Source of the DNA: a bacterium
GTDB lineage: Bacteria > Electryoneota > Electryoneia > Electryoneales > Electryoneaceae
Length of the DNA stretch: 64,000 nucleotides
Reading direction: 5' to 3'
NCBI GenBank assembly: GCA_963669175.1
Contig: OY769902.1
Location: 2,368,001-2,432,000 of the forward strand
The notes below the pieces were generated by a model that saw only the letters and a program-made list of their open reading frames with translations, ran no database searches and was not told where the DNA came from. A program made the position numbers and the translations under genes. This document shows positions 1 through 64,000 of the stretch, piece after piece. How positions within the stretch are numbered: position 1 is the stretch's first letter; each line of letters opens with the position of its first letter.

Positions 1-426
1 GGTGACCCGGAAAGGGCACGGGTGAATGTTGTCCCGAGTGATTATATCCTCGATGCGATGGAATATTTGAGCGGTATTGATGAAACGATTGGCCAAGTCT
101 ATCAATTAAGCGATCCTGCACCGTTGACTGTTGATGAACTGCTCAAGCTTTTCGGCGAAGCGACCGGGAAATTCATGGTCAGGATTCCTCTGCCCTATTG
201 CGCTGCAACAGGAGCAATCAACCATGTTCCGATTGTCGATGACCTGTTGCGTATTCCTGCTGCAACGATAGATTACTTCCTGAAGCCAACGCATTATATC
301 AATGAGAAAACAACCCAGGTTCTCCAGAAGGGGGGCATCGTCTGTCCACCGCTTTCGGATTATATCCGGCCTCTGGTAGAGTATATGCGACGTCATCCGG
401 GGGTTTCTTCAAAGGCGATGGTGTAA
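1..426 (+). CDS. SDR / NAD-dependent epimerase (male-sterility-like) oxidoreductase, C-terminal part (5' truncated by window)
   Basis: Frame is open from base 1 (GDPERARVNVVPSDYI). The 'NVVPxDY...GQVYQLSDP' motif is typical of extended SDR C-termini. Confidence 0.7.
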   Translation, partial: GDPERARVNVVPSDYILDAMEYLSGIDETIGQVYQLSDPAPLTVDELLKLFGEATGKFMVRIPLPYCAATGAINHVPIVDDLLRIPAATIDYFLKPTHYINEKTTQVLQKGGIVCPPLSDYIRPLVEYMRRHPGVSSKAMV

Positions 427-487
427 CACTTTAGTATGATAGTTGCTGGTTGCAGGTATTCGCGCTTGTCCAAAGGGTTTGGTTGAT

Positions 488-3127
488 ATGGCAGACATTC
501 TACTAGTGAGTGCAAAGCATAATTGGACGAGGGCTGAACGTCTGAAGGAAGCATTTGAAAGCACAGACCATCCAATCACCATATCAGAACCGTTCTCTCC
601 CAACCGCTTTACCGGGCAATCTTCAACACTTCCGGAACTGCTCCTTATTGATATCTCCATTATTCGCGAGAATGCTCCTTATTTGAAGGAGTTATACGAA
701 TCGTTTGCCTGGCGTCTTCCCATCATTCTCCTGGTTGATCCGGATGACCGTTCGCATGCAATCTGCTTCATGCAGATCGAGGCCCGTGATTTTGTATACT
801 GGGATGAACCTGATCTCCTGATGGTAACGGTTGAACGTGAATTGCAGGTCAAGGGTTTTCGCAGACTGGTCAGTGAGATTCAGCAGGAACGCGATCTCCT
901 GCTCCAAAAGCATCGTACCCTCATCGAAACAGTTCCCATCGGCGTTGTCGAGCTGAACCGAAAAGGGATGATCACCTTTGCCAGCTCAGGTTTTCACCGG
1001 ATGTTCGGGTTCAATGATGGTGAGCTGACCCGGAAAAGCCTGGCGCGTCTGGTTCCCGGTTTGGACGCGCGTACTCGTTGGGAACGTCTGCTCAGACATC
1101 TCATCATGGAATACACGGAACCGGCGACAATCCACGGCGCATTTATGAGAAAGGACGGTCGTGTTCGTGACGTCGCTGTTGACTGGAATTATCGTTATGA
1201 CGAGAAGGGGAATATCAGCGGAATATTGGCAACCTGCGTCGATCTAACCGGGAAGAAGGAAGTTGAACGGATCGCGCAGCAGCATACAGAAGTGATTCAA
1301 GCGCTGCATATTGGGATTGTTGTCTGTTGTACCAGGGGTGTTGACAATTCCTTTTTCGTTCGTTCCGTGAATAGAGAAGCCTGCAAGAAGACCGGGAAAG
1401 ACCGAAAAATCCTGATAGACCAACCATTTCAGGAAGCGTTCCCGGCTTTTGTCGATGCCGGGTTGCTGGATTTGCTTCGCACAACACTTGAGACAGGGTT
1501 ACCCCAGAGCAAAAAGTCTATCACATACAGCGATGAATATGTTCAGGATCGAGTTTTCGCTATAGACGTCTTCCCTGTTTTTCCGGACTGTATTGGTATT
1601 GCTTTTGATGATGTCACCGAACAGGTCCATGCCTCCCAGGCGCTTCGTGATTCTGAAACCCGGTACCGCAGCCTGATCGAACAGTCAACCAGCGGTATAT
1701 ACCTGATGCGTGATGGACAAATCGAACTGGTTAACCGCAGGTTTACCGAGATGCTGGGGATTGCACCCGAGGAAGCTTATGACCCAGCTTTTAACCTGAA
1801 TATGTTTGTCGCAGATGACAGTAAGGAGTTGATGGAAAAACGCGCCCGTATGTTACTCCTGGGCGAGGAACTGCCTGAGCGTTTCGAGTTTACCCTGAGC
1901 ACCAGGTCCGGACAAACTATCCCTGTTGAAGCGGTTGTATCACAGATTTCCATACAGGGAAAACCGGCGGTACAGGGTATTCTGCGAGATATAACCGGAC
2001 GGCAGCGGACAGGCAAAGAACCCGCAAGGAAACTTGAAAAGACACAACAGGCGCTTCTGGCTTATTCAATAGAGCATGAAGCAGAATATTTGAGTGAATT
2101 TATTGCACTGATTAGCCAGGACTTCGCTTCAGATCCGGGCGCTGCAAGGGATTTTGCCATCTTGCAGGATTCCTACGGTCGAATTACACAGTATGCCAGC
2201 CAGCTTCTACATGATTTTAAGGATGAGAAGGATGAAATAGAAAGTCTTGATATCAATAAGGTTATCCAGACAGTAGCCGACCATCTCGGTTTGAAAACGA
2301 AGCAAGGAGAGAGGCTGCAATTACACTTGGTAGAAGAACAGCTCATTGTCAGGATAAAGCGCTGGGATATCCTGTCAATCTTGTTTGACAGTATTACGTT
2401 ATTACGGTTGGGCGGAAATGAGCAGGAAAGTGAATTACGTGTGGCGACTGCTCGAAAGCTGATCACAGATGAAAGTATTGGAATACCTTCCCCGCTGGAA
2501 GCAGGCGAATATGTCTGTTTGACGATTCGGGAAACGCATGCGTCCACGAACGATACTCCTTTTGAGTATGGCAGCCAGTATAGCAGGATGGCGCGGGAAA
2601 GATTACAGGCTGGCATTACTGGTTTACTGGCAGAATATGGTGGCGCTGCAAGGTTTTACATCGACGAAAACCGTGAGGAAGTTATCACCCTTTACCTGGC
2701 GTGTCATTCAAGGAAACAAGCCACCATCGCCAGCCTTGCTACTGTTGCCGGGGACAGCCATGCCGGAAAACTTATGATCGTCGATGACGATCCAATCGTC
2801 CTGAATACAATTACCAAACTTCTTCGTACAATGGGCTATGACGTGATCGAAGCGGATTCCACAGAACAGGCTTTGGAAGTGTACGACACCCTGGAAGATG
2901 GAATTTCGTTGTTGGTGACTGATGTTATGCTGCCCGGGGAAAATGGCATCGTATTGGCTGATAAACTCTGTGAGGTTCAACCTGATCTGAAAATCCTGTT
3001 TATTTCCGGCTACCATAACACCTCCCTGTTCGAGAAGGCTGTGCTGGAGCAAAGGGCGCCTTATCTTCAAAAGCCCTTTACACCCGGTGTTTTACTGCAT
3101 AAAATCCGGGAAGTACTCGAAACCTAA
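488..3127 (+). CDS. Multi-PAS hybrid sensor (degenerate REC - PAS x3 - degenerate His kinase - REC)
   Basis: ORF 443..3127 with likely ATG at 488. PAS/PAC motifs (RKDGRVRDV, SETRYRSLIEQS, GILRDITGR). Intact C-terminal receiver (MIVDDD, LLVTDVMLPG, FISGY, LQKPF). The kinase H-box and G-boxes are not conserved. Confidence 0.85.
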   Translation: MADILLVSAKHNWTRAERLKEAFESTDHPITISEPFSPNRFTGQSSTLPELLLIDISIIRENAPYLKELYESFAWRLPIILLVDPDDRSHAICFMQIEARDFVYWDEPDLLMVTVERELQVKGFRRLVSEIQQERDLLLQKHRTLIETVPIGVVELNRKGMITFASSGFHRMFGFNDGELTRKSLARLVPGLDARTRWERLLRHLIMEYTEPATIHGAFMRKDGRVRDVAVDWNYRYDEKGNISGILATCVDLTGKKEVERIAQQHTEVIQALHIGIVVCCTRGVDNSFFVRSVNREACKKTGKDRKILIDQPFQEAFPAFVDAGLLDLLRTTLETGLPQSKKSITYSDEYVQDRVFAIDVFPVFPDCIGIAFDDVTEQVHASQALRDSETRYRSLIEQSTSGIYLMRDGQIELVNRRFTEMLGIAPEEAYDPAFNLNMFVADDSKELMEKRARMLLLGEELPERFEFTLSTRSGQTIPVEAVVSQISIQGKPAVQGILRDITGRQRTGKEPARKLEKTQQALLAYSIEHEAEYLSEFIALISQDFASDPGAARDFAILQDSYGRITQYASQLLHDFKDEKDEIESLDINKVIQTVADHLGLKTKQGERLQLHLVEEQLIVRIKRWDILSILFDSITLLRLGGNEQESELRVATARKLITDESIGIPSPLEAGEYVCLTIRETHASTNDTPFEYGSQYSRMARERLQAGITGLLAEYGGAARFYIDENREEVITLYLACHSRKQATIASLATVAGDSHAGKLMIVDDDPIVLNTITKLLRTMGYDVIEADSTEQALEVYDTLEDGISLLVTDVMLPGENGIVLADKLCEVQPDLKILFISGYHNTSLFEKAVLEQRAPYLQKPFTPGVLLHKIREVLET

Positions 3128-3141
3128 CTGTTGGATTATCT

Positions 3142-4167
3142 ATGGCGAGAATTCTGGTTGTTTGTGGCGGGGACAACATGGAGCGTCGTGTGTCCCTGGC
3201 GTCCGGTGATGCGGTTGCACGTGGCCTGAAAGCTGCGGGCCATGATGTGGTAAAATTGGATACCGCTGCACCGACAAAACTTGCCAAACCGGATGAGACT
3301 TTCCTCGAAGGCGTGGTCGGTCCTACACCGCCGGATGAGTTGTCGCGCGCCAAATTGATGAGCAGTGGATGGGGAATGCTCGTCGGAACCATTGCCATGG
3401 CGGAACCGGATGCCGTTTTCCCGATTCTTCACGGGAGTTGGGGAGAAGACGGCCGTTTCCAGGCGTTGCTGGATATGATGGGAATTCCTTTCCTGGGAAG
3501 TGGAGTTCTGGCGTCCCAGCTTTGTATGAATAAGGTGATGACAAAGGAAATTGCCGAGAAGAATGAGCTCCCATTGGCCAAAGGCTTCATCGTTGATCTT
3601 GGGGCGTATGTTGAAGACGTTATCAAGCGTGCTTTTGAAGAACTTGGCAGCCCCGTAGTTGCTAAGCCGATGAGCAGCGGAAGCGCGTTGGATGTATTTA
3701 TCTGTGATGATGGCGATAAACTCAGGACTGCAATTCGCGCCATTCTGAAAAGCCGTGAACATCCCCTTCTGGAAGAATACATTCCGGGCAAAGAACTCAC
3801 CGTGGCTGTCCTGGACGGAAAAGCGCTGCCAGTGGTTGAAATCGCTCCAAAAACGAGTTTCTACGATTATACCCGGAAATACACCAAGGGCGAGACTGAA
3901 TATCTCTGCCCGGCGCCCATCCCGGACAAAGCAGCCCAGGAGCTGATGGATTATTCTGAACGCATCTTCGGCGCAGCCGGCTGCCGTCATGTTGCGCGAG
4001 CGGATTGGCGGTACGATCCCGAGTCCGGGTCGCTGGCGTTCCTGGAAGTTAACACAATTCCCGGCATGACAGATCTGTCACTGGTACCCATGGCGGCACG
4101 TGAAACCGGTCTGGATTTCCCTGCGTTGATGAATCGGTTTGTCGAATTGGCGCTCAAAAAGAAGTGA
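3142..4167 (+). CDS. ddl: D-alanine--D-alanine ligase
   Basis: GG..ERRVSLASG, FPILHGSWGEDG, CMNK, EEYIPGKELTV, FYDYTRKY, ARADWR, LEVNTIPGMT. Confidence 0.95.
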   Translation: MARILVVCGGDNMERRVSLASGDAVARGLKAAGHDVVKLDTAAPTKLAKPDETFLEGVVGPTPPDELSRAKLMSSGWGMLVGTIAMAEPDAVFPILHGSWGEDGRFQALLDMMGIPFLGSGVLASQLCMNKVMTKEIAEKNELPLAKGFIVDLGAYVEDVIKRAFEELGSPVVAKPMSSGSALDVFICDDGDKLRTAIRAILKSREHPLLEEYIPGKELTVAVLDGKALPVVEIAPKTSFYDYTRKYTKGETEYLCPAPIPDKAAQELMDYSERIFGAAGCRHVARADWRYDPESGSLAFLEVNTIPGMTDLSLVPMAARETGLDFPALMNRFVELALKKK

Positions 4168-4265
4168 AAAAAGTGAAGAAAGTGAAAAATGTGAAAAGGG
4201 AGGGGTTGCCAGCGGGTGTGTCCAGGGGAGTAAATCCCGGATAACATGAAGATGTGGCGAAAAAC

Positions 4266-4336
4266 GGGACTGTTACCTTTTCAAGCTATTGATTACAGGA
4301 CTGTCAATTCGGGGTTTGAGAAAAGGTAACTGTACC
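4266..4336. repeat. REP-like inverted repeat (GGGACWG family)
   Basis: GGGACTGTTACCTTTTC (4266-4282) pairs with GAAAAGGTAACTGTACC (4320-4336) at 15/17 positions. Confidence 0.6.
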
Positions 4337-4868
4337 AGATTCTTCGCCTTTTACGCCGCAGTCACCATTTTGATAAGCTTTTGATCACACTGGAATTAAA
4401 TGCTGCCATCTGGAATATTACGGCTATTACGCTTTCGATTATAGCTGCATCATTGGTTATGATGAAAATGAAAAAACAAAAATAGTATCATGTGTTTGCT
4501 CCTTCTTTTGGGCTGCTCACAGGAATTTGTGCGTATTATCTACGAGTACGTTTCGTCAGGTCTTGACGTGATGCCGTTTTCGCGTTCTACTCCGCAATTT
4601 CAGACACCTGTCCGACTTCACACATGCTATTTCGCTTGATGGATCGTCATCAGGCATCACGTTGTGACCTGACGACAGCGAGAATGTTGAATCAGGTGGC
4701 AGGTCACAACGCGACAATAACAGGGCACGAGGTGGTTTCAGTATCATTGTGCATTCTGGAAAACACAGCAAAAGTCGAAGACGAAATGTCGCGTCAAGAC
4801 CTGCCACAACATTGCCCGGATGCACAAATTCTTGTGAGGGACCTTCTTTTGATTGTATCTTACATCTT

Positions 4869-6665
4869 ATGAATGAGCTTTCCCCTGAAACAGCGACCAG
4901 GCCTTATCAAACATGCAACCGATCATTGCATGTTTTCCTGCTACTCGTGTTCACCTGTCTTGTTGTCCATCCTGTAAACGCAGCCGTCATCCTTACCGAG
5001 ATCATGTACAATCCGGATGGCCCGGACTATTACACGGAGTATATCGAATGTTACAATACCGGTACTGGCGTGATTGACCTGCATGGCTGGATGATTGGGG
5101 ATGGGGATGAGGCCGATACACTGATCACACCGCCGGATCGCAGCACATCCATGCTGCTCCGGCCGGGGCATTACGCTCTTATCCTCGATGCCGGGTATTG
5201 GGAGAATGGCGAAAGTCTCTATGATGATTTTATCCCTGCGGATGCCCTGCTGCTGACCGTTTCCGATGCCGCCATAGGCAGCGGCGGACTGGGCAACAGC
5301 ACACCGGAAACAGTGCAGTTGTTTGATGCGTTTGGGGATGTTGTCAGTCAACGGACTTACCGTATCGGCGCAGAACAGGGGTGTAGCGAAGAGTGCATTC
5401 TCCTCAACGGCGATTCAAGTAACGCGAATTGGACGTTTTCAGATTTCGGCGGCTCACCCGGCTATGAGAACACCGTATCCCTGCCGGATTTTGACCTCGC
5501 GGTGGATTCACTTCGTCTCTCTATCAACCGAAGCGAGAATGATGCAGCCTATGATCTGATCATTGAGGGGGGGATCAGGAATACAGGCTTGCAGGTAGCC
5601 CAATCTACGCAACTTGCGCTTTATATGGACCGTCATCGCCGTGGACACTGGGAGCTGGCTGGAGATTGGACTGTCCCTGCCCTGGATTTTGGTTATGTGT
5701 ATCCTGTCGATGCACGGTTGGAACAAGTCCCGGGTGGACGCCTGGATGTGCAAATCAGACTGGTTACAACGGATGATGACACGACCAATAATGTCGCATG
5801 TGCTTTCGTCCATGTGCCCTTCGAAGCAGGCGTTGTCCGGTTTTCAGAGCTTATGCCGGCCCCGCCGGAAGAAATCGCCGTCGAATGGTTTGAACTGCTG
5901 AACTCTTCGAACGAATCCAACCTGCCGCTCGCTGGCTGGACCATTACAGACGAATCCGGGAGGATAGCAAGCCTGGATTCGATATTGAACATCAATCCCG
6001 TCTTTGGTGAGGATGGGAGCTGGAAATACCTGGTCGTAGCGCAGAACGAAACGATCCTGAACTGGCCGGGGATTGATGCTGCAAGAGTTGTAATCCCGGA
6101 AAGCTGGCCGTCGTTGAACGATGATGGCGATGTCCTGACGCTTTCAGATCCGACAGGGCAAAGAATTGATATTGCCGAGTATTCGGAAGCCGAATCCGGA
6201 ATCAGTTTTATTCGGCGTGATTGGCATGAGAAGCCGTATCCCGGTGATTGGATTGTCATCAGTGATCCCACTGAAGCATCGCCCGGCGAACCGAACCGAA
6301 TTTCCCCGTATGAACCTGGGACAAGCCCTGAGGTTGTTGAAGCAGGCGCTCCTGTCCTGAGCATTTCTCCGAATCCCTTTTCACCGGATGGAGATGGACG
6401 TGAAGATGAAGTCCTGTTTCACTTTGGCGTCGCCTCTGAGCAAATCGAAGTGACCCTGCGCCTGTTTGATGTGAATGGACGTCGGTTGGCGACACTGATG
6501 CGTTCTACTGTTTTACCTGGAAATGGTGTTTGGAGCTGGGATGGGCGAGTAGACGGCTACGGCTATCTCCCGGCAGGGATTTATGTCTATCACGCGGAAA
6601 TCAGGGATGCAAACGGCTCTGGTAAATGGGAAACCAAAGGGACGCTGGTTTCAGCGCGGAAGTAG
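4869..6665 (+). CDS. Secreted lamin-tail-domain protein with CARDB-like and C-terminal FlgD-Ig/CHU_C-like domain
   Basis: Signal peptide. Two LTDs (ILTEIMYNP...EYIECYN...DLHGWMIGD; FSELMPAP...EWFELLN...LAGWTITD). C-terminus ISPNPFSPDGDGREDE...WDGR...PAGIYVY. Likely ATG 4869 within ORF 4749..6665. Confidence 0.85.
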   Translation: MNELSPETATRPYQTCNRSLHVFLLLVFTCLVVHPVNAAVILTEIMYNPDGPDYYTEYIECYNTGTGVIDLHGWMIGDGDEADTLITPPDRSTSMLLRPGHYALILDAGYWENGESLYDDFIPADALLLTVSDAAIGSGGLGNSTPETVQLFDAFGDVVSQRTYRIGAEQGCSEECILLNGDSSNANWTFSDFGGSPGYENTVSLPDFDLAVDSLRLSINRSENDAAYDLIIEGGIRNTGLQVAQSTQLALYMDRHRRGHWELAGDWTVPALDFGYVYPVDARLEQVPGGRLDVQIRLVTTDDDTTNNVACAFVHVPFEAGVVRFSELMPAPPEEIAVEWFELLNSSNESNLPLAGWTITDESGRIASLDSILNINPVFGEDGSWKYLVVAQNETILNWPGIDAARVVIPESWPSLNDDGDVLTLSDPTGQRIDIAEYSEAESGISFIRRDWHEKPYPGDWIVISDPTEASPGEPNRISPYEPGTSPEVVEAGAPVLSISPNPFSPDGDGREDEVLFHFGVASEQIEVTLRLFDVNGRRLATLMRSTVLPGNGVWSWDGRVDGYGYLPAGIYVYHAEIRDANGSGKWETKGTLVSARK

Positions 6666-6678
6666 AAAAGGTGGTATG

Positions 6679-6761
6679 GAAAAAGGGGACTGCCTCCTTT
6701 CCCTTGGATCAAGTCTTCGCGCTGTGTTTATTGTTCGGGAAAGGTGGCTGTACCCTTTTTC
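6679..6761. repeat. REP-like inverted repeat (GGGACWG family)
   Basis: GAAAAAGGGGACTGCCTCCTTTCCC (6679-6703) matches the reverse complement of 6737-6761 at 22/25 positions. Confidence 0.7.
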
Positions 6762-6765
6762 AAGA

Positions 6766-6895
6766 GTAAACTAGGAAGAGTAAACTAGGGACGACAGTAA
6801 ACTAGGGTAAACTAGGGACAGACGGTAGTTTATTTTATGATAATATGTTGTAATAACTGTATATATGACAAAAAAACTACCGTCTGTCCCTAGTT
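6766..6895. repeat. Four GTAAACTAGG direct copies leading into a perfect 22-bp inverted repeat
   Basis: GTAAACTAGG at 6766, 6780, 6797 and 6807. AACTAGGGACAGACGGTAGTTT (6810-6831) and its exact reverse complement (6874-6895) surround an AT-rich spacer, between convergent genes. Confidence 0.85.
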
Positions 6896-6916
6896 AAAAG
6901 AAACAAAGCCAGAATC

Positions 6917-9076
6917 TTACATCGCAAAGAAATACGTCCATTTCATCCGGATGGTACGGTCGCCCTTGTGCCAGTCTTCGGCAAAATCAGTGAGACGGTT
7001 TTCATCATAAACGATATAAAACCAGCTTCCCGGATGCCAGTTCCAGGCGATAAGGAAGTTGGACAGCAGCTCACTGTCATCCATGGATGAGCCATCCACA
7101 ACATATTGGATGGTTCCACGCAGGGTCAGGTGCAGGGTAGGATTGTACCTTGTCCGCAGGCGATAGACATAAAAATCTGCGGGTGCGCCGTCATTGGTGC
7201 GTTGGGCGCCTTCAACGTGAATGTAGCGCATTGAAAGCGCAGGTTCGATATTCTGCCTGATCCGAAATTCTGCTTCTACACCGCCGCCCCATTTCTGACC
7301 TTCACGGAATGTTCCCTGGTCCGCGTCAAGTTCCAGTGATACAGGCTTACGTTCGTCCGTAGACATGTATACCCAACGGTTGTACCAGGGATGCCATTCG
7401 GGACGGAAATCGCCGAAATTGTCCTGCTTCAGGATGGATGTGCTATCGTCATCCGTGTCACGTTCACGATAAAATCCCGCGCCCCAGTTCATTCCGAAAC
7501 TGTAGTAGTAGTTGCTTCGGGTGGAGATGCCAAAATTAAAATTCCCGGACCGCTCATACAGGGAACCGTCCGGCATGGCTTCATGATAAAGGTTGATATT
7601 TCCCCTGAACGCCTCAATCGATCCACCTTCGGGGAAGATGACATGCTGCGCCCAGAACCATTGCCCCATCACACGTGAATAGCCGGTCCATCCCAAGTCA
7701 TTGATGTCAAAATCCTTGCCACGGTAATGCCCGCCCTGTCCCACACGCCACGCGCCTTTTGTGACATAGAATTCGTAGTTGCCGCTGAAAGGCTGCTCTT
7801 CGGCCCCGGATTTATCCAGTCCGGCAACAGCACAATCGAAATAGTTTTCTTCGCTCCAACGTAACCGTGTATCCACCATGCCGGATGACGCATGAAAATA
7901 ATCTTCCTGAAGCGTGGTTCCGGTGAACCCGATACGGCTTCCCCCGGGAAACTGGTAGACAGTGCGTCCGGCTACGACATCCTGTGTGATATGGTCTTCC
8001 GCCTCGTTCTGGGTGACAAGGAAACTACTCCGGGTATTGCCCCATTGCCCGGTCACACGAGCGCCCATCTTGGGGTCAGTGATCTTTCGCGTATAGATCA
8101 GTTCCATCGGCGCTTCATCAAACAGGCTCAAGCCTTCCAGGAAAAAGGGACGCTTTTCATCAAGGTAGATCGGGTAATCGGAAAGGTTGATTTCTTCATC
8201 ATCCACATCCACCTGGGCGAAATCGGGCTGAGCAGTGATGTCCACTGTCCATGCGGAGGAGGGAATCAGTTTGACATCTATCCCCAGGTTATCGAGCGTA
8301 TTTTTCGACTCAAAGTTGGCATTGCCATTTCCATCCCACCGTCCCACAGCGTGAGGCAGAATCTCCATGCGGAGCCCGGCACGGATGCCCTGCAGGTTGG
8401 TGATGAGCCCGAATTCGCTGACACGTTGCCCACGTTGACGGTCCACCGGTTGCCAGACCGACCATTCGTTCACGCGACAGATGACACGTCCGAAATTGGC
8501 GCCCCAACCGGTTTCGCCTTCACCGTGACGGAACGTGTTGAACGGAATCCGCATTTCCGCGATCCAGCCCTTTTCATCGATACCGACTGCCGATTCCCAG
8601 ACACCGTCCCAGGAATCGCTCAGGTAGTTCTCATTGTACCAGGTACCGTCCTCCTGAACCCCGGCAGCGTTGACCCCGAAATAGTAGCCATTACGGTCAT
8701 CGTTGAAACTGTCCAGGTTGAAATAAACGGCGTCCGATTCGCCAAGATGATCCCGTCGGTCAACCAGCCCTTGAATGCTGTCCGGACAGGGATCCTCGCA
8801 GATGAAAATCACGTACAGGGCTTCCGGATCGTACATGAGGCTGATGTAAGTCGGGAAAGAGACCGGCGCGCCTTCGTTAGGTGCAACCTGGACGAATTCA
8901 CCGGTAAGGGAAGCATCGAGCCAAATCTCGTCCAGTCTGCCGTCAATCAGAGGTGTCTTACCGTTCAGCGGGTGGGCGACCAGCTCACGTTCGGGGGCAG
9001 CATGCAGGGCTGTGGTGAATATCGAAAAATGTACCAGTATAAATAGATACAGAATTACCTGAAGACGCCTGCCCAT
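6917..9076 (-). CDS. DUF5916 / carbohydrate-binding family 9-like outer-membrane protein
   Basis: Signal peptide. IDGRLDEIW, FGVNAAGVQED, WDGVWES, WIAEMRIPF, QPDFAQVDVD, EKRPFFLEG. Ends in a beta-barrel-like KWTYFF. Confidence 0.85.
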   Translation of the reverse strand: MGRRLQVILYLFILVHFSIFTTALHAAPERELVAHPLNGKTPLIDGRLDEIWLDASLTGEFVQVAPNEGAPVSFPTYISLMYDPEALYVIFICEDPCPDSIQGLVDRRDHLGESDAVYFNLDSFNDDRNGYYFGVNAAGVQEDGTWYNENYLSDSWDGVWESAVGIDEKGWIAEMRIPFNTFRHGEGETGWGANFGRVICRVNEWSVWQPVDRQRGQRVSEFGLITNLQGIRAGLRMEILPHAVGRWDGNGNANFESKNTLDNLGIDVKLIPSSAWTVDITAQPDFAQVDVDDEEINLSDYPIYLDEKRPFFLEGLSLFDEAPMELIYTRKITDPKMGARVTGQWGNTRSSFLVTQNEAEDHITQDVVAGRTVYQFPGGSRIGFTGTTLQEDYFHASSGMVDTRLRWSEENYFDCAVAGLDKSGAEEQPFSGNYEFYVTKGAWRVGQGGHYRGKDFDINDLGWTGYSRVMGQWFWAQHVIFPEGGSIEAFRGNINLYHEAMPDGSLYERSGNFNFGISTRSNYYYSFGMNWGAGFYRERDTDDDSTSILKQDNFGDFRPEWHPWYNRWVYMSTDERKPVSLELDADQGTFREGQKWGGGVEAEFRIRQNIEPALSMRYIHVEGAQRTNDGAPADFYVYRLRTRYNPTLHLTLRGTIQYVVDGSSMDDSELLSNFLIAWNWHPGSWFYIVYDENRLTDFAEDWHKGDRTIRMKWTYFFAM

Positions 9077-9325
9077 GACATCTCCTGTATGGTTCCCAGT
9101 GAGAAAAAAGACAATGAAAAAATCGCAAGCAACGTTTCACCGGTGTATTGATACACCGGTCCAAGACATACTTCTCCATCAAGTATTGTGACAAATAGCA
9201 TGCCTTGAATGAAAGTGATTGATAATTCGAGAAATATACATGATTCCAGATGGTGAAATTGGAGGAAATGTAGGGAATTAAAACGCCAGTGAGCCGCGAA
9301 CCGTTTCATGACGCTACATGGCTCG

Positions 9326-9373
9326 AAGTTGAAAAGTTATCAAGTTGTAAAGTTGGAAAGTTGAAAAGTTATT
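9326..9373. repeat. Degenerate 8-bp tandem repeat (AAGTTGNA x6)
   Basis: aagttgaa aagttatc aagttgta aagttgga aagttgaa aagttatt. Confidence 0.75.
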
Positions 9374-9424
9374 GATTCGCATTCAGGTCGCATCACAGTT
9401 GCATGGCCTGAAGTTGTGAGTAAG

Positions 9425-9708
9425 GAGCTGTCCCGCAGGCTGGATGCACCGGCTTGAGGAATACGAGTTATCCCGAAGGGATTGGATAGGTGAGCCCCGG
9501 GTACGTGCCGTTTGTTGGGCACGCACCCGGGGTTAGGATTCAACAAAAAGCCCTGCTCCGAAGGAGTTGGATAGAAGCTTACTGAGTCAGTATTCTATCC
9601 GACCTTTATCCAACTCTTTCAGAGTTGAATTTTATGTGTTCGTGCCCCGGGTAGGCGTCAAACAGACTACGCCTACCCGGGGCTCACTTATCTAACTCCT
9701 TCGGAGTA
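9425..9708. repeat. ~285-bp REPIN-like palindromic element, copy 1
   Basis: Near-identical to 10071-10356. Contains CCCCGGGT...ACCCGGGG hairpins and CTCCGAAGGAG/CTCCTTCGGAG motifs arranged as two inverted halves. Confidence 0.9.
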
Positions 9709-9782
9709 GAATACGTGGTACTCGAGTCCGGGTGGTTTGAAGTTGTGAGTTAGGAGCTATCTCGCACGGATGAGATAAACTT

Positions 9783-10011
9783 GCGTGGCCCGGCGTGCCT
9801 TGTGCGCCGAGGCCCATTGCACCCGGGCGATTGTGTCCTTTCCGTACTGAGTAGCTTGCAATGTGCACAGAGGGCCATTCCTGATAGCTGGGGTAAGGCT
9901 GGTCGCCAGGCAAAATGGGAATCATCACTTCGTTATCGTTTTCGAAGTCTGAATCAATTCCTTTACAGCAGATGCTTCGCAATGCCCGGGTGCGAGCACG
10001 CCGGGCCACGC
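9783..10011. repeat. Second REPIN-like element nested between the two 285-bp copies
   Basis: GCGTGGCCCGGCGTGC...GCACCCGGGC on the left pairs with GCCCGGGTGC-GA-GCACGCCGGGCCACGC on the right. Confidence 0.7.
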
Positions 10012-10070
10012 GGTTTGATTGCATATCGCCGCACTTGTGTATGGCTGGACAGCCTGATGTCGGGAATATT

Positions 10071-10356
10071 GAGCTGTCCCGTCGGCTGGATGCACCGGTT
10101 TGAGGAATACGAGTGATCCCGCAGGGATTGGATAGGTGAGCCCCGGGTACGTGCCGTTTGTTGGGCACGCACCCGGGGTTAGGATTCAACAAAGAGCCCT
10201 ACTCCGAAGGAGTTGGATAGAAGCTTACTGAGTCAGTATTCTATCCGACCTTTATCCAACTCCTTCAGAGTTGAATTCTATTCGGACCAGAACCCCGGGT
10301 AGGCGTCAAACAGACGACGCCTACCCGGGGCTCACCTATCTAACTCCTTCGGAGTA
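10071..10356. repeat. ~285-bp REPIN-like palindromic element, copy 2
   Basis: Direct repeat of 9425-9708, differing by scattered substitutions and one spacer. Confidence 0.9.
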
Positions 10357-10690
10357 ATACAATTAAAAACCCGTTTCCTCGCGGACTGCATGGCCCGATT
10401 CAATCTGCATGGCCCGATTTGCCGGAATCATATACTGGATGTATGAAAAATGCTGGCGATGTTGGTTGATCTGCGTCCTGTGATGTGGCTGAGGAGCAAG
10501 TCGGGAATGTGGCAAGGTTTAATGTCAGCATCCCAACGTAAAACCCGGCAATCCGGACACACCCCAGGCATCCGACACATATTGTTGAATTAACTATTTC
10601 ATATTCTCCTGAACCTTGCATTCTGCTTCAATTTGGACCTAGTTTAATACTAGGATGACGCTCCGGGAGGGGGGCGATGAAGGAGAACCA

Positions 10691-12727
10691 ATGAGAACAA
10701 CCCACACCAGAGACGGTCTGCGTCTGTTGTCGTATCACTGTGCCGTAACCTGCCTTTTCCTGCTGCTTTTTTCTACGCTACTACACGCCCAGACTCGAAA
10801 CTGGCACTGGGAATGGGATCAGCTTGACCTGAGCCTGGCCGAAGGGGATACGCTGCTTCAAGCTGGCGGCAAACCCGTACAACTATTTAACGAAGATTTT
10901 CCACGATTCATTCAACGCCAGGCCGATTCAACTCTCCGAATGGTATACAATGCAGCACCAAATGGAGAAGCGCCTGTCTGGACGTATGATGATGAGTTTT
11001 GTAATGGAATGCGGCCAGCGCCGAACTGGTGGAATGCTTCTATCGAGGATTCCTGCCTGTGTATGCAGATTTACACAATTGTAGAAACACCGGAGCTTGG
11101 AATAAAGCTGGTTTTCAAAAAGCGAAATCTCTTAAATAATGACTCTGAGTGGGTTACAGATTCTACCGCATCAACTTTTATACCACGTGATGAATTGGGT
11201 TCATTGTATTATATGTCAATTTGTTATTTTAATAACGATGATTTTCAGGGATGGATATTAGTATCAGACAATATTACCTGTTATAGAGTAGCATGGGAAG
11301 ATAATCAATGGAATATAGATCATTATTGTATCATTGATGATTATGCGTATGACTACTACCCAATTGGAAGAAATGCTATGATTGCTGATGTAAATGATGA
11401 TGATGAATTAGATGTGCTTATATTTTATGAAAGGTGGGCAGATGGAATGCGTGGGCCGTATTTTGTCTGTAGTAGTGTATTACTTCTGGAATCAATATTT
11501 GAAGAACACTGTGACACCCTGATTTGCGAGAACTGTCAGTATGTACAAGGTTCCTTTGCCTGTGTTGATCTGTATCATGATGGCACTAACGAGATCGTCG
11601 GAGGTAGTGAACTTGGTTTTGTAACTTTTGAACTTCTGGACGAGGCACCCCTGTTACAGCCTGTTCAGCTTTGGAATGAGCCGTCTTGTCTGGCTGGATT
11701 ATGGTGTGATGATGCGAGCGGCGAGTTAAGTTCTTTTGTCTTGTCAGGAGGAACCTATACACAATGGTCTACTGAAGATGCAGAACAATACTATACGAAT
11801 ACAGGGTGTATTGATATACAAGATGTCAATACGCTTCAATCTACCTGGATCGATACTGGTGAAGCAAAGAGGCAGTCGTTATTAGTGCGTGAAATATATG
11901 GAGAATATAATGCTGCAGTAACAACAGTAGAAACATGGAGTAAATTAAGTAATATGTGTTGGGAGTGTCTTGAAGGATCACATAGAAGTGATTCATATAG
12001 TGATAACTATTGTGAATATACACTAGGAGATTGGTCTGGCGATGATATGCCTGATTTGATTTATTATGGTGAGTATTTTGACGGAGATTATACTTATTTT
12101 ACTGGAAGTGTGTATAGTCGTGATAGTACCGGTTACAATCATGTGGTTGGTTGGGAGCCTCGTGACCATCATTTCAGAGGTGATCTGGTCAATATTGACA
12201 GATACGGTGGCCCGGATTTGCTTGGTTACGATGGCAATGATGCGCCACGGTTATGTCTGAACCTGTCCGATTATGGTGAAATACCAGAATGGGGCAGGGT
12301 TGTATATCCGTTTCCTCATGTTGAATTACCCGACCCCCCCGATTTTAAGTTCTACGTCGATTGGCAGGCCGACGGCGACACCGATATTCTCTATCCTGAC
12401 GGCCGCATCCTGGTAAACGAGACCACGGTTTCCGTGGACGATGAGCCGGGAACCAGTGTCCACCCCAGCGACTTCGGTATCCTGTCCACCTATCCGAACC
12501 CGTTCAACGCGACCCTGCAAGTGAGTTTCAGTACGGCCGGTCAGCCGGGTATAGTACGCGTCTATGATGTGTTGGGGCGTGAGGTGCTGGAACCTATGCA
12601 CGTCAATTCCCAGATCGGAGACGGATCGCTGAATCTGCAAACCAACGGGCTGGCGTCCGGGGTGTATTTCCTGAGTCTTGAAGCAGGTGCACTGCATGCG
12701 GTGCAACGTGTAGTTTTGTTGAAATAA
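10691..12727 (+). CDS. Secreted FG-GAP/VCBS-like repeat protein with T9SS type-A C-terminal domain (paralog 1)
   Basis: RBS GGAG before ATG 10691. Signal peptide. Degenerate DxNxDG..D motifs. C-terminus YPNPFN...YDVLGREV...LASGVYF...VVLLK. Confidence 0.8.
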   Translation: MRTTHTRDGLRLLSYHCAVTCLFLLLFSTLLHAQTRNWHWEWDQLDLSLAEGDTLLQAGGKPVQLFNEDFPRFIQRQADSTLRMVYNAAPNGEAPVWTYDDEFCNGMRPAPNWWNASIEDSCLCMQIYTIVETPELGIKLVFKKRNLLNNDSEWVTDSTASTFIPRDELGSLYYMSICYFNNDDFQGWILVSDNITCYRVAWEDNQWNIDHYCIIDDYAYDYYPIGRNAMIADVNDDDELDVLIFYERWADGMRGPYFVCSSVLLLESIFEEHCDTLICENCQYVQGSFACVDLYHDGTNEIVGGSELGFVTFELLDEAPLLQPVQLWNEPSCLAGLWCDDASGELSSFVLSGGTYTQWSTEDAEQYYTNTGCIDIQDVNTLQSTWIDTGEAKRQSLLVREIYGEYNAAVTTVETWSKLSNMCWECLEGSHRSDSYSDNYCEYTLGDWSGDDMPDLIYYGEYFDGDYTYFTGSVYSRDSTGYNHVVGWEPRDHHFRGDLVNIDRYGGPDLLGYDGNDAPRLCLNLSDYGEIPEWGRVVYPFPHVELPDPPDFKFYVDWQADGDTDILYPDGRILVNETTVSVDDEPGTSVHPSDFGILSTYPNPFNATLQVSFSTAGQPGIVRVYDVLGREVLEPMHVNSQIGDGSLNLQTNGLASGVYFLSLEAGALHAVQRVVLLK

Positions 12728-12737
12728 ACAGGAGGGC

Positions 12738-14834
12738 ATGATCATGCACGCACGCACGGTTAACTTGGTAAGTCTGGCTGCCCTGTTGGTCTTCATGTGT
12801 TTTCCGCTAACTTCGTCAGCCCAGGACTGGAATTGGGAATGGAGTGAACTGGACCTCGGTTTTTCGGATAGTGATACTCTGCTGTTGCCTTCCGCACGTC
12901 CTTTCCGTGTGGATGGGGAGGATGGAATACGGTTTGTTGTCCGATCCGGTGATGAGTATCGCATTATCCGTGATGTTGATCCATCCGGTTCCTGTGAGTG
13001 GGAGTGTGATGATTCCAGCCTGGCTTTTCTGGATACTCTGGATGTGTTGACCTGGAATGTGACCAGCAAAGATTCAACGATTTACCTCGCTGTACTAAGT
13101 GAACAGAGTGAGTCCCAGGCGCTGCTCCGTACCTTTCAATACGACCCCTTCGCGCGACGTCCCGTTTGGACACAAAAACTCGGCTATTCCCATACTGTCA
13201 ACCTGGACAGTTTTCAATCGAACAATGGATGGTTTATTTGCCTTGCTGAAATTAATGGAGATGACCAACCTGACTACCTGGTGATCGGTAGGCGTCAGGC
13301 TGAAATGCTCAGGCTGGTGCATAATGATGATATTTGTGCCTGGCAAAGCCTGCCTCACCAGGTGATCAATCCCGGATCAATTGATGGGTTTGGAACAACG
13401 CATCCTACCGTATTCGTCAATACCGGGGATGTTGATGGGGATGGTGTGGATGAGTTGGTTGTTATCAGCACCACGTCCGAGCATAGCGAATATGGAACGG
13501 GTTCCGGATCGAGCCTAAGGGATATGAAAATAGTTGACGACCTTAATCAACAGGAGGTTTCTACCCGAGAGGGATATGGCAGGTTCTATCGTATGGGGAA
13601 TTTCGGCTTCCTTCAGCAAAACGATTCGCCGCAGGAAGAAATGGTCGCCTATGATGGGGAGGCGTGGACCACCTGGACAATTTCTGAAAACCAGAACGAT
13701 TATTACTTTGATCCTGTGGAGATGATCAGTTCGCCCGGAGAAGTGCTGGCTGTATGGTATCATCAACGCACCGGGCTACTGGAAGGTTTTCTGACCCGGA
13801 CGTATTTCAACAATACAGCCTACGATGATCATGATTTCAGTGGGTACAATCGTTACTACAACGCGCTATCTTTCTGGAAAAATACTGACGATGATAATGC
13901 TGCAGAATTCCAGACGGGTATAAACAGATCATTCTTCCGTGGTGAGGCTTTCTTCCTGCAACCCATGGTTGTCGATTACCAGAATTCTGATGTGTTGGCA
14001 GTAAACCTGTATAAGTATATATCCGAGGGGTATAGTCTAACAAACATGATAGGCGGTCTGTATTGTGCTTCTGAATATCCGAATAGTACCTGGCAAATAC
14101 TTGATCACTGCTCTATCAATACGACACCTGAGGGCGGTGAGTCTGTGTGGGCTGAGACTTACGGTGATATTCTTTTGCGCGACGGACTTGAAAAGGTTAA
14201 ACTTCAAAATGGCGTCTTGTCCCTTAACGTGCTGGATGATGGTACCTGGAATACACGAAGCACTATGGACTGCGCGAGTGCAAACTATCTCTATGTCGGC
14301 AACTTTGATGGCGATGCCCATAAAGACATCTACCTTCAAGGGGCAGATAATATCTGGCGTGACTGCGAACCCTGGAACGAGCAATACCCAACCTGGGAAG
14401 CAGATGCCAGCGCTTTTGGAAATGTATCCCCGCAACCTGATTGGGAAAACCTGCAAACCGTGATTGACTACCAGGGGGATGGGGATTCGGATTTCCTGTT
14501 CAAGGACGGTTCCATCCTGGTCAACAACAATATCCTCGCCAGCCCGGAAGGCCAGCCGGAAACGGAGCAGCCGTCCGATTTTCTGCTGGTGTCCGCCTAT
14601 CCCAATCCGTTTAACGCTACCCTGAATGTCCGTTTTGAAGCGCCCGTACCTGATATAACCATCAGGCTGTACGATATCCTTGGACGTGAAGCGCTGGCGC
14701 CGTTCGAAGTCCGGACAGGAGGAACCACGGGGACTTTGACCCTGCCAACCTCGAATCTCGCATCGGGCATCTACTTCCTGAGTCTTGAAGCCGGAGGGCA
14801 GCATGTGGTGGAACGGGTTGTGCTGTTGAAATAA
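12738..14834 (+). CDS. Secreted FG-GAP/VCBS-like repeat protein with T9SS type-A C-terminal domain (paralog 2)
   Basis: RBS GGAGG. Signal peptide. EINGDDQPDY, GDVDGDGVDEL, GNFDGDAHKDI. C-terminus YPNPFN...LASGIYF...VVLLK. Both termini are homologous to the upstream gene. Confidence 0.85.
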   Translation: MIMHARTVNLVSLAALLVFMCFPLTSSAQDWNWEWSELDLGFSDSDTLLLPSARPFRVDGEDGIRFVVRSGDEYRIIRDVDPSGSCEWECDDSSLAFLDTLDVLTWNVTSKDSTIYLAVLSEQSESQALLRTFQYDPFARRPVWTQKLGYSHTVNLDSFQSNNGWFICLAEINGDDQPDYLVIGRRQAEMLRLVHNDDICAWQSLPHQVINPGSIDGFGTTHPTVFVNTGDVDGDGVDELVVISTTSEHSEYGTGSGSSLRDMKIVDDLNQQEVSTREGYGRFYRMGNFGFLQQNDSPQEEMVAYDGEAWTTWTISENQNDYYFDPVEMISSPGEVLAVWYHQRTGLLEGFLTRTYFNNTAYDDHDFSGYNRYYNALSFWKNTDDDNAAEFQTGINRSFFRGEAFFLQPMVVDYQNSDVLAVNLYKYISEGYSLTNMIGGLYCASEYPNSTWQILDHCSINTTPEGGESVWAETYGDILLRDGLEKVKLQNGVLSLNVLDDGTWNTRSTMDCASANYLYVGNFDGDAHKDIYLQGADNIWRDCEPWNEQYPTWEADASAFGNVSPQPDWENLQTVIDYQGDGDSDFLFKDGSILVNNNILASPEGQPETEQPSDFLLVSAYPNPFNATLNVRFEAPVPDITIRLYDILGREALAPFEVRTGGTTGTLTLPTSNLASGIYFLSLEAGGQHVVERVVLLK

Positions 14835-14916
14835 GGCAATTTTTCAGTTGTACGTTTGAATCCCCGGCTGCATGATACCCGACAGCAAGCAGTCGGGCCA
14901 AACGGTCTGAGGAGGT

Positions 14917-14963
14917 GAAGAGGGGGACAGACCCTTTTAACAGATGGGTCAGTCCCTCTTTTC
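14917..14963. repeat. REP-like inverted repeat (GGGACWG family)
   Basis: GAAGAGGGGGACAGACCC...GGGTCAGTCCCTCTTTTC. Confidence 0.6.
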
Positions 14964-14974
14964 TGCCCAGAGCC

Positions 14975-15007
14975 AAAAAAAAACCCGCGTCCCAGTGACG
15001 CGGGTTT
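14975..15007 (-). terminator. Rho-independent terminator downstream of flagellin
   Basis: AAACCCGCGTC-ccagt-GACGCGGGTTT stem with a poly-A run on the + strand (U-tract on the - strand), 39 bp after the flagellin stop. Confidence 0.85.
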
Positions 15008-15045
15008 GAATCGAGGCGTGGCAAGGGTGTGTAGCGGGAACTCCG

Positions 15046-15882
15046 CTAGCCGATCAACCCGGCCACGATTTGTGGGATCATGTTTGCTTGTGCCAGCATG
15101 GACACGCCGGATTGCATCAGGATCTGACTGCGCACGAAATCACTCATCTCAGCCGCAATGTCGGCATCACGAATCATCGATTCCGACGCGGTGGTGTTCT
15201 CACGCGTGATCTGCAGGTTGAGAATCGTGTTCTGCAGACGTTCTACCCAGGCACCGATCCTGGTACGTTCTGTGTCCTTTGTGTCGATCGCGCTGTCAAT
15301 GGACGTAATGGTCTGTTGTGCCGACAACGTATTGAGCAAATTCGTGCCGAACAGGCCAAGCGCACTGGCACGCATATCGTTCAAATGGACGTAGTAGTAA
15401 TCTTCGAGATAGTTGTTAAATGTTCCGATATGGAACTTTATCCCGGTTCCACCACTGAACGTTCCGTCGATCAGGTTCAACCCGTTATAGTTGGTGGTTG
15501 CTGCAATTCGGGTAATCTCGGACTTCAACTGCTGGAATTCGACGTTGAGAATCTGCCGGTCCATGCTTGTCAAAGCGCCGTTGGATGCCTGAATTGCCAG
15601 CGCACGCATCCGGATCAATTTCTCGTCGATAACAGACAGGGCGCCTTCTGCGGTCGCCAGCATGTTTACGTTATAGTTCGCGTTTCGTTCGGCTTCCGTT
15701 GAGGAATCGATCTGCGCGCGCATACGTTCACTGATGGCCAATCCCGCTGGGTCGTCCCAGGAATGGTTAATCCTGAGCCCTGAACTCAACCGCTCGATGG
15801 CGGTTTCCATTTTGTTCTGGGTGACCCACATGTACCTCTGTGCTGCTATCGAAAGAATATTATGGTTAATGCGAGTACTCAT
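15046..15882 (-). CDS. fliC: Flagellin (short, ~278 aa), copy B
   Basis: MSTRINHN...ERLSSGLRIN...DDPAGLAISE; C-terminus ESMIRDADIAAEMS...QILMQSGVSMLAQAN. RBS AAGGAGG before ATG 15882. Confidence 0.95.
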   Translation of the reverse strand: MSTRINHNILSIAAQRYMWVTQNKMETAIERLSSGLRINHSWDDPAGLAISERMRAQIDSSTEAERNANYNVNMLATAEGALSVIDEKLIRMRALAIQASNGALTSMDRQILNVEFQQLKSEITRIAATTNYNGLNLIDGTFSGGTGIKFHIGTFNNYLEDYYYVHLNDMRASALGLFGTNLLNTLSAQQTITSIDSAIDTKDTERTRIGAWVERLQNTILNLQITRENTTASESMIRDADIAAEMSDFVRSQILMQSGVSMLAQANMIPQIVAGLIG

Positions 15883-16101
15883 GACTGCCTCCTTGTGGGC
15901 GGTGCCAGTACATCGGCACACTTCCCTGAATCTTCGCACGGCTTGAGCTTCTGTTCCGTTGTCAGCGAGACCGAGTCTCGCGGACTGCGAGCAAGAGCAT
16001 CGTCACAGTCGTCAAGCCGGGGTGTCAAAGAACAAGGGTGTTAACCCACCGGACGCGCACCAGTTATAACGGGGGCTCGCCTCGATGTTGGAAGCAGTAT
16101 T

Positions 16102-16476
16102 TTACGAGGCGCTTTCACCTCGTGTTTTTGCGAACAGTTTCCGCAAGATATAATCGGACATGGTTTCGGCGAGTTGGGTCACTCTAGCCTCTTCCATACC
16201 GGGCATTGCCGCTTCGGCTGCCTCTTTGGCAGCCTCTTCTGCCGCCAGTTTTCGCCGAGCTCCTTCCAGCGTGTAGCCTTCGTTGTGAACAAGTTGATCT
16301 ATCTTTTCAATCAGCTTGACCGCACCGTCGTCGTACCGTCGCTGGTTGCCAGGCGTTCGGTATGGTTTCAGATAGGTTGAAAACTCCTTTTCCCAGAACC
16401 GCAATGTTGGCTTGGGAATGCCCGTAATCGCGTGAACCTGCCCGATACTATAGAGTTTGTCGCTTTGTAAACTCAT
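16102..16476 (-). CDS. MerR-family (MlrA-like) HTH transcriptional regulator
   Basis: YSIGQV..ITGIPKPTLRFWEKEF...P.RTPGNQRRY...EGYTLEGARRKL. RBS AAGGAG. Confidence 0.9.
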   Translation of the reverse strand: MSLQSDKLYSIGQVHAITGIPKPTLRFWEKEFSTYLKPYRTPGNQRRYDDGAVKLIEKIDQLVHNEGYTLEGARRKLAAEEAAKEAAEAAMPGMEEARVTQLAETMSDYILRKLFAKTRGESAS

Positions 16477-16556
16477 AGTGTCTATCTCCTTGTTGGAAAT
16501 GGACAGTTCGGGCGTACAGGCTCATCGAGCATACAAAAACCTCACGCGGAATCTGT

Positions 16557-17399
16557 TTAGCCGATGAGCTGGGCAACCATCTGCGGAACCATATTCGCCT
16601 GGGCAAGCATGGAAATACCGGACTGCATCAGGATCTGAGCGCGTGTGAAGTTGCTCATTTCCTCCGCGATGTCTGCATCGCGCAGCGCTTCTTCGGCCGC
16701 CGTGGATGTCTCTTCGGCGATCTGCTGATACAGAATGGTATTCTGCAACCGGTTTACGTACGAACCGAGACGAGTACGCAGCTCGTCCTTGGAATTAATA
16801 GCATCGTCCAGCGTGGTAATCGCGGCCTGGGCAGTCGAAGTGTTCAACAGGCTCAACTGCTGAATACCCAGCGACTGGGCAGTGGCGTTACCCATCTGTA
16901 CGAAGTAGTAGTCCACATTGTCCTGGTTAAAGATACCGATGTGGAACTTGATCCCACGCGCATCTTCCTGTGACCACGTTCCATCCAACAGGAACTTCCC
17001 GTTGTAGTTTGTGGACTCAGCGATACGTGTGATTTCACTGCGAAGGCTGTCGAACTCCAGGTGCAACGCCTGGCGATCCGAACTGGACAGCGGGCCGTTG
17101 GAAGCCTGGATTGCGAGGGCACGCATGCGGATCAATTTTTCATCGATCACACTCAGGGCGCCGTCGACCATGGAAATGAGGTTGATCGCGTAGTTGGCGT
17201 TCTTCTCCGCTTCCTTGTGCGACGCGATCTGCGCACGGAAGCGTTCACTCAAGTTGAGTGCGGCCGGGTCATCCCAGGCATGGTTGACCCGTAATCCTGA
17301 ACTCAATCGTTCCACCGATGTGTCCAGGTCGCCCTGTGCTGTCTGAATTGCCCGTTGGGCAAACAGCGACAGAACATTGTGGTTAATGCGGGTACTCAT
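16557..17399 (-). CDS. fliC: Flagellin (short, ~280 aa), copy A
   Basis: MSTRINHN...ERLSSGLRVN...; RDADIAEEMSNFTRAQILMQSGISMLAQAN. RBS AAGGAGG before ATG 17399. Confidence 0.95.
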   Translation of the reverse strand: MSTRINHNVLSLFAQRAIQTAQGDLDTSVERLSSGLRVNHAWDDPAALNLSERFRAQIASHKEAEKNANYAINLISMVDGALSVIDEKLIRMRALAIQASNGPLSSSDRQALHLEFDSLRSEITRIAESTNYNGKFLLDGTWSQEDARGIKFHIGIFNQDNVDYYFVQMGNATAQSLGIQQLSLLNTSTAQAAITTLDDAINSKDELRTRLGSYVNRLQNTILYQQIAEETSTAAEEALRDADIAEEMSNFTRAQILMQSGISMLAQANMVPQMVAQLIG

Positions 17400-17649
17400 A
17401 GGCACCTCCTTCGTCGGTAGCAATGGGGAATAGCTACGCTTCTTCTTTTTGTTTCACGCCGGGATTGTGCCTGTTTAATCCCAACGTGTGAGCACTATTT
17501 GAGCTTTGTTTTTCGCGAACCTCCGCCGCGGGTTGAGCGACCCGCGGCGGAAAATCACAGCAGTATGGGCGTGAGCTGCGCCCGAAAGTCACGAATCAGG
17601 AGTAGGCCTGGGGATTAGGGCTCCGGGATTCGCTTTCCTTCTATGCATC

Positions 17650-17677
17650 TTATCGGAATCATGCACTCTGAACTTTA
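17650..17677 (-). promoter_or_regulatory. Sigma-28 (FliA/SigD) promoter
   Basis: Minus strand reads TAAA-gttcagagtgcatgat(16 nt)-TCCGATAA, against the consensus TAAA-N15/16-GCCGATAA. Lies upstream of flagellin A. Confidence 0.8.
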
Positions 17678-17890
17678 ATTCTTACTCGGGGGTTACTGGA
17701 GGTTTTTTGAAAGTAAACGAGGAGAGTTTGTGACTAAGTAAATAATTGCCATATAGTAAGGTTGGTAAAAAAACTGTCAAAAGACTCTGAAATCTCGGAG
17801 GTCTGAGAGAGGAATTCTTAAAGCAGATGGGTAGTAATTCTTCAGTAGCTTGGTCTGAAAAGAATAAGGGAGGAGGTGAAAACAGGAATG

Positions 17891-18427
17891 TCAGGCTGGC
17901 TTGGGCAGTCCATGAATCCGTAAATGAGTATAAACCCGGTCCGCTTCCTTATGAGCGATCTCGATAAAGCCACGGAAATCCTCTACTTCACGCCCGGTCG
18001 GGTCATCCACATCCGGCTCGGCGACACTTCCCTCGGCGCGTCCGAATTCGAGGACGGTAAAGAGTCTTCCTTCGAGTTCAGGGAAACGTTCGAGCAGAGT
18101 TTCTTTTTGCGCCTTCTCCATGGTGAGCACCAGGTCCGCTTCGGAAGCGATGGCGGAAGAGAAGCGTCGTGAACGATGGTTGTGAATGGCGAGACCCTGC
18201 ATCTTGGCAACCATAACCATGATCGGGTTGGCTGCGATACGTGGCTGAGCGGCGACTCCGGCAGAAATCACGGAGACATTGTCAATCAGGGGAATCGGCT
18301 TCTCTTTGATCAGACGGTCCAGGTAAGCCGCAAAATAGGGACTCCGGGTAATATTGGCCGTGCATACGATGACAATAGTAGTCGAACGCTTTTTCCCAAA
18401 CAATTTTGCGAAGAAACCGGGCGCCAT
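17891..18427 (-). CDS. Low-molecular-weight protein tyrosine/arginine phosphatase
   Basis: P-loop VCTANITRSP, SAGV, ADLVLTME, DVDDPTG. Confidence 0.9.
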   Translation of the reverse strand: MAPGFFAKLFGKKRSTTIVIVCTANITRSPYFAAYLDRLIKEKPIPLIDNVSVISAGVAAQPRIAANPIMVMVAKMQGLAIHNHRSRRFSSAIASEADLVLTMEKAQKETLLERFPELEGRLFTVLEFGRAEGSVAEPDVDDPTGREVEDFRGFIEIAHKEADRVYTHLRIHGLPKPA

Positions 18428-18639
18428 GTCCTTTAGCCTGTCGTAAGTTCAATCAGGGTTAAGAAAACTGATACATCAAAGTACATGTTTCAGCCGCATA
18501 ATCCAACTCCCGGGAAAATATAGAATACCCCAATCGTTGCTACTGATAGCTTTCGGATGTACCTTTATCAAATACAAACAGAACAGGGTTTACTCATGGG
18601 GAGACCGGCGTAAACCTGTTTTTAACTCAGGGAGGTGTT

Positions 18640-19656
18640 ATGCCCCAGGAGCTGATTACCACTCAGCGCTTCCTGACCATGGAAGCGCGCAAGTACCCGC
18701 AGGCGACAGGTGAATTTACGGCATTGATGAACGAGCTGGTCATGACTGCCAAGGTAATTCACCGTGAAGTAAATAAAGCCGGACTGGTAGAAATTCTCGG
18801 GATGACCGGCGAAACCAATGTTCAGGGTGAAGAAGTTAGAAAGCTTGATGATTTTGCCAATGATCTGTTTCTGCATATCCTGAAATATTCCGGGCATGTT
18901 TGCGCCATGGCCAGCGAAGAGATGGAAGACCTGGCCCAGGGACCGACTTATACCAATTCCGGGTCTTATGTTGTCATGCTGGATCCGCTGGATGGTTCAT
19001 CCAACATTGACGCGAATGTTTCCATCGGAACTATTTTTGCCATTCACCGCCGGGTCAGCCCACATGGGCAGCCGGGTGAGATGCAGGATATGCTGCAACC
19101 GGGCAAAAAACTGGTCGCCGCCGGGTATATTCTGTATGGCAGCTCTACCATGCTGGTATATTCGACCGGTCAGGGTGCGCATGGGTTCACCTTTGATCCA
19201 TCCGTAGGAACATTCATTCTCAGCCATCCAAACATTCAGATCCCGGAGAAGGCGAAAGTATATTCGGTGAATGAATCCTACTATACGAAGTGGACAGAAG
19301 GCATTCAGAAGTATGTGGATCGTGTAAAAGGCATTGGCCCGGATGCTCTTGAGAAGCCGCTGTCCGCACGCTATATCGGTTCCATGGTCGCGGATTTTCA
19401 CCGTAACCTGTTGTATGGCGGGATTTTCCTGTATCCGGGTACGAGGACCAAACCGGTTGGCAAGCTGCGGCTCCTTTATGAAGCCATGCCGATGGCATTC
19501 CTGTTGCGCGCTGCTGGTGGCTATGCTTCCAATGGGCATGAGGATATTCTCGAGATTCAGCCGGAAACCCTGCATCAGCGTACACCGCTATTTATGGGAA
19601 ATCGTGATGAGGTAGAAAAGGTTGAGGAGTATATTCGTACATACGACGATAAGTAA
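18640..19656 (+). CDS. fbp: Fructose-1,6-bisphosphatase class 1
   Basis: NVQGEEVRKLD, ASEE, DPLDGSSNIDANVSIGTIF, RYIGSMVADFHR, GKLRLLYEA. Confidence 0.97.
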   Translation: MPQELITTQRFLTMEARKYPQATGEFTALMNELVMTAKVIHREVNKAGLVEILGMTGETNVQGEEVRKLDDFANDLFLHILKYSGHVCAMASEEMEDLAQGPTYTNSGSYVVMLDPLDGSSNIDANVSIGTIFAIHRRVSPHGQPGEMQDMLQPGKKLVAAGYILYGSSTMLVYSTGQGAHGFTFDPSVGTFILSHPNIQIPEKAKVYSVNESYYTKWTEGIQKYVDRVKGIGPDALEKPLSARYIGSMVADFHRNLLYGGIFLYPGTRTKPVGKLRLLYEAMPMAFLLRAAGGYASNGHEDILEIQPETLHQRTPLFMGNRDEVEKVEEYIRTYDDK

Positions 19657-19677
19657 GCATACTTGCGGGAACCAGTG

Positions 19678-20907
19678 ATGACTCGTTACAGCGTAAAGAT
19701 CTTTTCAGCCGCCCTTTTGGCGGCTTTTGTTCTCGTTTTTCAAGTGAATGCCCAGACTTTCGATCTTGCAATTCCCGGCGCGCGCACCCTTGGCATGGGG
19801 GGGGTGAATACGGCAACGGTCAATGATCTTTCCGCGCAGTTCTGGAACCCTGCCGGATTGCTGGACATTGAACACTTCCAGCTTACCTATTCATCACGGT
19901 GGATTGATGAGGGGCAGGATCTCCCGGATGGACAAAGCTCACAAGACAATTTTGAAGGGCATCACGCTTCCGGTCTGATCGGCTTTGCCTGGCCGTTTGA
20001 ACAGGTTGACCGGCGTATGAGTGTCGCTGTCGGGTATTATCGTCCTATTGAGTTGACAACACGTTATAAAAATCACCCGGTTGATGGAGGCGTGGGCGCT
20101 TTCATGGCTTCCTATGCCTGTCAGGTCACTCCCAGTGTCAAAGTTGGGCTGACCCCGGCATATTGGACAGGACAACGCGATTTTAATTCCTATGTGCAAT
20201 CCTACCAGTTTGTCTGGGATACGGACTACAGCGGATTCAACGCCACGCTGGGCGTGAAAGCGGATTTCCGTGAGATGAATCAACCACTCCCGCTCGAAGC
20301 CGGCCTGACAATACGTACGCCATTCGATCTGGACCTCACATACTCCGATCACACGGCCGGGTTGGGCATCGACTCATCATCCGCATTTGACTTTACCGTA
20401 GAAATGCCCTGGATGGTAGCGTTGGGAGTAGTTTACCATTACAGCCATGACTGGATTTTCAGCCTTGACTATGAGGCGCGTTTGTACGGTGACAGTAAAA
20501 TCATCGAAACCAGCGATTTGTACGGGAAACGTACGTATGATCTGAGTGGGGCTGAGAAAAACCTGCATATCATCCGGGCGGGGACAGAATACCGGTGGCG
20601 TTTCTGGAAAAATACGTATCCGTTGCGTTTTGGTATCCGCAATGTGCCAACATTGCTGGCGAACCGGTACGCGGATAACGATGTCTCTCAGGTGGATGGG
20701 GTGGCTGTTGGTCTGGGGGCAGGGGTGGAGCGTTCATTGTTCCGGATTGATGTCGGGTATGAATTCAAGCATTATTCAAAAACTTCCGCAGTGTCTACAA
20801 CCAATGGTACCAAAGAAGTTGATTCAGGCTATTCCTTCAGCACATTCATGTTCGAAGCAACCTTCTTCCTGGGGAAGACCTGGAAGTCAGCAGGTGATAA
20901 GCAGTAA
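19678..20907 (+). CDS. OmpP1/FadL (PorV/PorQ-like) outer-membrane beta-barrel
   Basis: Signal peptide, GARTLGMGG...A.FWNPAGL motif and alternating beta-strands. Confidence 0.75.
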   Translation: MTRYSVKIFSAALLAAFVLVFQVNAQTFDLAIPGARTLGMGGVNTATVNDLSAQFWNPAGLLDIEHFQLTYSSRWIDEGQDLPDGQSSQDNFEGHHASGLIGFAWPFEQVDRRMSVAVGYYRPIELTTRYKNHPVDGGVGAFMASYACQVTPSVKVGLTPAYWTGQRDFNSYVQSYQFVWDTDYSGFNATLGVKADFREMNQPLPLEAGLTIRTPFDLDLTYSDHTAGLGIDSSSAFDFTVEMPWMVALGVVYHYSHDWIFSLDYEARLYGDSKIIETSDLYGKRTYDLSGAEKNLHIIRAGTEYRWRFWKNTYPLRFGIRNVPTLLANRYADNDVSQVDGVAVGLGAGVERSLFRIDVGYEFKHYSKTSAVSTTNGTKEVDSGYSFSTFMFEATFFLGKTWKSAGDKQ

Positions 20908-21106
20908 GGGACTGACCGTGCGAAAACCACTGTGTGTTACCAGTAGTATGGTTTTTGTTCTGTATAAGAAGATTGTTCTATCTGGTTTCCTTTTATCTCG
21001 GTCATAACTCTTATGCAACCCGCTTCGGGGTTGAAAAGAATTCTCTCCCTTTCCCAGGGTGCGGGCTAACCCGAATATTTCACCAATGCAATGTCAAATG
21101 TGGTAT

Positions 21107-21196
21107 TTGATGGAACGGCCAGTACAAGAACCACGGCAGTGGTTCTCTGTATTAGCCCACCGTCCAGCGCCGTCTGTTTGGCGCTCACGGTGGGAA
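21107..21196. repeat. 90-bp palindromic element identical to 26113-26202
   Basis: Exact match TTGATGGAACGG...CACGGTGGGAA. Similarity extends over roughly 21066-21240 versus 26072-26245. Confidence 0.9.
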
Positions 21197-21482
21197 AAGA
21201 ATGACTTCCTCATTATCAACCCGGCAGCGGGTTGCCCAATGTATGTGATGATGAGTCAGGGCAAACAGAGTCTTGAGATATACTGAGGTGCTTGCTGTAA
21301 AATACTGATAATAAAGATGTTAATGAAGCAAACCGCCTTTCAGTTATAAAATCTCCGGGTTTGGGCTCCATTTGAAAGAAAAATGTTGTTCCCTGATGAA
21401 TTGTCTCTTGAGTAGTGAACAAATGTATGCTATTATTGTAAGGGATCAGAACGATAGCGAGGTTTTCAGTCTGGGGGGATGT

Positions 21483-22277
21483 ATGAGTATTGAGATTGTA
21501 AACCTGGATGACAGCAACCGTGAATTGTTCTCGATCTGTCTTGAGGATTGGTCGGATATCGCACGTGAGGCCGGTAGTCGACGCGCTGACTGGGTAAGAA
21601 AAATGCAGGAAAAAGGGCTGCGGGCCAAGCTCGCACGAAATGACGAAGGTCAGTATATCGGGATGATTCAGTACCTTCCGATTGAACAGTCCATCATAGC
21701 AGGTGAAGGGCTTTACTTCATCCCCTGCATCTGGGTGCATGGGTATAAGCAGGGCGTGGGCAATCAGCAGAAAAAGGGCGTGGGGAAGGCTCTGCTTGCT
21801 GCGGCGGAAGAAGATGTTCGAAGCCTTGATGCACAGGGGATGGCAGCCTGGGGATTGATCCTGCCGTTCTGGATGAAAGCCGCCTGGTATCGTAAACAGG
21901 GATTTCGAAAAGCGGACAGGGATGGAATATCACAACTGGTTTGGAAGCCATTTACCGAAGAAGCTCAAGCGCCTCGATGGGCTGGTAAAGGGAAGTACAG
22001 GCATGAACCGGTAGCGGGCAAGGTATGCGTGACTGCATTCTGTAACGGATCGTGTATGGCGTGTAACCTGACCACGGAACGAGCCAAACGTGCTGCTGCG
22101 GAATTCGGCGATAAAGTGGTATACCGTGAAATTGATACCAGTAATTCCCGGGCTGTCCGGAAATGGTGCGAAACAGATGCTGTTTATATCGACGGCAAAC
22201 CGGCTCAAACAGGACAACCACCCAGTTATGAAAAGATATTTAAGAAAATCGAAAAACGTGTGCGAAAACTGCGTTGA
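21483..22277 (+). CDS. GNAT N-acetyltransferase with C-terminal thioredoxin-like (YoaP-like) domain
   Basis: GMIQYLPIE, CIWVHGY...QKKGVGKALLAAAE, WYRKQGF. C-terminal VTAFCNGSCMAC. RBS GGGGG before ATG 21483. Confidence 0.8.
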   Translation: MSIEIVNLDDSNRELFSICLEDWSDIAREAGSRRADWVRKMQEKGLRAKLARNDEGQYIGMIQYLPIEQSIIAGEGLYFIPCIWVHGYKQGVGNQQKKGVGKALLAAAEEDVRSLDAQGMAAWGLILPFWMKAAWYRKQGFRKADRDGISQLVWKPFTEEAQAPRWAGKGKYRHEPVAGKVCVTAFCNGSCMACNLTTERAKRAAAEFGDKVVYREIDTSNSRAVRKWCETDAVYIDGKPAQTGQPPSYEKIFKKIEKRVRKLR

Positions 22278-22480
22278 AGAACGAATGCAGATCATCCATA
22301 AACAGGTAAATTCATATTCCTGGCAGGTTTTGGGAGTCAGAATTCTCTCGTAACCTGTTGCTATATTTGTCTCCACTCCCGTCTCTTCGTGGTTCCATAA
22401 GCGCATGGAAACATGTATCTTTCTTGCTTGTAACAAAGTAAACAAACGACTCATTCATCCTTAAACGTAGTGGTAAGACA

Positions 22481-23776
22481 GTGAAGATTTTAGAGAAGAC
22501 CCAGGAAGGCGCGGTCGTTAAGGCACGCGTAGAGATGACAGACGAAGAGCTACAGCCTTACTTCGAAAAGGCGTACAAGAAAACTCAGAAGAATATCGAG
22601 TTGCCCGGATTCCGTAAGGGTAAGGTACCGCTTTCCATGATCATCAAGCGGTTTGGTCCGGCAGTGCGTGCTGAGGCGCTGGAAGACATTATTACCGAAG
22701 TATATCCGAAGATCGTGGATGAGAGCGGCGAAAAGCCGATCGCTCCCGGCGATGTTGAAGAACCGGATTATCAGGATGGCGAGTACCTGCGTTTTACCGC
22801 GATCATGGAAATCAAGCCGGAATTCGAGCTGGTTGACTGGAAAGCCCTCGAAGTCAAGATGGAAGTGGCTGATGTCACGGATGACGATATCAACACTCAC
22901 CTGGACTACATGCGCAAGGACAAGGCGATTGTTTCTGAAGCCCAGGACGATCAGGGGGCGGATGGTGTTGACCGCTTGACCGTCAACTTGCAGCAGCTTG
23001 ATGAAAACGGTGTTGAAGTCATCGGCAAGAGCTTCAAGGACATCACCTTTGAGTTTGGCACGGATTACCTCGGCCCGAATACCGACGAGCAGCTCAAGGG
23101 CATCAAGAAGGAAGAGACCCGCAAGATCATGACCGAGCGTCATATTCATCCCGAAGAGGGTGAGCATGTAGACGAGAAATATGGCTGGGAAGTAACCCCG
23201 ACCAAGATCGAAAAGGTCGAACTGCCTGAACTCGACGATGATTTTGCCGTTCAAGTCGATGAGAAGTATGAGAGCATGGATGATCTGCGCGCCGCGGTTC
23301 GTAGCGACATCGAAGCCTATGCCAAGTACCATGTTGACCAGCGTATGGCGGATCGTATCCTGAATACGGTTGTCGATGCGCATGATTTCGCACTGCCGCC
23401 GACGCTTTTGGAAGAAACGCTGGGACGTATGCTGGAGCGTCAGAAGGAAGAATCCCAGAACATGATTCCTGAGGATACCCTTCGCGAAAATCTGAAGCCC
23501 TACGCAGAACGTCAGCTCAAGTGGTTCTTCCTAGAGCAGAAGCTGATCGAAGAGTTGAAGGTGGAAGCCACCGACGAAGACATCGAGAAGCACCTTGAGA
23601 TTCGTGCCGAGCAGGTAAAGGACACCGATCTTGAAAGCCTGAAGCTGATGTTCAAGGCTGGCGAACGTCGCGAAATGCTGGCCAACGAGATCGTCAAGGG
23701 CAAGCTGATGGACGAACTTCGCAACGGTATGAAGCTCGTCGAGGAAAAGGTTGCGCTGAAAGACGTGCTGCAATAA
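22481..23776 (+). CDS. tig: Trigger factor
   Basis: LPGFRKGKVP signature, ELPELDDDFA, and position upstream of clpP. Confidence 0.93.
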   Translation: MKILEKTQEGAVVKARVEMTDEELQPYFEKAYKKTQKNIELPGFRKGKVPLSMIIKRFGPAVRAEALEDIITEVYPKIVDESGEKPIAPGDVEEPDYQDGEYLRFTAIMEIKPEFELVDWKALEVKMEVADVTDDDINTHLDYMRKDKAIVSEAQDDQGADGVDRLTVNLQQLDENGVEVIGKSFKDITFEFGTDYLGPNTDEQLKGIKKEETRKIMTERHIHPEEGEHVDEKYGWEVTPTKIEKVELPELDDDFAVQVDEKYESMDDLRAAVRSDIEAYAKYHVDQRMADRILNTVVDAHDFALPPTLLEETLGRMLERQKEESQNMIPEDTLRENLKPYAERQLKWFFLEQKLIEELKVEATDEDIEKHLEIRAEQVKDTDLESLKLMFKAGERREMLANEIVKGKLMDELRNGMKLVEEKVALKDVLQ

Positions 23777-23811
23777 TTTCCAAAGATTGCTACCTTATTT
23801 AGATATGCAGT

Positions 23812-23894
23812 GAAGAGGGGACTGTTTCCTTTTCCCCTGTGTCGCCATTCATCATCTGACACATGGATGGGGAAAGGTGGTTGTCCCCTTCTTC
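23812..23894. repeat. REP-like inverted repeat (GGGACWG family)
   Basis: GAAGAGGGGACTGTTTCCTTTTCCCC...GGGGAAAGGTGGTTGTCCCCTTCTTC. Confidence 0.6.
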
Positions 23895-24081
23895 CTGTGT
23901 TTAACTTTGGTAGGTTGCATAAACAATGTCCCATGAAATAGAATAACTTCGAGATCCCCGTTCAAGCCGGGGATGACATGATGGGACATTTTTTTTGAGC
24001 AATACTATATATGTTGTGTAGAAAAGGGGATAGTTTCCTTTTCGTGGTGACTTTTAACCAAAACAACTTTTGGAGATAACG

Positions 24082-24678
24082 ATGAACCTGGTCCCGATGG
24101 TTGTCGAGCAGACGGGTCGTGGCGAACGTGCATTCGACATCTATTCCCGGTTATTGAAGGAACGTATCGTTTTTATCGGATCACCGATTGAGTACCATGT
24201 TGCCAATCTGGTAATCGCACAGCTTCTTTTCCTGGAAGCGGATGACCCGGAAAAGGATGTCAGTGTGTACATCAACAGCCCGGGCGGTGTGATTACCGAC
24301 GGTCTGGCGATTTATGATACCATGCAGTACATCAAGCCGCAGGTTCAGACCATTTGTGTTGGTATGGCGGCTTCCATGGCGGCAGTCCTTTTGGCAGCGG
24401 GCAGCCCCGGCAAGCGTGTTGCCCTGCCCAACAGCAAGATCATGATCCACCAGCCGCATGGCGGCATGCGTGGCACCGCGGCCGATATCGAGATTCATGC
24501 CAAGGAAATCCTGAAAGACCGTGAACGTCTCAGCGAAATCCTGGCCCATCACTCCGGCAGGGATCTGAAGCAGGTCCTGGAAGACAGCGATCGTGACAAT
24601 TTCATGACCTCTGAGCAGGCGCTTGAGTATGGTTTGATTGACAAGATTCAGAACATTGATCGCAAGATCAAGAAATAA
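24082..24678 (+). CDS. clpP: ATP-dependent Clp protease proteolytic subunit
   Basis: [33 protein letters not shown] (catalytic Ser), MIHQP, DRDNFM. Confidence 0.98.
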
Positions 24679-24712
24679 CCGTCGCGGGTAACGTGAGGGA
24701 TATGGAGTATTG

Positions 24713-25978
24713 ATGAGCAGCAGTACGAGTAAAAGCGGCGATGGCGAAGGCAAGTCGCAGAGATGCAGTTTCTGCGGACGGACCTCCGACCAGGTACAGA
24801 TCATGATCAGCGGCCCGAATGTGATGATTTGTGATCATTGCATCAAGGCGGCCGACCAGATTATTCGCCAGAACCGTACCAAACAACGCAGTAAACCGCT
24901 TGAGCATTTTCCTACTCCGCAAGGGATCAAGAAGAAGCTCGATGAATACGTGATCGGCCAGGATCTCGCCAAGCGCAAGATATCTGTGGCGGTCTATAAC
25001 CATTACAAACGCATAAGCCGGATGCAGCTCGACGATGATGTTGAGCTGGAGAAGTCGAATATCCTGCTGGTGGGGCCGACCGGAACCGGGAAAACACTCA
25101 TCGCGCAGACACTGGCGAAGATGTTGCAGGTGCCGTTCGCTATCGCAGACGCGACAACCCTGACGGAAGCCGGGTATGTTGGCGAAGATGTGGAAAATGT
25201 ACTGGTACGTCTGCTCCAGGCTGCCGATTACGATACCGCCGCGGCGGAAATCGGCATTGTCTACATCGATGAGCTGGACAAGGTTGCACGCAAGTCTACC
25301 AATGTCTCCATCACTCGTGACGTCTCCGGCGAAGGTGTCCAGCAGGCATTGCTGAAAATGCTGGAAGGAACTATCGCGCAGGTTCCGCCGGAAGGTGGAC
25401 GCAAGCATCCGGAACAGAAGCTGATCAGCATCAATACGCGCAACATCCTCTTCATCTGCGGAGGCGCGTTTGAAGGGATAGAGAAGCTGGTCAAACGTCG
25501 TGTCGGTCAGAAAGCGATGGGCTTCGGCGCTGAGGTTAAGGGCATGTCGGAATACAAGATGTTCGACCTGCTGACCCAGCTTGAACCAAAAGACCTGCTC
25601 GAATTCGGTCTGATCCCTGAATTGATCGGACGTCTTCCCGTAGCGGCCCCGCTGGACGAATTGGGCGAAGATGCGCTGATGTCCATCCTTCAGGAACCGA
25701 AAAACGCGCTGATCAAGCAGTACAAACGCCTGTTCGATATGGAAGATGTCGAGCTGGAGATCGAAGAAGAGGCCATGCGTGAAGTGGTCAAGATCGCCCA
25801 GGCACGCAAGACCGGCGCACGTGCGCTGAGGTCCGTGATGGAAAACCTGATGCTCGATCCCATGTTCGAGATTCCCTCGAAGAAGGGCGTGAAGAAGGTG
25901 ACCATCACAAAAGACGTCGTGACCGGTGACGCCGAACTCAAGCTCGAGTACAAGAAAGCAGGGAAACAGGCTTCGTAA
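24713..25978 (+). CDS. clpX: Clp protease ATP-binding subunit ClpX
   Basis: Zinc finger CSFCG...[39 protein letters not shown] loop, TGARALRS. Confidence 0.98.
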
Positions 25979-26005
25979 GACAAAAGAGTAGTTGTAAGAA
26001 TAGTG

Positions 26006-26040
26006 AGGACTGGCCGGTATAGGTTAGTCCTTTTCTTTTC
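26006..26040 (+). terminator. Rho-independent terminator after clpX
   Basis: AGGACTGGCC...GGTTAGTCCT stem followed by TTTCTTTTC. Confidence 0.65.
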
Positions 26041-26112
26041 TTAAATCTTTCATCCTGACCATCCTTCTATCCTAACCCGAAGATTTCACCACTGGCAATT
26101 TCAATGTGATAC

Positions 26113-26385
26113 TTGATGGAACGGCCAGTACAAGAACCACGGCAGTGGTTCTCTGTATTAGCCCACCGTCCAGCGCCGTCTGTTTGGCGCTCACGGTGGG
26201 AATAGGATGTACGCTACTTGCCAACCCCGGCAGCGGGTTGCCTGAATATTTCCACTGTATACTTTTGATAATTATCAGGTTACTCCTTCCGGAGTAAATA
26301 TATGGTGCGCATTATCTCCCCGGGTAGCCGCCAAACTGACGGCGGCTGCCCGGGGCTAATACAGGTTGCCCCTGCCGGGGCGGTT
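26113..26385. repeat. REPIN-like doublet between clpX and lon
   Basis: First half is identical to 21107-21196. Second half is TACTCCTTCCGGAGTA...CCCCGGGTAGCCGCC-aaactgac-GGCGGCTGCCCGGGG, related to the 9425/10071 elements. Confidence 0.8.
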
Positions 26386-26702
26386 GCCGATACTCAGCCT
26401 CATCTTGCCAGCGAAACAGGGAATAGACACGCAAAGGGATACCGGAGCAAACTGTCCCCTGAAAAATGCTGTATGAATCAGTTGTAATGTGTTGATATGA
26501 AATGTGTTAAGATGATTATCCATGTTTCGTTCATGAAATATTCGGGCTAACATCCTGTGAGTCCGGTTTGGGAAGTCCCTTGCAAATTTCGGAGTTTGCA
26601 CGCACAAAACCGGGTTTCTCGAGCGCAAAACAGGGGTTGGACTGCGTGAAATGGGGTGTTACTTTCTTGAAACAGGAAGTTATACCCAAACGTGAGTGAT
26701 CC

Positions 26703-29081
26703 ATGTCCGACATAGAGATCGAAAAAAATGATGAGCTGCCGCAGATTCCTGAATCGTTACCGGTGTTTCCGGTACGTGACCAGGTGATCTTTCCCCATAT
26801 GATTTTCCCGTTGCTGGTGGGACGGGAAGGCACATTGCGCGCCATTGAGTCCGCCATGATGAAGGAACGTCTGCTCCTGCTCCTGGCCCAACGTGACCCG
26901 GTGCAGGATGAAGTCACCTTTGAAGACCTGTTCCATACCGGCGTGGTGGCGAAGATCGTGCAAGTGTTGAAGTTGCCGAACGGCCTGGTCAAGGTACTTG
27001 TCGAGGGGGTGGTGCGTGCAGTGGTGGATGAACCGGAGGAACGTGACGGTTTCCTCGAAGCCTATGTCCGTCCCATTCTCCCGGCTTCACGTGCGGATAC
27101 AAGGATAGAGGGAGCTAAACGGCATGCGGTATCGTTGTTCCGTGACTATGTACCGCTGAACCGTAGTATTCCCGATGAGTTGTTGTTCACGATAGACACC
27201 ATCAAAGAGCCACAAAGGCTGGCAGATTTTATCGCCGCACATTTGACGGTTACCTACGACAAGAAGCAACGCATTCTCGAAGCGGAAACAGCCGTTGACC
27301 AGTTCCTCGAAATCGCCGCGCAACTGGCGCATGAAATTGAAGTGCTGGAAGTTGAGAAGAGTATCGAGGGGCAGGTCCGCGAGAAGATCAGCCAATCCCA
27401 GCGCACTTATTTCCTGCAGGAACAGCTCCGTGCGATTAAAAAAGAGCTGGGCGAGGATGCGGAAGAGGATTGGGGCGATATTCTTGCCTATCAGCGTCGT
27501 CTCGATGAAGTTCGCCTGACCAAAGAAGCACGGGCCAAGGTGGAAGAGGAACTGGAGAAGCTCAAGGCCATGCCCATGCTTTCACCGGAAGCTACTGTTG
27601 TACGGAATTACCTGGACTGGATCCTGGCGCTGCCCTGGGCGAAAAAGACACGGGATCGCCATGACCTTGGCAGAGCCGCAGAAATCCTCGATGAGGATCA
27701 TTACGGCCTGAAGAAGCCAAAAGAGCGGATCATTGAGCATCTGGCCGTGCTGAAACTGGTTAAGAAGATGCGTGGCCCAATCATCTGTTTCGTTGGCCCT
27801 CCCGGGGTGGGGAAGACGTCACTGGGACGCAGTATCGCTCGCGCGTTGAACCGCAAGCTGGTGCGTGTCAGCCTGGGCGGTATCCGTGATGAGGCGGAGA
27901 TTCGCGGGCATCGACGCACCTATATCGGTAGCCAACCGGGACGTGTTATTCAGTCCATGAAGAAAGCCGGAGTATTGAACCCGGTGTTCTTGCTGGATGA
28001 AATAGACAAAATGGCAACAGACTTTCGTGGTGATCCGGCCTCGGCGTTGCTGGAAGTTCTCGACCCGGAACAGAACAAAACCTTCTCCGATCATTACCTG
28101 GAAGTGGAATACGACCTGAGCCAGGTCATGTTCATCACCACAGCCAACACGCGCCATGGCATCCCGATCCCGTTGCAGGATCGTATGGAGATCATCGAGC
28201 TGCCGGGCTACCTGTCTGAGGAGAAACTCCAGATCGCGCTTCAGTTCCTGATTCCCAAGCAGATGGAAGAGCATGGGCTGAAGGAGGATGACGTTCGCTT
28301 CACCAAGGACGGCATCAACACCATCATCGAAGACTACACTCGTGAAGCCGGGGTGCGTGAGCTGGAACGGGCTATCGCTAAGGTATGCCGTCGTGTTGCC
28401 AGGAAACTGGTTTCTTCGGACCAGCGGAAGAAGCAGGCGCAGGTTGTCGTGGGTGTGCGTGAGCTGAAAAGCCTGTTGGGGGTGCCGACACACCGTCGCA
28501 GCCCTCTCGATACAGAACCACGGATTGGAAGCGCTGTAGGATTGGCCTGGACGCCGGTTGGCGGTGATATCCTGAAGGTGCAGGTTAGGGTGATGCCGAC
28601 GGACAAGATGAAGCTGACCCTGACCGGGCATCTCGGCGAGGTGATGAAGGAATCTGCACAGGCCGGGCTCTCCCTGATTCGTAGCCAGGTGGATAACCTC
28701 AAGATCGATCCGGAGATTTTCCAGGATAAGGAATTCCATGTTCACGTTCCCGAAGGCGCGATTCCGAAGGATGGTCCCTCTGCCGGTGTAACCATGGCGA
28801 CTGCATTGTTGTCCGCATTGACCGATCGCCCTGTCCGTAATGATCTGGCCATGACCGGTGAAATCACGCTCCAGGGTGACGTGCTGCGTATCGGCGGTGT
28901 CAATGAGAAGGTGATGGCCGCACAGCGCGCCGGGGTGAAAACCATCCTGCTTCCTGAAGAGAATATTCCCGAATGGCAGGATCGTCCCAAGGGAGTCGGT
29001 AAAGGCCTGGAAGTGATCTTCGTGAAGCATATCAACGAAGTCTGGGAAAACGCTCTGGTCAAACCAAAAAAACGTAAATAG
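26703..29081 (+). CDS. lon: Lon protease
   Basis: N-terminal LON domain, [26 protein letters not shown] (catalytic Ser), TGEITL. Confidence 0.98.
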
Positions 29082-29122
29082 AAAATCTGTACCCTTGAAG
29101 AATCGACTGGAAGGTAGACAGT

Positions 29123-29716
29123 GTGAACTGGTTGAACGTAACGACCATTAAGAAGATGCAGCCCTCTTACAAGGGTACGCCACGACCTGCAATTGCGGTT
29201 GGCGGGCGTTCCAATGTGGGCAAATCCACCCTGATCAACACCCTGGTGGGACGAAAGATCGCGCCGACGTCCAAGAGCCCGGGGCGTACTCGAGGTGTCC
29301 ATCGTTACTTTATCAATGAGCAGTACGACCTGGTTGATCTGCCCGGCTACGGCTACGCCAAGGTGAGCGAGGATTTGCGCTTCAAATGGCGTGACATGGT
29401 TTCCGAGTTTCTTTCCGGCCACGGAAACCTGCGCTGTCTGATGACGCTGGTTGATATTCGCCGCGGCCTGGGGGAACTGGATATCGAGCTGGTGCAATGG
29501 GGCATAGAAGAAGGAGTTCGCTGTGCTGTTGTCCTGACCAAAGCTGATAAATTGCCCAGAGGTCAACGAAGCAAAGTGGAACAGCAAACGAAGAAAGCCC
29601 TTCCCGATGGCGTGAAATTATACACTGTCAGCGCCATGAAAGAGCCGCAGAACCTGAAGCTTATTTCCACGGACATGCTGAGCTGGTGGAAAGAAGACGC
29701 CTTCCGGTCGAAGTGA
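29123..29716 (+). CDS. engB: Ribosome-biogenesis GTPase EngB/YihA/YsxC
   Basis: [28 protein letters not shown]. Canonical position after lon. Confidence 0.93.
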
Positions 29717-29766
29717 TGAGAATGCGCAGTAGCAAAGACCACCAACGGTGATCAGCAACCGCCTGC

Positions 29767-29967
29767 TCAGGTGAACCGTGCCGGAGCCGGGGCCGGGGTT
29801 GGACGTGAGTAACTACCCCCCTTGATACTCAACCCGGAGCCACCACCGATCATACGTTCCGATGTTGCGCCACATTCAGGACAAAACTTCTCGCTGTCAT
29901 CACTGATTCCGTGAAACAGGTCATATTTGTGACCGCATTCTTTGCAGCGATAAGTATATGTAGGCAT
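29767..29967 (-). CDS. FmdB-family zinc-ribbon protein
   Basis: MPTYTYRCKECGH...CPECG...GGGSG..KG.G.Y-like tail. Confidence 0.9.
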   Translation of the reverse strand: MPTYTYRCKECGHKYDLFHGISDDSEKFCPECGATSERMIGGGSGLSIKGGSYSRPTPAPAPARFT

Positions 29968-30086
29968 GGGAATCTCGTTTTTTCAGGTTATCAAAGTGTG
30001 GTCTATTCCGAAAGAAACAGTCCACCGGGATGACGTTTACATCATCAGATGCAGAAGAAAGGGATGTGTTGCTGGGGAGGAGCAGG

Positions 30087-30491
30087 TCAGACCTGGAATT
30101 TCTCCGGGAGCATGTCGTTGAGCGCCTGCATCAGCTTGTCGAAATGGAATGGCTTTTCCAGGAAAGCGTCCGGCGGAGAAATGCACTCTTCACCAAGTTC
30201 TACACGATGACGATGGGCATATCCGGTGACTACCATGACAGGCGTACTCGGCGATTTCTCTTTAATATGATTCAATAACTCAATGCCATTCATACGAGGC
30301 ATAAAAATATCCGTGATTACGCCATCCACAGCGCTTTCGTTCGCCTGAAAGAGTTCCCACCCTTCCTGACCGTCACGAGCCTGGATAACCGTAACACCAA
30401 ACAAGGACAGCCCCTCCGCGAAAAGTTCACGAAGATCGTCCTCGTCTTCAACGACCATGATAGTGGCGCTGTTGCTCACAGCCTCCAACAT
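30087..30491 (-). CDS. Single-domain response regulator
   Basis: VVEDEDD, ITDIFMPRMNG, VTGY, LEKPF. Confidence 0.92.
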   Translation of the reverse strand: MLEAVSNSATIMVVEDEDDLRELFAEGLSLFGVTVIQARDGQEGWELFQANESAVDGVITDIFMPRMNGIELLNHIKEKSPSTPVMVVTGYAHRHRVELGEECISPPDAFLEKPFHFDKLMQALNDMLPEKFQV

Positions 30492-30797
30492 CTCAACTCC
30501 TGGATCATTATTCCTTCGCAGGCCGCCAATATAGTAAGTCCTGCAACAAAGAACAACAAAAAAAAGACAAGCTTACACTGTGTAATATACAACAGGGCAT
30601 CAAGTTGAGCTACTGCTCAATAACATTGTATAGAAATAATGAGGCATCCAATGTGTCATTTATTTATCAATCGATATGCAAATATTGAAATGACTGATTT
30701 GGAATATTTTGGCTATTACGGTAGCATTCATGGAGAAATATAAAATATTGCGACTGATCTCAGGCTATTGGTAACTGGAGCCAGCTCCTGTAGCAGT

Positions 30798-31802
30798 CTA
30801 AACAAATGAGTGTCCTATAGCAAAGCCTTCAAGTATCTTAGCGGTGTCACGGAGAGTCTCGACTTCAATTAATTTCAACCATGTGTTTCGGCTGTCAGGG
30901 TAGCCTTTTATGTAATTACGAATCATCTTGCGCATTTCCAGAACGCCACGTCGTTCGCCTTTGACTTTCACATTCATTTCCAGGTGCGCCAGGGCGACAC
31001 GAATCCTCTCTTCTTTACCAGGCGCCGGGTCGGGTTCCTGTCCACTCAGCAATTGCCAGCTACGATGCAGTACCCAGGGATTGCCAATGGCGCCACGTCC
31101 GATCATAACCCCGTCAATCCCGTCAAGTGAGGCCATCTTTTGCGCATCTTCCGGGGTCCAGATATCACCATTTCCTATAATGGTTGCCTGGATGTGAGTC
31201 GCCGCCTGTGACATCGCCTCCCAGTCTGCGGGGGTGCGTGGACGGTCAGCCTTTAGCCGTGCATGGATGGTTACCTGCTGTGCGCCGGCTTCAACCATGG
31301 CCGAGGCAACTTCGACAACTTCGTTCTTCTCCTTGATCCCCAGCCGCATTTTTACCGATACGGGGATTCCTTCCGCCTGGTCAACCATATTTTTCACTGC
31401 CCGGGCGGAGTTCTCCGGATCAGCCATCATGCCGCAGCCAGCGCCTCGCTTGGTCACTTTACGGACCGGGCAGCCCATGTTCAGGTCCAGGCCTTCAGGG
31501 TGCAATTCACGTGCGACTTCACCGGCCATACGTCCCAAAGCGTCGGCATCATGATCATAGAGCTGCACGACGATAGGCCGTTCCATCTCTTCAAATAGCG
31601 CCATTTTCCAGACTTTGTCGCCGCCGTATTCAAGTCCGCTGGCGCTGACAAACTCGGTATACAGGATGACTTCCGGTGCAACAGAACGCACCACCTGCCG
31701 GTATACCCGGTCCGTAACCGCTTCCATGGGGGCCAGGCAGACCAGGGGACGTTTGTCAAACCATCGTTCTTCGGTCGTGGGATTTTGTTTCTGAATTTCC
31801 AT
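30798..31802 (-). CDS. dusB: tRNA-dihydrouridine synthase (DusB-like)
   Basis: LAPMEAVTD, TEFVS, DLNMGCP, SVKMRLG, TIHAR, IGNGDI, DGVMIGRGAIGNPW. Likely ATG 31802. Confidence 0.9.
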   Translation of the reverse strand: MEIQKQNPTTEERWFDKRPLVCLAPMEAVTDRVYRQVVRSVAPEVILYTEFVSASGLEYGGDKVWKMALFEEMERPIVVQLYDHDADALGRMAGEVARELHPEGLDLNMGCPVRKVTKRGAGCGMMADPENSARAVKNMVDQAEGIPVSVKMRLGIKEKNEVVEVASAMVEAGAQQVTIHARLKADRPRTPADWEAMSQAATHIQATIIGNGDIWTPEDAQKMASLDGIDGVMIGRGAIGNPWVLHRSWQLLSGQEPDPAPGKEERIRVALAHLEMNVKVKGERRGVLEMRKMIRNYIKGYPDSRNTWLKLIEVETLRDTAKILEGFAIGHSFV

Positions 31803-31950
31803 GCGTGGTAATGTACAATAAACGGTCTTTTTGCGCTTCACTGGCGAGTCCATATGAGATCAGGGAGAGTCTGGTTGTAACTTCCGTCGGGTTTTGCTGT
31901 CTCAGAAATAGGGTGAGCTCTGTCAAGAAAACAGATTTCGGGAGATAAAG

Positions 31951-32829
31951 ATGAGTAAACAGGGATGGATGTGGTTGCTGGTCGGGTTCTTGTTACTTGC
32001 AGCCGGAGTAGTCGGCGCAGAAGACAATGACTACGACCTTGATGAAGTGTATTCGATTCAGAAGGATGGTACACTTAGCCTGAGTACAGAAGATGCGGAA
32101 GTCATCTTGCGTGGCACCGACAGGAAAGATGTACACCTGGTTGTACACAGAGAGATAAATGTGACTGGTACCTTCACGAAATTCGAGCAGGAACCGTTCA
32201 GCATGGAAGTGGAAGAGTCGAATGGCAACCTGATGATTCGTGAATCCGGCGGCTCTGTTTCCATATCAGGGATGTTCATTTCAGTTGAAGAGATATATAC
32301 GGTGGAAGTGGAAGTCCCAAATAGTATAAACATCCGGTTGTATGGCGAAGATGATGCTATTGACATACAGGGCATCAACGGTAAAATCGCTGTCAAATGC
32401 GAAGATGGTGAAGTTAAAATTGCCAACTGCGACAGCGATGAATTTGATCTTGAAATTGAAGATGGCGAGTTAGTCCTTCGAGGTGGCAGAGGTACGTTGA
32501 ACGCTTTCGCTGAAGATGGTGAGATTACGGTTCTTGCAGGGAATTACAATACGATTGAAGCGGATGTGGAAGACGGTGAAATCGAGATTGAAACCTCGTT
32601 GGCTGATAATGGCGAATACATGTTGAGAGCGGATGACGGTGAAATCACCTTCCGTGTAACCGAAGGCGGTGGTGATTTCCATGTTCGATTTGATGATGGC
32701 AGAGGACGCGCCTCTCGTGCCTTTGAAACGGTGGAAGAGGATGACAATTACCGTCATTTCAGATTGAAGGGCGGCTCTGCTGTCGTTCGTGCGAAAGTCA
32801 GCGATGGTGACGTCAAGTTCGAGAAGTAA
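31951..32829 (+). CDS. DUF4097 beta-strand repeat (putative adhesin) protein
   Basis: Signal peptide and repeated xEDGEI/V units. Confidence 0.8.
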   Translation: MSKQGWMWLLVGFLLLAAGVVGAEDNDYDLDEVYSIQKDGTLSLSTEDAEVILRGTDRKDVHLVVHREINVTGTFTKFEQEPFSMEVEESNGNLMIRESGGSVSISGMFISVEEIYTVEVEVPNSINIRLYGEDDAIDIQGINGKIAVKCEDGEVKIANCDSDEFDLEIEDGELVLRGGRGTLNAFAEDGEITVLAGNYNTIEADVEDGEIEIETSLADNGEYMLRADDGEITFRVTEGGGDFHVRFDDGRGRASRAFETVEEDDNYRHFRLKGGSAVVRAKVSDGDVKFEK

Positions 32830-32869
32830 TAATCAAGTGGTCCACTAGCCTGTCATACGTAGTACTTTC

Positions 32870-32900
32870 AAATCCTGCCTCAGGGCAGGATTTTTTATTT
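32870..32900 (+). terminator. Rho-independent terminator
   Basis: AAATCCTGCC-tcag-GGCAGGATTT followed by TTTATTT. Confidence 0.85.
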
Positions 32901-32986
32901 TCAGCCTTGATCACGTTGAATTCCGGGATACTGTTTGTATTTTACTTCGGGTGCTTGCTACTGCTAACTCTTTGACGGGAGATACC

Positions 32987-35290
32987 ATGATATTGCTGCA
33001 CAAGTTGTTCACCCCCTTCAAACTGATTCTTTTTGCCGGTCTTGTGAATCTCCTGATATCCATGACTTGTTTATCGTGGGATTATATTGGACCGTATATA
33101 CCCAGCATGCATACGTTTTCCTGGAGCGCTGCCGATACGAATGTTATCTACGCACTGCAAAACACTATAACTGACACGTGTAGCATCATGCTTAAATCAA
33201 CCAACCGTGGTCTGTCATGGCGTCCGGCAGAAGGACGTATTGACCGCTTCACCATGCATTATCCGCGAAACATATTCATCCATCCGCTTGATCCATCCAT
33301 GATCTGGGTTACAAATACGCGGGCCTTTTTTCGTACTGATGACGGGGGGCAGACCTGGAGTCGAACCCTGACTTCACTTTCCCAGATCCCTGATGGCGCC
33401 ATGTATGTATATCCGTTTGACAACAGGGTATTGTATGTGCTGATGAGTGATTTGCGCCGCAGCTACGATGATGGCGAGACCTGGACTGTGATCTATGAAA
33501 CCGGATCGGACGATTTCAGGTTTGCCATGTGTCCCACTGATCCGCACATCTTGATTGTCGTTGATGGAACAGACTTCAATCGTGAAGGTCTGGACGCAAT
33601 CTGGAACAGTAACAATGGCGGGGCGAGCTGGGAATCTGTTGACTATTCTCCCCGTGATCTCTTCGACTCCCTGGAAGTCCAGCGTCTATGGATTTATGGC
33701 AATGAGCCCACCAACCGGATGATGATTGGCGTCAGGACAAGTGAACCTTACAACACAGTCTGCCTTTTCAGCTTGAACTCAAGCCGGGACTGGTATGTAG
33801 CATGGGAGTCTGACAGACGAATGGAAAGCTATCATGTGGATTCTGAGAACTCATTATACTTAACCCTTAGAGAAGGTGTCTTTAATAGTGATATTATTGT
33901 CAGGTCGGACGATCTGGGATTATCCTGGGACACCGTTTCCACAGGGACATCCGATCACGTTGAACCAAAACATCGATCCTGCTCGGTTGTTTCCAACCCA
34001 TTGAACCCAAACACAATTCTGGTTGCGGAAGAAGCGGGTCTGTACCGGTCTCAAAACCGTGGACAGGAATTCAACCTCATTGCCCCGCACGATCTTGAAC
34101 AAAGCAGTCATCAGCTCTGGCATGATCCTCAGTATGTCGGCAGATGTCATACGATCTGGAAACAATGGTATATGATCAAGCAGGATGAACAGGCTGAATG
34201 GATTCCTATATGGCCGGGAGTTGTTTCCATGGCATTCAATCCTGATATCGCTGACAGGGTGTTCCTGGCAGGTCACGCTTTACTGACGCTGGATACGGAG
34301 TTTATGCTTCCGGATACGCTGTTGTCAGAGCACTACATGTACAGTGACATCCTGGTACACCCGGGGGATTCTACGATTTTGTTCGCGTTGGCGCATGGGG
34401 AGGACTATGACGAGGCGGGGCATGAAGCGGCCCTCCTGCGTTCACAGGATTCCGGAGCTACCTGGGACACTGTGCTGGTTGCCAATTCAGATTATATGCA
34501 ACGAGTCTGTTTTGCTGAAGATAACCCGGATCAGTTATTCTTCATTGGAGAAACGATCTGGTATTCTGATAACGGTGGCGATGAATGGCATGACGCGGGA
34601 GTCGGTGAGGAGTACCTGTACGTTGATTTCGTCAGCGCGCCTGATGATTGCTGGTTTGCACTGGTCAAAGAAGAAAATGCACCCCTGTTACTGTTGAATG
34701 TATATGTTTCCCGTGACTTCGGTGAAACGTGGGAGATAATAAACAACGAGTTGGGGTTTGAAATAATTACCGAAATTGAATGGTGGCCGGGTGAAGACCC
34801 ATGCCTGATCGCCATGTGCGGAGATACAACGCTGTACTATACCGATGATCTTGGAAGTAGCTGGAATGTGAAGCCAACCTCTCTGCCGGAGAGGGCAGGA
34901 TTATCCAACCTGTCATTTTCCCCGGATGGTTCAACCGCTTTCCTGTGTGATCCTGATAGAGGTTTTTACCGGTATGACAATTTTACTACGGATATTCAGG
35001 AAGATGCAAAATGGGCCACGCCAGCGACATTTTCACTTTCACCTGCCTGGCCAAACCCGTTTAACAGTGAGACAAGGATTGAGATCATGCTCCCGGAAGC
35101 GGGAGAGCTGGATGTGACACTTTTTAACATCCTGGGGCAGAAAGTTGCAACTTTGGAAAGAAACCGGAAGTGTAATGCGGGTATTTACACCTATGCAGTG
35201 GATGCGGCAAGTCTGGCAGCGGGTGTCTATATTCTGCGCGCTGAATGGCAAGGGTGTACCCGGTATCAACGCATTACACTACTACGCTAA
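32987..35290 (+). CDS. Secreted BNR/Asp-box beta-propeller (VPS10/YCF48-like) protein with T9SS type-A C-terminal domain
   Basis: Many S/TxDxGxTW boxes (TDDGGQTW, SYDDGETW, SDDLGLSW, SQDSGATW, SRDFGETW). C-terminus WPNPFN...FNILGQKV...LAAGVY...ITLLR. Confidence 0.88.
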   Translation: MILLHKLFTPFKLILFAGLVNLLISMTCLSWDYIGPYIPSMHTFSWSAADTNVIYALQNTITDTCSIMLKSTNRGLSWRPAEGRIDRFTMHYPRNIFIHPLDPSMIWVTNTRAFFRTDDGGQTWSRTLTSLSQIPDGAMYVYPFDNRVLYVLMSDLRRSYDDGETWTVIYETGSDDFRFAMCPTDPHILIVVDGTDFNREGLDAIWNSNNGGASWESVDYSPRDLFDSLEVQRLWIYGNEPTNRMMIGVRTSEPYNTVCLFSLNSSRDWYVAWESDRRMESYHVDSENSLYLTLREGVFNSDIIVRSDDLGLSWDTVSTGTSDHVEPKHRSCSVVSNPLNPNTILVAEEAGLYRSQNRGQEFNLIAPHDLEQSSHQLWHDPQYVGRCHTIWKQWYMIKQDEQAEWIPIWPGVVSMAFNPDIADRVFLAGHALLTLDTEFMLPDTLLSEHYMYSDILVHPGDSTILFALAHGEDYDEAGHEAALLRSQDSGATWDTVLVANSDYMQRVCFAEDNPDQLFFIGETIWYSDNGGDEWHDAGVGEEYLYVDFVSAPDDCWFALVKEENAPLLLLNVYVSRDFGETWEIINNELGFEIITEIEWWPGEDPCLIAMCGDTTLYYTDDLGSSWNVKPTSLPERAGLSNLSFSPDGSTAFLCDPDRGFYRYDNFTTDIQEDAKWATPATFSLSPAWPNPFNSETRIEIMLPEAGELDVTLFNILGQKVATLERNRKCNAGIYTYAVDAASLAAGVYILRAEWQGCTRYQRITLLR

Positions 35291-35346
35291 AAGGGCATTT
35301 TCGAGAAAAAAAATCGTTGTTACGAGGTGGTCATTACGGGAGGTTC

Positions 35347-35988
35347 ATGGTGAAAACACGTGTACTTCTGGTTACAATTGCTTTTCTGATGGCGAATACA
35401 GTCCTGGCCGCTGTGAAAACGCAGTACGGGATAGGATTCGGTTTCCTGACCCCATTCAATTTCGACACGGGCTATTCAGCCGAACTCAAGCTCGATCTCA
35501 TCCCGGATGGCACCCCGCACCGGTTGCGCATCGAAGCACGCTATCTGAATGCACAGAAAGAAAATGATGACACTTACAACAATGAATTCAACGAATATGT
35601 GGATGCGTTTACCCTTGAAATGGGACCGATGTTTTCCCTGCATAAAGGGGAAACACTCCGTACGTTCGTGGGACTGGGAGTCAGCTTCACCTTTGCCAAT
35701 ATTGAACGATCCGGTGAAGTTTATTCCTACAGAGATAACTCTTACACAAGTTACCCGGTTAAAAGTAACGATTCCGGCTTTGGCCCGGGATTAAGCCTCT
35801 ATTTTCAGACTGAATGGAAGTTTACCGAGAACATCCGGTACGATTTCGGCGCAGGGTTCCGTTTCGGTACCCCGCATTTCAAGGACGAGGGTGTATATGT
35901 GGATGGATATCGCTATGACTATGGTGATGATCCGTCGGTGGGTGGTTTTTTTGCCAACGTAGGATTTCTCTTTGCGCTGAATCCCTGA
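35347..35988 (+). CDS. Small outer-membrane beta-barrel protein
   Basis: RBS GGAGG, signal peptide, amphipathic strands and C-terminal ANVGFLF. Confidence 0.7.
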   Translation: MVKTRVLLVTIAFLMANTVLAAVKTQYGIGFGFLTPFNFDTGYSAELKLDLIPDGTPHRLRIEARYLNAQKENDDTYNNEFNEYVDAFTLEMGPMFSLHKGETLRTFVGLGVSFTFANIERSGEVYSYRDNSYTSYPVKSNDSGFGPGLSLYFQTEWKFTENIRYDFGAGFRFGTPHFKDEGVYVDGYRYDYGDDPSVGGFFANVGFLFALNP

Positions 35989-35993
35989 TACTC

Positions 35994-37520
35994 TCAGGAT
36001 CTAGCTGCAAGGGGTAACGACACTCGGAAAGTGGAGCCTGAATTCACTTTACTCTGCACTTCTATAGAGCCGCCATGCTGCTGAATAATCGCGTAGCTGG
36101 TGGCTAGTCCCATTCCCATTCGTACACGTCTGCCTGAACGGTTAAACCCGACATCGAAGATGGTTTCCAACATCTCCATCGAGATACCCTTTCCTGTATC
36201 ACGCACTTCCACGATCAGCGACTTGTCATCGTTACTTGTTTGAATCTCTATTTTGCCACCGCCTTCAATCGCTTCCATAGCGTTTGAGATCAATTGAAGG
36301 AAAACATAGTTCAGCTCAGCCGGGTGGCCCTGGATGGTTCGGTCAGCACGATAGTCCTTCCTGATTTCAATACGATCACCCATTTCAGGTTGCAGGATTT
36401 CCAGTGTGGCGTCGAGGTTTGCATTGGCATCGATATCCTGGAATTCAGCGGCATCAAGATGAGTGAAGCGTTTCAAGCTGGAGGTCATGTTGCTGATACG
36501 TTTTCCCGCATTGCGTGTCAGGCGCAGGCTTTCACCGATAGTGGAAAACGCTCGCTTGAATTGATGTGATTCAGGCGTATCACTTTGCCAGTCCGACAAT
36601 ACTGATGCCTGCAGGAGCTTTGTGGCCTGATCAATTGTATCTGCTGAGGATAAAATTGCGCCGACAGGAGTGTTTACTTCATGGGCCACGCCTGCCGCCA
36701 ACCGTCCCAACGCGGCCATTTTTTCACTCTGGACCAACTGGAGCTGGGCTTCACGCAGGTGACGAGTGCGGTCCTCGACTTTCTGTTCAAGACCAAGGTT
36801 CAGCTCGCGTAGTTGGTCCGCATTATATTTATTAATGGTCAGGTAGAGAGTTATCGTTGCAAGTAAAATGGTCGGTTCAACACAAATCCGTGTTTCAAAA
36901 CCGAGAAGCGGGATAATGACACCAAAAATAGGTCCAGCCAAAAGTATGATGAACATCGCGATCGTGTTCAAGAGAAGAAAGCGTCTACGAACCGGGTCAC
37001 GATTCAGTTTCAACGCTGAAAACATCATCACGAACATCAGGAATTCAATGGCCATCCCGATTGACATGGCCGGAATCATCCAGAACGTATATTTCTGCTC
37101 AAAATTGCATAAGCTGCCGGTAACCTCACGTTCTACCAGGAAACCGGGGATTTGAAGACTGATGATGATGAGCAGAGCATAGGCAAGGGAGCCGTATATG
37201 TATAACCTTGCAGGTATTCCCAACAGCTTCTTGTCCATAAAATTATAAAACTCTGTGAAACTGATGACATACAACAGGGAAGTGGCAAAAATAGAACCAT
37301 TCGTCAGGTAGGGAAAACGAACCAGCAGTGCAAACTGTTCTGGCGACGCAGAGTGCGCAGTAATAACATTCGCCAGGCTGTTGGCTGCAAGATTCAACGT
37401 AAACAAGGCAAAAAAGATGTTGATGCGTTGGCCGTGGCGATTGATCAAAGCGATGATCGCCAGGACAGAATTCAGCCCGAACGTGAGGATTGAAGGGATT
37501 TCGTTAAGCTGGAACTGCAA
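35994..37520 (-). CDS. Membrane (7TM-type) sensor histidine kinase, NtrB-like core
   Basis: About 7 N-terminal TM helices. QLVQSEKMAALGRLAAGVAHEVNTP (H-box), N-box, DTGKG, GMGLA. Confidence 0.92.
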   Translation of the reverse strand: MQFQLNEIPSILTFGLNSVLAIIALINRHGQRINIFFALFTLNLAANSLANVITAHSASPEQFALLVRFPYLTNGSIFATSLLYVISFTEFYNFMDKKLLGIPARLYIYGSLAYALLIIISLQIPGFLVEREVTGSLCNFEQKYTFWMIPAMSIGMAIEFLMFVMMFSALKLNRDPVRRRFLLLNTIAMFIILLAGPIFGVIIPLLGFETRICVEPTILLATITLYLTINKYNADQLRELNLGLEQKVEDRTRHLREAQLQLVQSEKMAALGRLAAGVAHEVNTPVGAILSSADTIDQATKLLQASVLSDWQSDTPESHQFKRAFSTIGESLRLTRNAGKRISNMTSSLKRFTHLDAAEFQDIDANANLDATLEILQPEMGDRIEIRKDYRADRTIQGHPAELNYVFLQLISNAMEAIEGGGKIEIQTSNDDKSLIVEVRDTGKGISMEMLETIFDVGFNRSGRRVRMGMGLATSYAIIQQHGGSIEVQSKVNSGSTFRVSLPLAARS

Positions 37521-37658
37521 AATGCCTCTCCATTGTACCAGGTAAAGATGTGAATGAAAAGGTAAATGAATTCTGTCGTCGTTGCGAATCCGAACATTTC
37601 ACGAATAGCGTTTTGAAATGTGATTTTCAGGCGTTGACAGAATAGTATACGCTGTTCT

Positions 37659-37928
37659 TCAATCGCTTGTTTTGCCTGCTGAATTGTGCTTCGCAGCGTT
37701 GGCTGCTTGTTTCATCTGCCACAAACCTTTTTCAATCTCATTGTAATTCTCAAGGTCTGAATATATCAATGGAGTGGCGTCTATGCCTTTAGCCTGGTTG
37801 TTACGGAGCACGACGCCAGCGGCGCCCCCGGGAAAGGGAGCATAGGCAAGTGTGAGGAAGAAAAGGGCGAACCCTATAAAAGCAATGATTCCCCTGATCA
37901 CACGTTTTTGTACAGAAGATTTCGCCAC
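37659..37928 (-). CDS. Small single-TM hypothetical protein downstream of YeiH
   Basis: 89-aa ORF with one hydrophobic helix and an IDATPLIYSD motif, 68 bp downstream of the YeiH gene. Confidence 0.65.
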   Translation of the reverse strand: MAKSSVQKRVIRGIIAFIGFALFFLTLAYAPFPGGAAGVVLRNNQAKGIDATPLIYSDLENYNEIEKGLWQMKQAANAAKHNSAGKTSD

Positions 37929-37996
37929 AATATGTCCAGTGTATGTTTACCCATCAACAGCCGGTATAATTGATAATGGGGGTCAGAATCTGTGTA

Positions 37997-39511
37997 TCAG
38001 AAAACCTTCGGGAACAGGATTCCACCAAACGCCAGCCATGCAGCGAACACCGTCAGAACCAGGTTGAAGGTCTGGCCGACAACATACAGAATCAATGGCT
38101 TTCCGCCGGCCAACTGGCTACCCAGTTCACGGAAATTGGATTCCAGTCCGATCGCAACAAACGCAAGGCAGAACAGCCAGCCACGCAAGACCTTGGTCAC
38201 CGGTTTGATGAAACGGGCATTGACAACCTGGGCGCCACGCTGCATGCGTGACACTTTCGGCTTTGCAGGTTCAGTTACAGCCTGTACAGCAACTTCCGTT
38301 TCTTTTGCTTTAACAACTTCAGGTGTAGCAATTGCCTGACTCCCTGCGCCTTCTTCATGTTCGTCGATAGCGCCGGATTCCTGTGCAACTGCAGGCGCTA
38401 CGATGGAGAAAGACGGCTTAACGCTTGCTGTCTCGCTACTTTCCTTCCCAAAAATGGGTACCAGGACAAAGGAGAACAGGAGGGAGGCGCCAACAAACCC
38501 AAGGATAAATTTCGGGAAACGATACCAGATTTCCATCGCGTTCGGTTTGGGGCCGCAGGGATCACGTTCAACTTTGGTACACCAGTATATCGCGACGACA
38601 AAGGCAACCACACCTATCAGGACATTCTGTATCATCTTTACAACCGCAGCGACCTTTTCCGCTTCCGGTCCCAGCACATTTCCGGCAGCAACAACAGCGC
38701 CGGTCGCATCAATGGTCCCACCAATCCAAGCGCCCCCGATGATAGGATCCATGCCGAGTAACTTGATGAAAACAGGCATGAATACCATCATCAGCACGGT
38801 AAAGATGAGTGTAATACCAACTGCAAGCGTTAGTTCTTCCTTCTTGGCTTTTGCCGCGGCTGCGGTGGCAATGGCGGCTGATACACCGCATACCGATGTG
38901 GCCGCGGCAATAACGATCACCAGCGCTTTACTCGGGATCTTCAGGACTTTTGTACCAAAAAGGAACATGAAGATGACAACAGTGGGAGTAACGATCCAGG
39001 CAACCACCAATCCCGGCCCACCCAGTTCCAGTATCTTGCTGAAGAGAATCTCGGCGCCGAGCAAAACAAGACCGGTCTTAATATATAATTCACTTTTTGC
39101 ACCGGCCAAGAGCCATTTCGGCGTACCCACCGTATTGGAAATGAGCAGGCCGATAGCTAAAGCCCAGAAAGCATAGCCAATACCATAGGCTTTTATCTGT
39201 GCTTGGTTGGCAAACAGGTATGAGATTACGGAGATAAGAAAGACAATGGTATATCCTCCCAGGAATCTTCCTGCCTTTTCTCCCATGGCCTTTATCCCGA
39301 TGGCATTGAGTAAGCCAAGCCCAACAAACAGGATAAGAGTTGGAAGCAGGGAGCCGCTGGGGAAGACATCAAGAGGATTTGCTGTCCATCCCCCAAGCTT
39401 GGGGACGCGAGTAATAACTCCAAACACGGCGGCGGCGATCATTACTAATCCGAACCAGATTGCCCACCAGTCTTCGTGTTTGTAAAGATCCGACCAACTG
39501 GATTTCGCCAT
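37997..39511 (-). CDS. YeiH/UPF0324 family (putative sulfate/sulfite exporter) transporter
   Basis: EDWWAIW, EL.IKTGLVLLGAE, SVCGVSAAIA, GAWIGGTIDATGAV, KMIQN, RFPKF, WLFCLAFVAIGL, GQTFN. Confidence 0.9.
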   Translation of the reverse strand: MAKSSWSDLYKHEDWWAIWFGLVMIAAAVFGVITRVPKLGGWTANPLDVFPSGSLLPTLILFVGLGLLNAIGIKAMGEKAGRFLGGYTIVFLISVISYLFANQAQIKAYGIGYAFWALAIGLLISNTVGTPKWLLAGAKSELYIKTGLVLLGAEILFSKILELGGPGLVVAWIVTPTVVIFMFLFGTKVLKIPSKALVIVIAAATSVCGVSAAIATAAAAKAKKEELTLAVGITLIFTVLMMVFMPVFIKLLGMDPIIGGAWIGGTIDATGAVVAAGNVLGPEAEKVAAVVKMIQNVLIGVVAFVVAIYWCTKVERDPCGPKPNAMEIWYRFPKFILGFVGASLLFSFVLVPIFGKESSETASVKPSFSIVAPAVAQESGAIDEHEEGAGSQAIATPEVVKAKETEVAVQAVTEPAKPKVSRMQRGAQVVNARFIKPVTKVLRGWLFCLAFVAIGLESNFRELGSQLAGGKPLILYVVGQTFNLVLTVFAAWLAFGGILFPKVF

Positions 39512-39563
39512 TTTCCCCCTCCTTCAGCTCGCCCTGGAGCCATGGAACCAGCGTAAAACTGTT

Positions 39564-39581
39564 TGGTGAAAAAATGCACAA
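39564..39581. promoter_or_regulatory. Candidate Rex operator
   Basis: TGGTGAA-AAAA-TGCACAA against the consensus TTGTGAA-N4-TTCACAA, in the yeiH/dsrA divergent region. Confidence 0.5.
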
Positions 39582-40107
39582 TCCTGCATGACCGCCAGAG
39601 AGTAGTATATACTCCTCAAAGGTATAGGATAACAGCTCTGGAGGCAAGGGAAGGGCCTGTAATTGGCATGAATGTAACAAATGGTTTAAAACCAATGACG
39701 ACCAAACTGGAGTTGGAAGTCAGGAAAGCCTTATTTTCAGTGGTTACAAGACTTGAAGCAGATTAGTATTTCAGAGTTTTACTCTCCTAATCGGGAAAAA
39801 TTTGGCATGTGCTGTCAGAAAATGTTACCTTCACTTTCCCTGAGGCCCCTCAAGGAAGTCTTTCGGAATCGGGGAGTTGCGAGTTCGATTGGATAGAATC
39901 GGAGTTATGCTTCCCGAATCGTTCTTTTTTTCACAAGAACGTGGGCGAAGAGGCAGGTTTTGAGGGGGCGGCATTCAGACCAGAAAAGACACAAACGATA
40001 GAACGTAGGACCAAACTTCATGTAATGGGAGCGTACGTTTGTTGCAAGTCGCAAGTCTTGTGGACCTGTAATAGCTGATACGCGACGAAACGGCTTTAGG
40101 AGGAACT

Positions 40108-41301
40108 ATGCCAGAGGAGTACAAGACCCCGAAGCTTGACGAGCTGGAAAAGGGGCCGTGGCCCAGCTTCGTGAAGGAGATTAAGCTGGCGGCAAAGGAC
40201 AACGCGATGTCAAACGCGTTGCTCGGGCTGCTCGAGCGCTCCTACAACGAGCGGATTGGCCATTGGAAGCATGGCGGTATCGTAGGCGTTATGGGATACG
40301 GCGGAGGCGTGATCGGTCGTTACACCGACCTGGCGGAAGAATTCCCGGATATCTCCCACTTCCATACCCTGCGTGTCAATCAACCTTCCGGTTGGTTCTA
40401 CACATCTGAAGCATTGAACACCTTGTGCGACATCTGGGACAAGCATGGCAGTCACCTGACGAACATGCACGGTTCCACTGGCGACATCATTTTCCTCGGC
40501 ACCACAACCGAAGAACTTGAGCCGACCTTTGCAGACCTGACCAAAGCCGGTTTCGACCTTGGTGGTTCGGGTTCCGATATGCGTACCCCAAGCTGCTGCG
40601 TCGGCCCAGGCCGTTGCGAATGGGCTTGCTACGATACCCTGCAGCGCTGCTATGATATCACCATGCGCTATCAGGACGAACTGCACCGCCCGGCATTCCC
40701 GTATAAGTGGAAATTCAAGTTCTCCGGCTGCCCGAACGATTGCGTTGCTTCCATTGCACGTTCCGACATCTCCATCATCGGTACCTGGAAAGACAGCATC
40801 AAGATTGACGAAGCCGAAGTCAAGGCCTATGCTGATGGCGGCTTGGACATCTTCAACGATGTCGTACTGAATTGCCCGGCAAAATGCATGAAATATGCTG
40901 ATGGCAAGCTTGAGATCGACAACAACGACTGCCGTCGCTGCATGCACTGCCTCAACGTAATGCCGAAAGCCCTGCGTCCTGGCGACGAAAAGGGTGCGGT
41001 CATTCTCATCGGCGCCAAGGCCCCGATCGTGGAAGGCGCATTGCTCTCCAGCGTCATCATTCCGTTCCTGAACATTGATGACGAAGAAGAATTCGAAGAC
41101 TTCTGCGATCTCATCGAAGAAATGCAGGATGTCTGGTGCGAAGAAGGCAAGAACCGTGAACGTGTGGGTGAGTTCATCCAGCGTGTCGGTATGAGCAACT
41201 TCCTCGAAGCCGTCGGCCTCGAGCCCATACCGGAAATGGTCGCCTATCCGCGTGACAACCCCTATATCTTCTTCGAACAGGAAGAAGAAGAAGAAGAGTA
41301 A
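40108..41301 (+). CDS. dsrA: Dissimilatory sulfite reductase alpha subunit
   Basis: [56 protein letters not shown]. Siroheme/FeS motifs CVGPGRC and [15 protein letters not shown]. Confidence 0.99.
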
Positions 41302-41363
41302 ATCGTACGGGGCGACATTACCAGTTGTTGCAGAAAAGAACCACATGCAGATAGGAGTGTAAG

Positions 41364-42449
41364 ATGGCTGAAGCCATGCAAGAACGCATTACCGATATCG
41401 GCCCGCCGGATTATAAGAAGTTCCTTCCTCCGGTGATCGAGAAGAATTACGGCCAGTGGAAGTACCATGAAATCCTGGAACCGGGGATCATGGTTCACGT
41501 AGCGGAGTCCGGTGACAAGCTCTATACCGTTCGTTGCGGTTCCCCCCGTCTGGTCTCGACCAATTCAATCCGTTTCTACACGAGCATTGCAGATAAATAT
41601 TGCGACGGTTACCTGCGTTTCACCAGCCGCCACAATGTTGAGTTCTTGACCACAGTGGAAGAGAATGCCCAGAAGATCAAAGAAGAGATGACTGCTTACG
41701 GTAACCCCGTTGGTGGTATGGGCAATTCCATCACCAGTATCGTTCACACCCAGGGTTGGGTCCACTGCCACAGTGCAGCCACGGACGCTTCCGGTGTTGT
41801 GAAGTCGGTCATGGACGAATTGTTTGAGTACTTCTCTGAAATGAAGCTTCCGGGCAAGTGCCGCATCGCGTTGGCGTGCTGCCTGAACATGTGTGGTGCG
41901 GTCCACTGCTCCGACATCGCTATTCTGGGTGTCCACACACGTCCGCCGCGCATTGATCACAACAACCTGAACAAGCTGTGTGAAATCCCGAACGTGTCGG
42001 CTTCCTGCCCGACCGCCGCGATTCGCCCGGCGACAGTCGACGGCAAGCCGTCCGTCGAAATCATTGAAGATCAGTGCATGTTCTGTGCGAACTGCTTCAC
42101 CGTCTGCCCGGCCATGCCTATGGCAAATCCGGACACTGACGGTGTTTCAATCTGGGTTGGTGGCAAGGTTTCGAACGCCCGTTGCGAACCGAAGTTCTCG
42201 AAACTGGCCGTTCCGTTCATTCCGAACAACCCGCCGCGTTGGCCTGAGGTGACCGGCGCTGTCAAGAAGATCGTGGAAGTATGGGCTGCGAATGCAAGGC
42301 CGTACGAACGTATCGGTGAATGGATCGATCGTGTTGGCTGGCCGCGTTTCTTCAAGCTGACCGGCTTCGAATTCCAGAAAGAACACATCGACGACTTCAA
42401 GTACGCTGGTCTGAGCTTCAAACGTAGCGCCCATATCACCCACGAGTAA
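41364..42449 (+). CDS. dsrB: Dissimilatory sulfite reductase beta subunit
   Basis: [63 protein letters not shown]. Confidence 0.99.
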
Positions 42450-42464
42450 AGAGGAGGTGATACC

Positions 42465-42716
42465 ATGGCGATGACAGTAGAACAGATCGCTGATGCCATG
42501 TATAAGCAGGTCGCAGAAGCCCAGGAAATGGGCAAGAAGCTGAAGCCCGGCGACCTGACCAAGCTGATGCTTGGCGCTTATGAAGAAGATGGCGTCGACA
42601 AAAAAATGTGCAAGGCCGCGATCAAGGAACTGGTGAACAGCGGACGTTGCGTCTACACCTATTTCGGTGGCAGCTATCTTGAACTGCCCCGTAAAGAAGG
42701 CGCATCCAACGACTGA
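42465..42716 (+). CDS. dsrD: DsrD (DsrAB activator)
   Basis: 83 aa directly after dsrB. KLKPGDL...CKAAIKELVNSGRCVYTYFGGSY winged-helix pattern. Confidence 0.85.
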   Translation: MAMTVEQIADAMYKQVAEAQEMGKKLKPGDLTKLMLGAYEEDGVDKKMCKAAIKELVNSGRCVYTYFGGSYLELPRKEGASND

Positions 42717-42781
42717 TACCAGTCCGTAAGTAATTGATAACGGACTTGTTAAGATTGTTGATTTCGCAGATTGTGTCTGCT

Positions 42782-42809
42782 GCCGCTCGCTTGAGATCAA
42801 GCGAGCGGC
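42782..42809 (+). other. Strong GC hairpin between dsrD and dsrL
   Basis: GCCGCTCGCTTGA-ga-TCAAGCGAGCGGC, with no U-tract. Confidence 0.7.
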
Positions 42810-42914
42810 GGTCGCACATTCTGGACTTCGATACCGCTGGGGGGCGGTGGGCCGCGGAAAGGTACGGTCTAACCTGACCGACGTTTCATCGCTATTGAAC
42901 TAGAGGAACGCCAG

Positions 42915-44657
42915 ATGGCAATCGCAAGAAAAGAGAAGAAGAAACTCAAGACCAAGAGTCTTGGATCCGGCTCCGGTGCGTCGACACGGTCGATGTCCGA
43001 TCTGCGACCGGATCATGTGGAAAAGCTCGCCCCCTGTATGTCCAACTGTCCCCAGGGAACTGCCGTTCGGGACGCGTTCAATATCATCCGGTTGTACGAG
43101 AAGCACGGAAAGACCAAAGAAGAGGCATACACCGACGCTTTTTACAAGTGGACAGAAAACAACCCGATGCCGGCGGTGTTGGGTCGTGTTTGCCCCCATC
43201 CGTGTGAGATCAATTGTAACCGGATTCATCGGACCGATTCGAATGAACCGGTTTCGATCAACCAGATTGAACGGTTCATTGGTGACTGGGCGCTGGAACA
43301 GAAGCTTCCGTTGGTGAAACGTGACGATGCGGAAGAGTACAGTGAAAAGGTTGCCGTGATCGGTTCCGGTCCTGCCGGACTGGGAGCTGCGTTCCATCTC
43401 GCAAAGCGTGGATACAAGGTGACGATTTTTGAAGCCTTGAAGAATCCGGGCGGTATGCTTCGGTATGGTATCCCGGCTTATCGTCTGCCTCGCGAGGTCA
43501 TCAGTGCGGAAATACAGCGCATTCTGGACCTGGGTGTCGAGCTGAAAACCGAAACCATCATCGGTAAGGATGTCCCTTACGACAAGCTCACGGAAGAGTT
43601 TGACGCCGTGTTTGTCGGTATCGGGGCGCACAAGGGCAAAATGCTGCGTGTTCCCGGTGAAGATGCGGACAATGTCCTGTCCGGTGTTGAGTTTCTGAAC
43701 CAGTTGAATTCCGGAAATCCGCCTGAAATCGGTGACAAGGTTGTCGTGGTCGGTGGTGGTGACTCGGCGATGGACGCTGCACGTTCCTGTCTGCGGATGG
43801 GCGCGGATGTGACCGTCGTTTACCGTCGTACCCGTAACGAGATGCCTGCTATTGAAGAGGATATCGTTGGCGCCGAAGATGAAGGCATCAAGTTTAACTT
43901 CCTTTGCACGCCGGTTGAAGTGTTCAAAGATGATGATAACAAGGCCACGAGCATCAAGTGCCAGAAGATGGAACTTGGTGAACCGGATGATTCCGGTCGT
44001 CGGCGCCCAGTCCCCATCGACGAATTCTTCGATCTGGACATCACATTCCTGATTCCGTCCATCAGCCAGGAACCCGACTTTGACGGGCTGGAGAACCTGA
44101 AGGCCGGACCACGTGAATGGGTCCATGCGGACGAGTTCATGCAGTCGACAGACTGTGACTGCTTCTTCCTCGCCGGTGGTGACGTGCTGGATCTTGGCCT
44201 GGTTACAACTGCGTTGGGCCAGGGCAAGCGCGCTGCACAGACCATTCACCAGCGTTTCCGCGGGCTTCCGATTCAGTTTGATTCGAAGCCGGAAGTTATT
44301 GAACCGAAAACCTGGAAGAGCGATGTGGATGGCACCGAGCACCACAACCTGCTTCCCGGTTACTTCGCCGAAACAGAACGTGTTGAAAAGCATGAACTGC
44401 CGGTTGAAGATCGTTTCAAGGATGCGGAAAAGGAAATCGTGGAGACCATCACCGAAGATGAGGTCTTCGCGGAACTTGCACGCTGTCTGAGTTGTGGGAA
44501 GTGTGTGGAATGCGGCCAGTGCTGGACGTATTGCCAGGACGCTTGTGTAGTGAAGCCTTTGAAGCCGGGCGAGAAGTACAAGTTCAAGCTCGAAAACTGC
44601 AAAGGTTGTGGCAAATGCGAGGAAGTGTGCCCCTGTGGGTACATTGACATGAAGTAG
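42915..44657 (+). CDS. dsrL: DsrL iron-sulfur flavoprotein (DsrL-2-like, YRR motif)
   Basis: N-terminal PC..CP and GRVCPHPCE..CNR. FAD GSGPAG. NAD(P) GGGDSA followed by VVYRRTR. C-terminal CLSCGKCVECGQC and CKGCGKCEEVCPCG ferredoxin. Lies inside the dsr operon. Confidence 0.9.
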   Translation: MAIARKEKKKLKTKSLGSGSGASTRSMSDLRPDHVEKLAPCMSNCPQGTAVRDAFNIIRLYEKHGKTKEEAYTDAFYKWTENNPMPAVLGRVCPHPCEINCNRIHRTDSNEPVSINQIERFIGDWALEQKLPLVKRDDAEEYSEKVAVIGSGPAGLGAAFHLAKRGYKVTIFEALKNPGGMLRYGIPAYRLPREVISAEIQRILDLGVELKTETIIGKDVPYDKLTEEFDAVFVGIGAHKGKMLRVPGEDADNVLSGVEFLNQLNSGNPPEIGDKVVVVGGGDSAMDAARSCLRMGADVTVVYRRTRNEMPAIEEDIVGAEDEGIKFNFLCTPVEVFKDDDNKATSIKCQKMELGEPDDSGRRRPVPIDEFFDLDITFLIPSISQEPDFDGLENLKAGPREWVHADEFMQSTDCDCFFLAGGDVLDLGLVTTALGQGKRAAQTIHQRFRGLPIQFDSKPEVIEPKTWKSDVDGTEHHNLLPGYFAETERVEKHELPVEDRFKDAEKEIVETITEDEVFAELARCLSCGKCVECGQCWTYCQDACVVKPLKPGEKYKFKLENCKGCGKCEEVCPCGYIDMK

Positions 44658-44726
44658 AACCTGATTCGATAGAAGTTAGGTAAAATGACGTCCGTATAAG
44701 GGCGCCAAAGCGGAGGAGTACTACTC

Positions 44727-45050
44727 ATGGCTATGTTTTTTGAGTATGGTGACGGCAAAAAAGTCGACATCGACGAGGACGGCTTCATTCAAGAACCAGA
44801 TAACTGGAATGAAGAACTCGCGGTTGCACTGGCTGAAACCGAAGGCGTGACCGAGATGACTGATGAACACTGGCGTCTGGTCAACTATCTGCGTGACTAC
44901 TACCAGCAGTACGGGATTGCCCCGATGGTCCGCAAGCTTTGTAAAGAGACCAAGATTCCTCTCAAGCGTGTTTATGAGCTGTATCCGTCAGGCCCAGCGA
45001 AGGGCGCTTGCAAGGTCGCCGGCCTGCCGAAGCCAACCGGTTGTGTCTGA
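44727..45050 (+). CDS. dsrC: DsrC sulfur carrier
   Basis: DEDGF...HW..V.YLR.YY...AP. C-terminus GPAKGACKVAGLPKPTGCV retains both cysteines (CX10C). Confidence 0.97.
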   Translation: MAMFFEYGDGKKVDIDEDGFIQEPDNWNEELAVALAETEGVTEMTDEHWRLVNYLRDYYQQYGIAPMVRKLCKETKIPLKRVYELYPSGPAKGACKVAGLPKPTGCV

Positions 45051-45065
45051 TCAACTGGCGCTGAC

Positions 45066-46457
45066 ATGATATGTCCATCAATCGCGGTGGCCGGTCTGGG
45101 GGGAGACAGTGGTAAAACTCTTGTCTCACTCGGACTGGCCGCCGCGTTTTCCTCTCGCGGTTTCCGGGTCGCCCCGTTCAAGAAAGGCCCGGACTATATC
45201 GACGCTGCCTGGTTGAGCGCCGCCGGGAAACGTACGTGCCGCAACCTCGACACTTTCCTCATGGATGAAGATGTCATCCTTGATACCTGGCAACGCGAGT
45301 GCGAAGACGCCGATATCGCCATCATGGAAGGGAATCGTGGCATCTTTGACGGTATGGATGCTGCGGGAAGTCACTCTACAGCCACCCTGGCAAAGCTGGT
45401 TGGGGCGCCGGTCCTGCTGGTTATCAATGTGACCAAGATGACCCGCACCGTTGCCGCTATTGTCAAAGGTGTGCAGGCGCTTGATCCTGAATTGGATATC
45501 CTGGGCATTGTGCTGAACCGGGTCGCAGGCAAACGTCACCGTGAAGTTATAACCGAAGCGATCAGGATTGAAACCGGACTGCCGGTATTGGGCGCGATCC
45601 CCAAGCTCAAGCTGGATATGATTCCGGGCCGCCATCTCGGACTTGTCACGACCGATGAGCACCCGGACGTCGCCCAGGCCATCCGGAATGCCCGCGATGT
45701 TGCGCTGGAACACCTGGCTATCGACAGGATCGAAGTAGAACTGCGGCAACGCCCTGCTTCCATGATGCTGTCGCAATTGCGAGACAGTGCTTCAATTGCA
45801 CGTTATCAGCGTCCTGTTTGCCGTATTGGTGTGGTACGAGACGCGGCCTTTCCTTTTTACTACCCGGAAAATCTGGAAGCGTTGGAAGATGGCGGCGCGG
45901 AACTGATATATATCAGTGCGTTGAAGGATAAATCGCTGCCTGAAAACATTGATGCGCTCTATATCGGTGGCGGTTTTCCGGAAACACATTTGCCGCAACT
46001 TGCAACCAATAGGGAGTTTCTCGATTCACTGCGAGAAGCTTCGTTGGACCGGAAGTTGCCTGTTTACGCTGAATGCGGCGGGTTGATGCTGTTATGCCGC
46101 AGTCTTGAGTATAAGGGGCAGACGTGGGAGCTGGCGAATGTCTTCCCGGTTGACATCGGCTGGTCGAAAAAACCACGCGGGCATGGCTATTCGGTTGGCG
46201 TAATTGATGGTGAGAACCCGTATTATCCGGTTGGGACAGAGATCAAGGGCCATGAATTCCACTACTCGTTCATCGATAAGATGGACAATACCGCGGCGGA
46301 TGGATCTGTTGTCAACCTTCAACGTGGCAGTGGAATCGGCGATAAACGGGATGGACTGTACACAGCGAATACCCTTGCGCTGTATACGCATGTTCATGCT
46401 GCCGGACTGAAGGAATGGGCGCAGGGGATGCTGAAGGCTGCGAAATTAAGAGGGTAA
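45066..46457 (+). CDS. dsrN: DsrN siroheme amidase (cobyrinate a,c-diamide synthase family)
   Basis: GDSGKT, FKKGPDYID, EGNRGIFDG, RHLGL, FYYPEN, YAECGGLM, GHEFHYS, YTHVH. Lies in the dsr operon. Confidence 0.92.
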   Translation: MICPSIAVAGLGGDSGKTLVSLGLAAAFSSRGFRVAPFKKGPDYIDAAWLSAAGKRTCRNLDTFLMDEDVILDTWQRECEDADIAIMEGNRGIFDGMDAAGSHSTATLAKLVGAPVLLVINVTKMTRTVAAIVKGVQALDPELDILGIVLNRVAGKRHREVITEAIRIETGLPVLGAIPKLKLDMIPGRHLGLVTTDEHPDVAQAIRNARDVALEHLAIDRIEVELRQRPASMMLSQLRDSASIARYQRPVCRIGVVRDAAFPFYYPENLEALEDGGAELIYISALKDKSLPENIDALYIGGGFPETHLPQLATNREFLDSLREASLDRKLPVYAECGGLMLLCRSLEYKGQTWELANVFPVDIGWSKKPRGHGYSVGVIDGENPYYPVGTEIKGHEFHYSFIDKMDNTAADGSVVNLQRGSGIGDKRDGLYTANTLALYTHVHAAGLKEWAQGMLKAAKLRG

Positions 46458-46461
46458 AAGA

Positions 46462-46745
46462 TCTTCCTCGCAAGAATTTATGCGCATTTTGAGGTAGGAG
46501 CAGCCCTTCCAAATAGTACATATGGAGTGTTTCGAATGCTTAAGACTAACGGAACACGCTACTTTTTCTACTGATCGCTTATGCTGTGTTGTTCAAGGCT
46601 TCATTTTACACATTGCTGATTTTTGTTTTAAATCACGCCAGAATGCCATCCATGTGATTTCTCATCAGTTTGAAAAAGATCTTCGTTGGCTTCAGACAGT
46701 TGTTCCCTACCTTTCGGAACCAATAGCTATTTGCTTCTTCAGTAT
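46462..46745 (-). pseudogene. Decayed ISL3-family transposase 3' end with terminal inverted repeat
   Basis: Minus-strand reading WFRKVGNNCLKPTKIFFKLMRNHMDGILA*FKTKISNV*NEALNNTA*AISRKSSVFR*...LEGLLLPQNAHKFL resembles the ISL3 C-terminus (SNG..E.LNN..K...R...GFR). It has several in-frame stops. Confidence 0.7.
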
Positions 46746-46820
46746 ATTAGCTATCCAACAGTAGTCTTGTTTTAAAACAATTATACAAGCAGCGTTGTAC
46801 ATTCAAGAATTACGAGTGTT

Positions 46821-49800
46821 TCAATCAGTATAACCGATTGCTATGTTTACATCATTGATGTCTACCTTTTGCTGGTGTTGAAGAAGGCTGATCGCTTTCG
46901 CAATACGTTCCTCAACATTCACACCTGTTCGTTGAAAACCGAATAGCTTTGCAGTTGCACGGATTAGCTCGTCCTTTGGAGCGCTAATCTCTTCATGAAG
47001 GATATATAGTATTGAATTGGCGATTTCCTCGACAGGAAGGTCGCTTGCATCCCTGAAGGATAGCTTGTCCTTCCCAGGAACACGGAAATCTCCATAGTTC
47101 CTTTTACTTGCCTCTCCATTCCAAAGAAATTCTCCGCTGTCTGTTTTCTGGACATAGACCTCGTTATGAGGAATAAGCTTGTGAACATATTCCACGGCTT
47201 TGGAGGTAACGCGTCCGAAATTCCAGAAGCTTGTTACTCGTCTCGCAGTAAGATTGAGACTGACCGGGGCTTCCTGTTGAACAACCTCAAGAATTTTCAG
47301 CCGGATCAGGTTTCGGTTATGGTCGAAGTAGAATTCATCAGGTTGAGCCACAATTGCGTTCACTGGCACAGGTTTGTATACAGGAAGATGGGGTGCCTTA
47401 GGGGTTGTTTCGCGGTTCTGCTCGCATTGGAAATGCTTTGTGGTTGCTTCGTTGTTGTCTGTCCTCATTCCATTTGCATGTGGTTGTATTGCTTTGGGAA
47501 CATCATTGCGAGACAGTTCTGCCTGCTCAATGGCATCCACAAGCTTTTGCATCTCATGCTGTGGGTCATTCCACCAATCGGAGGACCAGATACGGTGCAG
47601 CTTCCACCCAAGGCCACGAAGGACGGATTCACGGAGCTTATCGCGGTCCCTGGCAGTCTTGGCACGGTGGTACATGGCTCCATCACATTCTACACCAAGC
47701 AGGTAGCGGCCAGGGGCTTCAGGATCAACAACCGCAAGGTCAATACGGTATCGCGCTGTACCAACTTGTTTGTGGACCTGGTAACCGCGTCGGTCCAACT
47801 CGTTGAATACCTCCTCTTCAAAAGGCGAGTCAAAATCAGCTTCCAGGTCGAGCTGAACAGCTTCCGCGATTGCTGATGTACCACGCTGAGCGTAGTTCAG
47901 GAAAAGCTTCAAATCCTTCACACCTCTTGCCTGGGTACGTGCGAGGTCAATCTGATCAGCTTGAAGAGTAGAAAAGACCAATACTTCTCGCCTTGCTCTG
48001 GTAATAGCAACATTCAGTCTACGCTCGCCACCATCCTTGTTCATCGGTCCAAAGTTCATCGATACATTTCCAGCTAAATCTGGACCATAGCAAATGGAAA
48101 ACAGAATCACGTCTCGTTCGTCGCCCTGAACATTCTCCAAATTCTTGACGAAAACAGGTTCTACGCAACTATCTCCGAAGAAGGCTTCCAAGGATTCATC
48201 TTGACCACGTTCGATATCAAGGAGATCTTCAATCAGCTTCTGCTGTGCCTGACTGAAGGTGACAATGCCGATGGATGATTGAGAAAGCTTCTCATCATGA
48301 AGGCGCTGTATCACCTCACATACGACCGCCTTCGCTTCCGCTCGATTTGTTCTCGATTTGCCTTTATCGTAAACACCTTCTGGGACGTGAATCCATTTCA
48401 CCCCCATTCCGGTAAGATCGGAGGAGGGGAAGGTGAAGAGACGATTCCCATAGTAGTTGTAATTGCTGAAGGTGATCAGACTTTCATGACGGCTGCGGTA
48501 GTGCCAGTCCAGCGTTCGCAGCGGAATACCAGCACCGAAACATTCATCAAGGATACTCTCGATTCCCGCATCAAGGTTAAGGTCCTCATCAACGTCTTCC
48601 TCATCCGAACGGTTGAAGAAATTGGTTGGGGGAAGTTGTTTAGGGTCGCCGACCACCACCGCCTGTTTACCTCGAGCGATTGCCCCAATCGCATCCCATA
48701 CAGGAATCTGGGATGCCTCGTCAAAAACAATCAGGTCAAAGGGTGGATATTGTGAATCGAGATATTGGGCAACTGAAATCGGACTCATGAGGAGGCAAGG
48801 TTTCAATTTGGGGAGAAGACCGGGGATACTCTGAAACAATTTACGGACGGCCATGTGTGCCCGCCGTTTGTTGATCTCACGCTTCAGAATTCCCAGTTCG
48901 CTTGTCGGCATGTCAAAGTGAGAGTTGCGCGGAATCTTCTCTCCTAGTTTTGCCCTTATTAGTGCTTTTGTCAGGTCCTCGTATTTGTCGTCTATTTCTC
49001 TAAACTTCTGAATCCTTTGTTCGTGTTCAGCGGAGGAGAACTGACGAAGGACTGATTCGGAGTCAACGACGGCATTATACCACCACTCCGTATAACTTCT
49101 CTCGAAAACCCGGCGAAGCTGGGATGTTTGAATCTTGCCCGATTCATAAGCCTCGACAATCATAGACAGGTCAAGCGATATGGCTTCTTCACGCTTTCTG
49201 AGCCAGGCAGTCCAATTACGCAGTTGGTTGATGGATTTGCTCCAAAGATTGGTCTGATGCAGATGGTTTTCAATCATCCCTGTCGCGGTATTGTCACCCC
49301 AGGCTAATTCAGGAATGATGGTGGCGAGATCGATTAAAGAAGTACGCGCTTCAAAGAAATCAGTCCACGCCTGATTAAACGTCTTCAATCGGTTATAGAG
49401 CCCCCCACCCGCTCTCAGTTGATCATGTCCTTCGGTTAGAATTCTTGCCCATTTTATACGCAGATCAGATGCTTGGCCGAAATCATCTCCTGCCAAACGA
49501 TGTACGTGACTACGCAGGATATCGATCCAACAAAGAATGGATTCGACTTTATCCCAGTCTGCATCTCCATTAAGCCAATGGGATCCCAGTACTTCATTTG
49601 CTTGCACGCTGACACTATTGAGGAGATGCTGTTCACGGTGGTACTCAATAGCATCATTTAGTAGCGATTTGATCTCAACTTTCTTTGGTTTCCTTCCATC
49701 TATCGCGACTTCTGCCAATGCTTTCCGGATCGGACGCCGTTTCCACCAAGCGACCAACGCCCAAGAATCTTCCGCTTGATGTAATTGGTCCAAGTGGGCT

Positions 49801-52781
49801 TCTAAGGGTAGGCCAATAATATCATCTCTGAATCGATTCCGCACTTTAGTCCGGATCACGTCCCGGGCACGGCCATGCGTTAACCAATGTGAGATTGCTT
49901 CCTTCAACTCTGACCAAGTCGATTGAGTCAGCAAGACAGGCCGGAATGGCGGTGGATCAATAAACAGGGACGTCACTTGATCAGCAACTTTGAATTCATC
50001 CAGTGACCAGGCATTTGAAGAAACCGGGAAGAATTGGTCATCTATGGCGGCTGCAGCGGACTTCAATGCTTCACATTTGTTCTTGAATTCCAGCAGTGCT
50101 CGTTCAAGACCATCCTGCCAATGTGCAGACCAGTCAGAGAATCTCATACCAAACCAGGGATGATCGTACGGTCCACCACATGCCTTACCGGTTACAGCCA
50201 TACCATCAATACATTCGCGAAGTACGGTCAACTTTTGCCGGTTGAGTGAGTCTCGTAACACCCAGTCAAAAGGTATCCTGGGTACATCCCTCAATCCGAT
50301 CAAACGAGAAACTGCTTGAAATACGGACTCTCCTGTCGTTCGGATAGTGTGCAAGGCGTGCACATAGGTGTTCAACTCTGCACGTTTCTTTTCAAGGCGT
50401 TTGGCTTCTTCTTCCCAAATCTCCTGGCTGAACTGGGTAATAGCGTTTAAAGAGTCCGAAAGCTGACTGATGACTGATTTCTTGTCTGCTTTGTTTGAAT
50501 GAATTTCAAGGCAAAAGTCACCCAGACCGATCTGGTTCAGGCGTCTCTGGACAACGCTTAATGCGGCCATCTTCTCCGAAACGAACAGGACAGTATTCCC
50601 GATTGTCAGCGAGTGTGCGATGATGTTGGTAATCGTCTGAGATTTCCCCGTCCCGGGAGGTCCCTCCAGAACGAAGCTCCGACCTTCAGCTGCTGCAAAC
50701 ACTGCCGCAAGCTGAGAGGAGTCCGACTCAAGCGGGCAAAATGTTTCGGTCGGCTTTCTGTCATCGTCAAGTGTTTCTGGATCGGGAAACTCGCCGTCGG
50801 GATCATAGGCTTCACCTGGATGATTCACAAGATGATCAACGACATTGTTGTGTAGCAGGTCAGCTGATCGTTCTGCAATGTCACGCCACATCAGGAATTT
50901 TGCAAAGGTGAAGAAACCAACTTGGGCTTCTTTTATCACTTCCCAACGATCAATGTCTTTTACCTTCTCTTGGATCGTGCGGAAGATGAGGGGAACATCC
51001 AAACCAGATTCATCCAAGGGAAGAGGGTCCATCCCTGTGATTTCAATTCCGAAATCCTTTTTCAGCAGTTCGAGGAGGGTCACATTGATCCGTGGATCAT
51101 CAGTGATAAGCTGCAGTGTGTATCCCTGTAAAACTGATTCGCGCTTCAACTCGATGGGTAGCAGAAGCAGAGGGGCTTTGCGTGGTGTCTCACTCCCCTC
51201 TGTCTCATACCAGGATAAAAATCCCAGCGCTAGATAAAGTGCGCTCGATCCACCTTCTTCAAGCGCTGTTCGCGCGGACCTGAAGACATCAACGAGACGA
51301 CTCTTTAATTCTCCCTCTGTCAGATCGAAGTGCAGCCTCTTGGCCTGCATCTCCTCCCTAAGAGCCTTGTTAACCGCCTCATCTCCAGTACGTTGGGCGT
51401 GAACGGTTGCTGATCTTGGATCATTTATGCTGAACTCACGTAGTTTTGGTAGCAACGAGAACTTGGCGCCATCCGCCAGCATATCCTCGAGGGTTGGAAG
51501 ATCGGGACAGAGCAGAGAAAGTGTCTTCTTAGTTGGCTTAAAGTTAAGCAACCTGTTGCGAAGAGTGAGGTCAAGTAGTTTCCGTTGCCAACGATCAAGA
51601 CGCGATGCCGCTGTTTCCGTCTCTTCGACTTTACCAGTGAATTCAGTCTGGCTTGGGATGGAAGGGAGTTTCGGAGCTTGGACGCTCTGCGCCTCATTAG
51701 GCTCAGCAGAAGAGGTGGAATCAACTCTTTCTGGCAGTGGACGAACCTGAGACTTTCGTGATCGCCTGATATCAATGACGCACAGATATTTATCAACATC
51801 CTCCAGACATTTTCTTGCTTCTAAGGCAGTATGGTCAAATTCGGGGCTGGGACGTGATGTGGCAAATGTCGGGTCGAATACCACTATCTCGCGCAGATCA
51901 ACTCGCTTTCGTAGACGGATCGGGTCGAAATCAACGGGCTCATCAAAACACGCATCGTTCAGCCATGCTCCAGTAAAAGCATGTCCCTGTACAAGGACTA
52001 CCAGAGCATTCAAGCCTGCCTGTTCAAGGCATCCAGCTGCCAACAACGCTATGTCTAGGCAAGTAGCTCTTCCTGCTTCAGTGATCCGATCAGGGAAGCG
52101 AACTCGCTGCCCCTCCTCCTCAAAGCTTGCTGGTGGATTTGAATAGGTTAATCCCTGTGATCGAATAGCTTCATAAATCGCGGCAACAGTCTTGTAAGCA
52201 TTTTCAGGGTTCTGAGTCTGGTATCCTGTAAGTGAAGGATCCCCCGTCCACTGTTCCAGAATAGATGCCGTCTTTGTAAGGAAGGTGTCAATTGCCGGGT
52301 GATTGGGTAGCACGAAAGCTGCAAGGATTGAAGGAAGTGAACTAAGACCACCCCATTCATCACGTGCCAGCAGGTCTACTGGCTCCGTAGTCTCAAGGAT
52401 TAGCTCCTCACTTGCCTTGATCGCAAAATGAAGAGTGCCATGCATGCGCTCCGTTAGATTCCCAAGAAACTGAGGTGAAAGCTGCAAGTCGATAGTTTGA
52501 ATATTGAAGGTGTCCCCTGCGCCCAATTGCATAAGGTGGGTGGACCAGGGGGAAGCGTACTGCGGATCTGGATTGATAGCAAGAGTGATATCGGTGAGGA
52601 GTTGGTTGGTGTGGTTCGTTACGTGGAGGGATTTAATCACTGGGACATCATTCTGCTGCAAGGCGAAATTGATCTTCCTGTCAAGCTCAACCTCGAGCGA
52701 GACGGGGAAGGAGTCACCCTCAATGTGGATTGCTAGTTCTGAAGTCTCGAAATCATTCCCTAGGACTTGATAGTTGTCCAT
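46821..52781 (-). CDS. DUF4011 - SF1 helicase - Vsr/MTES_1575-like nuclease - DUF3320 protein (Hhe-like anti-phage candidate)
   Basis: DUF4011 WQRKLLDLTLRNRLLNF. Walker A EGPPGTGKSQT, FDEASQ, GDPKQLPP, HYRS, VQGDERD, RLNVAITRAR. Nuclease SPFEEEV...RIDLAV...VECDG..YH...RDRD...GW..HRIWS.DW. N-terminal TCLD...GHA motif. Confidence 0.9.
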   Translation of the reverse strand: MDNYQVLGNDFETSELAIHIEGDSFPVSLEVELDRKINFALQQNDVPVIKSLHVTNHTNQLLTDITLAINPDPQYASPWSTHLMQLGAGDTFNIQTIDLQLSPQFLGNLTERMHGTLHFAIKASEELILETTEPVDLLARDEWGGLSSLPSILAAFVLPNHPAIDTFLTKTASILEQWTGDPSLTGYQTQNPENAYKTVAAIYEAIRSQGLTYSNPPASFEEEGQRVRFPDRITEAGRATCLDIALLAAGCLEQAGLNALVVLVQGHAFTGAWLNDACFDEPVDFDPIRLRKRVDLREIVVFDPTFATSRPSPEFDHTALEARKCLEDVDKYLCVIDIRRSRKSQVRPLPERVDSTSSAEPNEAQSVQAPKLPSIPSQTEFTGKVEETETAASRLDRWQRKLLDLTLRNRLLNFKPTKKTLSLLCPDLPTLEDMLADGAKFSLLPKLREFSINDPRSATVHAQRTGDEAVNKALREEMQAKRLHFDLTEGELKSRLVDVFRSARTALEEGGSSALYLALGFLSWYETEGSETPRKAPLLLLPIELKRESVLQGYTLQLITDDPRINVTLLELLKKDFGIEITGMDPLPLDESGLDVPLIFRTIQEKVKDIDRWEVIKEAQVGFFTFAKFLMWRDIAERSADLLHNNVVDHLVNHPGEAYDPDGEFPDPETLDDDRKPTETFCPLESDSSQLAAVFAAAEGRSFVLEGPPGTGKSQTITNIIAHSLTIGNTVLFVSEKMAALSVVQRRLNQIGLGDFCLEIHSNKADKKSVISQLSDSLNAITQFSQEIWEEEAKRLEKKRAELNTYVHALHTIRTTGESVFQAVSRLIGLRDVPRIPFDWVLRDSLNRQKLTVLRECIDGMAVTGKACGGPYDHPWFGMRFSDWSAHWQDGLERALLEFKNKCEALKSAAAAIDDQFFPVSSNAWSLDEFKVADQVTSLFIDPPPFRPVLLTQSTWSELKEAISHWLTHGRARDVIRTKVRNRFRDDIIGLPLEAHLDQLHQAEDSWALVAWWKRRPIRKALAEVAIDGRKPKKVEIKSLLNDAIEYHREQHLLNSVSVQANEVLGSHWLNGDADWDKVESILCWIDILRSHVHRLAGDDFGQASDLRIKWARILTEGHDQLRAGGGLYNRLKTFNQAWTDFFEARTSLIDLATIIPELAWGDNTATGMIENHLHQTNLWSKSINQLRNWTAWLRKREEAISLDLSMIVEAYESGKIQTSQLRRVFERSYTEWWYNAVVDSESVLRQFSSAEHEQRIQKFREIDDKYEDLTKALIRAKLGEKIPRNSHFDMPTSELGILKREINKRRAHMAVRKLFQSIPGLLPKLKPCLLMSPISVAQYLDSQYPPFDLIVFDEASQIPVWDAIGAIARGKQAVVVGDPKQLPPTNFFNRSDEEDVDEDLNLDAGIESILDECFGAGIPLRTLDWHYRSRHESLITFSNYNYYGNRLFTFPSSDLTGMGVKWIHVPEGVYDKGKSRTNRAEAKAVVCEVIQRLHDEKLSQSSIGIVTFSQAQQKLIEDLLDIERGQDESLEAFFGDSCVEPVFVKNLENVQGDERDVILFSICYGPDLAGNVSMNFGPMNKDGGERRLNVAITRARREVLVFSTLQADQIDLARTQARGVKDLKLFLNYAQRGTSAIAEAVQLDLEADFDSPFEEEVFNELDRRGYQVHKQVGTARYRIDLAVVDPEAPGRYLLGVECDGAMYHRAKTARDRDKLRESVLRGLGWKLHRIWSSDWWNDPQHEMQKLVDAIEQAELSRNDVPKAIQPHANGMRTDNNEATTKHFQCEQNRETTPKAPHLPVYKPVPVNAIVAQPDEFYFDHNRNLIRLKILEVVQQEAPVSLNLTARRVTSFWNFGRVTSKAVEYVHKLIPHNEVYVQKTDSGEFLWNGEASKRNYGDFRVPGKDKLSFRDASDLPVEEIANSILYILHEEISAPKDELIRATAKLFGFQRTGVNVEERIAKAISLLQHQQKVDINDVNIAIGYTD

Positions 52782-52810
52782 TACCTAAGCCTCCATGCGT
52801 CATGTTGGTT

Positions 52811-54122
52811 CAGAACTGTCCGGTTTAACAGATCATTTTTCTTGCTGACGTAGTGTCAGCCATATTCCGTTTTCGTTTTGTTCTTTGAGATTCTTGCCAC
52901 GCATGGTTTATCGGCGTTTGCATCAACGCATGGACAGCCAGGAACACCATCAGCCGATGAGCAGTGATTGCTTGATTGGGTGCTTGTTGCTCGATGATTC
53001 GCACCATCAGGTAGGCGATCATGGCGATCCAGACCTGGATCAACACTGCATTCATGTCGGTTCCCAGGTAGGTCTTGATCTTCAGGTTCTGCTTGATCCA
53101 TTTGAAGAACAGTTCGATCTGCCAACGTTCCCGGTACAGGTCGGCAATCACCAGCGCATCCACATCAAGCAGGTTGGTCAGGAACTCAAGATCGTTGCCG
53201 GTTTCGGGATCGACGAAGCGGATCAGGCGCAACGGTTCGGGGCAGTTAACGCCGCAATCGCCGTCGAGATAACCAATCCAGTCACGTCGAACACCTGCTT
53301 TTCGGTCGCAGTGACGTCGTTCTTCATACCCGAAGCCGATGTTACGCTTGATCCGCGTGACAAAGAAAACACCTTGGTTGCATAACTGGTAGAACCAAGC
53401 GCTATCGAAGTACCCTTTGTCGAACAAGACAGTATCGCCTGGATGGAAGCGGAACTTTCGTCCCTGGGGCATATCGTGGCCTCGCGCGGCGGTCACCCTG
53501 ATGACACTTGGGATGTAGCCATCATGATCGAGCTGGGTGTGCAACTTCATCCCGCCCTTGCGTGTTCTGTATTCAGCCCAGCCGAACAGGGTCTGACACA
53601 AGGGGATCACAGTGCTGTCCAAGCTGAACAGTTTTCCGGGCACATCGAACGTATGACGCGGAAATTGATCCTTGACTGTTGCGAACAGGCTGTAGAACAG
53701 ATCGCGGTAGAACATCCAGGGAACACGAAGATTTGCCTCTGCAAGAGTAGAACGGGGCGTCTGGCGTATTCCACAGCGACGTTGTACAGGTGTCAAAGCT
53801 ACCGTCGCCTGCTCAATCTGGCGGAGCGATGGCAGTCCGGCCAGTTGCGCGAAAAGCATAACCGCGAAGTGCGCGCGGGCCGTCATCTTCCGAACACCTT
53901 TGTTGACCTGATACTGCGTAGCAAGATTATCAAAGAGCACAGGTTCAATCAGGGCAAGCATTTGCCCCAGAACAATGTTACCTTTCGCCATGGCTTGGTC
54001 CTCCGGTCGTGGTGAGAAAACTTGTGCAAAAGCAATCTCAACACACGAACCTCTGGATTCAAGCCATTATTATTTCAAGAGCTCCATGGCTCCATATGCA
54101 AATCACGAACCGGACAGTTCTG
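52811..54122 (-). mobile_element. Complete IS4-family insertion sequence (1312 bp)
   Basis: 15-bp terminal IRs CAGAACTGTCCGGTT (52811-52825) and AACCGGACAGTTCTG (54108-54122). 9-bp target duplication ATGTTGGTT at 52802-52810 and 54123-54131. Confidence 0.95.
52825..53991 (-). CDS. IS4-family DDE transposase (DUF4372 N-terminus)
   Basis: FAQL...SLR.I, RSTLAEAN, LDST, KLH, FDKGY, FFVTR.K, YRERWQIELFFKWIKQNLKIK (YREK motif). Confidence 0.96.
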   Translation of the reverse strand: MAKGNIVLGQMLALIEPVLFDNLATQYQVNKGVRKMTARAHFAVMLFAQLAGLPSLRQIEQATVALTPVQRRCGIRQTPRSTLAEANLRVPWMFYRDLFYSLFATVKDQFPRHTFDVPGKLFSLDSTVIPLCQTLFGWAEYRTRKGGMKLHTQLDHDGYIPSVIRVTAARGHDMPQGRKFRFHPGDTVLFDKGYFDSAWFYQLCNQGVFFVTRIKRNIGFGYEERRHCDRKAGVRRDWIGYLDGDCGVNCPEPLRLIRFVDPETGNDLEFLTNLLDVDALVIADLYRERWQIELFFKWIKQNLKIKTYLGTDMNAVLIQVWIAMIAYLMVRIIEQQAPNQAITAHRLMVFLAVHALMQTPINHAWQESQRTKRKRNMADTTSARKMIC

Positions 54123-54430
54123 ATGTTGGTTACACAATTCTGTCAATGGTGGTTGTCTTTTCTGTATGATATATTTTGATAGCATTATCATACTGAAAAT
54201 ATCTGAGAATTTAAGTACTTGACAGTATATTCAACAATATGGCTTTGCATAATTGTATTCGGTTTTGCTCAATTTGAGAGCTCAAGCAGCTTGGTGAATT
54301 AGGAATATAATTAGATTGCTTTTCTTTCTAGCTGCTCACAACTATTTGTGCAAGATATTAGCTGTCAATACGCTCCCGGAAGTCTTTGGCCTCTGGGTGA
54401 TCTTGACAGCCGAAACGCACCAATCGTCTT

Positions 54431-54451
54431 CACAAATTTTTGTGAGGACCC
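54431..54451 (-). mobile_element. Candidate ISL3-type terminal inverted repeat (partner of 46462-46482)
   Basis: Reverse complement GGGTCCTCACAAAAATTTGTG versus TCTTCCTCGCAAGAATTTATG: 15/18 match in the core. Confidence 0.5.
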
Positions 54452-54742
54452 AGAGTTTTTCGAGAATTATCATATCCACGACTGTTCAAGTACTTATTCT
54501 TTGCATCCTGTAAATTCTTGCATTGTATCCTGCCCATCCTGTGAATCCATCCAAGTTGCACACCTGTAGTGAGAATCCCATTATTGTACTGTTGTCTCAT
54601 CGGTGAGACAAGTTAGTCGCATGCCCGAGACAAAAGATGATACTACCGCCTTCTAACCTATTGTAAAATAGTAAATGAAATTCAGGCACACCTCTTGCCT
54701 TTGTGTGAGGCAAAACAACAAACGAAGGTGGTGGAGGTTGCC

Positions 54743-57700
54743 ATGAAAGTGAATGAACGAGATGTGCTGACCGTGATCGCAGTGATTTTCCTTGCTTTGA
54801 TTGCGGTAGTGTCGAATTCATTGGGCCAGACCAATGTGCAGGTGTTGACTGAGCTGGCGAATGAATACGCGTTACGGGCCAACATGGAACGTGGTCCTGT
54901 ATTTCAGCGACTTCGCAGCGAAACCTCCGGGCCGATGGGGCTGATCAACATGTCTGAGAATGTTGAGCTGGTCGGTGTTGATCAGTATGGCCATCCCATG
55001 GTCCTCGCCACTACCAACCTGAACGCCGCTTACAGTGTTGGCACAAATCGTGTCTGGCCGGGTGGCGGGGCAGGTTTCGATCTTACCGGTTCCGGAACCA
55101 CGGTTAATGATCTTGCTATCTGGGATGCCGGGGCAGTGTTGACTTCACATGTCGAGTTCGGCGGACGTGTGCAGGTATTGGACGGCACAGCCTCAACACA
55201 TGCTCATGCTACCCATGTCGCCGGCACCCTGGTCGCTTCCGGAGTGAACTCTTCCGCCAAAGGCATGAGTTACGAGGCGCAACTGGGATCGTATGACTGG
55301 AATTATGATTCGGCAGAAATGGCTGCTGCGGCTTCCAACGGTTTGAATGTTTCCAACCACTCGTACGGCTATATCACCGGCTGGTATTACAACGGTAACT
55401 GGTACTGGTATGGTGATCCGACTATCTCCCAATCGGAAGACTACCACTTTGGCTTTTACACCTCGTACACACGTGAAGTGGATGAAATTGCCTACAATGC
55501 GCCCTATTACACCATCGTTAAATCCGCAGGCAACGACCGTGGCGATGGCCCAGCCGCCGGTACCGGTCATTATGTCTGGTCGAACGGTAGCTGGACCTGG
55601 AGCACACTGACACGTCCGCTCGATGGCGGCAATGACGGCTACGACTGCATCGGCTGGATCGGAACAGCGAAGAACATTATCACGGTTGGCGCTGTCAATG
55701 ATGTTGCCAACGGGTATAACCAGCCCGGTGATGTCAGCATGTCCTCTTTCAGCGGTTGGGGGCCGACGGATGACGGTCGTATCAAGCCTGATATCGTAGC
55801 GAACGGTGTCGGTCTGTATTCTTCCGTGTCCTACAGCAATTCCTCCTATGCGTCTTACAGTGGCACGTCCATGTCATCCCCGAATGCGGCGGGATCGATC
55901 AACCTCCTGTATCGCTGGTATGAAGAGACCCATGATGGCGAGACACCCCGTGCCAGCACCATCAAGGCGCTGGTGGTTCATACGGCGGATGAAGCCGGAA
56001 ACGCGCCTGGTCCGGATTACATCTACGGTTGGGGTTTGTTGAACACAGATGCTGCAGCGGAAGTAATCGCTGAAGATGCGCAGTATGACGAGAGTATACG
56101 TGAAGCTTCCCTGGCCAACCATGCCACCGATGTTTATCTGCACAGTGTCGAGCAGGATGGACCGGTTACGGTGACCATCTCCTGGACAGACCCGGCGGGC
56201 ATCGTACCGGGCGCTTCCCTGGACCCGACTACACCAAACCTTGTCAACGATCTGGATATCCGCCTGCATCACCTGGCCAGTGGGGAAGAGTATGAACCCT
56301 ATATCCTGAATCCGGCATTACCATCGTCAGCGGCAACAACGGGTGACAATACACGTGACAATGTGGAAAAGATCTACGTAGCCAACGCGCCCGCCGGAAC
56401 CTATGAAATCGAGGTTTCGCACAAGGGCTCATTGGCCGCAACGCCACAGGTGTACAGTCTTGTGGTCAGCGGTCTGGATGAACAGGCGCCCTTCGATCCG
56501 ATAAATGGCTACGTTCAGATTAACGCCAATGTGGATGTGCAACTGGATGAGCTGGTGTTCGATAATAACAACCGTGCCGCGCTGGACGAATCGGCTTCTG
56601 ATGGTTATGACGCCGGGATCGACATTTACGAACCTGGGCATCCGCCGTCAGCTTACGTCAGCGTTTACTTCCCGCATAGCGAATGGAATGCACCCCTTGG
56701 CGACAATTTTATGACTGATATCCGTAATGGATCGCAAAACCTGGGGGAAGAAGTTGAAGTATGGCGTTTCAATGTGGAAACTGATCAGATCGGTCAGACG
56801 ATAGAGCTGGAATTTTCCTGGTCCGACCTGCCCGATACAGTAGGCATCCTGCTGTATGATGTGACCGGTGAAAACTATCAGGATTTGCGTCAAACCAGTA
56901 CCTACAGCTTTACTGCGGCGAACCAGGTACATGTGTTTGATCTACGAGTAGGGGATGCAACCTCGCCGCAGCTCGCCATTACAGCTCCGACCGATGGACA
57001 GGTCTGGACAGCGGGAGAAACGCACGCCATTACCTGGGAAGTGCAGGATCAGACCCCGATCAGGTACGCCCTGGTGGATGTGTCAACCAATGGCGGGACA
57101 AGTTGGACACGTTTGGACAGCCTTGCCGGAACCGTACTGTCACACAACTGGGACACGCCTTATGAATATGTGGAAGAGGGCAGAGTGCGTGTTACGGTGG
57201 AAGACTGGCTGGGTTTTGAGGCGGTGGATGAAGTCGAGTTCTCGCTGGACAATCCCGATGGGCCGGATGTGGTCTTCACCTTCCCGGTTGAGGATGATTC
57301 ACTGATTTTCGAGGAAACCTATACGATTCAGTGGACCTATGACGTCATTCCCGGATCGCAGGTCACTTCCGCAACGCTTTCCTATTCCATCGACAACGGC
57401 GTAAACTGGCAGGTTCTTACAGATGTGCTGACCAGCCAGACAAGTTGGGACTGGACTGTTCCGGCATCCACGCCCACTAACTCCGCACGTCTGCGCATCG
57501 TGGCAACCGATACCGGTGGCAATTCTGGCAGTGGCATCTCTGATCCGTTCTGGCTGTTGTCCAACGATTTCCTCGCCACTTTCGCCGAAGGCTGGCATCT
57601 GTTCAGCCTGCCTCTGATCCCGGAAAACAATTCGGTTGGTGCGGTTATCGGGGATGATATCCAGAATGGGCTGTACATGGCGTACAGCTATTCCAGCGAT

Positions 57701-58873
57701 CAGGGCCATGCAGTCGCCGGACAGTTCGACATGGGACATGGCTACTGGCTGGGATTGGAAAATACCGGCACGGTTACCATCGATGTCACCGGGGACCGGA
57801 TGACAGACAGCACTGTGATTCCGCTGAATCGTTACTGGAACCTGATCGGTCAACCGCTTCCAGCAACGCGCCTGCTCGAGTCGCTCTGGTTCACCGACGG
57901 GCAGGAATGGCTGGCTTTCGATGATGCGGTAATAGATGGCTGGATCAGTTCAACCCTGTATGGCTACAACAACCAGACAGCTTCCTACCAGATCGCTACC
58001 GACCTTGATCCGATGGACGCACGGTGGCTCATGGCGTTGACAGATGGGATCTCGGTCATCACCTATGCCAACCCGCCTGAGAATGATGGGCAGGGCGATG
58101 GGAATGAACTGGATGAGGAAGAGCTGGATGAGCTGGAGAACTGGTTTGTCGGTTTGATCGTGACGCAAGGTGAAGTCAGCAACACTATCGCCGGATTCGG
58201 AGTTGCGGAAGATGCGACCGACGGTTTCGATGGTCAGCATGATGCCCCCGCGCCACCGCTTTCGCCCAATGGACAGGATTTGCGGGTAACCGTGTCGCAT
58301 CCGGAGTGGAATGATCACGCCGGAACATTCTACAGCCGTGATATTCGGGAAGCTTTCAAGAACGGTGAGCAACGCTGGGTATTTACAGTGACAAGCTGGG
58401 CAGCAGGTGAAGTGACTGTTCAGTTTGATGAACTGGCTGAACAGGTTCCCCAGGGATTTTCCGCCACAGCGATGCATGACGGGGGCGAAGTAAACCTGTT
58501 CGAAATGCCGCAGTTGACCTTTGCTGTGGATGGCCCCTACAGCTTTACCGTTAGCGTCTCTGCGCCGGTTAATGATGCTGCTGAGAATAATGCTGGAACC
58601 ATGCCGACCGAGTATGCTATTGAAAGTGTATATCCCAACCCGTTCAACCCGACTACACAAGTTCAGATCGGCTTGCCCGATGCGGCCGAGTTGCAGGTTG
58701 TCGTTTATAACGTGGTAGGGCAGCAGGTAGCGATGCTGGCGAACGGTCGTTATGGCGCTGGCAGTCATATCTTCTCATTCCATGCAGAAGGTTTGCCCTC
58801 AAGCATCTATTTCCTCCATGCCAAAGCGCCCGGAAAGCTTGACCAGGTACGAAAGATTGCACTGGTGCGATAG
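54743..58873 (+). CDS. Secreted S8 subtilisin-like serine protease with Ig-like stalk and T9SS type-A C-terminal domain
   Basis: Catalytic triad AIWDAG, HATHVAGT, SGTSMSSP. KSAGN, DDGRIKPDIVANG. C-terminus YPNPFNP...YNVVGQQV. RBS GGAGG before ATG 54743. Confidence 0.95.
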   Translation: MKVNERDVLTVIAVIFLALIAVVSNSLGQTNVQVLTELANEYALRANMERGPVFQRLRSETSGPMGLINMSENVELVGVDQYGHPMVLATTNLNAAYSVGTNRVWPGGGAGFDLTGSGTTVNDLAIWDAGAVLTSHVEFGGRVQVLDGTASTHAHATHVAGTLVASGVNSSAKGMSYEAQLGSYDWNYDSAEMAAAASNGLNVSNHSYGYITGWYYNGNWYWYGDPTISQSEDYHFGFYTSYTREVDEIAYNAPYYTIVKSAGNDRGDGPAAGTGHYVWSNGSWTWSTLTRPLDGGNDGYDCIGWIGTAKNIITVGAVNDVANGYNQPGDVSMSSFSGWGPTDDGRIKPDIVANGVGLYSSVSYSNSSYASYSGTSMSSPNAAGSINLLYRWYEETHDGETPRASTIKALVVHTADEAGNAPGPDYIYGWGLLNTDAAAEVIAEDAQYDESIREASLANHATDVYLHSVEQDGPVTVTISWTDPAGIVPGASLDPTTPNLVNDLDIRLHHLASGEEYEPYILNPALPSSAATTGDNTRDNVEKIYVANAPAGTYEIEVSHKGSLAATPQVYSLVVSGLDEQAPFDPINGYVQINANVDVQLDELVFDNNNRAALDESASDGYDAGIDIYEPGHPPSAYVSVYFPHSEWNAPLGDNFMTDIRNGSQNLGEEVEVWRFNVETDQIGQTIELEFSWSDLPDTVGILLYDVTGENYQDLRQTSTYSFTAANQVHVFDLRVGDATSPQLAITAPTDGQVWTAGETHAITWEVQDQTPIRYALVDVSTNGGTSWTRLDSLAGTVLSHNWDTPYEYVEEGRVRVTVEDWLGFEAVDEVEFSLDNPDGPDVVFTFPVEDDSLIFEETYTIQWTYDVIPGSQVTSATLSYSIDNGVNWQVLTDVLTSQTSWDWTVPASTPTNSARLRIVATDTGGNSGSGISDPFWLLSNDFLATFAEGWHLFSLPLIPENNSVGAVIGDDIQNGLYMAYSYSSDQGHAVAGQFDMGHGYWLGLENTGTVTIDVTGDRMTDSTVIPLNRYWNLIGQPLPATRLLESLWFTDGQEWLAFDDAVIDGWISSTLYGYNNQTASYQIATDLDPMDARWLMALTDGISVITYANPPENDGQGDGNELDEEELDELENWFVGLIVTQGEVSNTIAGFGVAEDATDGFDGQHDAPAPPLSPNGQDLRVTVSHPEWNDHAGTFYSRDIREAFKNGEQRWVFTVTSWAAGEVTVQFDELAEQVPQGFSATAMHDGGEVNLFEMPQLTFAVDGPYSFTVSVSAPVNDAAENNAGTMPTEYAIESVYPNPFNPTTQVQIGLPDAAELQVVVYNVVGQQVAMLANGRYGAGSHIFSFHAEGLPSSIYFLHAKAPGKLDQVRKIALVR

Positions 58874-58912
58874 ATCAGGCAGGTACAGGTCAACTTTAAA
58901 CTGGAGAACAGC

Positions 58913-61900
58913 ATGGAAGATCGAAATCTATTCAGGAGATGGTGGGAAGCAGTACAGTACTACGTCTGGACTATCCTGGCGGCGGCTGTACTGCTGCTCC
59001 TGATAGGCTTCGACCTCTATGCGCAGACCGAGTTCGAGGTTTATACCGTAGCGGATCAGTTTGACGGCGTTGCTGATGTGCTGGCTGCTGATATTGACGG
59101 CGATGAGCAGCTTGAAATCATTGCCGCATCCATGACAACCGGACGGATTGTGGCTTGGAACAGCGAACGTCAGATCGGTGAACAAGCCTACGATATCCTG
59201 GCGACTGGGCTGATCGGGATTCGTGTCCTCAAAGCGCTTGACCTGGATGACGATGGCGACATGGATCTGCTGGCGGGTATCGAAGACACGAACCGGATCA
59301 GTTGGCTCGAGAATGATGGCGCAGGCAATTTTACAGTACATGTGCTGACCTCGGAAGTTGATGGTGTTCAGGACTTTGCGACTGGCGATATCGATGATGA
59401 CGGTGATCTGGATATTGCAGCAGCAGCCAGTACAGGGAATGCGATCATCTGGCTGGAAAATGACGGTGCCCAACAGTTCGCACTTCATACTGTGATCAAC
59501 ACGTTCCCTTCCCCGCAGGCCGTGGTGTTGACTGATCTGAACGATGATGGCCGTCTTGATATTGCCGCTACCTCGCACGGTCGCAACTCGCTGACAGCCT
59601 GGTACAATCTTGGTAACGATGTTTTCCTGCAACAGTATGTGACCAATTCGCTTGGTGGCGCTGGTGATGTTGCAGCGGCCGATATGGACAACGATGGCGA
59701 TATCGATTTGCTGGCAACCGCACGCAATGCCGGGTTGGTCAACTGGTATGAGAACAACGGGTCACCGACATGGCCGGTACATCAGATTGAGCGCTGGTTT
59801 GTGGATGGAATGGAGCTGGACACAGGCGACCTGGATGCGGATGGTGACCTGGATGTTGTGGGCGTATCCGACCAGGGCAATCGTTTGTACTGGTGGCAGC
59901 AACGTGAGGATGGGAGTTTTGACCGTCACCGGCTGTTAAACCTGTTTGAAGGTGCGGCCGCGTTGCAGGTGATTGACCTGGATGGTGACAGTGACCTTGA
60001 TATCCTTGGCGCGGCCAATCGTATGGGACGGGTGGTCCGGTGTGAAAATGCGGCGTCTGAAAGCTTCGGCAATGGCATTCATGGCGATATGAGAATTGTC
60101 TTCAAGGGGTCTGTCAACGGCATCACTGATGGAAACAATGTAGCTGGTTTCGATCCGGCTGCTACGGATGGTTATGATCCGGGAACCGATATTCATGAAG
60201 CGCCGCATCCGCCGTCACAGTACATCCGCATCTCTTTCACGCATGAAGAATGGCAGTCTCGCCTGGGCGATGAGTATATGAGTGACATCCGTCGTGGTGG
60301 GGATCGCCTGCTGGACAGCGCTCATGTTTACACTTTCGAGGTAGAGACCGACCAGATTGATGAAGAAGTCTCCCTGTTCTTCAGCCTCAAGAATTATTCC
60401 GGGATCACCGGCGCGGTTCTGTATGATGCGGTGAATAGTGAATATGTCAATCTTCGCGAAACGGACACATTCAGTTTCATGGCGCGTCCTGTATCGCGTG
60501 AATTTTCCCTGCTGCTTGGTGATGAAACCGCGCCGGAAGTTGAATTCCTGTCACCCGTTGAAAATGATGTGCTGGACGCTTCAGATTCCCATGAACTTAC
60601 CTGGACACTTTTCGATGGTACCCCGGTACGACGCCAGGTGATACAGGTTTCATTAGATGGCGGAGTGACCTGGGCAACTCTGGACACCCTTTCTGCCTCA
60701 GCGCGAAGTTTCATCTGGCAACCTCCTTTTCGTTATATCGAACGTGGCAAGTTCAAATTGATTGCCGAAAACTGGGCCGGACTGATGTCGGAAACCGTGT
60801 TGAGTTTCCGTCTGGATGAGCCGGATGGTCCGAACGCCCTGTTTATTGCCCCGCAACCCGGCGATACCCTGTTCGCCGGATTCGAATACCCGGTATGCTG
60901 GAGCAACCTCGTTATCGAAGGGGCGCAAATAGCTGATGCGGCATTGTCCTATTCATCTGATGGTGGGGCCAGTTGGGATACAGTATCGGAATCCCTGGGA
61001 ACAGATACGCTCGCACAATGGGCTATCCCGGCTAACATGATGAGTAACCGTATGCTGCTGAAAGTTCAATCGGTTGATAATCACGGCAACGAAGGCAGCA
61101 GCGTTTCGCAGTTGTTTACCGTGGTTGTCAGTGAGCTGATAGGTGTATATGGCGAGGGCTGGCACCTGATGAGTTCGCCGTTTATCGCGCAGGATATGAC
61201 GCTTGCGGGACTGGTCGGGGATGATATCAGTGAAGGTCTATACCTGGCCTATCGATATTCCAGCATGCAGGGCTTTATCCCGTCAGACACACTGAACATG
61301 GGCGAGGGATTCTGGCTGGGGCTGGAAGGGACGGGCGAGGTGCCGGTGGATTTCCGTGGATTGCCGGAGCTGGACAGTACAGTATTGCCGTTACAACCGA
61401 ACTGGAACCTGGTAGGCACCGCCGAGCCGCTATCGTTGTCACTGGATCACATCCGGATTACGGATGGCGAGGACTGGAAAACCTGGACAACGGCGGTGGA
61501 TGATGGCTGGATCAGTGGTGCGCTCTATGGGTACGATCACGAAAACGGTTCCTATTCCCAGGCGGATACGTTGCGGCCCCTGCGTGGCTACTGGCTTCAT
61601 GCGCATCGTGGTGGCTTGTTCATGGTGACCTACCTGTCGTCTCCGGAAAATCTCCTGGCAAGGCAAAATGATGAAAATGGTGATGTTGACGAAGACTGGT
61701 ACGTACCGATTGTTCTCCGTCAAGGGAGCCGAATAAACCAACAGGCAGGTTTCGGCGTCCATTCATTAGCAAGTGAAGGGTACGATGCCCGTTATGACTT
61801 GCCGTCTGCACCGGTTGGACCTGAGGGAACATACCTGCGTAGCACATTGAACTGTGAAGGCTGGAACATTCCCGGTACTGATCAGTTCAATAATAACAGG

Positions 61901-62434
61901 ATCGGTCCACTGAACGCCGGCGAGAGTTTTACCTGGCCTTTTGTCCTGGAAAGCTCTGAAGATGGTGACGTGTACGTATCCTTTGTGAACGCTGTCGAGG
62001 TAATACCGCAAGGGTATTCATTGCAACTATCCATAGGGGGAGAATGGATTGACTTGGATGATTTAGCCGGTGTGACGGTTGACCTGACGAGTGAAGAACC
62101 GGTTATTATGGAGGTAAAGATCATGAGAAACGAAAACGACGTTGAGACGGCGACAGTAGACCTGCCTACCAGTTACGCACTCGAGTCCATTTACCCTAAT
62201 CCCTTCAATTCGCACGCATCGATCACGGTTGCCTTGCCGGAAACTGCGAACCTGCAGGTCCGAGTTTTCAACATGATGGGGCAACAGGTTGATCATTTGT
62301 TCCATGGTACCTTGAACGCGGGACGTCATGTGTTCATGCTCAATGGCAGTTACCTGGCCAGTGGTGTGTATATCGTACAAACACTGGTTCCCGGGCACTT
62401 GAGCGATGCCGAACGGATCGTCCTGGTGAAGTGA
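58913..62434 (+). CDS. Secreted FG-GAP/VCBS beta-propeller protein with the same Ig-like stalk and T9SS type-A C-terminal domain
   Basis: Seven DxDxDGDxD repeats. The C-terminal ~780 aa are collinear with the upstream protease. YPNPFN...LASGVY...IVLVK. Confidence 0.92.
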   Translation: MEDRNLFRRWWEAVQYYVWTILAAAVLLLLIGFDLYAQTEFEVYTVADQFDGVADVLAADIDGDEQLEIIAASMTTGRIVAWNSERQIGEQAYDILATGLIGIRVLKALDLDDDGDMDLLAGIEDTNRISWLENDGAGNFTVHVLTSEVDGVQDFATGDIDDDGDLDIAAAASTGNAIIWLENDGAQQFALHTVINTFPSPQAVVLTDLNDDGRLDIAATSHGRNSLTAWYNLGNDVFLQQYVTNSLGGAGDVAAADMDNDGDIDLLATARNAGLVNWYENNGSPTWPVHQIERWFVDGMELDTGDLDADGDLDVVGVSDQGNRLYWWQQREDGSFDRHRLLNLFEGAAALQVIDLDGDSDLDILGAANRMGRVVRCENAASESFGNGIHGDMRIVFKGSVNGITDGNNVAGFDPAATDGYDPGTDIHEAPHPPSQYIRISFTHEEWQSRLGDEYMSDIRRGGDRLLDSAHVYTFEVETDQIDEEVSLFFSLKNYSGITGAVLYDAVNSEYVNLRETDTFSFMARPVSREFSLLLGDETAPEVEFLSPVENDVLDASDSHELTWTLFDGTPVRRQVIQVSLDGGVTWATLDTLSASARSFIWQPPFRYIERGKFKLIAENWAGLMSETVLSFRLDEPDGPNALFIAPQPGDTLFAGFEYPVCWSNLVIEGAQIADAALSYSSDGGASWDTVSESLGTDTLAQWAIPANMMSNRMLLKVQSVDNHGNEGSSVSQLFTVVVSELIGVYGEGWHLMSSPFIAQDMTLAGLVGDDISEGLYLAYRYSSMQGFIPSDTLNMGEGFWLGLEGTGEVPVDFRGLPELDSTVLPLQPNWNLVGTAEPLSLSLDHIRITDGEDWKTWTTAVDDGWISGALYGYDHENGSYSQADTLRPLRGYWLHAHRGGLFMVTYLSSPENLLARQNDENGDVDEDWYVPIVLRQGSRINQQAGFGVHSLASEGYDARYDLPSAPVGPEGTYLRSTLNCEGWNIPGTDQFNNNRIGPLNAGESFTWPFVLESSEDGDVYVSFVNAVEVIPQGYSLQLSIGGEWIDLDDLAGVTVDLTSEEPVIMEVKIMRNENDVETATVDLPTSYALESIYPNPFNSHASITVALPETANLQVRVFNMMGQQVDHLFHGTLNAGRHVFMLNGSYLASGVYIVQTLVPGHLSDAERIVLVK

Positions 62435-62480
62435 TGAAGTGAAAAAAGTAGGCAGTGAAAAAAGTGAAAAAGGAAAACAC

Positions 62481-62505
62481 GTAGCCCGGCCATGCTTGGC
62501 CGGGA
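62481..62505 (+). repeat. GTAG-type REP, inverted partner at 63586-63610
   Basis: GTAGCCCGGCCATGCTTGGCCGGGA versus the reverse complement of 63586-63610 (GTAGCCCGGCCATGCCTGGCCGGGA): 1 mismatch. Confidence 0.8.
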
Positions 62506-62514
62506 TTTCTCTCG

Positions 62515-62560
62515 AAGTTGTAAAGTTGTAAAGTTGTAAAGTTGTAAAGTTGTAAAGTTG
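62515..62560. repeat. Microsatellite (AAGTTGTA) x5.75
   Basis: Perfect 8-bp tandem array. Confidence 0.95.
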
Positions 62561-62616
62561 TTTTATAGAGAAACATAATATATAACTTGATTTATGAGAT
62601 TCAGGTAAATATTCTG

Positions 62617-62661
62617 TCCTAATTCCTAATTCCTAATTCCTAATTCCTAATTCCTAATTCC
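62617..62661. repeat. Microsatellite (TCCTAAT) x6.4
   Basis: Perfect 7-bp tandem array. Confidence 0.95.
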
Positions 62662-62685
62662 AGCCTTTTCATTTTTAATTCTTAA

Positions 62686-63090
62686 TTAACCCAAAACCAG
62701 TACTTTTATCTGGCTTGGCACCAGTGTAATCCCCGGACAGTTTTCGCTCATCCCGTTATGGCCGGTAATGCTGGTCATGCGTTGCGAGGGGGAGCCGCCC
62801 GTGAGAATGGTCAGGCTGCCGAGCGTATGTTCCTGCGGTCCCATCACCATCCCCGACGCTACTCCCATGGCCACACCCGCGTTGTCCCCGTTGGTCATGG
62901 GTACTTCTGTCGCCTGGTTGAAGCTGGGCGTTCCCATGGTCAGTACGGTCATGGAAGCCGTGGGGGGGATGCAGGTCGGTCCCACAGATATATTCGGGTA
63001 AGGGATAGGCATAACCCCGGTCGGACCGGGAGTGTTACACGTATCCGGAAAACCGAGACTCATGCCGCCCATCATGGTTGAATGAAACAT
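62686..63090 (-). CDS. DUF4150 PAAR-like spike-tip protein
   Basis: GFPDTCNTP..PIPYPNI...TNGDNAGVAMGVASG.VMGP...RMTS...N....N.PG.TLVPSQ.KVL. RBS AGAGGA before ATG 63090. Confidence 0.9.
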   Translation of the reverse strand: MFHSTMMGGMSLGFPDTCNTPGPTGVMPIPYPNISVGPTCIPPTASMTVLTMGTPSFNQATEVPMTNGDNAGVAMGVASGMVMGPQEHTLGSLTILTGGSPSQRMTSITGHNGMSENCPGITLVPSQIKVLVLG

Positions 63091-63194
63091 GGTATCCTCT
63101 GACTTCAAGTTGTTGTCTACTTCCACGTCCAATGTGTCTGGTCGAAACCCGACAGGAGATCCCCGCCTTCGCGGGGAGTCGGGGCAAACTGCAA

Positions 63195-63475
63195 TGCTCT
63201 CATCCCAGCGACACAAACTGTTGCAGAATCACTGGTGCTCCTTTCATCCCAGCGAAGCAAACTGTCGCAGAATCACTGATGCTCTCATCCCAGCGACACA
63301 AACTGTCGCAGAATCACTGATGCTCTCATCCCAGCGAAGGCTGGGATCCAGTCATATTGCGATTATAGAAAGAGGCTCAATACTCTCGCAAAGCAAGGTG
63401 CATTAGAAGTGATTGAGATTTTAACATGTTATAATGTCGATACCTGCCTGGATCCCAGCCTTCGCTGGGATGAGA
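63195..63475. repeat. 41-bp tandem repeats running into a perfect 28-bp inverted repeat (ATCCC-N-GGGAT REP family)
   Basis: Units start at 63195, 63236, 63280 and 63321 (TGCTCTCATCCCAGCGACACAAACTGTCGCAGAATCACTGA). TCTCATCCCAGCGAAGGCTGGGATCCAG (63324-63351) has its exact reverse complement at 63448-63475. Confidence 0.9.
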
Positions 63476-63626
63476 TATCAACATTGAATGCCATCTCGGC
63501 ATATTCCATTCTTGTCTTTTCATAGTGATCAAAGAATGGCCGATTCTGCGCCAGCCTGCTAAACAGTCAGTCGGGCCAGACAATCTCCCGGCCAGGCATG
63601 GCCGGGCTACCCGCTGGCCAATAATG

Positions 63627-64000
63627 CTACCCCAGGTGAATCTGGTCCGCGTCGATTTTCACATTATGTTCAGCGATGGTGGTGATATCGCCGCCGTGAG
63701 TCGTCAGTTGTTCTTTGACCACGGTATGCTGGTTGCCGGCGTGGGTCTCGTCCATTTCTTCGATATCACGTCTGCTCCAGACAAACTTGGCGCTCAGGTC
63801 ACGGACAAATGTATCGACAAATTCCGCCGCAGCTTTCACATGGTCCATCTGGCTACGAACAAAGTTGCCGAAGAAATCAAAACGGTCGAATACGGCGCGT
63901 CCCCTGTCCGCATGCAGCGTCAGCTCATCGCTGGTCACCTGGATCTGTTCACTGGCGGCAATGGAAACAGCTTGCGCGGAAGACAACTCCAGGTCGCCGG
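63627..64000 (-). CDS. DUF3540 family T6SS-associated protein, C-terminal part (5' end outside window)
   Basis: Ends S.RDIEEMD...AG...A...VKIDADQIHLG*, the typical DUF3540 ending, directly upstream of DUF4150. Confidence 0.8.
   Translation of the reverse strand, partial: GDLELSSAQAVSIAASEQIQVTSDELTLHADRGRAVFDRFDFFGNFVRSQMDHVKAAAEFVDTFVRDLSAKFVWSRRDIEEMDETHAGNQHTVVKEQLTTHGGDITTIAEHNVKIDADQIHLG

Follow-up and report, generated by a model that had tools for sequence, protein, structure and literature searches.

Six co-directional genes occupy positions 40108-46457 on the + strand of the window, the whole 64-kb stretch of DNA that was analysed, and encode DsrA, DsrB, a DsrD-like protein, DsrL, DsrC and DsrN. 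They form a genuine, intact gene cluster for sulfate or sulfite respiration, and are given below together with flanking genes:

37997..39511, - strand: YeiH/PF03601-family membrane transporter, divergent from dsrA (PF03601, 162.6 bits)
40108..41301, + strand: dsrA, sulfite reductase alpha subunit (397 aa; TIGR02064, 564.3 bits, cut-off 392.85)
41364..42449, + strand: dsrB, beta subunit (361 aa; TIGR02066, 495.4 bits, cut-off 341.5)
42465..42716, + strand: dsrD-like, putative divergent winged-helix protein (83 aa; named from position, size and predicted fold)
42915..44657, + strand: dsrL, probable type 2, NfnB-like NADP(H) flavoprotein with N- and C-terminal Fe-S domains (580 aa; NF009410, 553.2 bits, cut-off 516)
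44727..45050, + strand: dsrC, with both redox-active cysteines (107 aa; PF04358, 130.2 bits)
45066..46457, + strand: dsrN, CobB-type a,c-diamide synthase (463 aa; NF002204, 412.5 bits, cut-off 254)
46821..52781, - strand: helicase-nuclease of 1986 aa (DUF4011, AAA_11/12, REase_MTES_1575, DUF3320)
52825..53991, - strand: DDE (IS4-type) transposase by the breakpoint region (PF01609, 98.3 bits; DUF4372)

The initial annotation had listed dsrA, dsrB, a dsrL with a YRR motif, a two-cysteine dsrC and dsrN, each of which was recovered on the + strand at the positions above, and its remark that the window lacks dsrEFH, dsrT and dsrMKJOP agrees with the domain search of the 64-kb window, where none of these genes was found. 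As for the gene it called dsrD, an 83-aa open reading frame does follow dsrB, but its product matches no Pfam or NCBIfam family, even at an E value of 10.

Both DsrAB subunits exceed the curated equivalog cut-offs (TIGR02064 and TIGR02066), and a genome-wide profile search recovered the gene at 40108..41301 as the sole dsrA above cut-off. Among solved structures, DsrA comes closest to its counterparts from A. fulgidus (539 bits) and Desulfovibrio (512 bits), and DsrB combines NIR_SIR and Fer4 domains. DsrA identity to the 80 nearest loci ranges from 66 to 94%; one of these loci, with a DsrA 74% identical, sits in a record titled Chocolate Pot. Published work on relatives suggests that this DsrAB is of the reductive bacterial type, an assignment made, with a tree that took in relatives only and a PDB that holds no oxidative-type (rDsrAB) reference, because of the linkage to the DsrD-like gene, the lack of DsrEFH and the identity to lineages called reductive in the literature.

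DsrC scores above its curated cut-off, aligns to solved DsrC chains with 121-131 bits and has the C-terminus CKVAGLPKPTGCV, with Cys95 and Cys106; these residues, the second of them penultimate, lie in GACKVAGLPKPTGCV, which can be aligned residue by residue with a solved DsrC. Two cysteines in the C-terminal arm distinguish a catalytic DsrC from TusE/RspA-like proteins. DsrN, which also matches TIGR00379 (386.7 bits), is presumed to be a siroheme amidase; it owes the name dsrN to where it lies in the cluster, a position that related loci share.

DsrL comprises Fer4_20, Pyr_redox_2 and a C-terminal 4Fe-4S dicluster domain (Fer4_21), fitting an NfnB/GltD-like flavoprotein plan in which the N-terminal domain carries two clusters and the C-terminal ferredoxin domain two [4Fe-4S] clusters; its best solved relatives are NfnB-type modules (292-335 bits). 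Within the stretch VYRRTRNEMPA, Y303-R304-R305 lines up with the YRR found in solved NfnB-type chains and does not vary among the 85 dsr-linked DsrLs compared, so that the YRR motif claimed at the outset is shared by the whole set. Across these 85 proteins, which are 552-585 aa long, S28-x-x-R31-P32 is almost equally conserved (Ser28 and Arg31 in 84 each, Pro32 in all 85), and cysteines 41, 45, 93, 97, 101, 524, 527, 530, 533, 536, 540, 562, 565, 568 and 572 are invariant. With T. maritima NfnB, the HMMER alignment starts at residue 40 (paired with chain residue 46), past S28 and R31. In DsrL-2 proteins that accompany reductive DsrAB, Ser/Thr and Arg replace Cys39 and Cys42 of NfnB (Loffler et al. 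2020; Diao et al. 2023, subcluster 2C). DsrL-1A carries insertions of roughly 30 aa (Loffler et al. 2020; Diao et al. 2023), and the 580-aa protein studied here has no insertion relative to 84 dsr-linked DsrLs. In a FastTree phylogeny without named DsrL-1 or DsrL-2 references, it fell inside the clade formed by dsr-linked DsrLs whose records bear the titles Kapabacteria, Zixibacteria and Acidobacteria. The DsrL-2 of Desulfurella uses NADP(H) only, a property tied to the YRR motif (Loffler et al. 2020), and by analogy with such relatives this DsrL may use NADPH. DsrL-2 occurs in sulfur oxidisers too (Loffler et al. 2020; Diao et al. 2023).

The dsrD-like gene begins 15 bases past the end of dsrB, and 73 of 80 related loci yielded an intact homologue immediately behind dsrB. 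Its product resembles DsrD as described, which is ~80 aa long, encoded after dsrB, lysine-rich and devoid of cofactor-binding cysteines: in its family K24, K27, K33, K46 and K50 show little or no variation, and the one or two cysteines present are not invariant. A genome-wide scan with PF08679 (DsrD) misses the open reading frame, the same profile matches 3 of 45 members of the family with a best E value of 0.097, and a profile of the family run against solved structures found no solved DsrD. The protein thus falls outside the PF08679 family in its modelled form. At 90% identity, the protein's own family comprises at least 6913 clusters; among the 120 listed, none has a Pfam domain and those named by their source are called 'hypothetical protein'. 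The literature's own HMMs report dsrD in the AABM5-125-24 phylum (Diao et al. 2023), and 24 of 30 named matches in the ESM Atlas are PF08679 clusters (top score 0.94). The AF2 model (pLDDT 91.4) predicts a winged helix of three helices and a beta hairpin. Winged-helix domains head its structural matches (Z up to 10.0, with an rmsd of 2.2 A across 72 residues), and Z-alpha domains are among them (Z 7.8). The winged-helix fold is a common one, and a solved DsrD entry is absent among the structural matches listed. The putative identity as DsrD, which draws on position, size, predicted fold and supporting evidence with no curated match behind it, is the weak point of the annotation.

A complex model of DsrA, DsrB and the DsrD-like protein reached a score of 0.75, compared with 0.00 for the best of three controls; of 157 solved complexes 116 attain this value, and of 215 mismatched pairs 2 do. 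The runs share at least 83% of contacts, with a partner pLDDT of at least 84. The modelled contacts join residues 64-70 of the DsrD-like protein, which are invariant, to invariant stretches of DsrA: in the model the wing (Y64, Y66, G68, G69 and S70, all invariant) docks mainly on DsrA 54-66, 154-157 and 190-199 and touches DsrB at few points. The model supports binding of the DsrD-like protein to DsrAB, and published work on relatives suggests that such binding may raise DsrAB activity.

The six genes follow the order A-B-D-L-C-N, in which L-C-N is a mark of the window's family. In this family, dsrT-MKJOP is attached in all 10 evaluable members outside the window's genus and detached in both genomes of the genus, the break point lying past dsrN and ahead of a TPR gene that is conserved, beside transposases. 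The TPR-dsrT-dsrMKJOP block is found ~258 kb downstream of the operon on the same contig. The detachment is a local rearrangement and the complex is not missing; the earlier description of an ABDLCN cluster detached from MKJOP as unusual stands within the family. The slot that the TPR-dsrT-dsrMKJOP block fills in relatives is occupied by the helicase-nuclease, which has no counterpart there in related loci. In a metagenome run that is unrelated, pieces of the IS4-type transposase are covered at higher depth. On the other flank, 9 of 13 family loci, as well as some Acidobacteriota-type loci, have a homologue of the PF03601 transporter next to dsrA; judging only by the family name, this transporter possibly carries sulfate or sulfite.

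Just downstream of the operon G+C falls from ~0.54 to ~0.475, and this drop, like the mobile- or defence-type genes beyond dsrN, would fit a chimeric join after dsrN, a concern already raised in the initial annotation. Nevertheless, such an assembly artefact is extremely improbable. Indeed, two Logan contigs of 35,943 bases, which come from two runs of one sample and may share source DNA with the assembly, cover 36000-55999 in one piece, crossing dsrN and the downstream genes with 0 differences. Moreover, the second genome of the genus, obtained from other data, likewise has no dsrT-MKJOP following dsrN; there the block lies on another contig.

The genome, a single contig of 5.45 Mb that is 95.9% complete, contains a full reductive-type gene set, and the search for sat, aprAB, qmo and dsrMK proposed earlier found them on that contig, qmo in the form of qmoAB-like genes. 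DsrM, DsrK, DsrJ, DsrO and DsrP all score above cut-offs in the profile search. Approximately 168 kb upstream of the operon, sat-aprBA and qmoAB-like genes form one cluster, with Sat at 373.9 bits (cut-off 322.95); the two qmo-like genes, qmoA and qmoB, resemble HdrA with scores short of the family cut-offs and are named by that similarity and by context, and no qmoC is among the genes called at this cluster. The distance between dsrABDLCN and sat-aprBA could suggest that the operon serves only the respiration of sulfite, thiosulfate or organosulfonates, with sat-apr being assimilatory or unrelated, and DsrAB, DsrD and DsrC, along with DsrL-2, are indeed also present in organisms that do not reduce sulfate (Ferreira et al. 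2022). This restricted role is improbable in view of AprA (832.5 bits) and AprB (200.8 bits), both above the dissimilatory equivalog cut-offs and clustered with sat and two HdrA-like qmo-type genes, and of a second, longer sat-like gene elsewhere in the genome that could serve assimilation.

A heme-copper oxidase subunit I (379 bits) is encoded in the genome, and because of it the host need not be a strict anaerobe. Low-oxygen respiration genes occur in 75% of public Electryoneota MAGs, and sulfide-oxidation genes are cited in some (Vigneron et al. 2023). Disproportionators carry DsrAB together with DsrD and DsrL, and DsrL-2 is known in either direction (Ferreira et al. 2022; Diao et al. 2023). 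The host might accordingly resemble Desulfurivibrio or cable bacteria, with a disproportionating or net sulfide-oxidising metabolism in which Apr and Sat oxidise, DsrAB reduces sulfur intermediates, DsrL-2 ties to the NADP(H) pool and oxygen is the terminal acceptor. We regard this as unlikely, although a more serious contender than the restricted role considered above. The dsrEFH search suggested by the initial annotation returned no DsrE-family gene (PF02635, 0 matches in the 95.9% complete genome), and the only NrfA-like match in the genome is weak and stop-containing. Furthermore, DsrD is described as absent from known rDsrAB oxidisers (Ferreira et al. 2022), and DsrL-2 adjoining reductive DsrAB and DsrD has been proposed to indicate reduction (Diao et al. 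2023).

On balance, the cluster is probably the catalytic core operon of reductive-type dissimilatory sulfate/sulfite reduction in a flagellated, T9SS-secreting host. Genes, family membership, motifs and synteny are observed here, and published relatives guide the reductive direction, NADPH use and DsrD activation in the following scheme. Sat would activate sulfate for reduction by AprBA, with electrons passing via the QmoAB-like proteins. Sulfite would then be reduced at the siroheme of DsrAB, presumably amidated by DsrN, with electrons from NADPH flowing through the FAD and Fe-S clusters of DsrL-2 to DsrAB, while the DsrD-like winged-helix protein would bind DsrAB and speed catalysis. The sulfur would then pass to DsrC, forming with its two cysteines a trisulfide that DsrMKJOP, whose genes lie with dsrT and the TPR gene at the distant site, would reduce with quinol electrons.

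A more far-reaching proposal is offered tentatively, with somewhat less than even confidence: the 83-aa protein may represent a very large, database-unannotated DsrD clade whose invariant wing docks mainly on DsrA, and the operon, being cut from the TPR-dsrT-MKJOP block in the genus, must therefore be co-regulated with it in trans. If the wing does dock in this way, the complex model would provide the first concrete, testable location of the allosteric DsrD site, stated to be unknown by Ferreira et al. 2022.

The host, a little-known sediment bacterium, belongs to the FCB-group candidate phylum AABM5-125-24 (Ca. Electryoneota), in keeping with the earlier expectation of a candidate-phylum organism outside the Desulfobacterota. 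Two flagellin genes and five T9SS Por_Secre_tail proteins, one of them an S8 subtilase, are encoded in the window; the flagellated, T9SS-secreting character first proposed is thus upheld, whereas 'protein-degrading' has domain hits as its only basis. Within the same GTDB phylum, another genome contains a locus identical to the record titled Ca. Tariuqbacter arcticus, an organism placed in AABM5-125-24/Electryoneota by its describers (Vigneron et al. 2023). This phylum is listed with a full Dsr pathway, dsrD and type-2 dsrL (Diao et al. 2023). DsrAB, DsrD and DsrL-2 in the host phylum are already published, and the cluster is a good example rather than a surprise because the same kind has been described in this bacterial group.

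Clusters of uncultured FCB and other phyla (AABM5-125-24/Electryoneota, Zixibacteria and Kapabacteria family UBA2268; Diao et al. 2023; for Electryoneota, Vigneron et al. 2023, where the words dsrL and dsrD are absent) contain the same set of A, B, D, L, C, N, T and MKJOP. Over the loci compared, identity amounts to 63-94% in DsrA and 44-89% in DsrL, and DsrL has the same YRR motif and Fe-S ligands. However, the order is A-B-D-N-L-C in families f2, f3 and f9 of the phylum and in most other phyla, instead of A-B-D-L-C-N, and the ~258-kb separation of TPR-dsrT-MKJOP sets the window's genus apart from other catalogued FCB clusters. The DsrL-2 of Desulfurella amilsii (Loffler et al. 2020) resembles DsrL in its NfnB-like core, C-terminal ferredoxin domain, YRR motif and association with reductive-type DsrAB; of the two, only the Desulfurella protein has been characterised biochemically. 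Desulfovibrio vulgaris also resembles the window in DsrA (512 bits) and DsrC (121 bits against solved chains), in a small winged-helix gene after dsrB and in a complete DsrMKJOP. Nevertheless, Desulfovibrio is described as having no DsrL (Loffler et al. 2020), and the D. vulgaris DsrD matches PF08679 and bears a YWSSGSTT motif (Ferreira et al. 2022). In the window's DsrD-like protein, which PF08679 does not match, the corresponding wing reads Y-T-Y-F-G-G-S-Y. Finally, dsr clusters of Acidobacteriota and Gemmatimonadota were reportedly described by Hausmann et al. in 2018 and Flieder et al. in 2021. Like the host, these clusters encode DsrAB, a DsrD-like protein, DsrL with YRR, DsrN, a homologous TPR protein, DsrC, DsrT and DsrMKJOP, but they are arranged as A-B-D-L-N-(TPR)-C-T-MKJOP or C-T-MKJOP-A-B-D-L-N, and their DsrLs are only 44-52% identical to that of the window.

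The initial annotation had described a dsrA-B-D-L-C-N operon at 40108..46457, and the six co-directional genes were recovered at exactly these coordinates in the ORF listing and by family scans:

40108-41301, + strand, dsrA (TIGR02064, 564.3 bits; cut-off 392.85)
41364-42449, + strand, dsrB (TIGR02066, 495.4 bits; cut-off 341.5)
42465-42716, + strand, ORF for a DsrD-like protein of 83 aa, at the dsrD position
42915-44657, + strand, dsrL (NF009410, 553.2 bits), with Fer4_20, Pyr_redox_2 and a C-terminal dicluster domain
44727-45050, + strand, dsrC (PF04358, 130.2 bits)
45066-46457, + strand, dsrN, a CobB-type a,c-diamide synthase (NF002204, 412.5 bits)

The YRR motif attributed to dsrL was visible in the translation (VYRRTRNEMPA), and the two-Cys character of DsrC was borne out by Cys95 and Cys106, both of which align with solved DsrC. 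As had been proposed, no dsrEFH, dsrT or dsrMKJOP genes were found by family scan among the genes of the window, and the picture of a flagellated host with T9SS-type proteases and propellers agrees with the presence of two flagellins and five Por_Secre_tail proteins, including an S8 subtilase and FG-GAP/BNR propeller proteins. Tig-ClpP-ClpX-Lon genes were also detected by domain scan. At the end of the window (62686-63986, - strand), a protein with a PAAR-like toxin domain (PF13665) lies beside a DUF3540 protein, and both are likely type VI secretion system cargo genes.

A scan of 39400-47000 for sigma-70 promoters and terminators returned four promoter-like and six terminator-like sites, no more than were obtained in shuffles, and an Rfam scan of the whole window gave 0 matches. 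Alignment of the 700 bases 5' of dsrA from 13 family loci showed no conserved leader, similarity being confined to the ribosome-binding site and some short blocks. One block, TCTTTCAC(G/A)A, located about 150-200 bases 5' of dsrA (window 39900-39960) in 7 of the 13 loci, may be a regulator site. Divergent from dsrA, a membrane protein of the PF03601 family (YeiH, "putative sulfate exporter") is encoded at 37997-39511 (- strand); YeiH homologues adjoin dsrA in 9 of the 13 family loci (58-77% identity in seven, 32% in two) and are found, with 28-32% identity, directly 5' of dsrA in several loci titled Acidobacteriota and Ignavibacteriaceae. This protein is a candidate sulfate or sulfite transporter belonging to such dsr clusters.

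The remaining genes of the pathway were located elsewhere in the genome, which is represented by one contig of 5,447,365 bases (95.9% complete, 0.36% contamination) and contains a single dsrA gene above cut-off. A cluster situated about 168 kb upstream of dsrA contains two HdrA-like genes as well as sat, aprB and aprA, with Sat (373.9 bits; cut-off 322.95), AprB (200.8; 135.65) and AprA (832.5; 641.75) above their thresholds; the HdrA-like genes are named qmoA and qmoB by context only, since their HdrA scores fall below the cut-offs. About 258 kb downstream of dsrN, the genes dsrM, K, J, O and P, all five exceeding equivalog cut-offs, are found in a block with the order IS200/IS605 transposase, TPR gene, dsrT, dsrM, K, J, O, P, in which dsrT is a gene of 184 aa with an RsbRD_N domain (59 bits) and is named by position. 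No PF02635 (DsrE-family) match was obtained in the genome. The dsr, sat, apr and qmo-like content thus constitutes a full reductive-pathway gene set. The genome also contains a heme-copper oxidase subunit I (379 bits) and, as the only NrfA-like sequence, one weak match containing a stop. A second sat-like gene (positions 148073-149176 of the genome's contig, G000:C1, + strand; 284 bits, below cut-off) lies within a 576-aa open frame and is perhaps a fused assimilatory Sat.

DsrA shares 66-94% identity with those of its 80 nearest loci, and a DsrD-like gene is present in all nearest loci long enough to show one. In a FastTree of 76 concatenated DsrAB relatives, midpoint-rooted with neither an outgroup nor an oxidative-type reference, the window's own family (f1, of the nine families f1-f9 of its GTDB phylum) formed one clade beside loci titled Ignavibacteria and Kapabacteria, families f3 and f9 formed a second, and f2 a third near sequences titled Planctomycetota, Gemmatimonadota and Acidobacteriota. 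DsrAB therefore appears not to track the phylum's own tree, a pattern already described for dsrAB generally. The PDB holds no oxidative-type DsrAB reference, and the assignment to the reductive type is based on linkage with DsrD, on the lack of DsrEFH and on identity to lineages published as reductive.

The best solved relatives of DsrL are NfnB-type modules (292-335 bits), whose YRR aligns with residues 303-305. Among 85 dsr-linked DsrLs (that of the window and 84 taken from dsr loci; 552-585 aa), YRR and every Fe-S cysteine are invariant, and an SxxRP motif is conserved (Ser28 in 84/85, Arg31 in 84/85, Pro32 in 85/85). YRR is the motif by which DsrL-2 was defined, the Desulfurella enzyme being specific for NADP(H), and Ser/Thr plus Arg were reported at two NfnB cluster ligands in the DsrL-2 that accompanies reductive DsrAB (Loffler et al., 2020, PMC7596348). 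SxxRP would fit this description; the HMMER alignment to NfnB begins only at residue 40, beyond the motif, and the correspondence of positions is tentative. A search of 1.84 billion representatives retrieved 4168 proteins at E <= 1e-30 (best identity 52%). In a midpoint-rooted FastTree of 74 full-length nameless representatives and 35 dsr-linked DsrLs, which held no named DsrL-1 or DsrL-2 anchors, the window's DsrL fell in an f1 clade, joined by f2, then by Kapabacteria-titled sequences and then by f3 and f9; two representatives without YRR and one with a 30-aa insertion fell outside the dsr-linked clade. In a record titled Ca. Tariuqbacter arcticus (compared loci L028 / L133), a DsrL homologue sharing 50% identity with the window's DsrL is encoded between dsrN and dsrC.

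The most likely function of the operon is sulfate or sulfite respiration with DsrAB fed by NADPH, which supports the initial interpretation of a reducer with NADPH-coupled DsrL. Disproportionation or facultative oxidation is the principal alternative, given the oxygen reductase in the genome and the fact that DsrL-2 is not tied to one direction.

The separation of the operon from dsrT-MKJOP was evaluated in two surveys. Among the 80 nearest DsrA loci of all phyla, 55 contain L, C and N, and canonical dsrM/K genes are adjacent in 45 of these (32 N-L-C, 8 L-N-C, 3 with MK upstream, 2 L-C-N). Another 8 of the 55 extend for at least 4 kb without canonical dsrM/K; of these, seven are Kapabacteria- or Tariuqbacter-like N-L-C loci with just a distant DsrK-like gene, and one belongs to G038, the second genome of the window's genus. 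The second survey comprised 36 phylum loci, of which 29 contain L, C and N, 3 of these being too short for judging. Here dsrT-MK is attached in 24 of the 29 (14 N-L-C in f2 and f3, 10 L-C-N in f1), and the evaluable loci with no attached dsrT-MK are those of the congener and of a Tariuqbacter genome. On the basis of this survey, the L-C-N order is restricted to family f1, in which every evaluable genome from other genera (10 of 10) shows A-B-D-L-C-N-TPR-T-M-K-J-O-P.

The position of the break is indicated by the TPR gene beside dsrT (G000:C1:2672672-2673214; 7673-8215 in the compared locus L009), a conserved member of these dsr clusters with a product of about 180 aa, for which we know of no name. 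It shows 31-48% identity over its full length to the ORF intervening between dsrN and dsrT in all 10 f1 relatives, and 23-31% to an ORF that in Acidobacteriota-type loci separates dsrN from dsrC. Because the homologue sits between dsrN and dsrT in 10/10 f1 relatives, the genus-level break is placed between dsrN and the TPR gene. Downstream of dsrN, the window carries an orphan 80-aa ORF, a 1986-aa helicase-nuclease and a DDE transposase, and at the distant block the IS200/IS605 transposase lies directly upstream of the TPR gene. The congener has other DNA after dsrN, the counterpart of which lies near 3.87 Mb in the window's genome, and its dsrT-MKJOP is on another contig. We infer that the dsr split arose by mobile-element rearrangement. 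The 1986-aa protein combines DUF4011, an Upf1-like helicase (AAA_11/AAA_12), a REase_MTES_1575 nuclease and DUF3320; the stretch that it occupies beside the DDE transposase (46821-53991, - strand), where G+C falls to about 0.475, resembles a defence or mobile island inserted where dsrT-MKJOP is found in relatives. A stretch of about 230 bases by the congener's YeiH gene (19272-19506 of its locus, L119) shows 70-73% identity to at least 13 dispersed places in the window's genome and is probably a REP-like repeat family; near aprA there is a gene for a REP-associated tyrosine transposase.

A chimeric assembly is unlikely, given that Logan contigs (assembled public sequencing runs) of 35,943 bases from two runs of one sample span 36000-55999 with 0 differences; another run, X4, covers parts of the stretch only. 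Since these runs may be the DNA's own source, it is the congener that provides independent support for the split.

Within the host's GTDB phylum, 37 of 79 species representatives have dsrA, the window's own genome included; with this genome left out, the gene is found in 13/15 genomes of f1, 12/16 of f2, 9/9 of f3, 2/2 of f9 and 0/36 of f4-f8. One f1 genome has a locus 100% identical to a record named "Calditrichaeota bacterium", and two f3 genomes have loci 100% identical to records named "Calditrichaeota bacterium" and "candidate division LCP-89 bacterium". An f9 genome matches the "Candidatus Tariuqbacter arcticus" record with 100% identity over 11,797 bases, and on the strength of this match the host is assigned to AABM5-125-24/Electryoneota rather than to Calditrichota, a label suggested by how two relatives are titled at NCBI. 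Ca. Tariuqbacter was put by GTDB-tk in this FCB-group candidate phylum (AABM5-125-24, Ca. Electryoneota), in which 12 of 28 public genomes had a dsr operon and 75% had low-oxygen respiration genes (Vigneron et al., 2023, PMC10439189). This placement confirms the candidate-phylum FCB host initially proposed; ClpX alone, with identities of 87, 72, 72, 71 and ~66% to five genomes, did not settle the taxonomy. Sat, Qmo, AprAB and DsrAB had earlier been reported from bins then called Calditrichaeota (Vigneron et al., 2021, PMC7887784). The phylum's DsrAB-DsrD-DsrL-2 combination is already in print, since AABM5-125-24 was catalogued among the phyla with a full Dsr pathway, dsrD and type 2 dsrL (Diao et al., 2023, PMC10591310).

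Of the six gene names, dsrD is the least secure. Pfam and NCBIfam scans of the 83-aa protein gave no match, a PF08679 scan of the genome did not pick up its ORF, and only 3 of 45 family members matched PF08679, at E of about 0.1. An intact homologue was extracted from directly after dsrB in 73 of 80 related loci, and the family is very large, with at least 6913 proteins found at E <= 0.001 when 8000 candidates were scored; none of the 120 members listed has a Pfam domain and, where a source name is present, it is "hypothetical protein". The AF2 model (pLDDT 91.4) is a three-helix winged helix, for which Foldseek found 0 matches in the PDB at E <= 0.001 (best E 0.022). VIA-align returned generic winged-helix matches (Z up to 10.0, rmsd 2.2 A over 72 residues; Z-alpha domains, Z 7.8), with no DsrD entry among the best 50 rows. 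In the ESM Atlas, PF08679 clusters made up 24 of 30 named matches (best score 0.94, 176 shared features), a lead rather than a test. The protein is not a member of PF08679 as modelled; it is treated as the DsrD of the literature because dsrD was detected in AABM5-125-24 with METABOLIC HMMs (Diao et al., 2023, PMC10591310).

The site of DsrD on DsrAB was stated to be unknown by Ferreira et al. (2022, PMC8794893). A profile of the DsrD-like family found nothing in PDB sequences below E 0.69, neither a solved DsrD nor a solved DsrAB-DsrD complex. To our knowledge, no such complex has been solved. A complex model of DsrA, DsrB and the 83-aa protein scored 0.75 (best of three controls, 0.00). Of the solved complexes used for calibration, 116 of 157 reach this value, as do 2 of 215 mismatched pairs; the calibration is only rough for three chains with custom alignments. 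At least 83% of contacts agreed between runs, with partner pLDDT of at least 84. The modelled contacts involve residues 64-70, 23-32 and 50-60 of the small protein, residues 54-66, 154-157 and 190-199 of DsrA, many of them invariant, and only 206-207 and 246-249 of DsrB. The model supports a predicted binding of the 83-aa protein to DsrAB.

As a complete genome on a single contig, with the full DsrAB-DsrD-DsrL-2 pathway, in a phylum otherwise known mostly from fragmentary MAGs, this genome is a good reference for asking whether the electron donor long sought for reductive DsrAB outside Desulfobacterota is NADPH-linked DsrL-2, for annotating a divergent DsrD clade overlooked by Pfam, and for following a dsr gene-order change inside one lineage. 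The current picture of the sulfur cycle is unchanged, both the phylum and the gene combination being present in published catalogues, and two modest leads are added: the genus-specific split of the dsr cluster, and a DsrD clade lacking annotation, for which a docking site on DsrA is predicted. The wing motif of the window's DsrD-like protein is Y-T-Y-F-G-G-S-Y, with Y64, Y66, G68 and G69 invariant, whereas the DsrD of Desulfobacterota has YWSSGSTT (Ferreira et al., 2022, PMC8794893).
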